64,000 bases of DNA from an uncultured Candidatus Rokubacteria bacterium (GCA_963826115.1 CAWGVS010000005.1:416001-480000), one strand, 5' to 3'; positions 1-64,000 are shown, counted from the first letter of the stretch. Notes: a model not told the origin generated them from the letters alone. Numbers and translations are program-made.

Positions 1-1
1 C

Positions 2-322
2 TACGTGGACGCCGACGGCAACCTTCGCGGCGGCGTCGTAAACAATCGGACGACGTTCCCGACCCAGGCTCCCATCACGTTCACGGGGTCGCTTCCGTCG
101 CGAGGCGTGACAATCAGCGGCACGACCTCGGGCACCGTCAGCATCACGGCCTGCCTTCTCTTCGGTGGCAGTGCCGGCATCAGTGAGGAGGTCCAGGTGA
201 CCGACGTCACGGGGAAGGTGTCGAACGTGCTCGCCCTCGAGGTGTCGCACCCCGCCGGCCTCCCGCAAGTGCCGCGCGGCGGTGATGACGCGGTTCGGAA
301 GTCGCTCGAGTTTTCTCAGTAG
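2..322 (+). CDS. hypothetical protein, 5'-truncated by window edge (beta-rich, possibly exported)
   Basis: Open frame from window edge to TAG at 320-322 with GC-rich third positions; followed by a hairpin. Confidence 0.6.
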   Translation, partial: YVDADGNLRGGVVNNRTTFPTQAPITFTGSLPSRGVTISGTTSGTVSITACLLFGGSAGISEEVQVTDVTGKVSNVLALEVSHPAGLPQVPRGGDDAVRKSLEFSQ

Positions 323-334
323 GGGCCGACCGGC

Positions 335-375
335 TCGCCACCACGGCGGACAGATTCCCGACGCCGTGGTGGCGA
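335..375. terminator. 14-bp perfect inverted repeat, possible terminator or stabilising hairpin
   Basis: TCGCCACCACGGCG (335-348) / CGCCGTGGTGGCGA (362-375) just after the stop codon; no U-tract. Confidence 0.45.
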
Positions 376-406
376 AGACCGCCGCCCGTTCGCTAAGCTC
401 TAGTCC

Positions 407-1108
407 GTGGACCTCACCATCGACCCGCGCTTCAACGGCCCGCCGGGATCGGGCCACGGAGGCTACGTCGCGGGCGCGCTCGCGAGTCTCCTCGAGGGGC
501 CGGCGCGCGTCAGGCTCCACCGGCCGCCGCCGCTGGGACGGAAGCTGGAGGTGCGCCGGAGCGACCGCGCGGTCACGCTCCTCGACGGCGACGCGATCGT
601 CGCGACCGGCGCGGCGGCGGCGGTCGAGCTGTCCATGCCGGACGTCGTCGGGTTCGACGAGGCGGTGGTGGCCTCGCGAGGGTATCCCGGGTTCGGTGCG
701 CATCTCTTCTCGCGCTGCTTCGCGTGCGGGCCAGACCGCCCGGCGGGCGACGGGCTCCGGATCTTCCCCGGCTCGGTGGCCGGGCGGGGCGTGGTGGCGG
801 CGCCCTGGGTGCCGGACGCGTCCCTGACGGGAGGCGGCCGCGAGGTGCGGCCGGAGTTCCTGTGGGCGGCGCTCGACTGTCCGAGCGGGTGGGCCGCGAC
901 CGACGTCACCGGACGGCCAAGCGTCCTGGGCGAGCTCGCCGCGCGGCTCGCGACTCCGGTCTTTCCGGGGGATCGCTGCGTCGTCCTCGGCTGGGCGCTG
1001 GAGGGGGGTGAGGGCCGGAAGCGCTTCGCGGCCTCAGCGATCCTCGGGGAGGACGGCGCGCCGCGCGCCGTGGCGCGGTCGACCTGGATCGCGCTCGCGC
1101 GGGACTGA
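407..1108 (+). CDS. double hotdog-fold thioesterase-like protein
   Basis: FNGPPGSGHGGY N-terminus, CFACG and WAALDCP motifs. Confidence 0.75.
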   Translation: MDLTIDPRFNGPPGSGHGGYVAGALASLLEGPARVRLHRPPPLGRKLEVRRSDRAVTLLDGDAIVATGAAAAVELSMPDVVGFDEAVVASRGYPGFGAHLFSRCFACGPDRPAGDGLRIFPGSVAGRGVVAAPWVPDASLTGGGREVRPEFLWAALDCPSGWAATDVTGRPSVLGELAARLATPVFPGDRCVVLGWALEGGEGRKRFAASAILGEDGAPRAVARSTWIALARD

Positions 1109-1167
1109 CGGCCCGGCCGCGGCCGCCCGGATGGCAGCGAGCACGCGGGTAGCGTAGGCTGGCTCCC

Positions 1168-1806
1168 GTGGTGGCGGCGCACCCTGAGCGCGATCCTCAT
1201 CCGGCCGAGGCCAAGTCCGCGCTGCGGCGGGACATCCTCGCGCGCCGGGACGCCCTGGACCCCGGGCTGCGGGCGCGGCACTCGAGGGTAGCGCTCGATC
1301 GCGTGGTGAGACTGCCGAGCTTCCGGGCGGCGCCCGTGGTCCTTGCCTACGCTTCGTTCGGGAGCGAGCTCGACACCCGCGCGCTCCTCGGCGACGTGCT
1401 GGGCGGCGGCCGGACGCTGGTCCTCCCGCGGGTCGACCGTCAGGCCCGTCGGCTCGTGCTCCACGAGGTCCGGGACCTCGCCGCCGACCTTCTCCCCGGC
1501 ACGTGGGGGATCCCGGAGCCTGCGCCCGAGCGCTGCCGACTGGTGGCGCCGGACGAGGTCAAGTTCGTTCTCGTCCCCGGCGTCGCCTTCGACCCGGATG
1601 GGGGCCGCGTCGGGTACGGCGCCGGCTACTACGACCGGCTGCTGGGGGAATGGCCGGCCCCGCTGCCGCCGCTGGCCGCGGCGGCCTTCGAGCTCCAGAT
1701 CGTTCCCGCGGTGCCGGTGCTCCCGACCGACCACCGCGTCGACCTGGTCGTCACCGAGTCCCGGACCTACGCGAAGCGTTGCCTCGAACCGACGGAGGAT
1801 CCATAG
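1168..1806 (+). CDS. fau: 5-formyltetrahydrofolate cyclo-ligase
   Basis: KSALRR, VPGVAFD..GGRVGYGAGYYDRLL and D..VDLVVTE motifs. Confidence 0.9.
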   Translation: MVAAHPERDPHPAEAKSALRRDILARRDALDPGLRARHSRVALDRVVRLPSFRAAPVVLAYASFGSELDTRALLGDVLGGGRTLVLPRVDRQARRLVLHEVRDLAADLLPGTWGIPEPAPERCRLVAPDEVKFVLVPGVAFDPDGGRVGYGAGYYDRLLGEWPAPLPPLAAAAFELQIVPAVPVLPTDHRVDLVVTESRTYAKRCLEPTEDP

Positions 1807-2619
1807 ATGGAGATCGATCTCAAGGGCAAGGTCGCAGTCGTCACCGGCGCCGGCCGCGGCATCGGGCGCGAGATCGCGGAATCCCTCGCGCGCGAGGGAG
1901 CGACCACGGTGGTCACCGACGTTCGCCAGGAGCTCCTCGATGACGTGGCCGCGGAGTGGAGGCGGCGGGGCTGGGCCGGCCGCCAGCACCTCTGCGACGT
2001 CCGGGACGGCGCCCGGACGCGGGCGGTGGCCGACGAGGTCGTGCGGGCGCTCGGCCGGATCGACGTCCTCGTGAACAACGCGGGCGTGGCGCCGGGTGGC
2101 CCCGTGGAGACGCTCAGCGAGGAGGCCTGGGACCTCAACATGGACGTGAACCTGAAGGGCACGTTCCTCATGTGCCAGGCCGTGATCCCCGCCATGAAGC
2201 GCCAGCGCGCGGGGCGGATCATCAACGCCGCGTCCTTCGCGGCGATCCTCCCCATCACCGGGTCGTCGGCATACGCCGCGTCGAAGGCGGGCGTGCACTA
2301 CTTCACGCGCGTCCTGGCGGGCGAGCTCGGCCCCTGGGGGATCACCGTGAATTGCTACGCCCCCGGCATGATCCCGACGGAGATCAACCACTTCACGGAG
2401 CAGCCCGCCGAGCGCCAGCGCCGTCTCCTCGACACGCTCACGTTCCGGCGCTGGGGCGAGGCGCGGGACGTCGCGAACCTGATCTGCTTCCTGGCCTCGG
2501 ACCTGGCCGGGTACATCACGGGGACCATGGTCGACGTGAGCGGCGGGAAGCTCGCGACCCAGATTCCGCGGCTCGCGTGGGAGGCGGCGGCCCAGGAGGG
2601 CGTGGTCACCCTCGACTGA
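1807..2619 (+). CDS. short-chain dehydrogenase/reductase (FabG-like)
   Basis: TGAGRGIG, NNAG and YAASK motifs. Confidence 0.92.
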   Translation: MEIDLKGKVAVVTGAGRGIGREIAESLAREGATTVVTDVRQELLDDVAAEWRRRGWAGRQHLCDVRDGARTRAVADEVVRALGRIDVLVNNAGVAPGGPVETLSEEAWDLNMDVNLKGTFLMCQAVIPAMKRQRAGRIINAASFAAILPITGSSAYAASKAGVHYFTRVLAGELGPWGITVNCYAPGMIPTEINHFTEQPAERQRRLLDTLTFRRWGEARDVANLICFLASDLAGYITGTMVDVSGGKLATQIPRLAWEAAAQEGVVTLD

Positions 2620-2654
2620 CGCGTTCGCCCGGGCGGACGTGCTATAGGGAGAGC

Positions 2655-3998
2655 GTGGATGACCGGGACCTCCTCGACGAGCTGGTGCGGGTCGCAACCC
2701 GCCTCGGCGCGGAGGTCCGGATCGAGCCCTTCGAGACGTCGCCCGCGCGCGGCGGCGGCCGCTGCCTCGTCGAGGGGCGCGAGCTCATCCTCCTCGACGC
2801 GCGCGCGCCGCTCAGGGACCGGGTCGGCGCGCTCGCGGCGGCGCTCGCCGGCTTCGACCTCGACGACGTCTACGTGACCCCGGAGGCCCGGGAACGAGTG
2901 GAGCGGGAGCGCGACGTCCGCATCGCGCCACGGGAGGGCGTGGCGCTCGCCCCGCTCTGCACCATGGGTGTCGGCGGGCCGGCGCGCTGGTACGTCGAGG
3001 CGCGGGACGAGGCGGGCGTGCTCGCGGCCCTCGACTGGGCGGAGCAGCGCGGGCTCCCGGTCCGCGTCATCGGCGGCGGCTCGAACCTGGTCGTCGCCGA
3101 CACGGGCGTGGACGGGCTCGTCCTCCGCGTCGCCCTCCTCGGCATCACGACGAAGGAGACGGGGGACGCCGTCGAGCTCACCGCCGCGGCCGGCGAGCCG
3201 TGGGACGACGTCGTGCGGCTCGCGGTCGAGCGCGGGTGGGCCGGCCTCGAGTGCCTGAGCGGGATTCCGGGGCTGGTCGGCGCGACGCCCATCCAGAACG
3301 TCGGCGCCTATGGCCAGGAGGTCGCGGACACCGTCTCGGCGGTGCGCGTGCTGGACCGTGCCACGCGCGCGGTGCTCTCGCTCCCGCCCGCGGCGTGCGG
3401 CTTCGGCTACCGCGACAGCGCGTTCAAGAGCCACGCGCCCGACCGCCACGTGATCCTCGGGGTCACGTACCGCCTGCGCTCGGGCGGCGCGCCCTCGATC
3501 CGCTACGCGGAGCTCGAGCGCCACCTCGCCGCGCGCGGGATCGCGACGCCGACGCTCGGGGACGTGCGGGCGAGCGTGCTCGCCGTGCGCCGCGCGAAGT
3601 CGATGGTCCTCGATCCCGGCGACCCGAACGGGCGGAGCTGCGGCTCGTTCTTCGTGAACCCGGTGGTCTCGGTGGCGGAAGCCGAGCGCATCGCCGCCGT
3701 GGCGGGCGATCCGGCGATGCCGCGGTGGCCCGAGCCGGGCGGCGAGCGCGTGAAGCTGGCGGCCGCGTGGCTCGTCGAGCGCGCCGGGTTCGCGCGCGGC
3801 CACCGCGACGGCGCCGCCGGGATCTCGACGCGCCACACGCTGGCGATCGTGGCGCACGAGGGGGCGCGGGCGGCCGACGTGGTTCGCGTCGCCCGGCGCG
3901 TCCAGACGAGCGTGCTGACCCGCTTCGGCGTGCGGCTGCACCCGGAGCCGGTCTTCTGGGGCTTCGCCAGCGTGACGGACGGTCTCCCCGAGGCGTGA
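2655..3998 (+). CDS. murB: UDP-N-acetylenolpyruvoylglucosamine reductase with extra ~85-aa N-terminal domain
   Basis: GGGSNL, GIPGLVGATPIQNVGAYG, FGYRDSAFK, SCGSFFVNP and LHPEP; GTG at 2655 follows a TATAGG box. Confidence 0.9.
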   Translation: MDDRDLLDELVRVATRLGAEVRIEPFETSPARGGGRCLVEGRELILLDARAPLRDRVGALAAALAGFDLDDVYVTPEARERVERERDVRIAPREGVALAPLCTMGVGGPARWYVEARDEAGVLAALDWAEQRGLPVRVIGGGSNLVVADTGVDGLVLRVALLGITTKETGDAVELTAAAGEPWDDVVRLAVERGWAGLECLSGIPGLVGATPIQNVGAYGQEVADTVSAVRVLDRATRAVLSLPPAACGFGYRDSAFKSHAPDRHVILGVTYRLRSGGAPSIRYAELERHLAARGIATPTLGDVRASVLAVRRAKSMVLDPGDPNGRSCGSFFVNPVVSVAEAERIAAVAGDPAMPRWPEPGGERVKLAAAWLVERAGFARGHRDGAAGISTRHTLAIVAHEGARAADVVRVARRVQTSVLTRFGVRLHPEPVFWGFASVTDGLPEA

Positions 3999-4049
3999 CA
4001 CGGCTCCCGCGGTTTGCGGGTGCCCGCCCGGTCCCGTATCGTACCCACC

Positions 4050-5066
4050 GTGCCGCGGCTCCGCGTCGGCCTCGCCTACGATCTCTTCGGCAGCTACCCC
4101 TTGCGTCCGGGCGCCCCGCCCGATGCCGAGGTCGAGTACGAGCCGGAGGCGACGGTGCTCGTCCTGGAGACGGCGCTCAGGCGTCTCGGCCACGAGCCCG
4201 TCCGGCTCGGGAACCCCCACGCCGTTCTTCAAGCGGTCGCGCAGGCGGGTACGCTCCGCGTCGACGCGGTTCTGACCATCGCCGAGGGGTACGGCCCGCG
4301 GAACCGCGAAGCGTGGGTGCCGGCCCTCTGCGAGATGGCCGGGATCCCGGCGCTCGGCTCCGACGGCCTCACCCTGACGACGACGCTCGACAAGCTCTGG
4401 GCGCATCGCGTGGTTGCCGCGGCCGGCGTGGCCGTACCCGCGCACGCGAGCCTCGATTCGGCCGAGGCGGCGGCGCGCGCCGCGTTGCCGGCCCCGTTCC
4501 CGCTCTTCGTCAAGCCGCGGTGGGAGGGGACCGCCAAGGGAATCGGCCCCACCTCGCGCGTCGAGAGCCGTGACGCCCTCGTGCGCGAGGTCGCCCGGGT
4601 CGTCGAGACGTACGCGCAGCCGGCCCTGGTCGAGGCGTTCCTGGAGGGCCCGGAGTACACCGTCACGCTGGTGGGCGATCGGCCGCCCCGGGCCCTGCCG
4701 ACGCTCCAGCGCGCGCTGGAGGTCACGACCGGGATCGGCGCCCACGCCCTCGAGCGGCACCCGCCGCCGCCCGGCGGCTGGCGCCACGTGACGCCGGGCG
4801 CGCTCGACCCCGCGCTCGAGACCGAGCTGGTGGCGCTGGGCCGGCGCGCGTTCGAGGCGCTCGAGTGCCGGGACTACGCGCGGGCGGACTTCCGCCTCGA
4901 CGGCGCCGGCCGGCCCCACTTCCTCGAGATCAACCCGCTGCCCACGTTCGCGCCCGACGGCTCGTTCGGCATCATCGCGGAGATCCTGGGGCGCGACCTC
5001 GACGACCTCCTGGCGGAGATCCTCGGGGAAGCGCTCGCCCGCCTCGACCGCGCGCCGCGCGCCTGA
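4050..5066 (+). CDS. D-alanine--D-alanine ligase-like ATP-grasp protein
   Basis: VKPRWEGTAKGI, VEAFLEGPEYTV, RDYARADFRLD and FLEINPLP; GTG start 7 nt after TATCGT. Confidence 0.85.
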   Translation: MPRLRVGLAYDLFGSYPLRPGAPPDAEVEYEPEATVLVLETALRRLGHEPVRLGNPHAVLQAVAQAGTLRVDAVLTIAEGYGPRNREAWVPALCEMAGIPALGSDGLTLTTTLDKLWAHRVVAAAGVAVPAHASLDSAEAAARAALPAPFPLFVKPRWEGTAKGIGPTSRVESRDALVREVARVVETYAQPALVEAFLEGPEYTVTLVGDRPPRALPTLQRALEVTTGIGAHALERHPPPPGGWRHVTPGALDPALETELVALGRRAFEALECRDYARADFRLDGAGRPHFLEINPLPTFAPDGSFGIIAEILGRDLDDLLAEILGEALARLDRAPRA

Positions 5067-5171
5067 CGTGCATCCCGTGAGCCCCATGGACCCGCCGCTC
5101 CGGCGGCGGTCGGCCGTCGAACCCGAGGAGCCGGTCCGTCTCCCGGACGGACGCGGCGCACGGAGGACCCG

Positions 5172-5561
5172 ATGAGCGAGCAAGCGTACCAGGACGGACT
5201 CGAGATGAAGCGCCGGCTGTTCGGCGCCGGCAAGGAGCGCCCGGTCTCCCACGGGAGCCTGGCCGACGACCTCCTGCGGCTCTCCGACGAGACCGTGTTC
5301 GGCCGCGTCTACACGCGGCCGGGCCTGGACCTCAAGACCCGGAGCATGCTGACCGTCGCGGCGCTCACCGTGCTGGGCCGCGACGACTACCTCCGGCGCC
5401 ACCTCCAGGGCGCGCTCCACGTCGGTGTCACGCCCGCCGAGATCAAGGAGATCCTGATGCAGATGGCCTTCTACGGCGGGATGCCCGTCGCGCTGAAGGC
5501 CCTCCGGATCGCCCAGGAGGAGATCACCGCCTGGGAGGCGGCCCGCGGCGCGGCGCGCTGA
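5172..5561 (+). CDS. carboxymuconolactone decarboxylase family protein
   Basis: FGRVYTRPGLDLKTRSMLTVAAL...EIKEILMQMAFYGGMP; GGAGG RBS. Confidence 0.88.
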   Translation: MSEQAYQDGLEMKRRLFGAGKERPVSHGSLADDLLRLSDETVFGRVYTRPGLDLKTRSMLTVAALTVLGRDDYLRRHLQGALHVGVTPAEIKEILMQMAFYGGMPVALKALRIAQEEITAWEAARGAAR

Positions 5562-5573
5562 GCGATCCGGCGG

Positions 5574-6779
5574 CTAGCGCCGCCGCGCGCGCCACGCGGC
5601 GAGGGCGAGGAGTGCGCCCGCGCCGGCGGCCGCGGCCGTCAGGACGCCGAGGCTGCCGAATCCCCAGCGCGCGACGAGCCAGCCGCCGAGCGCCGCCGCG
5701 CTGAGCCACCCGATGCTCGACATCGTGATGTTGAGGCCCAGGACGGCGCCGCGCACGTCTCCCGGCACCTCGGAGAGCGCCGCCATGAGCGCCGGGCGCC
5801 CCGCCGCGTTCGCGAACGAGTACGCGAAGCCGAGCGCGACGGACAGGACGATCCCGGGACGCCAGAGCATGAGCGGCAGCCCGAGCGCCCCGGTCACGAC
5901 CGAGGCGGCGGCGAACACGAGCGGGCGCGGCAGGGGCCGGTCCGCGAGCGCGCCGCCCAGGAGATTGCCCGCCAGGTTTCCGAGCGCGGCCAGCGCGAGC
6001 GCGAGCGCCAGCGCCTCCATCGTCACCCCGTACGCCGTCAGGAAGAAGGTCGCCAGGTACACCGCCACCGCCGCGAAGCAGGTGCGCTCCATCGTGCTCG
6101 CGAGGAGGAGCCCGACGATCCGCGGGCCGAAGAGGCCGCGGAGACTTGCCCGCGCCCGCCCGGCCGGGCCCCGCGCGCCGGCGCCGCCTGGGACCACGAG
6201 CCAGACGGCGGCCGCGCCGACGATCGCGGTGGTGGCCTGCGCGCCGATCGCGACGCGCCAGCCCCCGATGGCGCCGAGGAGGGTCACGAGCGGGACGGCG
6301 GCCACGAGGGACAGGGACTGGCCAGTGATGACCCAGCCGAGGGCGCGGCCGTGCTGGGCCACGGCCACGCGATCCGACACCGCCGCGAACACGGTCCCCA
6401 TGAAGCCGCCGCCGCCGGCGCCCGCGAGGAGCTGCCACAGGGCGGCCGTGCCGTAGCCGTGGGAGAGGGCGAGGCCGAGCCGGGCCGCGCCCAGCGTGAG
6501 GACGGCGGCGACGAGCACGGGCCGGCGGCCGATCCGGTCCGAGGCGGCGCCCGCCGTGACCGACACGACGCCCCAGCTGATGCTCATGAGCGCGATGAGG
6601 TTCGCCGCCGCTCCGAGAGTGACGTCGAGGTCCCGCGAGACGTCGAGGAGGAACGGCGCGAGCGCGATCGCCGAGCCGTTCACGAGGAAGGTCACGACCG
6701 AGAGCGTGACGAGCATGACCCACGGGAGCCGGGCCTCGGCCCCCGGTGCGCGGCCCTCCGGCGCACGCGAGTCGTTCAC
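5574..6779 (-). CDS. MFS transporter
   Basis: About 12 hydrophobic segments and GAASDRIGRRP motif A; start uncertain. Confidence 0.88.
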   Translation of the reverse strand: MNDSRAPEGRAPGAEARLPWVMLVTLSVVTFLVNGSAIALAPFLLDVSRDLDVTLGAAANLIALMSISWGVVSVTAGAASDRIGRRPVLVAAVLTLGAARLGLALSHGYGTAALWQLLAGAGGGGFMGTVFAAVSDRVAVAQHGRALGWVITGQSLSLVAAVPLVTLLGAIGGWRVAIGAQATTAIVGAAAVWLVVPGGAGARGPAGRARASLRGLFGPRIVGLLLASTMERTCFAAVAVYLATFFLTAYGVTMEALALALALAALGNLAGNLLGGALADRPLPRPLVFAAASVVTGALGLPLMLWRPGIVLSVALGFAYSFANAAGRPALMAALSEVPGDVRGAVLGLNITMSSIGWLSAAALGGWLVARWGFGSLGVLTAAAAGAGALLALAAWRARRR

Positions 6780-6874
6780 GCCGGGCGGTCCGCGGGACGC
6801 ACGCGTTCGATTGTAGCGTCCGCCGGCGCGGCCCGCCGGGCCGCCGCGGCCGCCCGCGTGGTACGCTCGGCGAC

Positions 6875-8308
6875 ATGACGACCACACGCGATCGCGCGCC
6901 CGTCTCCGACCGCCTCCGAGCCTTCTCCCAGGACGCGTGGGACTCGCGGATCGTTCCGACCCTCGAGGACTACGTGCGCATCCCCGCCAAGTCGCCCGGC
7001 TTCGACCGCGACTGGCAGGCCCACGGCCATCTCGACCGCGCGGTCGAGCTCGCCGCCCGCTGGGCGCGGGAGCGCCCGGTCGAGGGGCTCCAGGTCGAGG
7101 TTGTCCGGCTTCCCGGGCGGACGCCGGTCCTCCTGATGGAGGTGCCCGGCACGGTCGACGAGACGGTCCTCCTCTACGGCCACCTCGACAAGCAGCCCGA
7201 GATGGTGGGATGGAGCGAGGGTCTCGGGCCGTGGACGCCGGTCCGGCGCGGCGATCGCCTCTACGGTCGCGGCGCGGCCGACGACGGCTACGCGGCGTTC
7301 GCGGCCCTCACGGCAGTGGAGTCGCTCCAGGCCCAGGGCGTGCCGCACGCGCGCTGCGTGATCCTCGTCGAGACCTGCGAGGAGAGCGGCAGCGCGGACC
7401 TGCCCGCCTACATGGACAGCCTGAAGGCGCGCCTCGGCACGCCGGGACTCGTCATCTGCCTCGACGCCTCCTGTGGGAACTACGACCAGCTCTGGACGGC
7501 GACGTCGCTCCGGGGGCTGGTGGGCGGGGAGCTCTCCGTCGAGGTGCTCGGCGAGGGCATCCACTCGGGCGCCAGCGGCATCGTGCCCTCGAGCTTCCGG
7601 ATCCTGCGCCACCTGCTCTCGCGGCTCGAGGACGAGCGGACCGGGGAGATCCGGCCGCGCGACCTCCACGTCGAGATCCCGGCCGAGCGCGCGCAGCAGG
7701 CGAGGGAGGTCTCGCGAACGCTCGGCGACCTCGGCGCGCGGATGCCGTTCGTTCCCGGCATGCGCGCGGCGCACCCGGACCCCGAGGAGCTGCTCATCGC
7801 CCAGACGTGGCGGCCGGCGCTCGCGATCACCGGCGCCGACGGGCTCCCGCCGATCGCCGACGCCGGCAACGTCCTGCGCCCCCGCACGGCGGTGAAGATC
7901 TCGCTCCGCATCCCGCCGACCCTCGACGCCCCGGCGGCGGCGCGCCGGCTCAAGGAGCTGTTCGAGACGGATCCGCCGTACGGCGCGCGCGTCCGGTTCA
8001 CGCCCACGACGCCCAGCCCCGGCTGGGATGCGCCGCCGCTGGCCGCGTGGCTCAAGGACTCCCTCGAGCGCGCCTCGACGACGCACTTCGGCCGCCCGCC
8101 GATGTCCTCCGGCGTGGGCGGGTCGATCCCGTTCATGAGCATGCTGGGAGAGCGATTCCCCGAGGCCCAGTTCGTGATCACCGGAGTGCTCGGGCCGGGC
8201 TCCAACGCCCACGGCCCGAACGAGTTCCTCCACGTGCCGACCGGCGTGCGCGTCACCGCGTGCGTCGCCGAGATCCTCGCCGACCATCACCGCGCCGTCC
8301 GGCGCTGA
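6875..8308 (+). CDS. M20/M25/M40 family metallopeptidase (dipeptidase-like)
   Basis: LYGHLDKQP, LYGRGAADD, EESGS and SNAHGPNE motifs. Confidence 0.92.
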   Translation: MTTTRDRAPVSDRLRAFSQDAWDSRIVPTLEDYVRIPAKSPGFDRDWQAHGHLDRAVELAARWARERPVEGLQVEVVRLPGRTPVLLMEVPGTVDETVLLYGHLDKQPEMVGWSEGLGPWTPVRRGDRLYGRGAADDGYAAFAALTAVESLQAQGVPHARCVILVETCEESGSADLPAYMDSLKARLGTPGLVICLDASCGNYDQLWTATSLRGLVGGELSVEVLGEGIHSGASGIVPSSFRILRHLLSRLEDERTGEIRPRDLHVEIPAERAQQAREVSRTLGDLGARMPFVPGMRAAHPDPEELLIAQTWRPALAITGADGLPPIADAGNVLRPRTAVKISLRIPPTLDAPAAARRLKELFETDPPYGARVRFTPTTPSPGWDAPPLAAWLKDSLERASTTHFGRPPMSSGVGGSIPFMSMLGERFPEAQFVITGVLGPGSNAHGPNEFLHVPTGVRVTACVAEILADHHRAVRR

Positions 8309-8406
8309 CGGCCGGCGCCGGTGCGTACCGCCGCGGGCCCGGGCCGTCCGTCGGACCGTGCGGATTCTTTTGGCGAGCGGGGAAGGGCCGTGCGAATCTC
8401 CCTGCC

Positions 8407-8664
8407 ATGATCATTCTCGCGGTCGGGGCCGGGCTGGTGGGGGTGGCGGGATTGGGCAGCATCCTCTACAGGGGGCGCAAGGCCCGGAAGCGGGCGGCTG
8501 CCGCCGCCGCGGAGGCGGCCACTCACCCGCACTACTGCGCCGAGTGTGACGAGGAGTGGCCGCACGCCGGCCAGACCTGCCTCTATTCCTGGGCGACCGT
8601 GTGCTCGACGTGCGCGGGCGCGCTCGCGCTCGGGGCCGTCGCCCCGATGGAGTCGCGCGCCTAG
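8407..8664 (+). CDS. small membrane-anchored Cys/His-rich (zinc-finger-like) protein
   Basis: N-terminal TM helix, basic stop-transfer stretch, then HYCAEC...H...C...CSTC. Confidence 0.7.
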   Translation: MIILAVGAGLVGVAGLGSILYRGRKARKRAAAAAAEAATHPHYCAECDEEWPHAGQTCLYSWATVCSTCAGALALGAVAPMESRA

Positions 8665-9719
8665 GCGAACGTCAGCGCCCGGGCGGGGTTCTCGACGACC
8701 AGCGCCCGGACGTCGGACTCGGAGAGGCCGCGCCCCCTCAGGCGCGGCACGATCCGGCGGGGGATGTGCGCGAGCCCCGTCCCTCCGTAGCGCGTCAGCC
8801 GGATCTTGAAGCAGATGTCGTGCGACAAGAGGACCTGCCGCCCGAAGCCCTGCTCCACCAGCCACAGGACCTGCCGGATGCGCTCGGCGTCGTTCGGCAT
8901 GTCCGTCCCGCCCCACGGGAAGTGGGAGATCTCGACGCCGAACAGGTCGTATTCCACGTAGCAGCCGGTCTCGACGACGGCGCGAAGGCGCGCCAGGTCG
9001 CCCACGATCGTCCGCTCGATGTGGGCGATGACGACGCGGCGCGGATCGAGCCCCGCGCGCCGGACCTCCCCGAGGTGCGCCTCGGGCGCCTGGGGGTCGC
9101 GGCCGGGGTGGATCATGAGCGGGGCGCCCGTCTCCCGCGCCGCCAGCGCGGCCGCCCGGAGGGACTTCCGCTCCGCGGGCGCCCACGGCCACGAGCAGCC
9201 GATCTCGCCGATCAGCCCCGCCCGCACCCCGGTGTCGTCGACGCCCTCGGTGACGTCGCGGACGATCTCCCGCACGAGCGCGTCCTCGGTCGCGGCGGCG
9301 AGCCCGGGCGGGTGCGCCGGCTCGGTGTAGTAGCCCGACCCCATGATGATGTGAAGTCCCGTCGCGCGCGCGATGCGCTGGAGCCCGAGCGGGTTGCGGC
9401 CGATCCCGGCCAGGGTGGGGTCGACCAGGGTCTGGCCGCCCTCCCGCCGGAACAGGCGGGCCTCCTCGGTGGCCGCCGACTCGTCGCCGAGATGGAGGTT
9501 GTCGAGGCTCGAGAACCAGTCGTAGTTGATCTCGTACAGGTTGCCGAGCGTGACGGGGTCGTGCGGCCCGCCGGCCGCGGCGCCCGCGGGAGGCCGGTAG
9601 AGGAAGCGGAGGTCGACGAAGAGGTGCTCGTGAGGGAGCGTCAGCCCGAGAGACTCCGGCGCCACGAGGCCCAGCACCGTCTGGGCGTGGCCGGCGCGCG
9701 GCGATCGAGGGTCGGTCAT
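8661..9719 (-). CDS. phosphotriesterase-related amidohydrolase
   Basis: TLPHEHL, GLIGEIG, IHPG, AH and LLSHDICFK motifs. Confidence 0.92.
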   Translation of the reverse strand: MTDPRSPRAGHAQTVLGLVAPESLGLTLPHEHLFVDLRFLYRPPAGAAAGGPHDPVTLGNLYEINYDWFSSLDNLHLGDESAATEEARLFRREGGQTLVDPTLAGIGRNPLGLQRIARATGLHIIMGSGYYTEPAHPPGLAAATEDALVREIVRDVTEGVDDTGVRAGLIGEIGCSWPWAPAERKSLRAAALAARETGAPLMIHPGRDPQAPEAHLGEVRRAGLDPRRVVIAHIERTIVGDLARLRAVVETGCYVEYDLFGVEISHFPWGGTDMPNDAERIRQVLWLVEQGFGRQVLLSHDICFKIRLTRYGGTGLAHIPRRIVPRLRGRGLSESDVRALVVENPARALTFA

Positions 9720-9760
9720 GGGCGTTCCTGCGTGCTATCTTACCGCCGCAAGGAGGTTCC

Positions 9761-11149
9761 ATGGCCACGACCCGCCTCACGCTGAGCGACGAGGAGATCG
9801 AGCGGCTCACCGCGCTCGACCGCGCCCACTTCTTCCACGCGGCGACGCCACTCCAGCAGCACGCGAAGGACGGGCCGCGGATCTTCGTCGGCGGGGAGGG
9901 CATCTACCTCTACGACGCCAAGGGGCGCGCGTTCATCGACGGGCTCGCGTCGCTGTGGAACGTGAATTGCGGCCACGGGCGCCAGGACATCGTGGATGCC
10001 ATCACGGGTCAGATGCGCCAGCTCGCCTTCAGCACGTCGTTCTTCGGCTTCGCGCACCCGGCGGGGATCGAGCTGGCCGCGCGGCTCGCCGGCGTCACGC
10101 CGCCCGGCCTCGACCGCTTCTTCTTCGTCGACAGCGGCTCCGCCGCCAACGAGACGGCCATCAAGCTCGCCCGGTCGTACCACAAGGCGCGCGGCAATTC
10201 GCGGAAGGTCAAGGTGATCTCGCGGGCCCGCGCCTACCACGGTGCGACCTACGGCACGCTCTCGGCGACGCGCCTCCGCCAGTACCACGAGCACATCACC
10301 CCGCTCATGGAGGGGTTCCTTGAGGCGCCGGCGCCCTACCGCTACCGATGCGAGATGTGCGGGACCGCGCCGGCCTGCACCGAGGCGTGCGTGGACGCGA
10401 TCGACGCGCTCATCCGGCGCGAGGGGCCGGACACGGTGGCCATGGTCATCGGCGAGCCGGTCCAGGCCGCCGGCGGCATCGTCGTCCCGCCGCCCTCGTA
10501 CTGGCCGCGCCTCCGCGAGATCTGCCGGGCCCACGACGTCCTGCTCGTCGCCGACGAGGTGATCTGCGGCTTCGGGCGGACCGGCCGGTGGTTCGGGGTC
10601 GACAACTGGGCCGTGACGCCCGACATGCTCACGATCGGCAAGGGGCTGACCAGCGGCTACATGCCGCTCTCCGGCGTCGCGGTGAGCGACGCGATCTACG
10701 ACGTCCTGACCACCCGGCCCGAGGAGTTCACGTTCTGGCAGGGGTTCACGTACAACGCGCATCCCGGCTGCTGCGCGGCCGCCCTTCAGACCATCGAGAT
10801 CCTGGACAAGGAGAACCTCGTCGAGCACGCCCAGCGCATGGGGCGCCGCCTGCTCGACCGGCTGCGCCCGCTCGAGAGCTCGCCCATCGTGGGCGAGGTG
10901 CGCGGCCTCGGCCTCCTGACCGGCGTCGAGATCGTCGCCGACCAGAAGACGCGGGCCCCGTTCCCCGACGGCCGCGGGAGCGCCCTCGTCCGCCGGCACT
11001 GCCTCGAGAACGGCCTGATCGTCCGTGCCATCAGCGACACCATCGCGATGTCGCCGCCGCTGGTGATCTCCGAGTCGGAGGTCGACCACGTCGCGGATGT
11101 CGTCACGGAGGCGGTCCGGAAGGCCGAGGCCGAGCTCGGCCGGCGCTGA
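9761..11149 (+). CDS. class III (omega-amino acid) aminotransferase
   Basis: SGSAANE, YHGATY, GEPVQAAGG, DEVICGFGRTG and PDMLTIGKG; AGGAGG RBS. Confidence 0.93.
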   Translation: MATTRLTLSDEEIERLTALDRAHFFHAATPLQQHAKDGPRIFVGGEGIYLYDAKGRAFIDGLASLWNVNCGHGRQDIVDAITGQMRQLAFSTSFFGFAHPAGIELAARLAGVTPPGLDRFFFVDSGSAANETAIKLARSYHKARGNSRKVKVISRARAYHGATYGTLSATRLRQYHEHITPLMEGFLEAPAPYRYRCEMCGTAPACTEACVDAIDALIRREGPDTVAMVIGEPVQAAGGIVVPPPSYWPRLREICRAHDVLLVADEVICGFGRTGRWFGVDNWAVTPDMLTIGKGLTSGYMPLSGVAVSDAIYDVLTTRPEEFTFWQGFTYNAHPGCCAAALQTIEILDKENLVEHAQRMGRRLLDRLRPLESSPIVGEVRGLGLLTGVEIVADQKTRAPFPDGRGSALVRRHCLENGLIVRAISDTIAMSPPLVISESEVDHVADVVTEAVRKAEAELGRR

Positions 11150-11173
11150 TCCCCGCCTGCCGCGCGGCGGCGC

Positions 11174-12079
11174 TCAGAAGATCGCGATCGGGTGGGCGGG
11201 CGCGCCCGTCGCGCCGCGGAGCCGGAGCGGCGTCGCCGTGAAGAGGAACTCGTAGCGCCCCTCCTCGCGACAGGCCCGGGCGAGCGCCTCGGGGTCGACG
11301 TTGTCGACCAGCGCGAGGCCCAGGAACGGGATCGCCAGGTGGGTGCCCATCGCGAAGCCCGGATACCCGCTCGGCCGCTCGTCCATCATGTCCCACGCCA
11401 CGGCGGCGATGTCTTGCTGGCGGAACCACTCGAGACACGAGACGTGGAGCCCGGGGTGGGGCGACACTCGCGGCACCCAGTCGGGGTGCGCCAGGCGGAA
11501 GGCCTCGTCGCCGCTCCGGATGACCACCGCGTCACCGGGCTGGATCCGGACCCCGGCGCGCGCCGCCGTCTCGTCCAGCTCCCGCGGGGTCACCGGGTGG
11601 CCCACCGTGACGAATCCTTCCTTGCGGGCGGCGGCGACGTCGAGCAGGACGCCGCGCGTCGTGATCCCCTCCGCGGCGATCGGATCGATCGAGCACCAGG
11701 TCGCGCCCTCGACGGTGAGGCTCGTCATGAACGGCCGGCCGTTGTAGAGCTCGCCGTCCCACCCGATGTGGCAGAGGGCGTCCACGTGGGTGATCCAGTA
11801 GCCGTGGTAGACCATGTCGAAGCGATCGAGGACGACGTCGACGCGCTCCCGCTTGGCCGGGAAGGTGACGTGGTACATGTACACCGGCCGCGGCACCACG
11901 TCGCGCGCCAGTGAGATCGCGCGCCCCGTTCGCGCGAGCCGCAGCGCGTCGGCGCGCCGGGCGGGCGTGAGCAGGTTCAGCGTGCCCCGCTGGTCGTCGG
12001 ATCCCCAGCGGCCCCAGTTGTTCAGCTCCTTGAAGTAGCCCTCGACGCGGTCCTGGGTGACTCGGGGAGCATCGGGCAC
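11174..12079 (-). CDS. cyclase / kynurenine formamidase family protein
   Basis: NWGRWG.DDQRGTLN, HG...THVDALCH and GATGAPAHPIA motifs. Confidence 0.9.
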   Translation of the reverse strand: MPDAPRVTQDRVEGYFKELNNWGRWGSDDQRGTLNLLTPARRADALRLARTGRAISLARDVVPRPVYMYHVTFPAKRERVDVVLDRFDMVYHGYWITHVDALCHIGWDGELYNGRPFMTSLTVEGATWCSIDPIAAEGITTRGVLLDVAAARKEGFVTVGHPVTPRELDETAARAGVRIQPGDAVVIRSGDEAFRLAHPDWVPRVSPHPGLHVSCLEWFRQQDIAAVAWDMMDERPSGYPGFAMGTHLAIPFLGLALVDNVDPEALARACREEGRYEFLFTATPLRLRGATGAPAHPIAIF

Positions 12080-12213
12080 GGGCGCCTCCTTCGGTGGTCG
12101 GGCGGTCAGGTGACTTCACGGCAGATTCGGGCTATTACATTCTTAACGTCGCGGCGTCGTCAACCGGCGCACGTCCGGACACGCGGCGACGACGACCCAG
12201 ACGGAGGCGCGCG

Positions 12214-13233
12214 ATGCAGCCCTTCCTCGACTCGACGGCCTTGGTCGGCAACCCCGCCGCGCTCAACGAGCGGTTGGACTCCGAAGGATATCTTTTCATC
12301 AGGGGACTCCTGCCGCGCGCGGCGGTGCTGGACGTCCGCCGTCAGATCCGCGAGGTCGCGGCGGCCGGCGGGTGGATCGATCGGTCCCACCCGCTGGACG
12401 AGGGCGTCGCCAATCCGGGGGCGGCCTGCACCGATCCGGAACCCCGGTACGTCGAGGTGTTCCGGCGACTCTACGTGCTGGAGGCGCTCCACACGCTGAA
12501 GCACCATCCGGCGATCGCGGGCTTCTTCGAGCGGCTTTTCGGCGAGCCGGTGCTCGTCCATCCGCTCTTCGTCATGCGGAACATCTTTCCCCAGCGCCCC
12601 GAGTCGACGACGCCGGCGCACCAGGACTACGTGCACATCCAGGGCACGCCGCGGACGTACACGACGTGGATTCCGCTGAGCGACACCCCGATCGAGCAGG
12701 GGAGTCTCTCGGTGGCGGCCGGCTCGCACCGGGACGGCGTGCGGGACTTCCGCGTGACCAACGGCTCCGGCGGAATGGAGGTCGTCGACACGCTGGCGGG
12801 CCGGTGGCGCGCGAACTCGTTCGCGGCGGGCGACGTGCTGATGTTCCACAGCATGACGGTGCACAAGGGGCTGCCGAACCTGACGAACCGGCTCCGGCAG
12901 TCGATGGACGCGCGCTACCAGCGCCTGAGCGAGCCGGTCTCCGACCTGAGCCTCCGGCCCTACGCGAACCTCTACACCTGGGACCAGGTCTACGCGGGCT
13001 GGCAGTCCACGGAGTTCCAGCACTACTGGCAGCGGCTCCCGATCAAGATCGGGGAGTTCGACACGCAGTACTACGAGCGGCGCGACGTCATCGCCTTCGA
13101 GATGGCCGAGCGGGGCGACACCGCCGCCCGCGCGTCCCTCCTGCGCATCGTCCAGCGCGACAAGAGCGCGGCCAAGCGGGAGCGAGCCGCCGCGCTCCTG
13201 GCCGCGCTCGACACCGGAGAGCGGACCGCCTAG
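12214..13233 (+). CDS. phytanoyl-CoA dioxygenase (PhyH) family Fe(II)/2OG oxygenase
   Basis: PAHQD, TTWIPL, GSH and GDVLMFHSMTVH...R.S.D.RYQ. Confidence 0.88.
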   Translation: MQPFLDSTALVGNPAALNERLDSEGYLFIRGLLPRAAVLDVRRQIREVAAAGGWIDRSHPLDEGVANPGAACTDPEPRYVEVFRRLYVLEALHTLKHHPAIAGFFERLFGEPVLVHPLFVMRNIFPQRPESTTPAHQDYVHIQGTPRTYTTWIPLSDTPIEQGSLSVAAGSHRDGVRDFRVTNGSGGMEVVDTLAGRWRANSFAAGDVLMFHSMTVHKGLPNLTNRLRQSMDARYQRLSEPVSDLSLRPYANLYTWDQVYAGWQSTEFQHYWQRLPIKIGEFDTQYYERRDVIAFEMAERGDTAARASLLRIVQRDKSAAKRERAAALLAALDTGERTA

Positions 13234-14384
13234 CTCGTCCCGCGGAACGGGTGGAGGAAGGCGCGGAGCTCCTCGGCCAGGAGGCGCGGCTCCTCGGCCG
13301 CGAAGAAGTGGCCGCCGCGCGGGAACTCCGTCCAGCGCCGGATGTCCGCGTAGCTCCGGTCGGCCCGCTCGCGCGGCACCCGCTGGACCGCCTCGGTCGA
13401 CAGCGCCACCCCGGTCGGCACCGTGATGCGCGACGTGATGCGCCGGGGCTCGCGCGCGCGCTCGTAGTAGGAGCGGTTCGCGGCGTTGGCGGTCTCCGTC
13501 ACCCAGTACAGGGTGACGTTGGTGAGGAGGAGATCACGCGAGAAGTGGCGCTCCACGTCGCCGGTCGGGTCGGTCCAGGCGCGCCACTTCTCGAGGATCC
13601 ACGCGGCCAGCCCGGCGGGCGAGTCGTGGAGCCCGTAAGCCAGGGTCTGCGGCCGCGTCTCCTGGATGAGGTTGTAGCCGCCCTCCTCGCGCTCCCAGCG
13701 CGCCTGCACCTCGGCGTGGACGCGCTCGGCGCCGCTCGGCGGCCGCGCGTCGTGGCCGATCACGGGGCCCGGGAACCCCGGCATCATGGTGTGGAACGCG
13801 ATCAGGCGATCCGGAAAATCGTAAGCCAGCCAGCCCGTGATCACGGCGCCGATGTCGTTCCCGTGGGCGGCGAAGCGCGGGTAGCCGAGGCCCTCCATCA
13901 GGCGCGCCCAGAGGGCGGCCACCCGGCTCCGCGTCATGCCGCGCGCGGTGGGCCGGTCGGAGAACCCGAAGCCGGGCACCGACGGCACCACCACGTCGAA
14001 GGCGTCCGCCGGATCGCCGCCGTGTGCCCCGGGGTCGGCGAGGAGCGGGATCAGCGAGAGCATCTCGACGAACGAGCTCGGCCAGCCGTGGGTGACGAGG
14101 AGCGGTAGCGGAGCCGGCCCGCGGCCGCGGGCGTGGATGAAGTGGATCCCCAGGCCGTCGACGTCGGCACGGAAGTGGGGGAGCCCGTTCATCAGGCGCT
14201 CCTGCCGCCGCCAGTCGAACCCCAGCCGCCAGTACTCGACGACGTCCTCGAGGTAGGCGAGGCTGGTCCCGTAGTCCCAGCCGGCCCCCTCCACCTCGTC
14301 CGGCCAGCGAGTGCGGCCGAGCCGCGCGCGAAGGTCGTCGAGCGCCGCCTGTGGGACGTCGACGACGAAGGGGCGGACGTCCAT
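13230..14384 (-). CDS. epoxide hydrolase (microsomal type)
   Basis: EHN-like N-terminus, THGWPSSF, HGNDIG, DSPAGLAAWILEK and GGHF. Confidence 0.93.
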   Translation of the reverse strand: MDVRPFVVDVPQAALDDLRARLGRTRWPDEVEGAGWDYGTSLAYLEDVVEYWRLGFDWRRQERLMNGLPHFRADVDGLGIHFIHARGRGPAPLPLLVTHGWPSSFVEMLSLIPLLADPGAHGGDPADAFDVVVPSVPGFGFSDRPTARGMTRSRVAALWARLMEGLGYPRFAAHGNDIGAVITGWLAYDFPDRLIAFHTMMPGFPGPVIGHDARPPSGAERVHAEVQARWEREEGGYNLIQETRPQTLAYGLHDSPAGLAAWILEKWRAWTDPTGDVERHFSRDLLLTNVTLYWVTETANAANRSYYERAREPRRITSRITVPTGVALSTEAVQRVPRERADRSYADIRRWTEFPRGGHFFAAEEPRLLAEELRAFLHPFRGTS

Positions 14385-14392
14385 CCCGGCGG

Positions 14393-15385
14393 TCAGCGCC
14401 GCTGAGCCGGACGCGGCCAGACGTCAGGGTTGGCGAGGTCCTTCGGCCGCTCGCCGCGCAGGACGCGCAGGATCTCGGCGGTGACCTGGAGGGACGCCTC
14501 GCGGTTGGCCTCCAGCGTGACCCCGGCGACGTGGCCGGAGCAGACGACGTTGTCCAGGTTGAAGAGCGGGTTGTCGAGCGGGCTCGGCTCCTTCTCGAAG
14601 ACGTCGAGACCCGCCGCGGACAGCCGCTTCTGGACGAGCGCCTCGAAGACCGCCCGCTCGCTGTGGACGGGGCCGCGCGACGTGTTGATGAGGATGGCGC
14701 CGGGCTTCATCCGCGCCAGCGCGCGCTCGTCGATCATGTGGTGGGTCTCCGGCGTGAGCGGCGTGTGGCAGGTGAGGACGTCGACCTGGGGCAGGAGCTC
14801 GTCGAGGCTCCCGACCGGCTCGGCCCCGCGGCGGCGGACCTCGTCGGCGGGGACGTACTTGTCGTAGCCGAGGACACGCATCCCGATCGCGCCGGCGAAC
14901 CGGGCGACTCGCCGGCCGACGTTGCCGATCCCCACGATGCCGAGCGTCTTGCCGGCGAGCTCGGTGTTGACCACCTGGTGGCGCGCGCTCCAGTCGCCCT
15001 TGCGCGTCATCCGGTCGATCTCGACGGTGCGCTTCACGCAGGCCAGCATCAGCATGAGCGCGTGCTCGGCGACGGCCTGGGAGTTCGAGCCCGGGGCGTG
15101 GACCACCGCCACCCCGTGCCGCGTGGCCGAGTCGAGGTCGACCGTGTCGAGCCCCACGCCGTGGCGGCCCACCACGCGCACGTGCGGGCAGGCGTCGAGG
15201 ATCACGTCGTCGCAGCGCGGGCCCGCGCGGAACAGGATGCCCTCCGCCTCCCGGGCGAGCTCGATCACGGTCTTCACCTCCTGGTCCGGGGTGATGACCA
15301 CGCGGACCTCGGACTCGAGCTGCTGCACGCCGGCGGGATTGATCTTGCCGGCGATCACGACCAGAGGGCGGGCGGAGGCGGTCAT
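14393..15385 (-). CDS. D-isomer-specific 2-hydroxyacid dehydrogenase
   Basis: GRHGVGLD, GIVGIGNVG, INTSRG, LDVFEKEP and HVAG. Confidence 0.92.
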   Translation of the reverse strand: MTASARPLVVIAGKINPAGVQQLESEVRVVITPDQEVKTVIELAREAEGILFRAGPRCDDVILDACPHVRVVGRHGVGLDTVDLDSATRHGVAVVHAPGSNSQAVAEHALMLMLACVKRTVEIDRMTRKGDWSARHQVVNTELAGKTLGIVGIGNVGRRVARFAGAIGMRVLGYDKYVPADEVRRRGAEPVGSLDELLPQVDVLTCHTPLTPETHHMIDERALARMKPGAILINTSRGPVHSERAVFEALVQKRLSAAGLDVFEKEPSPLDNPLFNLDNVVCSGHVAGVTLEANREASLQVTAEILRVLRGERPKDLANPDVWPRPAQRR

Positions 15386-15524
15386 TCGAGCGGTCTCCTT
15401 TCGAGGCGCGTCATTGCACCACGGTGTCGCGGGCGACCGGCCTAGTGTACCCGCGCCCGGAGCCCCGTGTTACGCTTCGATCCGCGCATCGTTTCCGGTC
15501 CCGGACGACGCCGGCGCACCCTGG

Positions 15525-16574
15525 ATGACCTCACGCGACGACTCCGCCAGCGGCCCGATGCCCTACGACGCCCTTCTCCTCGTGTCCTTCGGCGGGCCGG
15601 AGGGGATGGCGGACGTCGAGCCGTTTCTCGACCACGTCCTCCGCGGTCGCAACGTGCCGCCGGAGCGCCGGCGCGCGGTCGCCCATCACTACGAGCGCTT
15701 CGGGGGCGTCAGCCCGATCAACGCTCAGAACCGCGCGCTCCTCGCCGCGATCCGGGACGAGCTTCGCGGGCGTGGGCCGCGCCTCCCGCTCTACTGGGGG
15801 AACCGCAACTGGCATCCGTTCCTCGCCGACGCGCTCCGGGCGATGGCGGGGGACGGCGTCCGCCGCGCGCTCGCCTTCGTGACCTCGGCGTTCGGCTCCT
15901 ACTCGGGATGCCGGCAGTACCTGGAGGACATCGCGCGGGCGCGGGTAGAGGTGGGGCCGGGCGCGCCGGTCGTCGACAAGCTTCGCGTCTTCCACGACCA
16001 CCCAGGGTTCGTCGAGGCCAACGCCGACCGCGTGCGCGACGCACTCGCGACGATCCCGCCGTCTCGCCGCCCCGCGGCCCGCATCGCGTTCACCGCGCAC
16101 AGCGTCCCGTCGGCGATGGCGGCGGGGTCCGACTACGTCGCCCAGCTCCGCGAGACCTGCGCGCTGGTGTCCACGGCGGTCGGGCACGAGGCGTGGGCGC
16201 TGGTCTACCAGAGCCGGAGCGGCGCGCCGACCCAGCCGTGGCTCGAGCCCGACATCCTCGGCCACCTGGACACCGTCCGGGCCGAGGGCGTGCGGGACGT
16301 CGTCGTGGCGCCGGTCGGGTTCGTATCCGACCACATGGAGGTCGTCTACGACCTGGACGTCGAGGCCCGGGAGCGCGCGGCGGCGCTCGGCCTCGGCTTC
16401 GCGCGGGCCCGCACCGCGGGCACTCACCCCGCGTTCGTGCGGATGATCCGGGAGCTCGTGCTCGAGCGCGTGGCAGGCGGGGAGCGCCGCGCCCTCGGAG
16501 CGCGCGGGCCGCGCCCCGACGCGTGCGCGCCGGATTGCTGCGCGTCCGGCGCCGCCCGCCCGGCGCCGCGCTAG
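15525..16574 (+). CDS. hemH: ferrochelatase
   Basis: LLVSFGGPE, GGVSP, FTAHSVP, YQSRSG...WLEPD and FVSDHMEVVYDLD; alternative start at 15558. Confidence 0.92.
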   Translation: MTSRDDSASGPMPYDALLLVSFGGPEGMADVEPFLDHVLRGRNVPPERRRAVAHHYERFGGVSPINAQNRALLAAIRDELRGRGPRLPLYWGNRNWHPFLADALRAMAGDGVRRALAFVTSAFGSYSGCRQYLEDIARARVEVGPGAPVVDKLRVFHDHPGFVEANADRVRDALATIPPSRRPAARIAFTAHSVPSAMAAGSDYVAQLRETCALVSTAVGHEAWALVYQSRSGAPTQPWLEPDILGHLDTVRAEGVRDVVVAPVGFVSDHMEVVYDLDVEARERAAALGLGFARARTAGTHPAFVRMIRELVLERVAGGERRALGARGPRPDACAPDCCASGAARPAPR

Positions 16575-16590
16575 GCGAACGGTCGCGGCG

Positions 16591-16980
16591 CTAGCCGCCC
16601 ACCCGCGACGCGAGGAGCAGCGCCACCAGCCAGGCCGGCACGAGCGAGGCGGCACCGAGGAGCCACCAGACGAGCGGGCGCGCCGGCGCGTCCTGCTTCT
16701 CCTCGCGCGCGATCAGCCAGTCGGTCACGAGCACCCCGACGATCGCGGCGGCCGACGCGCCCATGAAGGCCCTGCGCGGCGGCCCGTCGGCGCCGCCCGC
16801 GGCGTTCAGGAGCGACACGAACGGCACGAGCCACGCGAGCAGGAGCGCGGGCAAGCCCGCGACCCAGAATCCGCGCGGCGTCACGGCCGGGGTCCGGCCC
16901 CGGAGGCGCCCCGCGCCCCATCGGCTGACGCCGAGGCCCACCGCGGCCAGCCCGAGCGACCAGAGGAGCAGCGTTCCCAT
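16591..16980 (-). CDS. small 4-TM membrane protein
   Basis: Four hydrophobic helices; last gene of a minus-strand run. Confidence 0.65.
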   Translation of the reverse strand: MGTLLLWSLGLAAVGLGVSRWGAGRLRGRTPAVTPRGFWVAGLPALLLAWLVPFVSLLNAAGGADGPPRRAFMGASAAAIVGVLVTDWLIAREEKQDAPARPLVWWLLGAASLVPAWLVALLLASRVGG

Positions 16981-16997
16981 CGCGGCCGTCTCGCGGC

Positions 16998-17795
16998 TCA
17001 GCCGACCGGGAGCGGCGCCGGCGCGCGTGGGAGCTCGTCCCACTGGGCCGGGTCGTGCCCGTAGAGCAGCCGGGCGCCGTGGCGGTCCCGGAGCGCGCGC
17101 AGCTCTCCGAGCGAGCGGGCCATCTCCACCTCGTTCCAGACCACGCCGGGGAGGAGATCCCGATCCATGTTCTCGCGCGTGTAGCAGGCGTCGGCGACCA
17201 GCACGAGGTCGGGCCCGCGTCCCGCCCGGATCCGGAGCGACTGGTGACCCGGCGTGTGGCCGTAGGTCGGGATCAGCACGACCGTGCCGTCGCCGAAGAC
17301 GTCGTGCTCGCCGTCGACGGGCCGATAGTCGAAGGGATGATCGAAGTCCTCGGAGCTCGGCGTGTAGCGCTTCGTGGCCAGGACCGCAGGGTCCCGGGCG
17401 GCCTCGAGCTCCCGCCGCTGGACGAGGAACGTCGCGCGCGGGAAGAACTCGTTGCCGCCGCAGTGGTCGAAGTGCAAGTGCGAGTTGGCCACGTGGCCGA
17501 CGTCGTCGGGCCCGATCCCCAGGAGAGCCAGCTGGCTCACCACGTCGTCACCGGGCCGGGAGCGAATGCTCATGAGCTTGGCGCGCCGCTCGCCCAGCCG
17601 GCCGATCGGGTCAGTGATCGAGGCCGCATGGACGCCGGTGTCGAACAGGAGGCGCCCCCGCGGATGGGTCACGAGGAAAGCGGGGATCGGCACGGTCCAG
17701 CGGGCATCCGGGTCCCGGCCGGGCAGCATGAGGGCGAGGCCGAGCTCGAGATAGCCGCCGCACAGCACGTGGACGCGGAGCCCGTTGGCCGTCAC
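16998..17795 (-). CDS. N-acyl homoserine lactonase-family metallo-beta-lactamase
   Basis: LFDTG, SHLHFDHCG, HTPGHQ, ADACY and YGHD. Confidence 0.85.
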   Translation of the reverse strand: MTANGLRVHVLCGGYLELGLALMLPGRDPDARWTVPIPAFLVTHPRGRLLFDTGVHAASITDPIGRLGERRAKLMSIRSRPGDDVVSQLALLGIGPDDVGHVANSHLHFDHCGGNEFFPRATFLVQRRELEAARDPAVLATKRYTPSSEDFDHPFDYRPVDGEHDVFGDGTVVLIPTYGHTPGHQSLRIRAGRGPDLVLVADACYTRENMDRDLLPGVVWNEVEMARSLGELRALRDRHGARLLYGHDPAQWDELPRAPAPLPVG

Positions 17796-17823
17796 CGCCG
17801 CTCCCGGACTCGGGCGTTCCGGA

Positions 17824-18339
17824 TCAGGTGGCGTTCAGACCGAGCGACTGCTCGATGGCCACGACGTCGGTGGGGCGCGCGAAGGGCTCGGGCGCCGGCT
17901 CGCCCGCGTGCCGGGGCCGGCCGATCGCCTTGAAGAAGTGCTCGAGACCCGGCGGCGAGACGATCCACAGGAGGACCAGGTCCTCCTGGCCCTCGTTCAG
18001 GATCTCGTGGCGGACGTCGTAGCCGAGGAAGCACGCGGTGCCCGGCGCGAGCGGGTGGCTCACGCCGTCCACGACGACGCGGCCCCGCCCGCGGAAGCAG
18101 ATCTGGAGCTCGACCTGGTCGCCGTGGGAATGCTCGCGGATCCGGCCGCCCGGCGCGACGGTCTGGTAGCCCATGGACAGGCCGTCGAACCCGGTGAGGG
18201 CGGGGTAGAGCGCCGGATCCGCGTGACCGTTGGCGGGAACTGGCTGCCAGTACGACGGCCCGGTGCCGGGCTGGACGACGACCGCATGTCCCCGGACCGC
18301 GTCCCTACCGGTCGTTGGGCCGTTCGTCGCGTCGCTCAT
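17824..18339 (-). CDS. cupin domain protein
   Basis: EHSH....E...GRG and RHEILN motifs. Confidence 0.85.
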   Translation of the reverse strand: MSDATNGPTTGRDAVRGHAVVVQPGTGPSYWQPVPANGHADPALYPALTGFDGLSMGYQTVAPGGRIREHSHGDQVELQICFRGRGRVVVDGVSHPLAPGTACFLGYDVRHEILNEGQEDLVLLWIVSPPGLEHFFKAIGRPRHAGEPAPEPFARPTDVVAIEQSLGLNAT

Positions 18340-19034
18340 CGGGACCTCCTTGCTCCGAGCCCCAGTCTACCCCGCTTCCTGGCTCGGGACGCACTCCCCG
18401 CGCCGGTCGGTCGCCGCTCCGAGCCGTGAGTCCACGGCCATCGCGTCGGGGGACCCGGCCGCGCGGCGCCGAGGCTCCGCCGCATCAGCGGGCGTGTGGC
18501 CGATCGCCGCGCCACCTCGACGAAGCCGCACGCCCGGAACGCCGAGGCGACGCCCGTCCACGCGAAGATCGGCGGCATCCGTCCGGTGGCCGGCTCGACG
18601 GGGCACGCCTCGACGAGCCGTGCGCCGCGCCGGCGCGCGTGGCGGACGGCGCCGTCGATCAGCGCGCGGGACACGCCGCGCCCGCGCCGGTCGGCCCGGA
18701 CGAAGAGGCACGCGATGGTCCAGGCGGGCTGGTCGTCGATCGGCCGGAACACGCGCGAGCGCTCGAGACGAGGGAAGGACCGGCGGGGCTCGATCGCGCA
18801 CCAGCCCACGGGCTCCGTTCCTTCGTAGGCGAGGACCCCGGGCACCGTGCCGCGCTTGACGAGCCCCCGGAATGCGCGGCGGTTGCCCTCTCCCTTCTGA
18901 GCCTCGTAGGTCGCGCGCGGGAGGCGCGGGTGCATGCACCAGCACCCGGCGCAGGCGCCGCGCGGGCCGAACAGCCGCTCGAGGTCGGCCCAGCGGGCGG
19001 GGGTGAGGGGGCGGATCGCGAGCCGCGGCGTCAC
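18336..19034 (-). CDS. GNAT family N-acetyltransferase
   Basis: CAGCWCM, VGWCAIEPR, CLFV...RGRGV and FRACGF; low-complexity C-terminal tail. Confidence 0.85.
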   Translation of the reverse strand: MTPRLAIRPLTPARWADLERLFGPRGACAGCWCMHPRLPRATYEAQKGEGNRRAFRGLVKRGTVPGVLAYEGTEPVGWCAIEPRRSFPRLERSRVFRPIDDQPAWTIACLFVRADRRGRGVSRALIDGAVRHARRRGARLVEACPVEPATGRMPPIFAWTGVASAFRACGFVEVARRSATRPLMRRSLGAARPGPPTRWPWTHGSERRPTGAGSASRARKRGRLGLGARRSR

Positions 19035-19143
19035 GGTCGCAAGGCTAGCGCGGCGGCGCGCCCACCCGCTTGCAAGTTCTTGCGCGAGGACCGGCTTCCC
19101 GGGGCGGTGTGGAGACACGCGCGGGGCCCGCCGCCCGCCCGGT

Positions 19144-19596
19144 CTACCGGAGGACGCGCTCGATCTCGTCGAGGTGCGTCTTGCGGTGGTGGGCCCGGAT
19201 GAGGAAGAGCGGCTCGCCCGCCGCCTTGTTCGCCGCGACCCGCTCGTCGGGCAGCGCGGACAGCTTCCGGTCGAGGGCCTCGGCGATCTCCACCGTCAGC
19301 CGGGCGGCGACGCGCGGGGGCAGCGCGAGGCAGAGGGGCTTGCCCGCGTCGTTGATCCAGTCGACGTCCGCCTGCTCGAGGGGGCGCGGCGTTTGGCCGT
19401 GCTCCCACCGGTCCAGCCAGAAGAGGATCCGCTGGTCCCAGAACGCGACGTGGGCGAGGGACGCGGCGACGGTCCAGCCGCCGGGCGTGGGGCGGACCAG
19501 GTCCGCGTCGGTGAGGCGCTCGACCAGAGCCCGCAGACGTCGGAGCTCCGCGGCGTTCTCGCTGATGTACGATCGGTCGACCGTTGACGGGGTCAT
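19144..19596 (-). CDS. DinB / maleylpyruvate isomerase N-terminal-like protein
   Basis: GWTVAASLAHVAFWD and C-terminal HHRKTHL. Confidence 0.8.
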   Translation of the reverse strand: MTPSTVDRSYISENAAELRRLRALVERLTDADLVRPTPGGWTVAASLAHVAFWDQRILFWLDRWEHGQTPRPLEQADVDWINDAGKPLCLALPPRVAARLTVEIAEALDRKLSALPDERVAANKAAGEPLFLIRAHHRKTHLDEIERVLR

Positions 19597-19700
19597 CGGA
19601 TCCTCTCCTTTGCGCGCCGGGCGTCCGCCCGGTCCCGACGCCGATTGTAGTACGGGCCGGTGGAGAGGCTCGTGTGGATGCCTGGTCGAGAGCCGGTACT

Positions 19701-20750
19701 ATGGTTCCCGGACGGAGACGAGTCTTGCACCCGGGCACGCGACGGCGAGCGACGTGGCTTCTGGCGCTCGTCCTTCTCTACGCCGCGGCTCTCGCCGGCA
19801 TCGAGCTGAGCCGCTGGCTCGGACCCGAGCGCCGGTGGCTCACGTGCCTGAACCTCTATCTTCCGCAATCCATGTGGGCGGCGCCCGGCCTCCTGCTCCT
19901 GGTCCTGACCCTCGCGCTCGATCGCCGGTTCGCGCTCGCGCCCGTCCTGTGCCTCGCCTGGGTCCTCGGCCCCATCATGGGACTCTCGGTCGCCGCGAAC
20001 CGGCCGACCGCTCCGCCGGACCGGACGTTCCGGGTGATGACGTACAACGTGAAGTACGGGCGGTCGGACGTGGGGAGCATCGCGGCGGAGATCGTGTCCA
20101 CCGATCCCGATCTCCTCTTCCTCCAGGACGTCTACGGGCGGACGACGGACTATCCGCCGCTCGCCGCATTCCTCCGGACGCGCCACGTCGAGCGGGAGGG
20201 CTTCTACCTCGTGGCGAGCCGATTCCCTCTCGCGCCCGTCGAGTACCATGCCATGGGCCCGGACTGGTACATCCGTACCCAGGTGACCATCGGGAGCCTC
20301 CCGATCGCGGTGTACAACGTGCACCTCATGACGCCGCGCGACGGCCTCGCGGCGATGCGCGAGGGGGTACGCGAGGGGATCGGTGAACTCCGCGAGGGGA
20401 TCGGCGAGCTCATGGAGGGGGCCCGGGTCCGGCTCGTCCAGGTGGCGCAGCTCAACGCCGACCTCGACCGGGAGCGCGGGGCGGTGCTGCTCGCCGGCGA
20501 CCTCAACGCGCCCCCGGAATCCCTCGTGTTGCGGCGCCTCCGGTCAGGTCGCCTGCGTGACGCGTTTGGCGAGGCCGGCCGCGGATACGGGTTCACGTAC
20601 GGGCATACGCTCCGGCCGCGCGTGTCGTACCTCCGCATCGACTACGTCCTTTTCAGCCGGGAGATGGTCGCGCTCCGTGCCTGGATCGGCGGCGCATCCG
20701 GCTCGGCTCACCGGCCCGTCGTGACCGAGCTCGCGCTCGCCGGGCCGTGA
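19701..20750 (+). CDS. membrane-anchored endonuclease/exonuclease/phosphatase family protein
   Basis: Three N-terminal TM helices; MTYNV, LQD, AGDLN, RIDY and SAHRPV. Confidence 0.85.
   Translation: MVPGRRRVLHPGTRRRATWLLALVLLYAAALAGIELSRWLGPERRWLTCLNLYLPQSMWAAPGLLLLVLTLALDRRFALAPVLCLAWVLGPIMGLSVAANRPTAPPDRTFRVMTYNVKYGRSDVGSIAAEIVSTDPDLLFLQDVYGRTTDYPPLAAFLRTRHVEREGFYLVASRFPLAPVEYHAMGPDWYIRTQVTIGSLPIAVYNVHLMTPRDGLAAMREGVREGIGELREGIGELMEGARVRLVQVAQLNADLDRERGAVLLAGDLNAPPESLVLRRLRSGRLRDAFGEAGRGYGFTYGHTLRPRVSYLRIDYVLFSREMVALRAWIGGASGSAHRPVVTELALAGP
20370..20411 (+). repeat. 21-nt in-frame tandem duplication (REGIGEL x2)
   Basis: CGCGAGGGGATCGGTGAACTC followed by CGCGAGGGGATCGGCGAGCTC. Confidence 0.7.
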
Positions 20751-20795
20751 CGGCGGAGCGCGCGCGGCGGGTGCTATAGTGCCTCGGGGCCGACC

Positions 20796-21245
20796 ATGAC
20801 GATCGTGCAGCGGATCGACAAGGACCTGATCGACGCGCTGAAGGCGCGCGAGTCGGAGCGCCTGGGCGCCCTCCGGATGGCCAAGACGGCGCTGAAGCTC
20901 CGCGAGACCGAGGTGCCCGGTGCGCTGGGGGACGACGACGCGCTCCGCGTCCTCAACACCCTCATCAAGCAGCGCCGGGACGCCGCCGAGCAGTTCCGGG
21001 CCGCCGGCCGCGAGGACCTCGCCCAGAAGGAAGAGCGCGAGGCCAAGGTGATCCAGGAGTACCTGCCAGGCGCCGCCACGGCGGAGGACCTTGCGCGCGC
21101 CGTCGAGGACGCCGTCGCCGAGACGGGCGCCACCTCGCCGAAGGACATGGGCGCCGTCATGAAGGTCGCGCGCGTCCGCCTCCAGGGGATGACCGTCGAC
21201 GGCAAGGCCCTGTCCGATCTCGTGAAGTCGCGCCTCGCCCCGTAG
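20796..21245 (+). CDS. yqeY: GatB/YqeY domain protein
   Basis: IKQRRDAAEQF..AGREDLA, YLP and KDMGAVMK motifs. Confidence 0.92.
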   Translation: MTIVQRIDKDLIDALKARESERLGALRMAKTALKLRETEVPGALGDDDALRVLNTLIKQRRDAAEQFRAAGREDLAQKEEREAKVIQEYLPGAATAEDLARAVEDAVAETGATSPKDMGAVMKVARVRLQGMTVDGKALSDLVKSRLAP

Positions 21246-21431
21246 CCCTGCCTTCTCCCCGAGAGCTCTCGTTCACGCCGCCGCGATTCGGCGAACCCTT
21301 GCGTGACGTCCCGGCATCGTGACGCTTGTCTCCTCGACCGCCTCGCGATGGCGCGTGCCCTGGCCTTCAGCGACAACATCCTCTTCCGACTCCTAGAGTC
21401 CCGCGCTGAGCCGCGCCGCGGCGCGCCGTTC

Positions 21432-21460
21432 TTGACGGGTCCTGCCGGCCCTGCTAGCGT
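21432..21460 (+). promoter_or_regulatory. sigma70 promoter of the cobamide operon
   Basis: TTGACG-17nt-TAGCGT with extended TG, directly upstream of the riboswitch. Confidence 0.7.
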
Positions 21461-21473
21461 TGACGCGCTTACG

Positions 21474-21643
21474 GGGTTCCAGGTGCGCCCCCGCGTGGGG
21501 CCAAGAGGGAAGGCGGTGCGAGACCGCCACGACCCCGTCACTGTGATCGGGGACGAAACCCGCAGACACAGCCCACTGGCGTCGCGCCGGGAAGGGTGCG
21601 GGGAGTAGGACGATCCGAGAGTCAGGAGACCTGCCTGGAACCC
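21474..21643 (+). ncRNA. cobalamin riboswitch 1
   Basis: P1 GGGTTCCAGG/CCTGGAACCC; AAGAGGGAA.GCGGTG; CCCCGTCACTGT; CCACTG..GGGAAGG; AGTCAGGAGACCTGCC B12 box. Confidence 0.95.
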
Positions 21644-21679
21644 GCGCACTCCTAACCGGTCTTCGAGGGGAGGCCCGGG

Positions 21680-21727
21680 TTGTACGCGATCTCGCCCAAC
21701 CGGAGACCTCGCCCTAGCGCACCGTGA
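21680..21727 (+). CDS. putative 15-aa uORF/leader (MYAISPNRRPRPSAP) coupled to cobU
   Basis: GGAGG at 21669-21673, 6 nt before TTG; its TGA overlaps the cobU GTG (GTGA). Confidence 0.45.
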   Translation: MYAISPNRRPRPSAP

Positions 21728-22290
21728 GCGCGCGGACCCTCCTGATCCTGGGGGGCGTGCGCGCCGGCAAGAGCGCGTTCGCCGTGTCGCGCGCGCGCGA
21801 GCTGGGCGGCCGGGTCGTCTTCGTCGCGACCGCCGAGGCCGGCGACGCCGAGATGGCGGACCGGATCGCTCGGCATCGGGTCGAGCGCCCCGCCGACTGG
21901 CGCACGGAAGAGGCGCCCCTCGACCTTCCCGCGGCCCTGGCGAGCCTGTCCGGGCATGCCGACGTCGTGATCGTGGACTGTCTCAACCTGTGGGTCGCAA
22001 ACCTGCTCCACAAGAGGCCCGAGCTGTCGGACGTCGAGCTCGAGCACGAGGCCGCCGAGCTCGCGGCGGCCTCGACGCGCCCGCTCTTCTCGCTGATCTT
22101 GGTCTCGAACGAGGTCGGCTGGGGCGTCCACCCCGAGACGGCACTGGGCCGCCGCTTCCGCGACGCGCTCGGTCGCGTCAACCAGGCGGCAGCTCGGGCG
22201 GCCGACGACGTGATCCTGATGGTCGCGGGCTGCCCGCTCGTCGTGAAGCCGTCCGCCGCGCACGCCCCGACGCCACGGCGCCTCGCATGA
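21724..22290 (+). CDS. cobU: adenosylcobinamide kinase / cobinamide-phosphate guanylyltransferase
   Basis: GGVRAGKS, EM..RI.RH..RP..W, VDCL, VSNEVGWG and FRD.LG.VNQ. Confidence 0.95.
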   Translation: MSARTLLILGGVRAGKSAFAVSRARELGGRVVFVATAEAGDAEMADRIARHRVERPADWRTEEAPLDLPAALASLSGHADVVIVDCLNLWVANLLHKRPELSDVELEHEAAELAAASTRPLFSLILVSNEVGWGVHPETALGRRFRDALGRVNQAAARAADDVILMVAGCPLVVKPSAAHAPTPRRLA

Positions 22291-23336
22291 GCGCCTTCGA
22301 CCGGCTGCTCGCCAGCGTCGCCACGCCTGACGAGCGGCTGGCCGCGGTGGCTCGCGAGCGCCTCGATCACCTCACCAAGCCGAGGGGGAGCCTCGGGCGG
22401 CTGGAGGAGCTGGTCGTCCGGGCGGTCGTGATCACCGGCGAGCCCCTGCCGCGGATCGAGTCGCCCGTGATCTTCACGCTCGCCGCCGACCATGGCGTCG
22501 CGGCGGAGGGCGTGAGCGCGTACCCCCAGGCCGTCACGGCGCAGATGGTCGAGAACTTCGCGCGCGGGGGCGCGGCGGTGAACGCGCTCGCCCGGCACGT
22601 CGGCGCCCGGGTGGTCGTGGCGGACTTCGGCGTCTCCGCGCCCGTGACGGCGCGCGCGGACGTCGTCGACTGCCGCGTGGGCCCCGGCACGCGGAGCATC
22701 ACCCGCGGCCCCGCAATGACGCGCGAGGAGGCGGTCCGGGCGATCGAGGCGGGCGCGGCGCTCGTGGACGGCGCGGCACCGGACTGCATCGGCACCGGGG
22801 ACATGGGCATCGGCAACACGACCGCGGCCAGCGCCCTCACCGCGGCGCTCACCGGCGCGGACCCGGCGATGGTCACCGGCCGCGGCACCGGCGTGACCGA
22901 CGACGCGTGGGTCCGGAAGGTCGAAGCGGTGCGCCGCGCGCTCGAGGTCAACCGGCCGGACGCTCGCGACCCTCTCGGGGTCCTCGCCGCGGTGGGTGGC
23001 TTCGAGATCGCGGGCCTCGCCGGCGTGGCCCTGGCCGGGGCGGCTCGCCGCGTCCCCGTCGTGCTCGACGGCTTCATCGCCACCGCGGCGGCCCTGGTCG
23101 CCGCCCGGCTCGCGCCCGCGGCGCGCCACTACATGATCGCGGCGCACCGGAGCGCCGAGCCCGGCCACGTGCGGCTCCTCGAGGCCCTCGGCTTCGCGCC
23201 GTACCTCGAGCTCGGCATGCGGCTCGGCGAGGGGACGGGCGCCGCGCTCGGCATCGGCCTCCTGCGCGCCGCCCTCGCGTGCTACCGGGAGATGGCCACC
23301 TTCAAGGAGGCCGGAGTCTCGGAGCGCATGCGGTGA
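22287..23336 (+). CDS. cobT: nicotinate-nucleotide--dimethylbenzimidazole phosphoribosyltransferase
   Basis: LTKPRGSLGRLE, ADHGV, GDMGIGNTT and MRLGEGTGA. Confidence 0.95.
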   Translation: MSAFDRLLASVATPDERLAAVARERLDHLTKPRGSLGRLEELVVRAVVITGEPLPRIESPVIFTLAADHGVAAEGVSAYPQAVTAQMVENFARGGAAVNALARHVGARVVVADFGVSAPVTARADVVDCRVGPGTRSITRGPAMTREEAVRAIEAGAALVDGAAPDCIGTGDMGIGNTTAASALTAALTGADPAMVTGRGTGVTDDAWVRKVEAVRRALEVNRPDARDPLGVLAAVGGFEIAGLAGVALAGAARRVPVVLDGFIATAAALVAARLAPAARHYMIAAHRSAEPGHVRLLEALGFAPYLELGMRLGEGTGAALGIGLLRAALACYREMATFKEAGVSERMR

Positions 23337-24250
23337 GACGGACCGCGTCGATCTCTCGCGGCGCGCGCGTGACGCTCGCGCTCCTCGTGGCGCTCGTCGG
23401 CGGGCTCATGCCGGGCTCCCGGGCCGCCGCGGCCGGCGAGGTCACGGACATGCTGGGCCGGCGGGTCCGCATCCCGGAGCGCGCGACGCGGATCATCTCG
23501 CTGGCGCCCAGCATCACGGAGACGGTCTTCGCGCTCGGTGACGGGGACCGGCTCGTCGGCGTCACGGACTACTGCGACTACCCGCCGGAGGCCACGAAGA
23601 AGCCGCGCGTCGGCGGGATCTCGACGCCGAGCTTCGAGGCGATCCTCTCCCTCCGCCCGGACCTGGTGATCGCCACGTCCGAGAGCAACTACGCGGAGCA
23701 CGTCGAGCGGCTGACGTCGCTCGGGCTCCCGGTCTACGTCGTGCGCCCCGTCGACTTCGAGACCGTGCTGGAGTCCATCGAGCGGACCGGGACGGTCCTC
23801 GGACGGGACGCGGCGGCCCACGCCGCGGTGGCGGCCATGCGGCGGGACGCGGCCGCCATCGCCCAGGCCGTGGCCGGCGTGCCGCGCCCGCGCGTGCTCT
23901 ACGTCGTGTGGCCGAACCCGCTGATCGCGCCGGGTCGCGGCACGCTGATCGACGAGCTCATCGAGCGCGCCGGCGGCGAGAGCGTCACGAGCCGGGAGCC
24001 GCTCCCGTACCCGCGCCTGTCGCTCGAGACGGTCGTCGAGCGCCGCCCGGACAAGATCATCGTCGGGCGCCACGGGCAGGGCACGGTCGAGGAGCTGCTC
24101 CGCGGCTGGGAGCGGCTCGGCTCCGTGAGCGCGGTCCGCGAGGGGCGCGTCTACGGCGTCGACGGCGACCTCGTCCACCGCCCCGGCCCCCGGATGGTCG
24201 AGGCGCTCCGCGCGCTCGCGCGCGTGATCCACCCGGAGCGCGTGCCGTGA
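23333..24250 (+). CDS. btuF: cobalamin ABC transporter substrate-binding protein
   Basis: Signal peptide; RIISLAPSITE, VGVTDYCDYP and RPGPR. Confidence 0.9.
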   Translation: MRRTASISRGARVTLALLVALVGGLMPGSRAAAAGEVTDMLGRRVRIPERATRIISLAPSITETVFALGDGDRLVGVTDYCDYPPEATKKPRVGGISTPSFEAILSLRPDLVIATSESNYAEHVERLTSLGLPVYVVRPVDFETVLESIERTGTVLGRDAAAHAAVAAMRRDAAAIAQAVAGVPRPRVLYVVWPNPLIAPGRGTLIDELIERAGGESVTSREPLPYPRLSLETVVERRPDKIIVGRHGQGTVEELLRGWERLGSVSAVREGRVYGVDGDLVHRPGPRMVEALRALARVIHPERVP

Positions 24251-25263
24251 TCTCCCGGCGCCGTGTCGCGGCCACCTCGCTGGCGGTGGCCGGCGGCCTC
24301 GTCGTGGCTGGCCTCGTCGGGCTCGCCGTCGGTCCGGCATCGATCTCGCCCCCCGACGTCGCCGCCGCGCTGGTGGGACGCGCGCGCTCCGACCTCGCCG
24401 CCACCGTGGTCCTCGAGCTCCGGCTCCCGCGGGTACTGCTCGCCGCGCTCGCAGGCGGCGGGCTGGCCGTGGCCGGGACCGCGTTCCAGGCGCTGACGCG
24501 GAACCCCCTTGCCGACCCGGCGGTGCTGGGCGTGGCCGGCGGCGCCGCGCTCGGCGCCGTGCTCGGCCACCTCGGAGGGCTCGAGGGGTCCCTTGCGGCG
24601 ACGGTGGGCCTCTCGGCGGTGGCCTTCGCGGGGGCGCTGATCGCCGCGTCGGTGGTGTACCTGATCGCCGCGTCGGGCGGATCGCTTCCCGTGCAGACGC
24701 TGCTCCTGGCGGGCGTGATCACGGGGCTCTTCTTCTCGTCGGTCATCACGCTGGTCGTCTCGCTCGTGGACTTTGCCCAGCTCGGCGGGATCCTCCACTG
24801 GCTCATGGGGAGCCTCGGGGTCGTGGGCTATCGGGCTGTCGCCGTGATCGCCGTGGGCACCGCGGTCGGGACGGCTTTGATCTACGCGCAGGCCCGCGCC
24901 CTGAACCTCCTCGCCCTCGGCGAGGAGTCCGCGCTCCAGCTCGGCGTGGAGGCGGAGCGAGTGAAGCGCATCATCTTCGTCGCGGCGTCGCTGCTCACCG
25001 GGGTGATCGTCGCCCAGACCGGGCCGATCGGCTTCGTGGGCCTGATCGTCCCGCACGGCGCGCGCCTGGCGGTGGGGTCGGACAACCGGCTCCTCGTGCC
25101 GGTGGCGGCCGGCGCGGGCGCGACGTTCCTCGTGCTGGCGGACGCGGTGGCCCGCGTCGTCGTGACGCCGGCCGAGCTGCCGGTCGGCGTGGTGACGGCC
25201 TTCTGCGGCGCGCCGTTCTTCGTCTACCTCCTGCGGACCCGGCTCCGCCGGCGGCTCGGATGA
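24247..25263 (+). CDS. btuC: cobalamin ABC transporter permease (FecCD family)
   Basis: LRLPR, RNPLADP, GPIGFVGLIVPH and ELPVGVVTA.GAPFF. Confidence 0.92.
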   Translation: MISRRRVAATSLAVAGGLVVAGLVGLAVGPASISPPDVAAALVGRARSDLAATVVLELRLPRVLLAALAGGGLAVAGTAFQALTRNPLADPAVLGVAGGAALGAVLGHLGGLEGSLAATVGLSAVAFAGALIAASVVYLIAASGGSLPVQTLLLAGVITGLFFSSVITLVVSLVDFAQLGGILHWLMGSLGVVGYRAVAVIAVGTAVGTALIYAQARALNLLALGEESALQLGVEAERVKRIIFVAASLLTGVIVAQTGPIGFVGLIVPHGARLAVGSDNRLLVPVAAGAGATFLVLADAVARVVVTPAELPVGVVTAFCGAPFFVYLLRTRLRRRLG

Positions 25264-26060
25264 GCGCCGTCGTCTCGGCGTCGGCCGTGTTCGAGGCCAC
25301 GGACCTCGAGTTCGGCTACGGCGGCGCGTTCCGGCTCGAGCGCGCGTCGTTCGAGGTGCGAGAGGGCGAGATCCTCGGGCTCGTCGGGCCGAACAGCTCC
25401 GGGAAGACCACGCTGCTCCGGCTCCTCTCGAAGATCCACGCTCCGGACGGCGGCGCCCTCCGGTATCGCGGCCGGCCGCTCGACGCGGTGGGCCGGCTCG
25501 CTCTCGCCCGGGAGATCGCCGTCGTGCCGCAGGAGGAGCACCTCGCGTTCCCCGTGAGCGTGGAGGAGCTCGTCCTGATGGGCCGGTTTCCCCGAGGGAC
25601 CGGCCGTCTCTTCGAGGGCGCCGAGGACCTCCTGCGCGCGCGCGAGGCGATGGCGCTGGCCGGTGTCCTGGAACTCGCGGATCAGTCCGTCGACGCGCTC
25701 GCGGGCGGTGAGCGCCAGCGGGCGCTCCTCGCCCGGGCTCTCGCCCAGGAGCCGCGGGCGCTCCTCCTCGACGAGCCGACGAGCCACCTGGACCTCCGGC
25801 ACCAGCGGCATCTCATCGGGCTCCTCCGACGGCTCAACCGCGAGCGGGGCATGACCGTCGTGTTCGTGACCCACGACCTGAACCTGGCGGGGGAGCTGGC
25901 CGACCGGCTCCTCCTCCTGTCGGGCGGCCGGGTGATCCGGCTCGGGACGCCGGCGGAGGTGCTGGAGGAGACGGTGCTCGAGCGCGCCTACGGCTGTCCC
26001 GTGTGGGTCGAGCGGCTCGGTCCTCGAGGCCGCCCGGTCGTGCTCGGAGCCAGGCTGTGA
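25260..26060 (+). CDS. btuD: cobalamin ABC transporter ATP-binding protein
   Basis: GPNSSGKT, LAGGERQR, LLDEPT and HDLNLA. Confidence 0.92.
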   Translation: MSAVVSASAVFEATDLEFGYGGAFRLERASFEVREGEILGLVGPNSSGKTTLLRLLSKIHAPDGGALRYRGRPLDAVGRLALAREIAVVPQEEHLAFPVSVEELVLMGRFPRGTGRLFEGAEDLLRAREAMALAGVLELADQSVDALAGGERQRALLARALAQEPRALLLDEPTSHLDLRHQRHLIGLLRRLNRERGMTVVFVTHDLNLAGELADRLLLLSGGRVIRLGTPAEVLEETVLERAYGCPVWVERLGPRGRPVVLGARL

Positions 26061-26141
26061 TTCCGGATACTTGGGGATCGGTGGCTGTGGCACGGATCGA
26101 ACCGATCCCGGGAGGGGGTGAGCGCCCGAGCCGGTAGAGGC

Positions 26142-26332
26142 GCGCCCCGATGTCGGGAAGCCGGTGAGGCGTCCTCCGGGCGTCGAGTCCGGCACTGTCC
26201 CGCAACTGTAAGTGGGGAGCGTCCCCGCTCCCGCCGCCGTCGCGCGGCGGGCGACGTCACTGGAGTGAAGGCTCACTCCGGGAAGGCGCGGTGGACGCGA
26301 CGAGCCACGAGTCAGGAGACCGATCGGGGCGC
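26142..26332 (+). ncRNA. cobalamin riboswitch 2 (variant)
   Basis: P1 GCGCCCCGAT/ATCGGGGCGC; GGGAAGCCGGTG; TCCGGCACTGTCCCGCAACTGT; CACTG..GGGAAGGC; AGTCAGGAGACC; upstream of btuB. Confidence 0.9.
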
Positions 26333-26370
26333 ATCAGGACGACACCCCTTCGTGGATGGAGGAGTGCGCG

Positions 26371-28287
26371 ATGACGCGTCGACACACGTGGTGCACGCTC
26401 GCGATGCTGCTGTTCCTCGGGACCGGCTCCGTCGGAGCCCAGGAAGTCAAACCGACCAGCCCCGCCACCGGGCCGGCCACCGAGGTGCGCCGGGCCGACC
26501 CCGTGGTCGTCACCGCGACCCGCAGCGAGCAGCCGCTCGAGCAGACGGGCGCGTCGGTGACCGTCGTGCCCGAAGAGGCGATGCGGGTCCAGGAGTACCG
26601 GGCCGTCGACGAGGTGCTGCGGACGATCCCCGGCGTCCAGATCGACACCTCGGGCAGCCCCGGCAAGCTCACGACGGTGCGGATCCGCGGCGCCAACCCG
26701 ACGCAGGTCCAGGTGCTGATCGACGGCGTGCGGGTCAAGAGCCTCACCTCCGGCGACTTCGATTTCGCCGACCTCACGCTCGACGCCATCGAGCGGATCG
26801 AGGTGCTGCGCGGCCCGCAGTCGACGCTCTACGGCGCCGACGCGATCGGCGGCGTGGTCAACATCATCACGAAGCGCGGGCAGGGACCGCCGTCCGGGTT
26901 CCTGGATCTCGAGGGCGGCAACTACGAGACCTTCCGGGTGCGCGGGGGCGCGTCGGGGAGCACCGGGCCCTGGAGCTACTCGCTGGGCGGGAGCCAGCTC
27001 TACTTCGGGGGGCAGTTCGACAACGACGAGCACGACCTCACCAGCGTGAACGCGCGGGTCGCGTACGCGCTGCCGAACAAGGGGGAGGTCTCGCTCACCG
27101 GCCGGTACCAGGACGGACACACCGGGATTCCCTTCGCCACCGTGCACCCGGACTTCGACCCGAATCGCGACCAGGACCAGCAGCTCTGGCTCCTCTCCGC
27201 CGAGTGGCGCCAGCCGTGGACGTCGATCTGGGAGCACAAGCTCCGCCTGTCGGCCGTCGACGAGACGCTCAACTTCAAGGACGACCCCGACCCCGCGCAC
27301 CCGTTCGGCTTCACGTCGGACATCTCGAGCCGGCGGTTCGAGGCCGAGTGGTACCACTTCATCACGCTGCCGTGGAACACGGTGACGGTCGGCGCCGAGT
27401 ACCGGAACGAGGTGGGCGAGGTCAAGGGTAGCTACCGGCAGACCATGGACTCCTGGGCGCTCGTGCTCCAGGACCAGCTCACGCTCTTCGACCGGCTGTT
27501 CCTGACGGGCGGGATCCGCTACGACGGGAACAGCGTCTTCGAGGACAAGGCCACGGCGCGCGTGGCGGCGTCCTACCTTCTGAAGGCCACCGACACGCGG
27601 CTCAAGGCGAGCTGGGGCCAGGGCTTCCGCGCGCCCACGTTCAACGAGCTCTTCTTTCCGGCGTTCGCGCCCTGTCCCGCGTTCGGCAATCCGAACCTCA
27701 AGCCCGAGGAGAGCACCGCCTGGGACGCCGGGGTCGATCAACACCTGTGGGAGCGGCGGATCCGGCTCGCCGCGACGTACTTCCGCAACGACTACACGAA
27801 CCTGATCCAGTCGACCCTCACCGACCCCGTGAACTTCTGCTTCCAGGCCCAGAACGTCGGCAAGGCGCGCTCCGAGGGCGTCGAGGCCGAGGCGAGCATC
27901 ACGCCGATCGACGGGCTCGTGCTGGCGCTCGTCTACACCCACACCGACTCCGAGGACCGGACGACGGGCGACCCGCTCCGGCGCATCGCGCCGGACGTGG
28001 TCGCGGTCACGGCCACGTGGGAGCCCTTGCCGGGCCTCACGCTCTCGGGCGAGGTGCAGTTCAAGTCGAGCCAGTTCGAGGCGCCGGGCCAGCCGAAGAA
28101 CCCCGCATACACCGTCGTGAACGCGGCGGCGGCCTACCGCTTGCCCATCAAGCGGTGGGGGTTCCTGTCGAACATCACGCTCCACGTGCGCGCGACGAAC
28201 GTCTTCAACGAGGACTACTCCGAGGTGGCGGGCTTCCCCGCGCTCGGAACGCAGGTCGTGGGCGGCATCCGCGCCGCCTTCGACTGA
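26371..28287 (+). CDS. btuB: TonB-dependent cobalamin receptor
   Basis: Signal peptide; VVVTATR, VLIDGV, IERIEVLRGPQSTLYGADAIGGVVNIITK, FRAPTFNEL and NPNLKPE; riboswitch context. Confidence 0.92.
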   Translation: MTRRHTWCTLAMLLFLGTGSVGAQEVKPTSPATGPATEVRRADPVVVTATRSEQPLEQTGASVTVVPEEAMRVQEYRAVDEVLRTIPGVQIDTSGSPGKLTTVRIRGANPTQVQVLIDGVRVKSLTSGDFDFADLTLDAIERIEVLRGPQSTLYGADAIGGVVNIITKRGQGPPSGFLDLEGGNYETFRVRGGASGSTGPWSYSLGGSQLYFGGQFDNDEHDLTSVNARVAYALPNKGEVSLTGRYQDGHTGIPFATVHPDFDPNRDQDQQLWLLSAEWRQPWTSIWEHKLRLSAVDETLNFKDDPDPAHPFGFTSDISSRRFEAEWYHFITLPWNTVTVGAEYRNEVGEVKGSYRQTMDSWALVLQDQLTLFDRLFLTGGIRYDGNSVFEDKATARVAASYLLKATDTRLKASWGQGFRAPTFNELFFPAFAPCPAFGNPNLKPEESTAWDAGVDQHLWERRIRLAATYFRNDYTNLIQSTLTDPVNFCFQAQNVGKARSEGVEAEASITPIDGLVLALVYTHTDSEDRTTGDPLRRIAPDVVAVTATWEPLPGLTLSGEVQFKSSQFEAPGQPKNPAYTVVNAAAAYRLPIKRWGFLSNITLHVRATNVFNEDYSEVAGFPALGTQVVGGIRAAFD

Positions 28288-28293
28288 GCTCTG

Positions 28294-28377
28294 GGGGTCA
28301 GGCTTTGCCATTCGGTCATTGCCCGGTTGGTCGACGTCGGCGTGGCCGGCGTCGTCCCGGGGGCAAAGTCTGACCCC
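28294..28377. repeat. REP-like/MITE-like palindromic element (16-bp arms)
   Basis: GGGGTCAGGCTTTGCC (28294-28309) / GGCAAAGTCTGACCCC (28362-28377), one mismatch (G-U wobble). Confidence 0.7.
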
Positions 28378-29014
28378 GATCGCGGGCGTCGAGATCGAGG
28401 CGCGCCCCGACGCGGTCTGGGTGCGGAGCGCGGCCCCGCTCCGCGTCCTCGCCTCGGCCGTGTCGGGGGGCGACCTCGAGACGACCCGCCACGTGGTGAA
28501 CATGCGCGTCGGGGGCGGCTACCACTCCGCCGACCCCGGACGGGACCTCGCCCAGTTCGCGCGGCGACTCGGGATCGCGGAGCCCTTCGTGGGGCTCATG
28601 ACGGCCGCGGCCACCGAGGCGGCGCGGATCGTGTGGGACGAGGCCGACGGGATCCGTGTCGGGGTCGTCGCGACGGTCGGCCTGCGAGTCCCGATGGCGG
28701 CCGGCGTCACGCCGCCGGTCGCGTGGCAGCCGTCCACGATCAACGTCATCGCGCTCCTCGACGCGAGCCTCGACCGTGCCGCCGCGGTGAACGGCGTGAT
28801 CACGGTCACCGAGGCGAAGGTCGGCGCGCTGGTCGAGGCCGGCCTCCTGGCGGAAGACGGCGTCCAGGCGACCGGGACGGTGACCGACGCCGTCGCGGTC
28901 GCCTGGACCGGCCGCGGCCCTCGCGTCGCGTATCTCGGGCCGGGGACCGCGGTTGGCTTCAGTCTCGCGCGCGCCGTGCGCCGCGCCGTCCTCGAGGGCG
29001 CGCGGTGGCGATGA
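28319..29014 (+). CDS. cbiZ: adenosylcobinamide amidohydrolase (start uncertain)
   Basis: LASAVSGG, VGLMTAA, TINVI, TEAK and ATGTVTDAV motifs. Confidence 0.85.
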   Translation: MPGWSTSAWPASSRGQSLTPIAGVEIEARPDAVWVRSAAPLRVLASAVSGGDLETTRHVVNMRVGGGYHSADPGRDLAQFARRLGIAEPFVGLMTAAATEAARIVWDEADGIRVGVVATVGLRVPMAAGVTPPVAWQPSTINVIALLDASLDRAAAVNGVITVTEAKVGALVEAGLLAEDGVQATGTVTDAVAVAWTGRGPRVAYLGPGTAVGFSLARAVRRAVLEGARWR

Positions 29015-29958
29015 CGCTCCGGCGCCCCGCGGCCATCCTTCTCGCGGTGGCCATCGACCTCGTCGCGGGCGAGCCGCCCGCGCCCTGGCATCCCGTGGTC
29101 TGGATCGGGCGGGCGCTCGGCTGGCTGGAACGCCGCGCGCCCGCACGGAGCGTCGCCGACGGCGGCGCGGCGATCGCGCTGGCGACGGCCGCCGTCTGGG
29201 CGATCGCGCGGATGGCCGCCCGCGCGACCCGGTGCCCGGGCTGGCCGGGGCTCGTCCTGGAAGCGGTGCTCCTGAAGCCGGCGCTCGCCCTCCGCGGGCT
29301 CGTGGAGGCCACCGACGGTGTGGAGGCCGCGCTCCGCTCGGGCGACCTCGAGGCGGCCCGCCGCCGCGTGGGGCGGGACCTCGTGAGCCGGCCGACGGCG
29401 GATCTCGGCGCGGACGAGGTGACCTCGGCCGCCATCGAGTCCGCGGCGGAGAACCTGGTCGACAGCGTCGCCGGGCCGCTCCTCGCCTACGCGGCGGCCG
29501 GGCTTCCGGCCGCGTGGGCCTATCGCGCCGTGAACACGGCCGACGCGATGTGGGGCTACCGCGACGCGCGCTACGAGCGGTTCGGCAAGGCCGCCGCGCG
29601 CCTCGACGACGTGATCAACCTGCTGCCCGCGCGCGTCGGCGCCGCCGCGCTCGCGGCGGGGGCGGCGGCGGTCGGCGAGGACGGCCCGGGCGCCGCCCGG
29701 GTCGCGTGGACGCAGCACCGCCGCACTGCGAGCCCGAACGCGGGCTGGCCGATGGCCGCGATGGCGGGGGCGCTCGGCGTCGGCCTCGCGAAGCGCGGTG
29801 CGTACCGGCTCGGCGAGGGAGCGCTTCCGACCTCGCCGGACGCGATCCGGCGCGCGCGGCGAGTTCTCGGCGCCGCGGCCGCGATCACGGTCGCGGTGGC
29901 TGCCGGCGTGGCGCTCCTCGGAGGGGGCCAGGCGGCGAGGGGAGCGGCGCGAGCATGA
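29011..29958 (+). CDS. cbiB: adenosylcobinamide-phosphate synthase
   Basis: GEP..HPVVWIG, LVSR, ESAAENLVD, YRAVNTADAMWGY and SPNAGWP. Confidence 0.93.
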   Translation: MTLRRPAAILLAVAIDLVAGEPPAPWHPVVWIGRALGWLERRAPARSVADGGAAIALATAAVWAIARMAARATRCPGWPGLVLEAVLLKPALALRGLVEATDGVEAALRSGDLEAARRRVGRDLVSRPTADLGADEVTSAAIESAAENLVDSVAGPLLAYAAAGLPAAWAYRAVNTADAMWGYRDARYERFGKAAARLDDVINLLPARVGAAALAAGAAAVGEDGPGAARVAWTQHRRTASPNAGWPMAAMAGALGVGLAKRGAYRLGEGALPTSPDAIRRARRVLGAAAAITVAVAAGVALLGGGQAARGAARA

Positions 29959-31106
29959 CCCGCGGGCTCGGCGCCGCGCTCGCCCTCTCGGTGCTCGTCC
30001 ACGGCGGGGTCGTGGCCGCGATCGTGGTCGTCGGCGTGGCGTGGCTCGGCGAGCCGCGCCCCGCGGTGGAGCCGGCGCTCTACGTCGACGCGGTCGATCC
30101 CGTCGTCGCCACGGGGGAGCGCCGCGCGTCCGCCGTGGCGTCGCGCCCCCGGGCGGAGGCTCCGCAGGGCCCCGACGGCCATGCTGCGCGTCGCATGCCT
30201 CCGGACTCGCCGCCGGCAGACGCACCCGCGCCTGCGCCGGCTCCTTCTCGCTCCACGGCGATGTCCGGCCCGATCGAGGTCATCGCGGGCGCGATGCCGC
30301 CTGCGCCTCCCGTCGCGCCCGCGGTTCCGCGTGTCGAGGAACCGCGCGTCGAGCCACCCGCGGCCGTCGTCGCGACGACTCCGCCGCCAGCTACAGCCAC
30401 ACCGGCCGCACCGGCGCCGGGCCCGAGCGCCGCGCGTCCGGCGCCGTCTTCGACGGTGGCGGCGCTCGCGTCGCTGGAATCGGTGGCCAGCGATGCGGCG
30501 TTGACCGCGCGGCGCGCGCCCGCGCCACCCGCGGCTTCCGCGGGTGAGGGCAAGGCTCACGCATCGGCGCTCGTGGCGAGCAGTCCCGCGATTGGCGGTC
30601 CTGCGGTGACGGGTCCCGCGACCGCCGGTCCCGCAGCGACCGGTCCGGCCACGCCCGGTGGTCCCGCGAGCGGCGGTGCGGGCGAGACGCCACGCTCGGG
30701 GGAACCCGGGGCCGCGGCCGGATCTGGCCCGGCGACTCAGGCGGGTTCGGGCTCCGGCAACGTCGCGCGGCTCCCGCCCGCCGACGGCGGCGGCGCCGGG
30801 CCGGGGGGCGGCATCCCGCCGGAGTACGAGGCCTACGTGCGCGCGCTCCGCCAGCGCGTGCAGGAGCGGCTCGTCTATCCCTGGACGGCGGTGCGCCGCG
30901 GCCTGGAGGGCGTGGTGGAGCTCGAGGTGCGCGTCGGAGCCGACGGCCGCCTTGTGGGCGTCGAGGTGGTCGCCGGTGCGAACGCGGACTCGCTCCGCTC
31001 GGCGGCAGTGGCCGCAGTCCGTGGCGCCGCGCCGTTCCCGTTTCCGTCCGGCCTCGCGGCTCGCCCGCTCGTCATCCGGCTCCCCGTCGAGTTCCGGCTG
31101 CGCTGA
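29955..31106 (+). CDS. tonB: TonB family energy transducer
   Basis: TM with SxxxH (SVLVH), long Pro/Ala linker, C-terminal YP..A.RRGLEGVV domain. Confidence 0.85.
   Translation: MTRGLGAALALSVLVHGGVVAAIVVVGVAWLGEPRPAVEPALYVDAVDPVVATGERRASAVASRPRAEAPQGPDGHAARRMPPDSPPADAPAPAPAPSRSTAMSGPIEVIAGAMPPAPPVAPAVPRVEEPRVEPPAAVVATTPPPATATPAAPAPGPSAARPAPSSTVAALASLESVASDAALTARRAPAPPAASAGEGKAHASALVASSPAIGGPAVTGPATAGPAATGPATPGGPASGGAGETPRSGEPGAAAGSGPATQAGSGSGNVARLPPADGGGAGPGGGIPPEYEAYVRALRQRVQERLVYPWTAVRRGLEGVVELEVRVGADGRLVGVEVVAGANADSLRSAAVAAVRGAAPFPFPSGLAARPLVIRLPVEFRLR
30597..30656 (+). repeat. degenerate 15-nt tandem repeat (GPAxx x4) in the TonB linker
   Basis: GPAVT GPATA GPAAT GPATP. Confidence 0.6.
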
Positions 31107-31168
31107 GAGGCCGTAAACTCCGCTTTTTCTTCGACCCTCTGGGGACGTGGGCTATAGTGGACGGCGCT

Positions 31169-32842
31169 ATGTCTCGGGACGTCACCACGGTCCTGTCGGG
31201 GGTGCTCCTGGACGCCCTCGGGCGGGCCGGTCTCCCAACCGTCGCCGCCTCGGACGTCGCCTGGGAGGTGCCTCGGGACCCGACCCACGGGGACTACGCG
31301 ACCAACGTCGCCATGCTCCTCGCCAAGTCGCACCGGCGTCCGCCGCGACAGGTCGCGGAGGCCATCCTGGCGCACCTTCCGGGCGCCCACGAGATCGAGC
31401 GCGCGGAAGTGGCAGGCCCGGGATTCTTGAACGTTTTCCTCTCCCCCGCGTACTGCCGCGCGGGCCTGGCGCGGGTTCTCGCCGAGGGCGACCGCTTCGG
31501 CACCGACGCCGAAGGGCAGGGCCAGCGCGCCATGGTGGAGTTCGTCAGCGCCAACCCCACGGGGCCGCTGACGCTCGGCCACGGCCGCCAGGGGCTCCTC
31601 GGGGACTGCGTGGCCAGGCTTTTCAGGGCGATGGGTTACGACACGACCCGCGAGTATTACTTCAACAACGCCGGGCGCCAGATGCGGGTCCTCGGCGAGT
31701 CGGTTCGCGCCCGATACCTGGAGCTCCTCGGCCGGCCGGCCCCGTTTCCGGAGGACGGCTACCAGGGCGACTACATCCGGGAGATCGCGGGCGACCTCCG
31801 GGCCCGGCACGGAGACTCACTTGCGGACGAGGCCGTGTTCCGCCAGGCGGCCGAGGACGGCATCTTCGCCGACATCCGCCGGACGCTGGACCGCCTCGGA
31901 ATCCGGTTCGACGTCTACTCGAACGAGGCCCTCCTCTACAGCGAGGGGAAGGTCGAGGGCGCGCTCGAGGCGCTCCGGGCCGCCGGGCTCGTCTACGAGA
32001 AGGACGGCGCGGTGTGGCTCCGGTTCTCGGCGATCGGCCGCCCGCAGGATCGCGTGCTGGTGAAGTCGACCGGCGAGCCGACGTACCGGCTTCCCGACAT
32101 CGCGTACCACCGGGAGAAGCTCGCGCGCGGCTTCGATCGCATCCTGAACGTCCAGGGCGCCGACCACATCGAGGAAGCGAAGGACGTGGTGGCAGCCATC
32201 GGGGCGCTCGGGTTGCCGGCCGACCGGATCCGCTACCTGATCCACCAGTTCGTGACGATCACGCGCGGCGGCGTCGAGGTGAAGATGTCGACGCGCCGGG
32301 CGACCTACGTCACGATCGACGACCTCCTCGACCAGCTGGGGAACGCGGACGTCTTCCGGTGGTTCATGGTGACGCGGAGCCCGGAGAGCCACCTGAACTT
32401 CGACCTCGACGCGGCGATGGAGCAGGACTGGCAGAAGAACCCGGTGTTCTACGTCCAGTACGCCCACGCGCGCGTCGCCAGCGTCTTCAACCACGCGCGC
32501 GAGCGGGGGATCACCGCGCCGCGGGCGTGGTCCGAGGCCGATCTCGCCCCGATCTCGGCCCCCGAGGAGCTGGCGCTCGTGAAGACGCTCCTCCGCTTCC
32601 CGCCCACGGTCGCCGCCGCGGCCCGAGCCTGCGAGCCGCACCGGATCGCCGTCTACGTCTACGAGCTGGCGGGCCAGCTCCACGCCTACCACCACCTCGG
32701 GACGCACACGCCGGCCTTCCGCATCGTGCGACCGGAGGAGCCGGCACTGACCGCGGCCCGGCTCGGCCTCGCGTGGGGAGTCGCCCAGGTCCTGCGGAAC
32801 GGCCTCGGGCTCCTCGGCATCTCCGCTCCGGAGTCGATGTGA
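31169..32842 (+). CDS. argS: arginine--tRNA ligase
   Basis: HGDYATN, VEFVSANPTGPLTLGHGR, GADH, KMSTR and YVQYAHAR; alternative GTG start at 31157. Confidence 0.96.
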   Translation: MSRDVTTVLSGVLLDALGRAGLPTVAASDVAWEVPRDPTHGDYATNVAMLLAKSHRRPPRQVAEAILAHLPGAHEIERAEVAGPGFLNVFLSPAYCRAGLARVLAEGDRFGTDAEGQGQRAMVEFVSANPTGPLTLGHGRQGLLGDCVARLFRAMGYDTTREYYFNNAGRQMRVLGESVRARYLELLGRPAPFPEDGYQGDYIREIAGDLRARHGDSLADEAVFRQAAEDGIFADIRRTLDRLGIRFDVYSNEALLYSEGKVEGALEALRAAGLVYEKDGAVWLRFSAIGRPQDRVLVKSTGEPTYRLPDIAYHREKLARGFDRILNVQGADHIEEAKDVVAAIGALGLPADRIRYLIHQFVTITRGGVEVKMSTRRATYVTIDDLLDQLGNADVFRWFMVTRSPESHLNFDLDAAMEQDWQKNPVFYVQYAHARVASVFNHARERGITAPRAWSEADLAPISAPEELALVKTLLRFPPTVAAAARACEPHRIAVYVYELAGQLHAYHHLGTHTPAFRIVRPEEPALTAARLGLAWGVAQVLRNGLGLLGISAPESM

Positions 32843-32852
32843 GGCGCAGGGG

Positions 32853-33710
32853 ATGATGCACGCGCGCCGACTCGGTCGTGCGCAGCACGAGTTCCGCTTC
32901 GGCGGACGGGAGCTCGCGGTGCTCGGCGCGGTCGCCGGCCTGATCGCCACCCTCGTCTTCGCGGCGGGCATCGTGGTGGGGCGCGAGACGACCCGGGGGA
33001 AGGCGGTCCGCGCCGAGAACGGGCGCGAGCATCGCTCGCCCGAGCCGGAAGGGCTGCGCGGCGGCAGCGATACGAGCGTCAAGACGGCGGCGACTCGGGC
33101 GGAGGAGAAGGTCACCTTCTATCGGACGCTGACGGCCCCGACGCAGGACCTGCCCCAGGTCGGGAAGCCGACGATCGAGGAGCGGCTCGTGCCGAAGGAC
33201 GAGCCGGTGATTCACGCGCCCGACCCGACGCCGGCGGCGGAGGCCGCGTCCCGGCCTGCGGCCGAGACGCCGAAGAGCGAGCCGACCCGGACCGAGCCGG
33301 AGGCGCCCCGCGCCACGGCGCCGAGCGCGACTCCTCCGGCGGTGACCGCGAAGCCGGCGGAGACGGCGCCGCGCCCGGCGCGTCCCGCGCGACCGCCGGC
33401 CGCCGCGCAGCCCGCCCGCCCCGGTCCGACCCAGGTGGCGGCGGCGACGCCGACGACGGGACCGGGCCCGGAGACGTGGACCGTGCAGGTGAGCGCCTTC
33501 CGGAGCCGCGCGCTGGCCGAGGATCTGCGCTCCAGGCTGGCGGCTCGCGGCTTCGACGCCTACGTCTACCCCTCGATCACCGAGGACGGCCGGCCCCGTT
33601 ACCGCGTCCGCGTGGGCACGTACCCGGCCCGTGGCGACGCCGAGCGGGCCGCCACGGAGCTCCGGAGCGAGCGAGGGCTCAATCCACTCGTGACGCCGCG
33701 CACCCGGTAG
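32853..33710 (+). CDS. SPOR domain cell-division protein (FtsN-like)
   Basis: TM helix, TFY..L, Pro-rich linker, WTVQVSAF...YRVRVG; typical position after argS. Confidence 0.85.
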   Translation: MMHARRLGRAQHEFRFGGRELAVLGAVAGLIATLVFAAGIVVGRETTRGKAVRAENGREHRSPEPEGLRGGSDTSVKTAATRAEEKVTFYRTLTAPTQDLPQVGKPTIEERLVPKDEPVIHAPDPTPAAEAASRPAAETPKSEPTRTEPEAPRATAPSATPPAVTAKPAETAPRPARPARPPAAAQPARPGPTQVAAATPTTGPGPETWTVQVSAFRSRALAEDLRSRLAARGFDAYVYPSITEDGRPRYRVRVGTYPARGDAERAATELRSERGLNPLVTPRTR

Positions 33711-33718
33711 GGCGCGGC

Positions 33719-34261
33719 GTGCCCCCGGGGGTCCAGCGCGTCCTCATCCCCGCGGAGGATCTCACCGCGCGCGTCCGGGAGATCGGTCACCAGATCCGGG
33801 CCGACTACGCGGGGCGGACGCCAATGCTGATCGGCGTGCTGAAGGGCGCCGTGGTCTTCCTCGCCGACCTGATGCGCTCGATCGACGCCCCGTGCGAGTG
33901 CGACTTCATCGCCGTCTCGTCGTACGGGGCCTCGACCCGCTCCTCGGGGATCGTCGAGCTGACCAAGGACCTGTCGGTGCCGATCGAGGGGCGCGACGTT
34001 CTCATCGTCGAGGACATCGTGGACACGGGCCGGACGCTCGCCTACCTCATCCGGAACCTGGAAACCCGGCAGCCGCGGAGCCTCCGCGTGTGCACCTTGC
34101 TCGACAAGACGTCCCGACGCGAGGTCCCGGTCTCCCTGGACTACGTCGGGTTCTCGATTCCCGACGAGTTCGTCGTCGGATACGGGCTCGACTTCGCGGG
34201 TCTCTACCGGAATCTGCCCTACCTTGGCGTCCTGGTCCCTCCGGATCCAGAGCCGGCCTGA
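33719..34261 (+). CDS. hpt: hypoxanthine phosphoribosyltransferase
   Basis: GVLKGA, VSSYG, VLIVEDIVDTGRTL and FVVGYGLD. Confidence 0.95.
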   Translation: MPPGVQRVLIPAEDLTARVREIGHQIRADYAGRTPMLIGVLKGAVVFLADLMRSIDAPCECDFIAVSSYGASTRSSGIVELTKDLSVPIEGRDVLIVEDIVDTGRTLAYLIRNLETRQPRSLRVCTLLDKTSRREVPVSLDYVGFSIPDEFVVGYGLDFAGLYRNLPYLGVLVPPDPEPA

Positions 34262-34341
34262 GCGCTCGGTGCTGCCGGCAGGGTCTCGCCCCGCGAGACC
34301 TGGAACGGGGCTGGCGCCCGGCGAAGCGAGATTTGGCCGTG

Positions 34342-34350
34342 TGCTATACT
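34342..34350 (+). promoter_or_regulatory. extended -10 promoter of ftsH
   Basis: TG-C-TATACT upstream of ftsH. Confidence 0.6.
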
Positions 34351-34423
34351 GCGCTTACGCTGCGCAGGTTTGCGCCCCATCGTAGGGGCGACAGATGAGC
34401 CGAAGGAGGGTGGCGGACCCGGC

Positions 34424-36245
<1,822 letters not shown>

Positions 36246-36314
36246 CATCCGCCGGGGCCGCGCGGTCCCGGCCGGCTCGGCTCCGGCCGATCCGGCGACG
36301 CCCGGGTCTCGGCC

Positions 36315-37178
36315 GTGAGACTCCGCATGCGGGGGGTCGAGTTCGCGTGGGACGCGGCTCGCCCCCGAGCGCTGATCATGGGGATCGTGAACGTGACGCC
36401 CGACTCGTTTGCCGACGGAGGCCGGTACCTCGACCCGGCGGCGGCCGTGCGACAGGCGCGGACGCTCGCCGCCGAGGGCGCCGATCTTCTGGACGTGGGG
36501 GCGGAGTCGACGCGGCCGGGCTCGCCGGGCGTGTCGGCGGCCGAGGAGCGCGCGCGGCTCCTGCCGGTGCTGGAGCGGCTCCTCGACGATCCGCCGTGCC
36601 CGGTGTCGGTCGACACCTCGAAGCCTGACGTGGCCGAGGCCGTCCTGGCCCTCGGCGCCCACATGGTGAACGACGTCACCGCGCTCGCCGGGGGCCCCGA
36701 GCTCGCGGCGGTCTGCGCCGCGCACGGCGCCGCCCTCGCGGTCATGCACATGCAGGGGACGCCTCGCACGATGCAGGTCGATCCGCGGTACGACGACCTC
36801 CTGGGCGAGGTGCGGGCCGGCCTCGCCGTCGCGGTCCGGACGGCGGAGGCGGCCGGAGTGGCGCCGGACTCCATCTGCGTCGATCCGGGCATCGGCTTCG
36901 GGAAGACCGTCGCGCACAACCTCACCCTGCTGAAGCGGCTCGACGCGTTCCGTCCGCTCGGGAAGCCCATCCTGGTGGGCCCGTCGCGGAAGAGCTTCAT
37001 CGGCGCGCTCCTCGACCAGGTGCCGCCCGCGGAGCGCCTCGAGGGGACGCTGGCCGCGTGCGTCATGGCGGTGAGCGCGGGCGCCCACATCGTCCGCGTC
37101 CACGATGTCGCGGCCGTGCGGCGGGCGGTCCGGGTGGCCGAGGCCATCCGCGACGCGGTGCCGGGCGTGGAGGCCTGA
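36315..37178 (+). CDS. folP: dihydropteroate synthase
   Basis: [35 protein letters not shown] and RVHDV. Confidence 0.96.
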
Positions 37179-37183
37179 CGGGC

Positions 37184-38014
37184 GTGCTGTCCCACCTCTG
37201 GACCGGGCTCCGCCTGCGCGACCTGGTGGACGTCGCCATCGTGGCCTTCGTCCTCTACCGCGTCCTCCTCGTGTTCCGCGGCACGGTGGCGATCCAGATG
37301 CTGGCCGGCCTCGTCCTCTTGATGACCGCGCGCCTCGCCGCGCGGCAAGCGGACCTCCGGAGCCTGTCCTTCGTGCTCGAGAACTTCTGGGCGTTCTGGG
37401 TGCTGGCCCTGATCGTCCTCTTCCAGCCGGAGCTCCGGCGCACGCTGGCGCAGGCCGGGCGGAACCCGCTGATCCAGCGCATGGCGGGCCAGGCGTCGGC
37501 CGCGCGCCGACAGCTCCTCGAGGAGATCACGCGGGCGGTCGAGGCGCTCGCCGTGAAGCGCATCGGCGCCCTGATCGCCGTCGAGCGGCAGGTCGGGCTC
37601 CGAGCGTACGCCGAGCTCGGCGTGCCGATGGAGGCGGTGGTGTCGGCGGAGCTCCTGGGGAGCCTGTTCCAGCCGGGGTCGCCGCTCCACGACGGCGCCG
37701 CCCTCATCCAGGGGGACCGCATCACGGCGGCCGGGTGCTTCCTGCCGCTCTCCCGAAACCTCGGGCTCTCGCGGACGCTCGGCACGCGGCACCGCGCGGC
37801 CGTCGGCCTGTCGGAGGAGACGGACGCCGCCGTCGTCGTGGTGTCCGAGGAGACCGGTGTCATCTCGCTCGCGGTCGACGGCGTGATCGAGCGCGGGCTC
37901 GACGCGGAGCGCCTGCAGGAGCGGCTGACGGTCCTGCTCAACGCCGGCGAGCGCCCGGCGCGGCGGTCGTTTCTCGCGGGTGTGCGCCGCCTGACGGCGC
38001 GGAGCAAGGCGTGA
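37184..38014 (+). CDS. cdaA: diadenylate cyclase CdaA/DacA
   Basis: Three TM helices; FQPELRR, PLHDGA, GTRHRAA and VSEETG. Confidence 0.95.
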   Translation: MLSHLWTGLRLRDLVDVAIVAFVLYRVLLVFRGTVAIQMLAGLVLLMTARLAARQADLRSLSFVLENFWAFWVLALIVLFQPELRRTLAQAGRNPLIQRMAGQASAARRQLLEEITRAVEALAVKRIGALIAVERQVGLRAYAELGVPMEAVVSAELLGSLFQPGSPLHDGAALIQGDRITAAGCFLPLSRNLGLSRTLGTRHRAAVGLSEETDAAVVVVSEETGVISLAVDGVIERGLDAERLQERLTVLLNAGERPARRSFLAGVRRLTARSKA

Positions 38015-38394
38015 CCGGGCTTCGGGCGCTCCTCGTCGAGAACTGGCCGCTGAAGCTCGTGGCCTTCGCGTTCGCGGCGGGCCTCTGGGTGTTCGTCGTG
38101 ACCGAGGAGCGGACCGACGCGGTGTTCACCGTGCCGCTCGATCTGGTCGACCGACCGGCGGGCATGGACGTGGCCTCGGTCGGCGTCGAGACCGTGGTTG
38201 TGCGGGTCGAGGGCCGCCACAGCCTCCTGCGGCGTCTTCACGAGGAGGACTTCCGCGCGGAGGTGAGCTTGAAGAGCGCGCGGCCAGGCCGCTTCGTCGG
38301 GCGCATCGACACGGACAACGTCTCGGCTCCCAAGGGGGTCCGCGTCGTCCGTGTCACCCCCAGCGAGGTGCGCGCCATCCTGGAGGCGCGGTAG
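38011..38394 (+). CDS. cdaR: CdaR/YbbR-like regulator (single domain)
   Basis: NWPLKL.A...A..LW N-terminus; located between cdaA and glmM. Confidence 0.8.
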   Translation: MTGLRALLVENWPLKLVAFAFAAGLWVFVVTEERTDAVFTVPLDLVDRPAGMDVASVGVETVVVRVEGRHSLLRRLHEEDFRAEVSLKSARPGRFVGRIDTDNVSAPKGVRVVRVTPSEVRAILEAR

Positions 38395-38399
38395 CGATC

Positions 38400-39767
38400 G
38401 TGACCCGGCTCTTCGGGACCGACGGGATCCGCGGCGTGGCCAACCAGGCGCCGCTGACGCCCGAGTTGACCTGTCGCCTGGGCCGGATCGCGGCGGGCTA
38501 CCTGGCCGAGCGCGCCGGGCGGACGCGGCGCCGGCCTGCCGTCCTGATCGCCCGCGACACGCGCCTGTCGGGCCCCATGCTCGAGGCCGCGCTCGTCGCC
38601 GGCATCCTGTCGGCGGGCGCCGACGCCCTCGTGGCGGGGGTCCTGCCGACGCCGGCCGTCGCCTTCCTGATCCCCGCGCTCGGCGCGGCGGGCGGCGCCG
38701 TGCTCTCGGCCTCCCACAATCCCTTCGAGGACAACGGCGTGAAGCTCTTCTCGGGCGACGGCGACAAGCTGCCCGACGCCTGGGAGGACGAGATCGAGGC
38801 GCGGCTCGCGTCGGACACCGACGGGTCCCGGCCGACCGGCGCACGGATCGGCCGCCGGCGCGCGGTGGCCGGCGCCGAGCGGCGCTACCTCGACGGGCTG
38901 CGGGCGAGCCTGCCCGGGGACTTCGGGCTGGCCGGTCTCCGGGTCGTGCTCGACTGCGCCCACGGCGCGACCTACCGCGTCGCGCCGCGACTGTTCCGCG
39001 CGCTCGGGGCCGACGTCGAGACGCTCGGCGCTCGGCCCAGCGGGACGAACATCAACCGCGACGTGGGCGCGCTCCACCCCGAGGCGCTCCAGGCGCGGGT
39101 CCGCGCCACGCCGGGCGCGCTCGGCCTCGCCTTCGACGGCGACGGCGACCGGCTGATCGTCGTGGACGAGGAGGGCCAGGTCCGCGACGGCGACCACGTG
39201 CTCGCGATCTGTGCCCAGGCGCTCCACGCGCGGAGCGAGCTCCGAGGCGGGGTCGTGGTGTCGACCGTGATGGCGAACCTGGGGCTCGAGCGGGCCCTCG
39301 GAGCCTTCGGGGTGAAGATGGCGCGCGCCGCCGTCGGCGACCGCTACGTCCTCGAGGAGATGCGTCGCCTCGGGGCGAACCTCGGCGGGGAGCAGTCCGG
39401 GCACGTCATCTTCCTCGACCACGCGCGGACGGGTGACGGACTCCTGACGGCGCTCCAGCTGCTGCGGGCCGTGCGCGAGGCGAGGCGGCCCCTGTCGGCC
39501 CTCGCCGCCCGGGTCGAGAAGTGTCCGCAGGTGCTGCTGAACGTGCGGGTCCGGGCGCGTCCGCCCCTCGACGGGCTCCGCGGCGTCGCCGACGTCCTGG
39601 CGCGGTGGGAGACGAGGCTCGACGGGCGCGCCCGGTTCCTGGTGCGGTACTCGGGAACCGAGCCCCTCGCCCGGGTGATGGTGGAGGGGGACGACCACGC
39701 GACCATCCATGCGGCCGCCCTCGAGGTCGCCGCCGCCATTCAGGCCGAGATTGGAGCGACATCGTGA
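38400..39767 (+). CDS. glmM: phosphoglucosamine mutase
   Basis: FGTDGIRG, SASHNP, FDGDGDR, GGEQSGH and RYSGTEP. Confidence 0.96.
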   Translation: MTRLFGTDGIRGVANQAPLTPELTCRLGRIAAGYLAERAGRTRRRPAVLIARDTRLSGPMLEAALVAGILSAGADALVAGVLPTPAVAFLIPALGAAGGAVLSASHNPFEDNGVKLFSGDGDKLPDAWEDEIEARLASDTDGSRPTGARIGRRRAVAGAERRYLDGLRASLPGDFGLAGLRVVLDCAHGATYRVAPRLFRALGADVETLGARPSGTNINRDVGALHPEALQARVRATPGALGLAFDGDGDRLIVVDEEGQVRDGDHVLAICAQALHARSELRGGVVVSTVMANLGLERALGAFGVKMARAAVGDRYVLEEMRRLGANLGGEQSGHVIFLDHARTGDGLLTALQLLRAVREARRPLSALAARVEKCPQVLLNVRVRARPPLDGLRGVADVLARWETRLDGRARFLVRYSGTEPLARVMVEGDDHATIHAAALEVAAAIQAEIGATS

Positions 39768-40408
39768 TCCGACGACCGAGCGTGAGAGCGGCCGGACTGG
39801 CCGCCCTGTGTGCCGTGCTGCTCCTGGGGTGCGGCGACGATCACTCCGGCGCGACGAAGAACGCGCCGCTCTTCGAGTTCAACGCCCAGCAGAACGGCGG
39901 TAAGACGATCCGGTGGGCCAGCCTGCCGATCCGCGTGTTCCTCGGCAACGGCGTCGCCCGACCCGACGAGGTGAACGTCTGGACGGCGGCGACGAACGGG
40001 GCCGTGACGTTCGCCTTCGTCGGCAGCCCGGGGGCGGCCAACATCGCCTTCGGCCTCCGGAGCGGGACGGACATCTGCGGCGTGACGTTCGTCGAGTTCA
40101 ACGACGACGGCACCTTCACGCACGTGGAGGTCCAGGTCAGCCAGACCATCTATCGGGGTCCCCAGTGCCAGCGGACGATCACCCACGAGTCCGCCCACGC
40201 CATCGGTTTTCTCGGCCACACGTCCGAGGGCGCGCTCATGGATCCGGACGGCGGGAACGGCGACATCACGCCGCTGGTCACCGGGGTCCTGCGCGACCTC
40301 TACCACTTCGCGCCCGGCACCCAGGTCGTCGCCCAGGCCAGGCGGTTCGGCCTGAGCCGGCCCGGGGGCAAGCACGTCATGACCTTCGTGTATCCGGTGC
40401 GGCAGTGA
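39764..40408 (+). CDS. lipoprotein with metzincin/matrixin-like zinc peptidase motif
   Basis: Lipobox LLGC; HESAHAIGFLGH plus ALM Met-turn. Confidence 0.78.
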   Translation: MIRRPSVRAAGLAALCAVLLLGCGDDHSGATKNAPLFEFNAQQNGGKTIRWASLPIRVFLGNGVARPDEVNVWTAATNGAVTFAFVGSPGAANIAFGLRSGTDICGVTFVEFNDDGTFTHVEVQVSQTIYRGPQCQRTITHESAHAIGFLGHTSEGALMDPDGGNGDITPLVTGVLRDLYHFAPGTQVVAQARRFGLSRPGGKHVMTFVYPVRQ

Positions 40409-40821
40409 CCGGACGGGCCGGGCTCGCGCTGGTCGCGGCGATGTGCGCCTGGCCGGTGGCGGACGCGATCGCGCAGTCCGCGGCGCCGCCTCCCGCGTCG
40501 CGGCTCATGGTGATGGACATGCCCTACGCGCGGGTCTGGGACGGCGCGGTCCACGCGCTCTCGGGCTACGCGCTCGCGCGAGCGGCCGACGGCGTGATCG
40601 AGACGGCGCGCGTCGAGCGCGAGCCGCGGCCGGACGAGCCCGGCGCCGGCCGGGTGGCCGAGCGCGTCACGGTCCGAGTGGAGGCCGTGGGCGAGCGGAT
40701 CACGCGCGTCACCGTGAGCGTCTCGGCCGAGGTTTTCCGGGACGGCGGCTGGCACGCCGTCGATCCGTCGCCGGCGACGGCGCGCGCGGTCATCGACCGG
40801 ATCCGCGCCGGCCTGAGCTGA
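40405..40821 (+). CDS. exported hypothetical protein
   Basis: Signal peptide ending AIA-Q; GTGA overlap with the previous gene. Confidence 0.65.
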   Translation: MTGRAGLALVAAMCAWPVADAIAQSAAPPPASRLMVMDMPYARVWDGAVHALSGYALARAADGVIETARVEREPRPDEPGAGRVAERVTVRVEAVGERITRVTVSVSAEVFRDGGWHAVDPSPATARAVIDRIRAGLS

Positions 40822-40843
40822 GCCGAGGGGATCGGAGGGGGCC

Positions 40844-41233
40844 ATGGTGGTCGGTATCGGCATCGACGTCGTCGAGATCGCCCGCATCCGGCGCCTGATG
40901 GAGCGGTGGGAGGATCGGTTCCTCCAGCGCGTCTTCACCGAGGCGGAGATCGCCTACGCGCGCCGCCGCCCCGACCCCGCCCAGCACCTGGCCGCGCGCT
41001 TCGCTGCGAAGGAAGCGACGCTGAAGGCGCTCGGCACCGGGCTGTCGATGGGCGTCCGGTGGCGGGAGATGGAGGTCCGGCGAGGCCGGGGCGAGCCGCC
41101 CAGGCTCGCGCTCAGCGGCCGCACCGCCGAGCTCGGCGAGGCCCGCGGCGTGAAGCGGCTCCACGTCTCCTTGACCCACGACGCCGGGCTCGCGGTGGCG
41201 CAGGTCCTCGCCGAGGGCGAGGGCGCGCCGTGA
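40844..41233 (+). CDS. acpS: holo-[acyl-carrier-protein] synthase
   Basis: GIGIDVVE, AARFAAKEA.LKALGTG and VSLTHD. Confidence 0.95.
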   Translation: MVVGIGIDVVEIARIRRLMERWEDRFLQRVFTEAEIAYARRRPDPAQHLAARFAAKEATLKALGTGLSMGVRWREMEVRRGRGEPPRLALSGRTAELGEARGVKRLHVSLTHDAGLAVAQVLAEGEGAP

Positions 41234-41267
41234 GGTTGCCGTCGCGCCCGTCGCGGACACGCGTCGC

Positions 41268-42836
41268 GTGATCCCGCTCGCCACCGCCGAGGAGATGCGC
41301 CAGGCCGACCGGCGCGCGACGGAGCGCTACGGCGTGCCGAGCCTCCTCCTGATGGAGAACGCGGGCCGGGGGGCCGCCGACGCCCTCGAGCGCGTGCTCG
41401 GGCCGGTCGCGGGCCGCCGGGTTTCCGTGATCTGCGGGAAGGGAAACAACGGCGGCGACGGTTTCGTCCTCGCGCGTCACCTGCTGGGCCGCGGCGCCCG
41501 GGTCTCGACGTGGCTCGTCGGCCGGGCCGCCGACGTCCAGGGCGACGCCCGCGTCAACATGGAGGCGCTCCAGCGCGCCGGCGAACGCGTCGCCGAGGTC
41601 CCCGACGCGGACGGGAGCGCGTTCGGCCGCCTGCGGGACGAGCTCGCGACCGCCGACGTCCTCGTCGACGCCCTGCTCGGCACCGGCGTCCGCGGGCCCG
41701 CGACCGGTGCGATCGCCGCCGCGATCGAGGCCCTCAACGCGGCGGGGCGGCCCGTCTGCGCGCTCGACCTTCCGTCCGGCCTGCCGTCCGACGGGGAGGC
41801 GCCCGCGGGCCCGGTCGTGCGGGCGCGCCTCACGGTGACCTTCGGGCTGCCGAAGCTCGGGCTCCTCCTGTCGGCGGGAAGCGCCCACGCGGGGCAGCTC
41901 GAGATCGCCGATCTCGGGATCCCCCGCGCGTGGCTGGGCGAGGGGATTCCGACCGCGCTCCTCGAGGCCGCCGACGTGCGGGCGTCGCTCCCGCTCCGGC
42001 CGGCCGAGGCCCACAAGGGAAGCTACGGCCATCTGCTGGTGGTGGCGGGCTCCGTCGGGCGGACCGGCGCCGCCGTCCTCGCGTGCCTCGGCGCGCTCCG
42101 GGCGGGCACCGGTCTCGTGACCTGCGGGACGGCGGCCTCGCAGCAGCCCGTCGTCGCGGCACAGCTCCCCGAGCCCATGACCGAGCCGCTCCCGGAGACC
42201 GCCGCGCGGAGCATCTCCCAGAAGGCCGTGGAGCGCATCGTCGAGCTCCTGTCCCGGATGGACGCGCTCGCGCTCGGCCCCGGGATCGGCCTCGATCCGG
42301 AGACCCAGTCGGCCGTCCGCGCCCTGGTCCGGGACGCCGAGCGACCGATGGTCGTGGACGCCGACGCGCTGACCGCGCTGGCAGGCCAGGTGAGTCTCTG
42401 CCGCAACGCGCGCGCGCCGCGCCTCCTGACCCCGCATCCCGGCGAGGCGGCCCGGCTCCTGGGACGGACCATCGCCGAGGTCCAGGCGGACCGCGTCGGG
42501 TACGCGCGACGCCTCGCCGCCGAGAGCGGGGCCGTCGTCGCCCTGAAGGGCGCGCGGACGGTCGTGGCGGATCCCGGCGGCTTCGCGACGCTGAACCCGA
42601 CCGGCAACCCCGGGATGGCGACCGGCGGCACCGGCGACGTGCTCACCGGCATCGTGGGCGGGCTCCTCGCCCAGGGCGTCGCGCCGACCGCGGCGCTCGC
42701 CGCCGCCGTGTACCTCCACGGCCTTGCGGGAGACCTCGCGGCGGCCGCGCGCGGCGAGGCGGGGCTCGTCGCGGGGGACGTGGCCGACGCCGTGCCGGCC
42801 GCGATCCGTCGCGTCCGCGACGCGGCTGCGGCGTGA
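41268..42836 (+). CDS. nnr: bifunctional NAD(P)H-hydrate epimerase/dehydratase
   Basis: [39 protein letters not shown] and ATGGTGDVL. Confidence 0.95.
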
Positions 42837-43339
42837 GCGCGGGTCGGCCCGCCGGCGCCGCGCCGGCGGGCGGGGTAGTCGCCCTTGTCTGCGCAACCGC
42901 CGAGGACACGCGGGCTCTCGCGGCGCGGATCGCGCGGCGCGCGACGCCCGGCACGGTGATCGCGCTCAGCGGGGACCTCGGCGCCGGCAAGACCTGCTTC
43001 ATCCAGGGCCTGGCGGCCGGGCTGGGTATCACGGGCCCCGTGACCAGTCCCACCTTCGTCATGATCGCGGAGTACGCGGGCCGCCTCCCGCTCTACCACG
43101 TGGACCTCTACCGGACCGAGAGCCTCGGCGAGATCCGCCGGCTGGGCCTCGATGAGATGCTGGACGGCGCCGGCGTGACCGCGATCGAGTGGGCGGAGAA
43201 GGGGGAGCCGCTCCTGCCCACGCGGGCGATCCGCGTCCGGATCACCGGCGCCGGCGACGAGCCGCGGGCGGTCGAGCTCGAGGGCGTTCCTCCGGACTGG
43301 CCGTCGGACTGGGCGGCGTGCGAGGTGGATCCCGCCTGA
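42833..43339 (+). CDS. tsaE: tRNA threonylcarbamoyladenosine biosynthesis ATPase
   Basis: [20 protein letters not shown] and IEWAE. Confidence 0.93.
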
Positions 43340-43501
43340 CACCTCGCGCCTGAGTGCGTCGCGGTGCGGCGGCCCTGCGGCCGCTGGCCGTGAGCGTGCG
43401 GAGGCGGCCCCGTCCACGAGTCGATACGGGCGCGGGGCGACCCGACGCGCTCCTCGAGCCGGAATCCCGCGCCGATCGCGTCTTCCACTCTGCCATCGCG
43501 C

Positions 43502-43517
43502 TGGCACCGACGTTGCT
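43502..43517 (+). promoter_or_regulatory. sigma-54 (-24/-12) promoter of radC
   Basis: TGGCAC-N5-TTGCT, matches the RpoN consensus with correct spacing. Confidence 0.75.
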
Positions 43518-43531
43518 CTCCGCCCAAGGTC

Positions 43532-44221
43532 GTGAACGGCCAGCGTCCTCCGATTCGGGAGTGGCCCCCCGAGGATCGCCCGCGCGAGCGGTTCCTCACG
43601 AAGGGCGCCGACGCGCTCAGCGATGCCGAGTGCCTCGCGCTCCTCCTCGGCGGCGGCGTGCCGGGGCACACCGCGCTCGACCAGGCGCAATCGCTCCTCG
43701 CCGCCTTCGGCTCCCTCGCCGCGCTCGCGGACCGCGAGGTCCAGGAGCTCGCGTGGGTTGGGGGGCTCGGCATCGCGAAGGCCGTGCGCCTGGGGGCGGC
43801 CATCGAGCTGTCCCGGCGCCTCCGCGCCCGGCCGAACGGCGGGCGCGTTCGGCTGTCGAGCCCCGAGGAGGTCGCGGGCTTCTTCGGTCCCCGCCTCGAG
43901 TCGCTGAAGAAAGAGGTGTTCCGTGTCGCGCTGCTCGACAGCCAGAACGGGCTCCTCCGGGACGTCCAGGTTTCCGAGGGCAGCCTGTCGGCCTCGATCG
44001 TCCACCCGCGCGAGGTCTTCCGGACGGCGATCCTCGAGGCCACCGCCCACCTGATCCTGGTCCACAACCATCCGTCCGGCGACCCGACGCCGTCCAAGGA
44101 AGACGTCCACCTCACGCGGCAGCTCGTGGAGGGCGCGCGGCTTCTCGGCCTGCGCGTCCACGATCACGTCATCATCGGCCGCGGCAGCCACGTGAGCCTC
44201 GCCCAGCGCGGGCTCATCTGA
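43532..44221 (+). CDS. radC: RadC (JAB domain) protein
   Basis: RPRE, LSDAE.LA, VHPREVF, HNHPSGDPTPS..D and DHVIIG. Confidence 0.95.
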   Translation: MNGQRPPIREWPPEDRPRERFLTKGADALSDAECLALLLGGGVPGHTALDQAQSLLAAFGSLAALADREVQELAWVGGLGIAKAVRLGAAIELSRRLRARPNGGRVRLSSPEEVAGFFGPRLESLKKEVFRVALLDSQNGLLRDVQVSEGSLSASIVHPREVFRTAILEATAHLILVHNHPSGDPTPSKEDVHLTRQLVEGARLLGLRVHDHVIIGRGSHVSLAQRGLI

Positions 44222-44244
44222 CCGCCGCTGGGGAGGGAAGCGCC

Positions 44245-44550
44245 ATGCGATTCATGATCGAGGGCCGGCTCCGTCCGTCGTGCGGGCTCACGCCGGCGGA
44301 GTACTTCGACCTCGCGGTGCGGGAGTGGGAGATGGTCCTGGGCTGGCTCGCCTCCGGCGTCGCCCTCGCCTACGGCCGCCCGGTCTCGGTGCCGGGCGGC
44401 ACGCTCCTGGTCGACGTCGCGTCGGAGGGCGACGCGCGCGCGCTCGCGGCCACGCTGCCGCTCGCGCCCTACGCCGACGTCACGGTCCGCCGGTCGGACC
44501 TGCCGCCGCTCCGCCCGGCACGCCCCCGGCCGGCGCTCGCCTCGGGCTGA
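44245..44550 (+). CDS. muconolactone isomerase/YCII-like small protein
   Basis: MRFMI...E..., GG...VDVAS...LPLAPYADVTV pattern; GGAGG RBS. Confidence 0.6.
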   Translation: MRFMIEGRLRPSCGLTPAEYFDLAVREWEMVLGWLASGVALAYGRPVSVPGGTLLVDVASEGDARALAATLPLAPYADVTVRRSDLPPLRPARPRPALASG

Positions 44551-44565
44551 TTCGCCCGGGCCGCG

Positions 44566-45597
44566 TCAGGCCGGCCCGCGGAGATCGGCGAGGCGGCGGA
44601 GCCCGCGCCGCTCGAGGACGGCGAGAAGCGCGCGGTTCACGCGCCGGGGGAAGGTCGGCCCCTCCGTGATGAACGCGGTGAAGCAGCCCACCGCGTCGGC
44701 GCCCGCCTCGATGGCGGCCAGCGCATTCTCCGGGGTGCGGACGCCGCCCGTCGCGATGAGCCCCACGCGCGGGCCGACCGTCCGGCGGAGCTCGCGGATC
44801 GTCTCGAGGACCGTGGGGAAGAGCTCCGGCCCCGAGAGGCCGCCCGCGCGCTGCGAGAGCCGGGGCTCCTCGATCCTTCGGGTGTTGCCGAAGTTGATGG
44901 CGTCGATGCCCGCCTCGAGGGCGGCCGGCACGATGGCGCTCCGGTTCTGGTCGCGGTAGTCGGGGGAGAGCTTCAGGATGACGGGCTTCCGAGTCGCCTC
45001 GCGGACCTGACCGAGGAGGTCGCGGACCCGCGCCGGCGAGCCCGACAGCTCGTACACGAGCCGCGTGTTCGGCGACGAGATGTTGAGCTCCACGAGGTCG
45101 GCGAAGGGCTCGAGCGACTCGACGAGCCGCCGGTATTCCTCCGGGGACTCGCCCGCGACGCTCAGGATGAGGGGTCGCTCGTGGACCAGCCCGGGCAGGG
45201 AGCGCCGGAAAGCCTCGAGCCCCGGGTTCTGGAAGCCGTTGCAGTTGACGAGCCCCGGCCCCGCCGGCGTCGTCACGCGGACCAGGTTGGGCTCGGGGTG
45301 GCCCGGCCGCGGCCCGACGGTGATGCTCTTCGCGGTCACCGCACCGAAGCCGAGGGCCATCGCGCGTCGAAGTATGCGGACGTCGTAGTACATCGAGGAC
45401 AGGATGAGCGGGCCGGGGAGGCGGACGCCGCCGAGGTCGACGGCGAGCCTCAGGTCGTCGACGGCGAGGGCGCGGAGGGGCGCGACGGGGATCGCGCGGA
45501 ACATCGCCTGGCCGACGCGCACCGCCCTGGCCTCGGGGAGGCGGGCGAGCCCGCCGTACACCGCGCGATAGAGCCGATCGGAGAGCGGGAGGCGCAT
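44566..45597 (-). CDS. pyrD: dihydroorotate dehydrogenase (atypical)
   Basis: KSIT..PRPGHPEP, NCNGFQN, ELNISSPNT, LKLSPD, GGLSG and ATGGV. Confidence 0.8.
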   Translation of the reverse strand: MRLPLSDRLYRAVYGGLARLPEARAVRVGQAMFRAIPVAPLRALAVDDLRLAVDLGGVRLPGPLILSSMYYDVRILRRAMALGFGAVTAKSITVGPRPGHPEPNLVRVTTPAGPGLVNCNGFQNPGLEAFRRSLPGLVHERPLILSVAGESPEEYRRLVESLEPFADLVELNISSPNTRLVYELSGSPARVRDLLGQVREATRKPVILKLSPDYRDQNRSAIVPAALEAGIDAINFGNTRRIEEPRLSQRAGGLSGPELFPTVLETIRELRRTVGPRVGLIATGGVRTPENALAAIEAGADAVGCFTAFITEGPTFPRRVNRALLAVLERRGLRRLADLRGPA

Positions 45598-45797
45598 CAG
45601 GCCGCCGAAGGATACACCCGCGCTCCCGGCGTCGCAACGCCGCGTGGTGCTCGAGGCACCGCCGTCGACAACCTCCACGACGGCCGCTTGACAGCCGGCG
45701 CCCGGACGCCTTAACCATCGGGGGAAGGTCGTGCCGGGCCCCCGGCCGTGCAGCGGACATCCGGCCGCGCTCGGGTCCGGCATGCAGGAGGTCGACC

Positions 45798-46997
45798 ATG
45801 AGGCCCTTCGCTTCACTCATCGGGTCGGCGGCAGTGCTCGCCATCGTCGTGGGTGCGTTACCCCGCCACGCGGAGACCGAGCTGGACTGGAAGGTTGGCG
45901 CCGCCGAGATTTGCGAGACGAAACACTCCTACCACTTCTATCACCGCTTCTCCAGTACGTTCGAGGTCGACGTCGCGGGGCCGATGGACGCCATCGAGAG
46001 CAGCGACGCCGCCTTCCACCCGAAGACGGGCAAGGCCGAGGCCCGCAGCGTCTGGAAATCGGCGATTGGCGCGGACGCCACGCCTTGGCAGGAGCTCGCC
46101 ATGGTCGCCACGTGCGAGGCGGACCCGTGGCTCTTCCCCAAGTCAGTCGCCAAGTGCGGCAACTTCCAGGGCAAGGGCACCTGCACCAAACCCCAGTGCA
46201 CGTCGCCGGACGCCTCTCCGCCGTTTCGGGTCCCGGCCGGTGTCTTCAAGGACAAGCCCCTGCCGGGGAGCGCGATCCCGCGTCCGAAGTTCATCGCGCC
46301 CGCGCAGGACCAGGCGGCGATGGTGCTGGAGGTCCCCGTACAGCTTGAGGCGGGGATGCCCCGCGCGCCCTATTGCTCGGTCCTCGACGTCGCGGGGGTG
46401 GGGTCCGGCGGAGCGACCGTCGCCGCGAGCTGGCGGGTCGCCGACGGACCCGTCAAGGGGGTCGTTTCGTTCGTCGGGAAGCCGCAGGGGAAGTGGATGC
46501 TCACGGCTACCCCCCGGCAGTACACGGGCAAGCCGGATTCCGAGGCCTGGACCCCCGGGACGCCCGAGTCTCGGGGGTTCTACGTCGGCCCCTCCTGGCC
46601 GGGCGCGAAGGAGAAGCCCGTGAGCGTGACCATGCTGAAGGTCATCTCACCGGTTAAGGGCACGAGCGTGCCGGCGAAGGGCGGGGCGCTCACGATCTCG
46701 ATCCACCAGGACCTCCGCAATGCGACGAACCCGAAGCGCGTCACCCTGACCTGGCAGTACGTGGAGTCACCGCTGCCCGGCACCCCCTGGCCCGGGCAGA
46801 GCGTGCTACCGGCGGTCCTGGAGCTCACGCCGCAGATGAAGTCACCCAGCGCGCCGAACAAGGAGTGGCTCAACTACCAGAAGCCGCTGGACTTCACGGG
46901 ACAGACGACGCACAAGAACTGGAAGCTCCGGGCCTGCGTCCGCGCCTACGACTCCGACCTCTGTCAGGAGAGCGCGTTCACACTGGTGGGGTCCTGA
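45798..46997 (+). CDS. secreted Cys-containing hypothetical protein
   Basis: AGGAGG RBS, signal peptide, TTGACA upstream, eight Cys; no recognisable family. Confidence 0.7.
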   Translation: MRPFASLIGSAAVLAIVVGALPRHAETELDWKVGAAEICETKHSYHFYHRFSSTFEVDVAGPMDAIESSDAAFHPKTGKAEARSVWKSAIGADATPWQELAMVATCEADPWLFPKSVAKCGNFQGKGTCTKPQCTSPDASPPFRVPAGVFKDKPLPGSAIPRPKFIAPAQDQAAMVLEVPVQLEAGMPRAPYCSVLDVAGVGSGGATVAASWRVADGPVKGVVSFVGKPQGKWMLTATPRQYTGKPDSEAWTPGTPESRGFYVGPSWPGAKEKPVSVTMLKVISPVKGTSVPAKGGALTISIHQDLRNATNPKRVTLTWQYVESPLPGTPWPGQSVLPAVLELTPQMKSPSAPNKEWLNYQKPLDFTGQTTHKNWKLRACVRAYDSDLCQESAFTLVGS

Positions 46998-47049
46998 TCG
47001 GGCCGCCGGCGCGAGGCGGGCGATTTCGCCCGCGCCGGCGGGCTCAGGG

Positions 47050-47077
47050 TTGACTTCGCCCTCTCCCGCCGTAAAAT
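47050..47077 (+). promoter_or_regulatory. sigma70 promoter of the tRNA
   Basis: TTGACT-16nt-TAAAAT. Confidence 0.8.
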
Positions 47078-47087
47078 CGGGAGCCAC

Positions 47088-47163
47088 GGACGATTAGCTC
47101 AGTTGGTAGAGCACCGGCCTCACATGCCGGGGGTCGCAGGTTCAAGTCCTGCATCGTCCACCA
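47088..47163 (+). tRNA. tRNA-Val(CAC)
   Basis: Acceptor GGACGAT/ATCGTCC, D-arm, anticodon stem CCGGC/GCCGG with loop CTCACAT, GGTTCAAGTCC T-arm, encoded CCA. Confidence 0.97.
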
Positions 47164-47176
47164 CCTGAGAGCTCGA

Positions 47177-47215
47177 GAAACCGGGGAGCCACGCGGCTTC
47201 CCGGTTTCCTTGTTT
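47177..47215 (+). terminator. intrinsic terminator after the tRNA (possibly bidirectional)
   Basis: GAAACCGGGGAGCC-acgc-GGCTTCCCGGTTTC followed by CTTGTTT. Confidence 0.75.
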
Positions 47216-47236
47216 CCGGCCGCTCCAGCTGGCGCG

Positions 47237-48080
47237 CTACACCGTGATCTCCATGAGATCGGTGCCGAGGACGACCGGGCCGTCGTAGTCGCGCGCCACG
47301 TCGGCGGGGATGGACTGGAGCATTGCGTCGGACATCGGCCGGAAGTGCGTGAGGACCATCTTCTTCACGCGGGCCTGGCGGGCGATCAGGCCCACGGTGT
47401 CGGCGCACGCGATGGTCTCCCGGGCGAGACGCTCGAAGTACGGCGTGGTCAACTCGGCCCGGGCCATGTAGCAGCACTGGACGAGGACGTCCGCGTCGCG
47501 CGCGAGGCGCTCGAGGCCACCGCACTGGACGGCGTCGCCGCTGAAGGCGACGACCTTGCCCTCGGCCTCCGCGCGGTAGCCGAGGCAGACCCAGCGGCGC
47601 CGGAAGGTCTCGGGGTATCCGAGCCCGTGGCCGTGGACGACCGGCTCGGCGAAGACCCGCCAGCTCCCGCCGTCATGGACCAGCCCGCCCGTGACGTCGA
47701 CGCCCTCGACGGGCACCCAGTCCCGCGCGAGCGCGCCCTGCGAGCCGAAGGCGATGTCCCGCTCGTAGACCTGCTCGACGAGCGCGCTCACGATGGACGC
47801 GGTGCCGGGGGGACCCACGACGCGCAGCGGTCGCGTCCGGCCCTGGAGCCAGCCGGTCAGGATGACGTCCGCGAGGTCGCCGATGTGGTCGTAGTGGTGG
47901 TGGGTGAGGAACACCGGGTGGACCTGCTCGATCGGGATGCCGGCCCGGAGGAGCTGGAGGACCACGCCCCGGCCCGCGTCGAAGAGGAGCCGCGCGCCCT
48001 CGATCTCGAGCGCGGCGGCCGATGCGTATCGCCCCGGGGTCGGGGATCGGGCCGCCGGTGCCGAGGAGCGTGAGCTTCAT
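47237..48080 (-). CDS. RNase Z/AtsA-like MBL-fold hydrolase with a +1 frameshift near 48032-48039
   Basis: MKLTLLGTGGP then, in another frame, LLFDAGRG, THHHYDH, FSGD and LTH; deleting one base of CCCCGGGG joins them. Confidence 0.85.
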
Positions 48081-48161
48081 CGCCGAGCTCCGTTCTACCG
48101 CGACCGCCTAGCGGCGGAGGAGAGCGTGCGTGGTGAAGCGGTGGTGCGTGTCAGACGCGCT

Positions 48162-48656
48162 TCACGCGAGGGTGAGGGAGGTCAGGGTTGCCTGGCCCCA
48201 CCCTCCCTTGTCGGGCTTAATGTCCAGGCGCAGATGCGTCACGTCCTCGGCTGAGGCGGACCACACCTCACGCTCGAAGGTCGTGCCGGGCGGGCTAAAA
48301 GTGAACTCCTGCCGCACGAACTCTCGAAAGGTCCGGCCTCCGTCCGCAGAAAGGGATACTGACAGCTCTTGCGTTCGGCTCATCACTGACTCCTCGACCT
48401 CCACCCCGATCTGTCGGATCGTCTGCGGGCGATCGAAAAGGAGGGTCACGGTCTGCTCCCCGGGTCCGTCGGCGATCCAGCGACTGCCTCCGGGGCCCCC
48501 GTTGCCATCGAAGGCATTGTCGATGGGATGGTCAGACCGTTCCGAGGTCACGTGCACGGTGGCCACGTCAGCCACCGAGATGGCGCCCGCGAAGGATACG
48601 GGTGCGCCGGACCGCCTTGGAACGATCTGCTTCCTCAGCATCGGAGGGGCCTCCAT
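48162..48656 (-). CDS. discoidin/F5-8 type C-like (galactose-binding fold) protein
   Basis: TSE..HPIDNAFDG...SRW, EE...RTQE and QEFTFSP pattern. Confidence 0.7.
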   Translation of the reverse strand: MEAPPMLRKQIVPRRSGAPVSFAGAISVADVATVHVTSERSDHPIDNAFDGNGGPGGSRWIADGPGEQTVTLLFDRPQTIRQIGVEVEESVMSRTQELSVSLSADGGRTFREFVRQEFTFSPPGTTFEREVWSASAEDVTHLRLDIKPDKGGWGQATLTSLTLA

Positions 48657-48692
48657 GAGTCGAGCATTCGAATTCCGAACTCCCTGAGTGTA

Positions 48693-49172
48693 TTATCGCG
48701 GCCGCTCTTTCGTCAGCCGATCTTCGGCCTCGCCGATGTAGGCGGCGATCGTATTGCCGGTCTCATGAATATCGCGCCGCAGGGCGGCTTCGGCCTGTCC
48801 CACGCGCTCGACGACCCGCTGGGCCGCCTCGGCGGGCGCCGCCTTCAGCTGGGTCAGCTCGTCGTCCAGATGCTTGCGCAGCTCGGTGAAGCGCGACGCC
48901 TCGGCGTCATCGGCCAACTTGCGCTGCGCGAGCAGCTCCCGGCCGGACCGCCTCGCTTCGACGAGGGCGGCCGTCTCGAGCCCGAGTACGAACAGCAGAT
49001 AGAGCACCGTGAGGACCGCCGTGGCGGTGAGGAGGATCAGGCCCGGGGGGGCCTCGACGCGGGTCACCAGCAGATGCAGCGGCGCCGGGGCGGCAAGCGT
49101 TTCCCAGTTCAGCGCGGCGAAGGTGCCGAGCACCGTGAGCACGATTACGACCAGAAGAATCTGTGCGCGCAT
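48693..49172 (-). CDS. LapA-like 2-TM membrane protein with coiled-coil tail
   Basis: FAALNW...L.L...EAP.GL and ADDAEASRF; AAGGAGG RBS. Confidence 0.7.
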   Translation of the reverse strand: MRAQILLVVIVLTVLGTFAALNWETLAAPAPLHLLVTRVEAPPGLILLTATAVLTVLYLLFVLGLETAALVEARRSGRELLAQRKLADDAEASRFTELRKHLDDELTQLKAAPAEAAQRVVERVGQAEAALRRDIHETGNTIAAYIGEAEDRLTKERPR

Positions 49173-49521
49173 CGGGCACCTCCTTGGCGGTCGTGACCCG
49201 GGCGGTCGCGGCCTGGGCGGCGACGGGGTGGCACGCCGGTCTCGGTCGAGGCCGCCGGTGAGTGGTCATCACTGGAGCCCCCGGACCGGATCAGGCTCCG
49301 TGGAACGACCGCCGACGGAGGCGCGCCGACTCGTCGACCACAGCCGGCGTCACCGAGGTGTGCCGACGTCCCAGCCCGCATACAGGAGGGTACACCACAT
49401 CGGACGGCGCCGGGCGTCGCGTCAGCGCCCGGGCCCAGGGAGCGATCTCCGGTCGTGGATGGGCTATAGTCGAACCCGGCGCACGAGCCGGGCGCGGAGC
49501 CCGATCGCACAGGAGGGTTGC

Positions 49522-50289
49522 ATGTCGAGCGTGACCAGCGGGGGAGCGGGCCGGAGGGGCGAGTCGATGGAGTGGCAGCTGCGCGTCGATCTGGCTGCGG
49601 CGTTCCGGCTGTCGGCCGACCTCGGCTGGCACGAGGCGGTGGCGAACCACTTCAGCCTGGCGGTGACGTCGGACGGGAAGAAGTTCCTGATGAACCCGAG
49701 GTGGCGGCACTTCGCCCGCGTCAAGGCGAGCGAGCTCCTCCTGCTCGACTCCGACGACAAGGAGACGATGAGCCGCCCCGACGCGCCGGACGCGTCTGCC
49801 TGGTGCATCCACGGGCACCTTCACGGCGCCTTGCCCCAGGCGCGCTGCATCCTCCACTGCCACCCGCCCTACGCGACGGCCATCGCGTCGCTCGCCGATC
49901 CCGAGCTCAAGCCGATCGAGCAGAACACCGCCCGCTACTACCGGCGCTACGCGATCGACCGGGAGTTCGGCGGCATTGCCGACAACGACGAGGAGGGGCG
50001 GCGCCTGGTGCGGGTGATTGGCGACAAGAAGCACGTGATCATGGGGAACCACGGGGTCCTGGTCATGGCGGACACCGTCGCGGAGGCCTTCGACAACCTG
50101 TACTACCTCGAGCGGGCCTGCCAGACGCTGGTCCTCGCCTACTCCACGGGCCAGAAGCTGAAGGTTCTCTCGCACGAGATCGCCGAGGCGACCGCGCGCG
50201 GCTGGGAGGAGTACAAGGACGCGGCGTTCGCCCACTTCGATCAGCTGAAGGCGATCCTCGACGCCAAGGACCCCTCGTACAAGGACTGA
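49522..50289 (+). CDS. class II aldolase/adducin family protein
   Basis: RVDLAAAFR, NHFS, IH, HCH, NHGV and YYLERAC. Confidence 0.92.
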   Translation: MSSVTSGGAGRRGESMEWQLRVDLAAAFRLSADLGWHEAVANHFSLAVTSDGKKFLMNPRWRHFARVKASELLLLDSDDKETMSRPDAPDASAWCIHGHLHGALPQARCILHCHPPYATAIASLADPELKPIEQNTARYYRRYAIDREFGGIADNDEEGRRLVRVIGDKKHVIMGNHGVLVMADTVAEAFDNLYYLERACQTLVLAYSTGQKLKVLSHEIAEATARGWEEYKDAAFAHFDQLKAILDAKDPSYKD

Positions 50290-50330
50290 CCGGATCGGCG
50301 GCCGGCGCCGCCGTCAGCGAGCGAGCGGCG

Positions 50331-51224
50331 CTAGCTCCAGCTGAGGAGCCGGCAGAGGTCGCTCGTGAGATCGGTCAGCTGGAAGCAGCCCCGGCGCCCG
50401 CCGAGCCGCGACCGGACGTCGCCCGCCCAGTCGGCGCCGAGCTTGACGCCGATCAAGTCCCGGACTCGCTCCTGCGGCTCGTTGCAGATGCCGAGATAGG
50501 GCAGGCGGGGAGTCAGGACCCGGGCCGCCCGGATCTCGTGGCTCGCCTGGTCCACGTCGTACCAGAGCTCGAACCCGTGGACCTGGTCGAACATCGACTG
50601 GTAGAGGGAGAGCGCCCCTCCCGCGCGGGCCACGTGGCTCCGCTTGTAGCGGTGGAACACGAACGGCCGGCCCGGAGGCGACGCGTACATCTCCACGGTG
50701 GCCGGGGTGCGGACGTGCCGCTCCTGGAAGAGCGCCCGCGTCTCCTCGCGGTAGGTGAAGCAGAGGTCGATGAGCTCGGGCCAGGCCTCGAGGTCGAGCT
50801 GATGGAACTCCGCCGGACCGAGCTCCCGTGAGCCCGGGAGGGCCATCCGCGTCACCTGCCGGGACAGCCGGGCCGCCTCGAGAGCGGTGTCGAGCAGGTG
50901 GCCGGCGAGCGGGTGCTCGCCGAGCGCCGCCGCCACCTGGCGCCGGAAGCCGGCGGCGATGCGGAGGGTGCCGATTGCCCGGAAGGCATCGAGGAGCTCG
51001 CCGCAGCGCGCCCGCGTCTCCGGTGAGCGCGCGGTCGCCGTCGCCTCGGACAGCTGATAGCTCGGCGACGGCTCCGCGACCAGGCTGACCTCCAGGTCCG
51101 CGATCCCGTCAGTCAGCCGGGCGTTCAGCCGCAGGAGCGAGCGGTCGAGGGTGTCGACCCACCCCGTGACGATCCGCTCGTAGGGGCCGCGTCCCCCGGC
51201 GAGGAAGCGACAGTCGACCGTCAC
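50331..51224 (-). CDS. tandem DUF2889-like protein
   Basis: Two similar halves; second has FHR...DQVHG...PY.GIC...LIG...LGG.RGCFQLTDL; start uncertain. Confidence 0.65.
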   Translation of the reverse strand: MTVDCRFLAGGRGPYERIVTGWVDTLDRSLLRLNARLTDGIADLEVSLVAEPSPSYQLSEATATARSPETRARCGELLDAFRAIGTLRIAAGFRRQVAAALGEHPLAGHLLDTALEAARLSRQVTRMALPGSRELGPAEFHQLDLEAWPELIDLCFTYREETRALFQERHVRTPATVEMYASPPGRPFVFHRYKRSHVARAGGALSLYQSMFDQVHGFELWYDVDQASHEIRAARVLTPRLPYLGICNEPQERVRDLIGVKLGADWAGDVRSRLGGRRGCFQLTDLTSDLCRLLSWS

Positions 51225-51225
51225 C

Positions 51226-52659
51226 TCAGCGACCCGTGACCATCCCGTCGACGTGCTTGGCCGCGCGGCCGAGATCGTACTCGCGGTACATCTGGAGCCA
51301 CTCGGCCGCGGGGGACCCGGAGCCGTGGATGATCTCCACGTCCCACCATCCCGCGTACTCCGAGGCGGTGAGGTCCCGGATGAACCGGAAGAGGCGCATG
51401 CGGTCCTCGGCGGTGCCGGTCGCCCCCGCGTAGTACTTGTCGAAGTAAGGCTTGAGCTCCGGGGCCCGCTGGTCCTCGATCGCCGGCAGCGTCTCGACCG
51501 CGCCGCCCGCGATCTCGAGCAGGAGCCGTGTCGCCAGGTAGTGCCCCTCCATGGCGACGTGCTTTCCCGTGTTCGCGTAGACTGCGTCGGGCACCGCGAC
51601 ACCGGGCTCCAGGATGGTCGCGTGCATCGAGGCGGCCACGCCCGTGCTCCAGATGAGCGCCTGGAGCTTGATGAGCTGGGTGATCTTGTCGCGGATGTGC
51701 GGCGCGTCGGCCACGCCGTTGAGCTCGGCGATGCGGTGCGCCGCGCCGATGAAGATGTCGAGCTTCCCGACGTCGGCTCCGAGGTAGCCCTGCCGGTTGA
51801 CGCTCGCGAAGATGTTGGCCATGTCGCCGGAATGCTGCCACTCGCCGCACAGGAACACCCGCTCCCAGGGGACGAACACGTCCTCGAAGATCGTGAACGT
51901 CTCGAGCAGCTGGTCCTTCCGCGTCATGGGCGACGTCTCGGGGTCCTTGATGTTGGCCTCGCGCGCGATCAGCTTCACGCCGGGAGCGTCGACCGGGACG
52001 GCGCAGGACACCGCGTAGTCGGCGTCCTCCCGCCGCATCGCCCGGGTCGGGGCGACGATCAGCTCCTCGGCGGCCACCGCGCCGGACGTGTGCATCTTGC
52101 AGCCCCGGATGACGATGCCGTCGGCGCGGCGCTCGACGACCCGGAGGTAGGCTTCCTTGTTCGGCTGCTCGGCCGGTCTGAGACGGCGGTCCCCCTTGGG
52201 ATCCGTGATGGCCGCCGAGGTCATGATCTGATCCCGCTGGAACCGTCGGATGTAGCTCCGCACGCGCTCCAGGTACTCGCCCTTCCCTTCGCGTGCGAGC
52301 GTGGAGGCGACGACGTAGAGCGCGGCCAGCTCGTCCCGCCCGATCGTCGCGTACCCCGCGGCGGGGGAGACGCGCGAGACCTGCCGGGCGACCATGATGT
52401 TGTCGAGGAGGTCGTCCTTCGTCGCGGGGATCGACCAGAAGGGATGGCAGGGCGCCCCGTCGATCGACACGATGCGCGGCAGCGCCCGCTGGACCTCCGG
52501 ATCGCGCACGCAGTCGTAGATCCACGTGCCCCAGCAGTGCCGGGTGGGCGCGAAGCCCTCGTGACTCACGCGGTCCGCGATGCGCTCGCCCCCGCAGTAC
52601 ACGACGGGCCGCTGCTCCCGGAGGGCGGCAAGATAGGCTGCGCTGGTCCTGAACGCCAT
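51226..52659 (-). CDS. 4-hydroxyphenylacetate 3-hydroxylase / 4-hydroxybutyryl-CoA dehydratase family flavoprotein
   Basis: AITDPKGDR, GIVIRGCKMHTSG, FEDVFVPWERVF and HGSGSP. Confidence 0.88.
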   Translation of the reverse strand: MAFRTSAAYLAALREQRPVVYCGGERIADRVSHEGFAPTRHCWGTWIYDCVRDPEVQRALPRIVSIDGAPCHPFWSIPATKDDLLDNIMVARQVSRVSPAAGYATIGRDELAALYVVASTLAREGKGEYLERVRSYIRRFQRDQIMTSAAITDPKGDRRLRPAEQPNKEAYLRVVERRADGIVIRGCKMHTSGAVAAEELIVAPTRAMRREDADYAVSCAVPVDAPGVKLIAREANIKDPETSPMTRKDQLLETFTIFEDVFVPWERVFLCGEWQHSGDMANIFASVNRQGYLGADVGKLDIFIGAAHRIAELNGVADAPHIRDKITQLIKLQALIWSTGVAASMHATILEPGVAVPDAVYANTGKHVAMEGHYLATRLLLEIAGGAVETLPAIEDQRAPELKPYFDKYYAGATGTAEDRMRLFRFIRDLTASEYAGWWDVEIIHGSGSPAAEWLQMYREYDLGRAAKHVDGMVTGR

Positions 52660-52695
52660 GACGGTGGCCTCCTGGGCGGGTGCCGGCCGGGCACC

Positions 52696-54159
52696 TCAGC
52701 CTTCGTTCAACAGTCGCCGAACCTCGTCCCGCGAGACCTTGCCGTTCGCGTTTCGCGGCAGGGCGGTGAGGAACCGGACGGTGCGTGGCGATTTGTAGTC
52801 GGCGATGCGCTCGGCGAGGAAGCGTCCGAGGGCGCCCGCGTCCAGCGTGCTGCCGGCCTTCGCGACGACGGCGGCGGCCACGACCTCGCCCAGGTCCCGG
52901 TCGGGCAGGCCGACGACCGACGCCTCGAGGACGTCCGGATGGGCGGCGATCGCGGTCTCGACCTCGGCGGGCGGGATCTTCTCGCCCCCGCGGTTGATCA
53001 GCTCGTCCGCGCGCCCCACGAGGCGGAGGAGGCCGTCGGCGCCGAGGCGCGCCAGATCCCCGGTGCGAAGCCACGGACCGTCGAACTTCGCTCGGGTCGC
53101 CGCCTCGTCCTTCCAGTAGCCCGCCATCACCGTGGGGGTCCGGAGCTGGAGCTCGCCCCCGGCGGCGATCCGGTCGAGGACGCCCGGCACCGCGACGCCG
53201 ATCGCGGTCAAATCGCGGGCGCCTGGGCGCCAGGGGAGATAGTGCGTGATCGAGGTTGCCTCGGACATCCCGTACACGTTCACGAAGCGGACGTCGGGGA
53301 CGACCTCGGCCAGGCGCGCGGCGAGCGCGGCCGGCATCGGCGCGCCGCCGTAGGCGAACCACGGGGCCAGGGCGGCGGGCGGGGGCGCCGCCTCGAGCTG
53401 GGCCAGCATGCGGCCGTAGATGGTCGGCACCCCGATCAGGAACGTGTACCGTCCCTTGGCCAGGGCCGCGGCCACCGCTCCCGGATCGAAGCGGCGCGGG
53501 ACGTCGACCTGCCCGTTCACGAGCAGCATGTGGGCGAGGCCGTCGTTGTAGCCCGTGTTGTGGAAGAGCGGGCACACCACCGCCGTCGCGCTGTCGGGTC
53601 CCGACTGGAAGAGGTGCGCGAACATCTCCGCGTTCCGGACGAGCGAGGCGTTCCGGATCATCACGCCGCGCGGCTCGCCGGTCGTGCCCGAGGTGTAACA
53701 GAGGACGCCGACCTCGTCCGGTCGCGCCTCGGAGCCGTCCAGCGCCGGCGCCGGGGTCCCGGGCGTTCCGATCTCGGCCGACGGGATCGCGCGGCGTCGG
53801 TAGCGCTCGGACGCGCGGGCGAGGTACGAGGGGTCGCCGACGAGCGCGGCGGGATCGAGGTCGCCGAGAACCCGGTCGAGGTCGCCCGCGGCCTGCCGCG
53901 TGTTCAGAGGCGCCGCCACGGCGCCGTGGGCGATGGCGCCGAGGTATGCGACGACCCAGTCGCCGCCGTTGTCGCCGAGGATGGCCACCCGGTCGCCTCG
54001 CTCGACGCCGAGGCGCCGGAGTCGCGCGCGGAACCGTGCGACGAGCCGGGCGACCTCGCCGTAGCCCAGCGTCCGCCCGCGGTCGGGCTCGGCGACGAAG
54101 ACCGCATCGGGGGTGCGCTCCGCCCAGTGGTGGAGAAAGTCCGGCAGGGTGTCAGCCAT
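52696..54159 (-). CDS. AMP-forming acyl-CoA synthetase
   Basis: YTSGTTGEPRG, YGMSE, RTGD, GR...I.RGGEK and PRNANGK. Confidence 0.92.
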   Translation of the reverse strand: MADTLPDFLHHWAERTPDAVFVAEPDRGRTLGYGEVARLVARFRARLRRLGVERGDRVAILGDNGGDWVVAYLGAIAHGAVAAPLNTRQAAGDLDRVLGDLDPAALVGDPSYLARASERYRRRAIPSAEIGTPGTPAPALDGSEARPDEVGVLCYTSGTTGEPRGVMIRNASLVRNAEMFAHLFQSGPDSATAVVCPLFHNTGYNDGLAHMLLVNGQVDVPRRFDPGAVAAALAKGRYTFLIGVPTIYGRMLAQLEAAPPPAALAPWFAYGGAPMPAALAARLAEVVPDVRFVNVYGMSEATSITHYLPWRPGARDLTAIGVAVPGVLDRIAAGGELQLRTPTVMAGYWKDEAATRAKFDGPWLRTGDLARLGADGLLRLVGRADELINRGGEKIPPAEVETAIAAHPDVLEASVVGLPDRDLGEVVAAAVVAKAGSTLDAGALGRFLAERIADYKSPRTVRFLTALPRNANGKVSRDEVRRLLNEG

Positions 54160-54190
54160 GGCTCGCGTCGGCCCGAGTGGGGCGGTCCGT

Positions 54191-54220
54191 ATTCTAAGGG
54201 ACCGCTTCGCGCGAAATCAA
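54191..54220 (-). promoter_or_regulatory. sigma70 promoter of the CoA-ligase operon
   Basis: TTGATT-18nt-TAGAAT on the minus strand. Confidence 0.6.
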
Positions 54221-54349
54221 TCAGCCGGCGTCGGCCGGCGGGCACTCCGGGAGCTCGACGGTGAAGACGCTGCCGGCGCCTTCGGCGCTCTCGACGGCGA
54301 TCCGCCCGCCGCGGTCCTCGACGATGCTCTTCGCGATGGCGAGGCCGAG
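54221..54349 (-). pseudogene. C-terminal remnant of a histidine kinase HATPase_c domain
   Basis: LGLAIAKSIVEDRGGRIAVESAEGAGSVFTVELP with no upstream kinase sequence or start. Confidence 0.75.
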
Positions 54350-54420
54350 GAGCGCGGACACGGCCGGCAACGTTCGGCGGCGCCCTCGCGCGCGGGCGGC
54401 ACCAAGCGGGCGGAGCGGAG

Positions 54421-55620
54421 CTACGCCGGGCGGGCGCCCCGAACCGGGCAGTCCGGCGGCATGACGGCCTTCTTCCGCGCGACGATCCCGCCGGCGTGCG
54501 CCCCGAGGTAGTGCGCGATCGTCTCGACCCGGATCTTCATCGACCCCGCCGGCTTGGTAGCGTCGAGGTCCTGGAACGAGAAGAAGAGCGTGCCGGACCG
54601 CTCCACGATCTGCTGGACGGGCGTGTAGGTCGGCTGGTCCATCCCGCACTCGTAGCTCGAGAGCCGGACGACGCACGAGATCCAGGGCACGCGCGCGGCG
54701 AACTTTGCTCCCCACAGGATCTCGTTCGTGTTCGCGCTGTAGGACGACGGCCACACGTCGCGGATGTCGAGGGGCGACTTGACGTGGCCCGACCTGACGT
54801 CGGGGCCGAATGCCCAGTCGAGCAGGTCGGCGTCGAGCGGCAGGTACTGACCCCAGAGGATCGGGTAGCCGTAGGCCTGGATGTCGACCTCGATCTCGTG
54901 GCCGATTCCCGGGTCCATGTGATACGGGCGGGCGAGGACCAGGATGGCGGAGCGGTCCTTCTTCGCGCACCACTCGAGCACCTCGCGCGAGCGCCGGCGG
55001 AGCCCGTCGGAGAAGGTCTGGAGCGCTCGGTAGCCTTCGGCGACCGCCGCGGCCGTCTCGACGGGCGTGAGCCCGGGCAAGACGTCGCGCAGCCCCTCGT
55101 AGAGCTGCTTCGGCACGAGCTTCGGCTCGTCGAGCGACACGAACGGCGCGACGTAGCGGATGCCCTGGTCCGCGAAGGCGTCCCGCTCCTTGAGGAAGCC
55201 GGCCTTGATGTTCTCGGGGGCCGCCATGACGCGCGGGCAGGTCAGGCTCCGGGCGACGTGCCCGCTCAGGAACGACGGGAGGTTGTAGATCATCGGCGAG
55301 AAGACCACGTGGAGCTTCTCGCGGTGCCCGAAGACGAGCTCGCCATAGTGGCCGGAGATGCACTTCACCGGGTAGCAGCAGTCCACGGTCCCGCGGCCCT
55401 TGCCGAACTCCCGGCCCTGCTCCTCGGAGGTGTCCGACGAGAAGACGAGGTGGCGCGGGTCGACGCCCAGGGCGGTGAAGAGCCCGTGCCAGAACTGGTG
55501 CGTCGACCAGAGGTTCAGGACGCGCGGGATGCCGATCCGGAGCTCAGCGCGCGACGGGCGCGGAGCGGGCGCGGCGGAAGGCGTCTTTGCGAACCATCTC
55601 GGCAACGTTAGGGTACTCAC
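54421..55620 (-). CDS. DUF2229 / 2-hydroxyacyl-CoA dehydratase-like subunit (PlsA C-terminal-like)
   Basis: IGIPRVL, DCCYPVK...GH, TCP, ARPYH.DP.I.H and SYECGMD. Confidence 0.82.
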   Translation of the reverse strand: MSTLTLPRWFAKTPSAAPAPRPSRAELRIGIPRVLNLWSTHQFWHGLFTALGVDPRHLVFSSDTSEEQGREFGKGRGTVDCCYPVKCISGHYGELVFGHREKLHVVFSPMIYNLPSFLSGHVARSLTCPRVMAAPENIKAGFLKERDAFADQGIRYVAPFVSLDEPKLVPKQLYEGLRDVLPGLTPVETAAAVAEGYRALQTFSDGLRRRSREVLEWCAKKDRSAILVLARPYHMDPGIGHEIEVDIQAYGYPILWGQYLPLDADLLDWAFGPDVRSGHVKSPLDIRDVWPSSYSANTNEILWGAKFAARVPWISCVVRLSSYECGMDQPTYTPVQQIVERSGTLFFSFQDLDATKPAGSMKIRVETIAHYLGAHAGGIVARKKAVMPPDCPVRGARPA

Positions 55621-57718
55621 GCTTGACCTCCTCGAGCTTCGCCTTCACCGTCCGCATCTCGTTCGCGTCCTCGACGAGGCCCTTCGGGCAGGAGTTCCCG
55701 CTGATGACCCGCTCCCAGCCCGCGGCGAGCGGCACCTTGCTCCACGAGCGCCCGGCCGCGCCCGGCAGCTGCACGTCGATGAAGGTGCGGGTGCAGTTGA
55801 CCGGGCACCACTTGCAGACGGTCTCCGCCTTCGTGGTGCTGACGTAGGTCAGGGACTCGATGACGTCGAAGCCTCGGAAGCGGGACGGCTGGCCGGCGCC
55901 CCGCCAGTCGCCCGCGCAGAGCGCGGCGCCGATCGCGCCGGCCTCGCCGGAGTACGGGTGGAGCACCACGTCGGCGTCGGGCACCTTGCTCGTGATGAAG
56001 TCGGTCTGCGCCTTGACCACCGCCATGTTGCGGTGGGTGCCGCCCTGGAGGACGAACTTCCGGCCGGCCGCCCGGAGGTTCTGGAGCTGGCCGGCGTAGA
56101 TCCAGACGTTCACCGGCAGGACGGCCGCGAGCGCCGCCATGATCTCCTCGGCCGCCCAACCCTTCCGCTGCTGGTTCACGATGTCGGACTGCAGGAAGAC
56201 GCCGCATCCCATCGCGAGGGACGGCATGGCCTTCGCCGTGAACGCGCGCTCGGCGTAACCCTCGAGAGGGATCCCGTAGCGCTCGGCGACCCCCTGGAGG
56301 AACGCCCCGTTTCCGGACGAGCACTGGGAGTTCAGCCGGAAGTCGGCGACCGTGCCCTGCCGGAGGAGCATGATCTTGACGTCCGTCCCGCCGACGTCGC
56401 AGATCACGTCGGCGTCGGGGACGTAGTGGAGCGCCGCCGTCGCGTGGGCCACCGTCTCCACGATGGCCACGTCGGCCCCGAGGACGTCGCGGAGCAGGTC
56501 CTTGCCGTAGCCGGTGAGCGCCAGGGCGCCCACCTCGCTGAAGCCCGCCGCCCGCACCTGGCGGAACAGCGACTGCGCGTCCTCGATCGGGTTGCCCTTC
56601 GAGATCGCGTAGCAGCTGAAGAGGAGCTCCTTGTCGAGCGAGAGCACGACCGCCTTGGCGGTGGTGCTGCCGAAGTCGCAGCCGAGGAGGACGGGCGCGG
56701 CGGCGGCGGCCGGCGTCGGGCGCGCGAGGGCCGCGGGGCGGCCGGCGTACCGGGAGACGAAGCTGGCGAGCTCGTCGCCGCCGGCGACGAGCGCCCGCGC
56801 GCCGTCCTTGGCCTTCTGCTCCTGCTGGCCCTCGGTGACCCACCACGTCAGGCGCTCGCGGCCCCGGTACACGCCGACGCCGGGCGCCTCGCCCCGGGCG
56901 GTCTCGACGCAGCCGAGGCAGGCGTAGTAGAGGGCGTCCTCGGGCACCAGGATGAGTGACGCGGGGTCCGCATCGCCGGCGTCCGTCAGGCCGCGCTCCT
57001 TCCAGAGCTTCGCGAGATGGTGGCGCCACGCCTCCTGGAGCCCCTTGAAGAAGAGGTTGGGCCCGCCCAGGAGGAGGACAGTGGGCATGGGCGTGTTGCC
57101 CTTGGTCAGGGTCGCGAGGTTCTGGTAGACCACGGCCTCGAAGAGGCTGGCGATGATCTCCTCGACCGGCACGCCGGTCTTCACGAGCGTGTTCGCGTCC
57201 GTCTCGGCGAAGATGCCGCACTTCGAGCTGATCTTGTGGAGGCTCAACCCCGCGTACGGCATCGCGGCCAGCCGCTCGGCCGGCACCTGGAGCTTCCGCG
57301 CGGTCTTCTCGATGAACGTCCCGGTGCCGCCGCTGCAGGCCGACTGCATGTAGACCTGCTTCGACTTCCCGGTGCCGGCCTCCTTGAAGAAGATGGTCTT
57401 CATGTCCTCGCCGCCGATCTCGGACACGAAGCGCACCTCGGGGTGGAGCCGCTCGACGCACGCGGCGACGGCAACGACCTCCTGGACGTACTTGCCGCCT
57501 ATCAGGGCCGTGATGGCGCCCGCCCCCGAGCCGGTGATGAAGGCCTGATCCACCTCGGGCGTGAGGCCGGCCTCGGACTCCATGCGCTCGAGGAACTCGA
57601 GCACCTTCTCGGCCTGGCGGGTGTTGTGGCGCTGGTAGTCCCGCCAGAGGACCCGGTCACCGTCGACCAGCACCGCCTTGACGGTGGTCGAGCCGACGTC
57701 GACGCCCGCGATCCTCAC
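55544..57718 (-). CDS. double BadF/BadG/BcrA/BcrD ASKHA ATPase activase (PlsA/Ger N-terminal-like)
   Basis: Two repeats (DVGSTTVK..EIGGED..CSGGTG..CGIFA; DFGSTTAK..DVGGTD..CSSGNG..CGVF) plus CKWCPVNC...GNSC. Confidence 0.9.
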   Translation of the reverse strand: MRIAGVDVGSTTVKAVLVDGDRVLWRDYQRHNTRQAEKVLEFLERMESEAGLTPEVDQAFITGSGAGAITALIGGKYVQEVVAVAACVERLHPEVRFVSEIGGEDMKTIFFKEAGTGKSKQVYMQSACSGGTGTFIEKTARKLQVPAERLAAMPYAGLSLHKISSKCGIFAETDANTLVKTGVPVEEIIASLFEAVVYQNLATLTKGNTPMPTVLLLGGPNLFFKGLQEAWRHHLAKLWKERGLTDAGDADPASLILVPEDALYYACLGCVETARGEAPGVGVYRGRERLTWWVTEGQQEQKAKDGARALVAGGDELASFVSRYAGRPAALARPTPAAAAAPVLLGCDFGSTTAKAVVLSLDKELLFSCYAISKGNPIEDAQSLFRQVRAAGFSEVGALALTGYGKDLLRDVLGADVAIVETVAHATAALHYVPDADVICDVGGTDVKIMLLRQGTVADFRLNSQCSSGNGAFLQGVAERYGIPLEGYAERAFTAKAMPSLAMGCGVFLQSDIVNQQRKGWAAEEIMAALAAVLPVNVWIYAGQLQNLRAAGRKFVLQGGTHRNMAVVKAQTDFITSKVPDADVVLHPYSGEAGAIGAALCAGDWRGAGQPSRFRGFDVIESLTYVSTTKAETVCKWCPVNCTRTFIDVQLPGAAGRSWSKVPLAAGWERVISGNSCPKGLVEDANEMRTVKAKLEEVKREYPNVAEMVRKDAFRRARSAPVAR

Positions 57719-59307
57719 GACGCCCCCGCGGGCGCGGCGGCGGGCCGCGCGCCGGGCGCCGGTCGGGCGGCGGCGAGCTTCGCCAGCCGGTCGCCGCGGC
57801 CCATCAGCTTGGCGACGTGGAGGACCAGGTTGGCGGCGGTGCCGGCGGCGAGGCCCGTGCGCGGGATCGGGTAGGTGGCCATGCGCATGGCCGGCCGGGC
57901 GTCCACGTAGGCCCGGACCTCCTCCAGGGCGAGGCCCGTCGCGTCCAGCACGGTGTCGAGCTCCCGCTGGGCGCGCTTCTTCGCCTCGGTCAGGATCATC
58001 TGGCAACGCGACAGCGCGTGGACCTCGGCGTCGCCCTTGATCTCGAGCGGGGCATAGAGGAGGTCCGGGTACTTGCCGACGACGCCGGCCATCGCGCCGA
58101 TGCTCATCGTGTTGGGCATGCAGGAGTACGGCGAGAGCTCGCAGATCATGTGGGCCTTCTTCTTGTGGTAGGCCCACAGCGCCTTCCCGACCAGCATGTC
58201 GCCCTCGCCGCCGTCGAGGCGGCTGTGGAAGTAGGGGGCGGCGAGCCGGCGGAGCTCCAGCTGGTTCGGGAGCTCGTGGGGGAGGCTCCCCATGGCGCGC
58301 CGCAGCCGGTCGAACGTCCACCGATACACCGCCTGGGCGGCCCGCCCGGCGGCCAGCTTGAGCCGCGCGCCGCGCTCGATGCCGCTGTAGTCCTCGAAGC
58401 GCTGGAGCCCGAGCCGGAGGAGGTAATCCATCCACACCGTCACCGCCGCCGGGTAGACCTCGGCGCCCTCGGCCTCGAGCCAGCGGTGGATGTTGTAGTT
58501 CGGGTCGCCCTCGACGGTCTGGAGGTAGAACTCGCCGGTGATCTTCACCTTCGGCTTCACCCGGAGCCTGTCCACCTCGATCGTGGCGAAGCGCCGGTGG
58601 ACCTCGCGGAGCGCGCGGGCGAAGTAAGGGGTGCCGAGATGCCAGGCGATCGAGCGCCACGAGTCATTGCGCGGACGATTCTTGAAGACCTCGAAGAGGT
58701 GGTCCATGCACTCGCGCACGATGGCGTCGGTGCGACCGGCCTCCACCTCGTACGGCCGGATCTGGTACTCGAGGTCCTGCACGAGATCGGCGCAGAAGAT
58801 GGCCCAGAGGCAGCCGAAGGTGATCGGGAGGTTGAAGTCGAGGCCGTCGCCCATCACCGCCTTCTGGTCCATCTGATCCTGGGCCAGGAGGAACATCCGG
58901 AATGCCTCGAGCCCGGTGTTCCGGAGCGCGAGCTCGTAGCTCTGGTGGTACTGGCCGAAGCGGCAGGCCCCGCAGGAGCCGGCGGTGAGGTACACGTAGC
59001 GCTTGCTCACCTCGTCGGCGCCGATGGCCTTCGACTCCTTCTTGAGGAAGTTGACGAGGTTCCCGGTGGTGAAGCTCGTCGGGCAGCACTGGCCGATGTC
59101 CGCCACCTCGCGCCCGGTGAGAAGGTCCGCCTTGGTCGCGACCGGCAGGATGCGCGCCTGGTAGCCGCTGTTCTCCAGGACCGCCTGGAGCAGGCGCTCG
59201 AGGCGCCAGTGGAGGCCGCCGAACAGCACCGTCGTGGACTCGCGCTGGGCGCGGGTGAAGGGGCGCGGCGCGTAGGTGCGATAGGGCTCAGCGGTGACCG
59301 TCGCCAT
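57715..59307 (-). CDS. HGD-D-like reductase/dehydratase subunit (PlsR-like)
   Basis: CCPTSFTTG, GSCGACRFGQY, ITGEFY, GGEG and PYSCMPN. Confidence 0.8.
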   Translation of the reverse strand: MATVTAEPYRTYAPRPFTRAQRESTTVLFGGLHWRLERLLQAVLENSGYQARILPVATKADLLTGREVADIGQCCPTSFTTGNLVNFLKKESKAIGADEVSKRYVYLTAGSCGACRFGQYHQSYELALRNTGLEAFRMFLLAQDQMDQKAVMGDGLDFNLPITFGCLWAIFCADLVQDLEYQIRPYEVEAGRTDAIVRECMDHLFEVFKNRPRNDSWRSIAWHLGTPYFARALREVHRRFATIEVDRLRVKPKVKITGEFYLQTVEGDPNYNIHRWLEAEGAEVYPAAVTVWMDYLLRLGLQRFEDYSGIERGARLKLAAGRAAQAVYRWTFDRLRRAMGSLPHELPNQLELRRLAAPYFHSRLDGGEGDMLVGKALWAYHKKKAHMICELSPYSCMPNTMSIGAMAGVVGKYPDLLYAPLEIKGDAEVHALSRCQMILTEAKKRAQRELDTVLDATGLALEEVRAYVDARPAMRMATYPIPRTGLAAGTAANLVLHVAKLMGRGDRLAKLAAARPAPGARPAAAPAGAS

Positions 59308-60139
59308 TCCGTCCTCCTTCGACCTCGAGGCGCGCCGGCGCCGGCATCAGCGCCGGACCAGTGCGCCGGAACGAATCGACCCAGTGCTCCACCAGGCGCA
59401 CGGTGGCGAATCCCGGCAGGCGCCGGATGGTCTCGTCGACCTTGCGGGCGGCGTCGCGCCCGTCCTCGCCGCCGAAGAGGTAGCCGGCGATGAAGCGCAG
59501 CTCGTCCTTGCCCTGCTCGCCGCTGCCGACCGGCGCCCAGAAGCGGTCCACGATGGCGCGGCTGACCCGCGCGGCGCCGGGCCGCCGGAGCCGCTCCTCG
59601 GCCTGCCGATAGTAGAAGAAGAAGTGTCGGGACTCGTCGAGCATGATGCGCTCGAGCAGGTCCGACAGCACGGGATGCCCGGAGAGCTTGGCGAGCCGCC
59701 GGTACGCCGTGAGCGCCGTCAGCTCGTTGATCGCCCCCCAGGCCATGTGAAGCGCGCAGAAGTCCGGCCAGGCCCGCGAGAGCATGGCGACCGCGCCGGC
59801 CTCGAGGCGTTTCAGGAACGGCTCCTGCCCGCGCGGCCGCGACCGCTCGCCGAGCGGATGCCCGACGGCGTCCAGGAAGCGCGCCAGCGCGAGCCCGTGG
59901 AACGTCTCCTCGTAAACCCAGCAGGCGAGGAACGTCGCGACGTCGGGGTCATCGACCGCCCGGGTCGCGAGGAGCTCCCGGAGGTAGATGATGGTGTGGG
60001 CCTCGATGTCCTGCATGTAGCGCAGCGTCCGGATCGTTTCGGGGGAGATGGGATGCCGGGGGACGTCGGCCCACGGGAACGCAGCGAGGTCCACTGCACG
60101 GGAGCGCGCGACGTAGGCCTCCAGATCAACCGCGCCCAT
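59288..60139 (-). CDS. ferritin-like diiron-carboxylate protein (acyl-ACP desaturase-like)
   Basis: DIE...W.YEETFH...NE......Y...DESRH diiron ligand pattern. Confidence 0.8.
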   Translation of the reverse strand: MGAVDLEAYVARSRAVDLAAFPWADVPRHPISPETIRTLRYMQDIEAHTIIYLRELLATRAVDDPDVATFLACWVYEETFHGLALARFLDAVGHPLGERSRPRGQEPFLKRLEAGAVAMLSRAWPDFCALHMAWGAINELTALTAYRRLAKLSGHPVLSDLLERIMLDESRHFFFYYRQAEERLRRPGAARVSRAIVDRFWAPVGSGEQGKDELRFIAGYLFGGEDGRDAARKVDETIRRLPGFATVRLVEHWVDSFRRTGPALMPAPARLEVEGGRNGDGHR

Positions 60140-60409
60140 GGCCCGGCCAAAGCCTACAACGATCTGCCCGCGGGGGGCAAAGGGGTGCTCCGCCCATCTC
60201 ACCCCGCTCTACGCGCGTGGCCTGGCGGCCGGATGGCCGGGCAAGGCCTGCCGGCCGGGTCGCTCGCGGGGTCGTCGTCGCCGGCCCGCGCGCTCCCGCC
60301 GCCGGCTTGTGCCCGGCCCGGGCCTGGTTTACGCTCGGCCCACGTTGTCGAGCGATCTCCCGCCAAGAGACAGGGTGACAAACCCTCGCCGAACAAGGAG
60401 GTAGGACCC

Positions 60410-61942
60410 ATGCGCATCTCCCGACTGGTCCTCGCACTCACGCTGATCGCCGCGCTGGCGCTCGTCGGCCTGGCGGTGATCGGGCCTAAGGCCTCGGCCC
60501 AGGGGAAGGTGATCCGCTTCGGCGTGAACCGGGGAGCCGAGAACCTCGACCCCGTCACGCAGGACGCGAACCCCGACATCTGGGCCTTCATGCAGATCTA
60601 CCAGCAGCTGGTGAAGGTCAACGTCAAGGGCGACGGGTTCGAGCCCGACCTGGCCGAGAAGTGGTCGACCTCTGCCGACGGCCGGACGTGGACGTTCAAC
60701 CTCCGGAAGAACGCCAAGTTCTCCAACGGCGACACGGTCAAGGCCTCCGACGCGGTGTGGTCCCTGAAGCGCGCCCGGGACACCAAGGGGCCGTGGAAGT
60801 GGGCCCTCGAGGCGGTCGAGGACATCCAGGCCAAGGACGACTTCACGGTGGTCATCAGCCTGAAGGAGCCGTGGGCCCCGTTCCTGGCCGACATCTCGCT
60901 CTTCTCGAACAGCATCATGCCGGAGAAGGTCTTCAAGGGCGCGAAGGACGAGGACATCTCGAACAAGCCCGTCGGCTCCGGCCCCTGGATGCTCGTGGAC
61001 TGGAAGAAGGGCGAGGAGCTCGTCATGAAGGCGAACCCCCACTACTACGAGAAGGGGTTCCCCAAGAGCCAGGAGCTCCGCCTCCGGTACATCCCGGACG
61101 ACAACAGCCGGATCATCGCGCTGCAGTCCGGGGACGTCGACGGCATCGACTATCCGCCGTTCTCCCGGATGCAGGAGCTCCGGAAGGACGCCAAGCTGGA
61201 GGCGCAGCTCAACCCGTCCACCCAGGTGTCGCACCTCTCGCTCAACATCCGCGAGGCGCCTCTCAACAACGTGAAGTTCCGGCAGGCGCTTGCCTACGCG
61301 ACCGACCGCGCGTCCATCGTCAAGGCGGTCTGCTTCGGCCACTGCACGCCGGCGACGACCTTCCTGCCGATGACGACCCCGATGTTCAACAAGGGGTCCA
61401 AGGGCTACGCCTACGACCTGAACAAGGCCAAGCAGCTGCTGAAGGAATCGGGCGTCGCCACGCCGCTCACGCTCAAGATCCTCTACCGCGCGAACGACGC
61501 CGTGCACCAGCCGACGGCGGTGGCCCTGAAGGAGATGTGGGGCAAGCTCGGCGTGACGCTCGAGCTCGAGCCGCTCGACCGCGCCGCCGCCACCCAGCGG
61601 TACCGCGCGAACCAGTTCCAGGTCTACATCACGAGCTGGACCAACGACATTCCCGATCCGTCCCAGCTCGCCTCCTACGCGCTGGGCTTCACCGAGAGCC
61701 AGTCGTACCACAGTGGCTACCAGTCGGCGGAGATGGATGGGCTCCTGGCCAAGGGGCTGCGAGAGGTGAATGCCGACAAGCGCCGCCAGATCTACTACGA
61801 GATCCAGGAGCTGGCGCTGAAGGACTCGCCGCTCATCATCCTCTACTACTCGCCGTACACCATCGCCATCAACAAGAAGATGAAGGGATTCGTCCAGCTG
61901 GCCACCGGTCCCTGGATCTTCAGGAACGTGACCGTGGAGTAA
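60410..61942 (+). CDS. ABC transporter substrate-binding protein (family 5, Dpp/Opp)
   Basis: Signal peptide; LDP, PDLAEKW, LRKNAKFSNG and PVGSGPW; AAGGAGGT RBS. Confidence 0.93.
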   Translation: MRISRLVLALTLIAALALVGLAVIGPKASAQGKVIRFGVNRGAENLDPVTQDANPDIWAFMQIYQQLVKVNVKGDGFEPDLAEKWSTSADGRTWTFNLRKNAKFSNGDTVKASDAVWSLKRARDTKGPWKWALEAVEDIQAKDDFTVVISLKEPWAPFLADISLFSNSIMPEKVFKGAKDEDISNKPVGSGPWMLVDWKKGEELVMKANPHYYEKGFPKSQELRLRYIPDDNSRIIALQSGDVDGIDYPPFSRMQELRKDAKLEAQLNPSTQVSHLSLNIREAPLNNVKFRQALAYATDRASIVKAVCFGHCTPATTFLPMTTPMFNKGSKGYAYDLNKAKQLLKESGVATPLTLKILYRANDAVHQPTAVALKEMWGKLGVTLELEPLDRAAATQRYRANQFQVYITSWTNDIPDPSQLASYALGFTESQSYHSGYQSAEMDGLLAKGLREVNADKRRQIYYEIQELALKDSPLIILYYSPYTIAINKKMKGFVQLATGPWIFRNVTVE

Positions 61943-61961
61943 GCGCGGACAGCACCGCACC

Positions 61962-62903
61962 GTGCCCCTGCTGCGCTACGCGCTTCGGCGCATCGGGCAG
62001 ACGCTGCCCGTGGCGCTCCTGGTCACGGTCCTGATCTTCTTCCTGATCAAGCTGATCCCCGGGGATCCCGCGACGGCGATCCTCGGGGAGCGCGCGAGCG
62101 ACGCGGCGGTCCAGGCCCTACGGACGCAGTGGGGCCTGGACCGGCCGCTTCCGGTGCAGTACGCGGTCTACATGCGGAACCTCCTGACCGGGGATTTGGG
62201 GCAATCGCTCCGGTATCGGACGCCCGTCATCGACCTGCTCCCTCGCCGGGCGATGGTGACGTTCTTCCTGATCGTCTACAGCACGCTCCTCTCGCTGGTC
62301 ATCGCGGTGCCCCTGGCGATCGCGGCGGCCACGCGCCGGGACCGCTGGCCGGACCAGCTGGTCCGGGGCCTCATCACGATTCCCCTCGCGTCGCCCGTGT
62401 TCTGGATCGGCATCCTGCTGCTCATCCTGTTCTCCCTGACCCTGGGGTGGTTCCCCGCGTCGGGATACGGCGAGGGATTCGTGGGCCACCTGCGGCACCT
62501 CTTCCTGCCGGCCCTGACGCTCTCCGGCTTCTTCACGGCCGTGGTCACCCGGAATCTCCGCTCGGCGCTGATCGACGTGCAGACCACCGCGTACATCGAC
62601 TTCGCCCGCGCGAAGGGGCTCGACCGGCGCAGCGTGTTGTTTCACCACGTCCTGCGTGCGGCCCTCCTGCCGATCGTGACGCTGATTGGCGTGCGGCTGT
62701 CCTACGCCATCGGCGGCTCGGTCGTCGTGGAGACGGTCTTCGCGCTCCCGGGCCTGGGGTCGTGGATGATCGAGTCGATCTTTGCCCGCGACTACATGGT
62801 CGTTCAGACCCTGACCGTGGCGTTCGCGTTCGGCGTGATGCTGATCAATCTCGCCACCGACCTGATCTACCCGCTGTTCGACCCGCGCGTCCGGATCGGG
62901 TGA
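61962..62903 (+). CDS. peptide ABC transporter permease (DppB-like)
   Basis: PGDPA, GDLGQS, ARAKGL, VETVFALPGLG and RDY. Confidence 0.93.
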   Translation: MPLLRYALRRIGQTLPVALLVTVLIFFLIKLIPGDPATAILGERASDAAVQALRTQWGLDRPLPVQYAVYMRNLLTGDLGQSLRYRTPVIDLLPRRAMVTFFLIVYSTLLSLVIAVPLAIAAATRRDRWPDQLVRGLITIPLASPVFWIGILLLILFSLTLGWFPASGYGEGFVGHLRHLFLPALTLSGFFTAVVTRNLRSALIDVQTTAYIDFARAKGLDRRSVLFHHVLRAALLPIVTLIGVRLSYAIGGSVVVETVFALPGLGSWMIESIFARDYMVVQTLTVAFAFGVMLINLATDLIYPLFDPRVRIG

Positions 62904-63754
62904 TGAACGCCGTTGCCGCCGACCTCGCAGGCGCGACACGGGTCCGGCCGCGGCTCCATCGCGGCCTGACGATCGGCGGGACGATGCTGTTGCTCCTGGT
63001 GGCGGTGTCCGTCATCGGACCGCGGGTGAGCCCGTACCACCCCTTCGAGCACGACTTCGACCAGCTCCTGCAGGCGCCGAGCGCCGCGCACCCCTTTGGC
63101 ACCGACAATTTCGGCCGGGACGTGCTCACCCGCGTGCTGGTCGGCGGGGCCATCGTCCTGCGGATCGGCGTCCTCGCCACCCTGTTCCCCTTCGTGTTCG
63201 GGTCGCTGCTGGGCGCGGCCGCGGGCTACTACGGGGGCTGGGTGGACAGCGTCCTCATGCGGACCGTGGACGTGGTGACGGCCATTCCCTTCTTCGTGCT
63301 GGTCGTCGCGATCCTGGCCTTCCTGGGCCCGGGCGAGTTCAACATCTTCGTCGCGATCGGGGCGACCCAGTGGGTCTACTACTCCCGGCTCGTGCGGGGC
63401 GAGGTGCTGCGGGAGCGGAGCCTCGACTACGTCGCGGCCGGGCGCGCGCTCGGCTATCCGCGCCGGCGCATCCTGCTGGGGCACATCCTTCCCAATGCGC
63501 TGCCGCCGGCCATCATCTTCCTGACGTCGGACGTCGTCCTGATCATCCTGACGACGGCGTCGCTCGGTTTCCTGGGGCTAGGCGTGAGGCCGCCGGCCCC
63601 GGAGTGGGGAATGATGATGTCCGAGGGGCGGGAGTTCCTCAGCACCGGCTGGTGGGTGGCCACCATGCCCGGGTTCGCGTGCCTGTACGCCGGCCTGGCC
63701 TTCATCCTCCTGGGGGACGGCGTGGCCGATCTGCTCCGCGTCAAGGGACAGTGA
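62903..63754 (+). CDS. peptide ABC transporter permease (DppC-like)
   Basis: HPFGTDNFGRDV, HILPN and LGFLGLG...PEWG. Confidence 0.93.
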   Translation: MNAVAADLAGATRVRPRLHRGLTIGGTMLLLLVAVSVIGPRVSPYHPFEHDFDQLLQAPSAAHPFGTDNFGRDVLTRVLVGGAIVLRIGVLATLFPFVFGSLLGAAAGYYGGWVDSVLMRTVDVVTAIPFFVLVVAILAFLGPGEFNIFVAIGATQWVYYSRLVRGEVLRERSLDYVAAGRALGYPRRRILLGHILPNALPPAIIFLTSDVVLIILTTASLGFLGLGVRPPAPEWGMMMSEGREFLSTGWWVATMPGFACLYAGLAFILLGDGVADLLRVKGQ

Positions 63755-64000
63755 GCAGGCCCGAGCTGCTGAGGGCGACCGGGCAGCGCGCGGTAACCGA
63801 GCCCCTCCTGGCCGTCGAGGGCCTCCGGGTCGAGATTCCCACGCGGCGGGGGATCGTGCGGGCGGTCCGCGGCGTCAGCTTCGGGGTGCGGCCCGGAGAG
63901 ACGTTCGCGCTGGTGGGGGAGTCCGGCTCGGGCAAGACCATGACCTGCCGCGCGATCGTGCGGCTCGTCCACCCGCCGGGGCGCATCACCGCCGGCCGCG
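63751..64000 (+). CDS. peptide ABC transporter ATP-binding protein (DppD-like), 3'-truncated
   Basis: LLAVEGL, AVRGVSF and LVGESGSGKT. Confidence 0.9.
   Translation, partial: MSRPELLRATGQRAVTEPLLAVEGLRVEIPTRRGIVRAVRGVSFGVRPGETFALVGESGSGKTMTCRAIVRLVHPPGRITAGR

Follow-up and report, generated by a model that had tools for sequence, protein, structure and literature searches.

A probable split, reordered member of the PlsA/PlsR-Ger enzyme branch in an uncultured Candidatus Rokubacteria bacterium, and its candidate role in ether-lipid formation

Could a run of genes in an apparently aerobic Rokubacteria bacterium encode a reductase that turns ester-linked into ether-linked membrane lipids? The original prediction read four overlapping minus-strand genes from the 64-kb stretch of DNA analysed here (the window), and proposed this function for them. 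The gene order was borne out by GC3, overlaps, Shine–Dalgarno sequences and domain matches, and the four genes (A to D, all on the minus strand) are real and translationally coupled. Gene A (59288..60139) encodes a 283-aa ferritin-like diiron protein distantly resembling soluble acyl-ACP desaturases, and has an alternative GTG start at 60202. Its stop overlaps by 20 nt the start of gene B (57715..59307), which encodes a 530-aa Cys-rich subunit, the Red2 or PlsR-position module, and has the Shine–Dalgarno sequence GAAGGAGG. The stop of gene B and the start of gene C share 4 nt (GTGA), the start of gene C being placed at the GTG at 57718 because of a frame switch inside an ORF of 1038 codons. 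Gene C (55544..57718) encodes a 724-aa double ASKHA (BcrAD_BadFG) ATP-dependent activase, and its end overlaps by 77 nt the start of gene D (54421..55620), which has the Shine–Dalgarno sequence GAGGAGG and encodes a 399-aa DUF2229 subunit (Red1). GC3 of the chosen reading frames was 0.91–0.97 for the four genes, a coding signal.

The activase and the DUF2229 subunit were both recognized as anticipated. Gene C matched PF01869 twice (E 2.6e-68) and also TIGR00241, and the paired cysteines of its two activase domains (C128/C167 and C466/C505) were invariant (61/61); positions 128 and 167 match what we take to be the ligands of HgdC. The CxxCxxxC...GNxC tail (55688..55816, minus strand; C635, C638, C642 and C677) is kept in 97–100% of 61 orthologues and is probably an extra [4Fe-4S] site. 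Gene D matched PF09989 (DUF2229; E 3.3e-43; score 148 bits, cut-off 29.4), has three invariant cysteines (C82, C128 and C325; 55/55) and is the sole DUF2229 locus in the 6.24-Mb genome, in a search with positive controls in Thermotoga, Lactococcus, Bacteroides and Thermus. Sequence searches with D returned no relatives in the PDB.

Gene B had been described as HGD-D-like and Cys-rich. The latter description stands, as C74, C112, C115 and C396 are invariant (67/67) and are presumably the ligands of a predicted [4Fe-4S] cluster. The former does not hold as a domain match: sequence searches with B gave no Pfam, NCBIfam or PDB hit, and neither PF06050 (HGD-D) nor PF09989 was found in any of 44 family members even at E<=10. 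The likeness runs instead through a Red2 profile. With the canonical fused BB-DUF2229-Red2 proteins, rather than characterized PlsR itself, as the reference, hhalign aligned B to their Red2 region with a probability of 100% (E 1.2e-45 over 391 columns, cysteines aligned), and tblastn of B against the Red2 part of these proteins gave E values of 1e-10 to 1e-21. Judged by these alignments, B is homologous to the PlsR-position module of the canonical fused proteins. Homology between B and D was not significant (E 0.03–0.18).

According to PMC13159169 and PMC12838417, PlsA/PlsR and Ger combine a pair of activase domains with DUF2229 and another reductase/dehydratase module, which is the domain set of B-C-D and agrees with the original prediction. 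We assign B-C-D to this kind, with likeness to PlsA, PlsR and Ger judged by the published module set and not by direct sequence comparison. PlsA/PlsR (Clostridium perfringens CPE1194/1195, with single-gene forms in Enterococcus, Lactococcus and Bifidobacterium) share these modules with B-C-D (PMC12838417; Fig. S13 of PMC10087280), and likewise stand without pathway neighbours. However, they comprise one or two polypeptides, with BB and D on one chain followed by or fused to Red2, whereas the window has three polypeptides in the order Red2-BB-D; PlsR contains PF06050, in contrast to B with its fourth invariant cysteine; and the host of the window is aerobic and has a diiron partner. Alkyl-ether producers share a conserved BBD core in Ger (Thermotoga maritima AGL49404.1 and Desulfatibacillum alkenivorans SHJ90043), according to PMC13159169. 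Unlike the split and permuted system of the window, Ger is a single chain of ~1400 aa (BBDHDDH) that was active only in anoxic expression, and a long branch separates the split family from the canonical fused paralogues that occur in the same phylum. The PlsAR homologues Acid_0922/Acid_0921 of Solibacter usitatus resemble the window's system in pairing a BBD protein with a Pfam-less Red2 partner in an aerobic soil bacterium, but are apparently in the canonical order, BBD then Red2, in two genes (figure text of PMC10087280), as against Red2, BB and D in three genes plus a diiron gene.

Is this a local curiosity? The arrangement had been regarded as unfamiliar, but it belongs to a large family of ~100 loci, and this recurrence puts it far beyond chance. 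Genes B, C and D were found, in that order, in 64/201 genomes of the phylum Methylomirabilota/Rokubacteria and in 75/80 named loci from Acidobacteriota, Proteobacteria, Aquificaceae and others. All three genes are present in 18 of the 20 phylum loci; in the other two a contig end cuts the unit short. Among the named loci, C directly follows B in 75, three end at a contig edge and two are without C. B-C-D is conserved across phyla as a self-contained unit, and this set of genes occurs widely among soil bacteria. The genes flanking it differ between loci, with no recurring CoA-pathway genes, a pattern consistent with an enzyme whose substrate is bulk lipid.

This context bears on the idea that the four genes, together with a same-strand AMP-binding CoA ligase (52696-54159; PF00501, E 3e-61) and HpaB-family gene (51226-52659; PF11794/PF03241) just downstream of D, form a CoA-thioester catabolic pathway with a 2-hydroxyacyl-CoA dehydratase or an aryl-CoA reductase. 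The chemistry would be related, as HgdAB with HgdC, HadBC with HadI and BcrABCD also use ATP-driven electron injection through an ASKHA activator with a bridging [4Fe-4S] cluster into partner subunits with Cys-ligated clusters, and gene C matches the activator models of these BCR/HAD systems. Nevertheless, D and the ligase lie 260 bp apart, with a histidine-kinase remnant in the gap, and an orthologous ligase or HpaB gene follows D in 0/20 phylum and 0/80 named loci; the CoA ligases near these loci are unrelated (27–32% identical) and vary in position. The CoA-transferase, ligase or dehydrogenase context of the 2-hydroxyacyl-CoA dehydratases is not conserved around B-C-D. HgdAB, HadBC and FldBC carry HGD-D on both catalytic subunits, whereas B and D are without it and no PF06050 was found in the whole source genome. 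The activator of the window further differs from those of the dehydratases and BcrABCD in its tandem double domain and extra Cys motif, and its BCR equivalog scores fall far below the cut-offs (TIGR02261, 115.5 against 312.85; TIGR02259, 90.5 against 578; TIGR03192, 94.4 against 380.2). The comparison with HgdABC and BcrABCD that had been proposed as a check therefore gave no resemblance, and we consider a CoA-thioester pathway highly improbable.

We favour, with a probability of about one half, the reading that B-C-D is a split, permuted ester-to-ether lipid reductase of the PlsAR/Ger type. The three proteins would constitute a circularly reordered (Red2 – double activase – Red1/DUF2229) member of the PlsA/PlsR-Ger branch, itself placed in the benzoyl-CoA-reductase/2-hydroxyacyl-CoA-dehydratase radical-enzyme superfamily. 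Reduced ferredoxin or flavodoxin may charge a [4Fe-4S] cluster that C128/C167 and C466/C505 would bind where the two ASKHA domains of C face each other, and ATP hydrolysis would push the electron to a very low potential. From there, we infer a path through the C-terminal four-cysteine site of C and the four-cysteine cluster of B to a three-cysteine cluster of D, whose open iron would be the site of substrate reduction. Reduction would most likely take place at the acyl ester in the sn-1 position of a membrane glycerolipid, yielding a 1-O-alkyl or 1-O-alk-1'-enyl ether.

The lipid substrate is the point at which another explanation has to be weighed. It is quite conceivable that the split clade is an ATP-driven DUF2229-type radical reductase or dehydratase acting on something other than a glycerolipid, for instance a different ester, a compound that is aromatic or unsaturated, or, as for double-cubane cluster proteins, a small molecule. 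In a FastTree phylogeny of C, a long branch lay between the split family (83 rows) and the canonical fused, PlsA/Ger-like paralogues (4 rows), to which identities within the phylum are only 22–31%, and the substrate of the split clade could therefore differ. At least one genome (G119) holds both split and canonical fused types, which suggests that they are not redundant, and in one relative (P0169) the B module is fused to a GltD-like NAD(P)H oxidoreductase and ferredoxin domains, pointing to general reductive chemistry and not to lipids specifically. In some lineages the genes upstream code for TetR regulators (4 loci) or for MFS transporters (5 loci), common companions of catabolic or detoxifying genes; yet catabolic partner genes do not recur across the ~100 loci, and the desaturase-like partner A of Rokubacteria points to lipid. 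To our knowledge, Thermus, which has DUF2229 and served as a control, is not an ether-lipid producer, and this counts against a lipid reductase. Also counting against it, Ger and PlsA are not distinguishable from sequence, as stated in a 2026 paper (PMC13274423). On the other side, the only characterized DUF2229 enzymes are ether-lipid makers, according to PMC13159169 and PMC12838417.

The ether-lipid-producing aerobic Aquificales have the split form and, among the genomes searched, no fused form. Aerobic Hydrogenobacter thermophilus TK-6, which contains alkyl glycerol monoethers (PMC3111988), has a protein that shares 66% identity with the window's C along the whole length of C. DUF2229 was detected in 28/81 Aquificales genomes, always in a frame of 380–484 aa, the split form, and the search of all 81 revealed no Ger-type fusion gene. 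Two single-contig genomes of this order (G234 and G215) carry B-C-D at 52–64% identity. A stand-alone 'BB' protein is entered as the Ger homologue of ether-producing Aquifex in Table S21 of PMC13159169. As DUF2229 occurs in only 28 of the 81 genomes searched, the link of the split form to ether lipids in Aquificales is anecdotal.

What, then, does gene A contribute? It had been cast as leading the system, but it is in general no such thing: A is confined to the Rokubacteria clade, being present in 14/20 phylum loci and 8/80 named loci, and is an add-on to a unit that other phyla keep without it. Within the phylum, 46 of 48 strong copies adjoin B and are translationally coupled to it. The match of A to PF03405 (FA_desaturase_2) was weak (E 1.6e-3; 17.8 bits, below the gathering cut-off of 22.7), covering only positions 99–211 of 325, and in a scan of its own genome with PF03405 it scored 16.7 bits. 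The profile of A matched M. tuberculosis DesA2 (1za0) at E 2e-3, and in the Atlas its neighbours fall in clusters labelled 'fatty acid desaturase domain'. E46, E78xxH81, E139 and E169xxH172 are invariant in 25/25 aligned homologues and would supply the six diiron ligands, assigned by pattern and not by structure. A thus shares the four-helix diiron pattern E...ExxH...E...ExxH with acyl-ACP desaturases and DesA2, but differs in its length of 283 aa against a 325-position model and in its partial, sub-threshold match. We infer that A, added to the lipid reductase proposed above, probably uses O2 to act on that same lipid chain, or else shields the system from O2.

That A is instead a rubrerythrin-like scavenger of O2 or peroxide guarding the O2-labile clusters of B-C-D, or has an independent function in a shared operon, seems to us somewhat unlikely. 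Its absence from B-C-D of all other phyla (72/80 named loci), its decay to 3' remnants upstream of B in three genomes (G025, G191 and G019), its survival without B-C-D in another (G070), which also counts against our favoured reading, and the Rubrerythrin family assignment of 20% of the members of one Atlas neighbour cluster would all be in keeping with such a role. Against it stand the invariance of all six desaturase-type ligands, the nearest families (FA_desaturase_2 and DesA2) and the coupling to B. We know of no acyl-ACP-type desaturase coupled to a PlsA/Ger-type enzyme, and a literature search found none.

The source organism carries four COX1 genes, so it can respire oxygen, as had been supposed. 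A wider proposal, which we consider a long shot, is that Red2-BB-DUF2229 is an oxygen-compatible split Ger, the missing ether-bond enzyme of aerobic or micro-aerobic Aquificales, soil Rokubacteria and many Acidobacteriota and Proteobacteria, and that A of Rokubacteria is a soluble O2-dependent desaturase converting 1-O-alkyl to 1-O-alk-1'-enyl lipids (plasmalogens), a soluble analogue of membrane-bound PEDS1/CarF. If true, this would amount to a hybrid of anaerobic-type and aerobic-type plasmalogen routes and would add candidate sources of soil ether lipids, including brGDGT precursors. The idea that PlsAR/Ger homologues serve aerobic soil bacteria has been published before: Acid_0922/Acid_0921 were hypothesized to reduce esters to ethers en route to brGDGTs (Halamka 2022; PMC10087280). 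With PlsAR homologues thus published for aerobic Acidobacteria (PMC10087280) and a 'BB' homologue for Aquifex (PMC13159169), the window's system is a variant and not a new kind.

Single-chain fusions of the three modules exist but are rare, and occur in both orders, B-BB-D (P0158, 1623 aa) and BB-D-B (P0164, 1579 aa). The CxxCxxxC...GNxC motif lies between BB and DUF2229 in both of these and in one of three canonical fused paralogues.

Four genuine genes lie on the minus strand within window positions 54421-60202, and their GC content at third codon positions (GC3), gene bounds, overlaps and domains confirm the arrangement claimed in the original prediction. GC3 was 0.91-0.97 in the frames chosen. 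Gene A (59288-60139), encoding the diiron protein, has an ATG start with an alternative GTG at 60202; gene B (57715-59307) has an ATG start with GAAGGAGG ahead of it; gene C (55544-57718) has a GTG start that overlaps the stop codon of B as GTGA; and gene D (54421-55620) has a GTG start with GAGGAGG ahead of it, the successive overlaps from A to D being 20, 4 and 77 nt. C occupies part of a 1038-codon ORF (55544-58660) whose sliding GC3 profile is that of coding sequence only from about 57760 downward, and GTG 57718 was taken as its start because it is the sole start codon where the profile turns coding. Two BcrAD_BadFG activase domains (PF01869, E 2.6e-68; also TIGR00241) were detected in C and a DUF2229 domain (PF09989, E 3.3e-43) in D, the only Pfam match of A was to FA_desaturase_2 and sub-threshold, and B had no domain match in a Pfam/NCBIfam-type profile search of the window's proteins.

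B is highly conserved, and its identity was obtained from its homologues. These number more than 2300, the best 120 being 76-90% identical; a library of 50% protein clusters gave 1609 matches with E<=1e-3, of which 211 reached E<=1e-30. At 22-27% identity, weak matches from the same phylum map to the C-terminal portion of frames 1400-1550 aa long that contain, in order, a double activase, DUF2229 and a B-like module, and which Pfam annotates as two activase domains plus DUF2229 ('BBD') with a small piece of HGD-D. A B-family profile matched the profile of this fused module with a probability of 100% (E 1.2e-45, 391 columns, cysteines aligned), which identifies B, on profile homology, as the Red2 module, the one in the position of PlsR. 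The PlsR-equivalent subunit escapes detection by Pfam: none of 44 diverse B-family members matched PF06050 (HGD-D) or PF09989, even at E<=10. Domain-based screens that score proteins as 'BB' (two activase domains) or 'BBD' therefore under-call complete systems. Homology between B and D was not significant by profile comparison, with a short aligned stretch superposing their conserved Cys-Cys-x-Pro motifs, and searches of PDB sequences with B and D, as single sequences and as profiles, returned no relatives. Single-chain fusions of all parts are known in both orders, as B-BB-D (P0158, 1623 aa) and as BB-D-B (P0164, 1579 aa). In a further relative (P0169, 1271 aa), a B-type module is joined to a pair of ferredoxin motifs and to a GltD-like NAD(P)H oxidoreductase (Fer4_20/Pyr_redox_2), a fusion through which this class of enzyme may have an electron source of its own.

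The domain set and homologies of B-C-D firmly assign it, as a predicted enzyme, to a split, permuted and new variant of the class formed by the plasmalogen synthase PlsA/PlsR of Clostridium perfringens and Thermotoga maritima's glycerol ester reductase, Ger. Cysteines are invariant at C74, C112, C115 and C396 of B (67 orthologues aligned), at C128, C167, C466, C505, C635, C638 and C642 of C (61 orthologues; C677 at 97%) and at C82, C128 and C325 of D (55 orthologues). The pairs 128/167 and 466/505 of C occupy what we take to be the positions of the bridging-cluster ligands in the HgdC activator, and the three-cysteine site of D would fit a cluster having an open iron.

The three-gene unit is widely conserved. 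B was found in 82 of 201 genomes of the phylum, 64 of them at E below 1e-87 (a count that takes in the unpublished genome G058); the remainder comprised one B fragment at a contig edge (G147) and weak matches, most of which, as sampled, were canonical paralogues, the fused proteins of this phylum. B-C-D was complete in 18 of the 20 phylum loci fetched, the other two being cut by contig ends. A wider scan, restricted to one genome per species, yielded 80 named loci, every one from a MAG, from Methylomirabilota, many Acidobacteriota, Beta- and Alphaproteobacteria, Aquificaceae, Ignavibacteria, Zixibacteria, Dadabacteria and others; C followed B in 75 of these, with three cut by contig ends and two without C. 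In a FastTree phylogeny made from 87 C proteins with four canonical paralogues as the root, for which the program flags long-branch joins, a long branch set all 83 split-type sequences apart from the root. They form a clade of the PlsAR/Ger class that is large and coherent, split and permuted. Clade I (57 sequences) contains a 23-sequence Rokubacteria clade (support 100) together with Proteobacteria, Acidobacteriota and three Aquificales sequences, while clade II (26 sequences) comprises another B-C-D group from Acidobacteriota plus three genomes whose split genes run C-D-B. These three loci (L131 in G274, L132 in G262 and L033 in G134), which fall with clade II, keep the canonical order as three genes and are 33-48% identical to the window's proteins; at L132 only C and D were matched, B not being found with the window query.

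The original prediction had interpreted the unit in terms of ether lipids, an interpretation that is partly supported. Its assignment to the PlsAR/Ger class stands, and ester-to-ether lipid reduction is the best-supported function, with a probability that we put at about 0.5. In two papers (PMC13159169, PMC12838417), PlsA/PlsR and Ger are the only characterised DUF2229 enzymes, and a 2026 paper states that PlsA and Ger are not distinguishable by sequence (PMC13274423). Ranked next, as a possible but less probable reading, is that the B-C-D enzyme acts on a substrate other than ester lipid. Our initial lean was towards a third reading, in which B-C-D serves a CoA-ester pathway with neighbouring genes for an AMP-binding CoA ligase (52696-54159, minus strand) and an HpaB-family flavin monooxygenase or 4-hydroxybutyryl-CoA-dehydratase-like protein (51226-52659, minus). 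This was dropped on the synteny survey, where the window's CoA ligase, HpaB-family and DUF2889 (50331-51200, minus) genes stood beside B-C-D in 0 of 100 related loci, and we now regard it as very improbable. These genes, with one for a class II aldolase-domain protein (49009-50289, plus), form a separate group at 49009-54159 that is not kept beside B-C-D elsewhere.

Returning to ester-to-ether reduction, the ether lipids and brGDGTs of oxic soils serve widely as climate proxies whose producers and ether-forming enzyme are unsettled, and the hosts of the split clade include aerobic-capable soil phyla and aerobic Aquificales that produce alkyl glycerol ethers. Ger was found to be active only under anoxia, with homologues reported as confined to anaerobes; in Table S21 of the same paper, the Ger homologue entered for Aquifex pyrophilus, which makes ethers, is a 'BB' protein, and the entry for Edaphobacter aggregans is 'BBD' (PMC13159169). 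Relative to the C protein from the B-C-D unit (L081) of an Aquificaceae MAG, orthologues that their sources name as Hydrogenobacter thermophilus TK-6 and Thermocrinis albus are 74-81% identical, and those named Thermocrinis jamiesonii and Hydrogenivirga share 74% and 72% identity with it; along its full length, the TK-6 protein shares 66% identity with the window's C. Strain TK-6 is aerobic and has glycerol monoethers, mainly GME-18:0 (PMC3111988). DUF2229 occurred in 28 of 81 Aquificales genomes, always in 380-484-aa frames; presence is patchy, and the link to ether lipids is suggestive rather than proven. For the aerobic Solibacter usitatus, Halamka et al. 2022 proposed the PlsAR homologues Acid_0922/0921 for ether formation (PMC10087280). 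The source genome (6.24 Mb, 12 contigs, 99% complete; window at C5:416001-480000) has four genes for heme-copper oxidase subunit I, so describing the organism as apparently aerobic was fair. Close homologues come from sources labelled Rokubacteria/Methylomirabilota. The genome contains a single DUF2229 locus and no match to HGD-D (PF06050); a search for CarF/PEDS1 (PF10520) gave no match, but control genomes gave none either. B-C-D offers a concrete three-gene construct for testing.

In the literature searched, we found no paper on a Red2-first three-gene unit, on B as a hidden PlsR equivalent or on a diiron partner, and the association of A with a PlsAR/Ger-class unit is unreported there. Searches pairing Methylomirabilota or Rokubacteria with glycerol ester reductase retrieved no paper, 'Rokubacteria' with 'ether lipid' gave only papers whose titles and abstract openings concern other subjects, and 'Rokubacteria' is absent from the supplementary text searched of PMC13159169, outside which lies Data S2, the full Ger homologue list.

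Partner A resembles soluble diiron desaturases in its E...ExxH...E...ExxH pattern, with E46, E78, H81, E139, E169 and H172 invariant in 25 of 25 homologues. Its Atlas neighbours are desaturase-domain clusters, and PDB searches with A gave only a marginal profile match to M. tuberculosis DesA2 (E 2e-3). Through A, a radical enzyme sensitive to O2 might be connected with O2 chemistry. It was present in 57 of 201 phylum genomes (strong in 48) and preceded B in 14 of the 20 loci fetched; in the wider scan it occurred in only 8 of the 80 loci, all of Rokubacteria type. Forty-six of the 48 strong copies adjoin B on the same contig, the exceptions being G199 (contig edge) and G070. In G070 we found no B-C-D, and A (75% identity; L128, G070:C51, 5765-6580, minus) has directly after it a GAF histidine kinase of 1666 aa (740-5740, minus); either B-C-D was lost or A has an independent role. 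Remnants of the 3' end of A just upstream of intact B (G025:C20:39486-39596, G191:C18:95291-95434, G019:C2:14656-14844) indicate that some Rokubacteria lineages kept B-C-D while their A decayed away. The window's gap between D and the CoA ligase (54221-54420) keeps the final ~39 codons of a histidine kinase (54233-54349, minus; HATPase_c C-terminus), 59% identical to the end of the 1666-aa dCache-HAMP-6xGAF kinase, a type that also follows D in G114 (L027). The earlier order here was probably A-B-C-D-kinase, before nearly all of the kinase was deleted.

The remaining neighbours of B-C-D vary, with an MFS transporter upstream in five loci and Lgt, accA or a radical SAM gene in a few. A TetR regulator (TetR_N + TetR_C_24) lies directly upstream of B in four loci (L056, L067, L080 and L084, labelled as four different lineages: Acidiferrales, Krumholzibacteriia, Blastocatellia and Aquificaceae); it is a candidate for ligand-responsive control of the unit. 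Rokubacteria-type B-C-D (75-76% identity) was also present on contigs (L041 and L043) in bins labelled Nitrosocosmicus, an archaeon, and Verrucomicrobiia, which looks like mis-binning rather than transfer.
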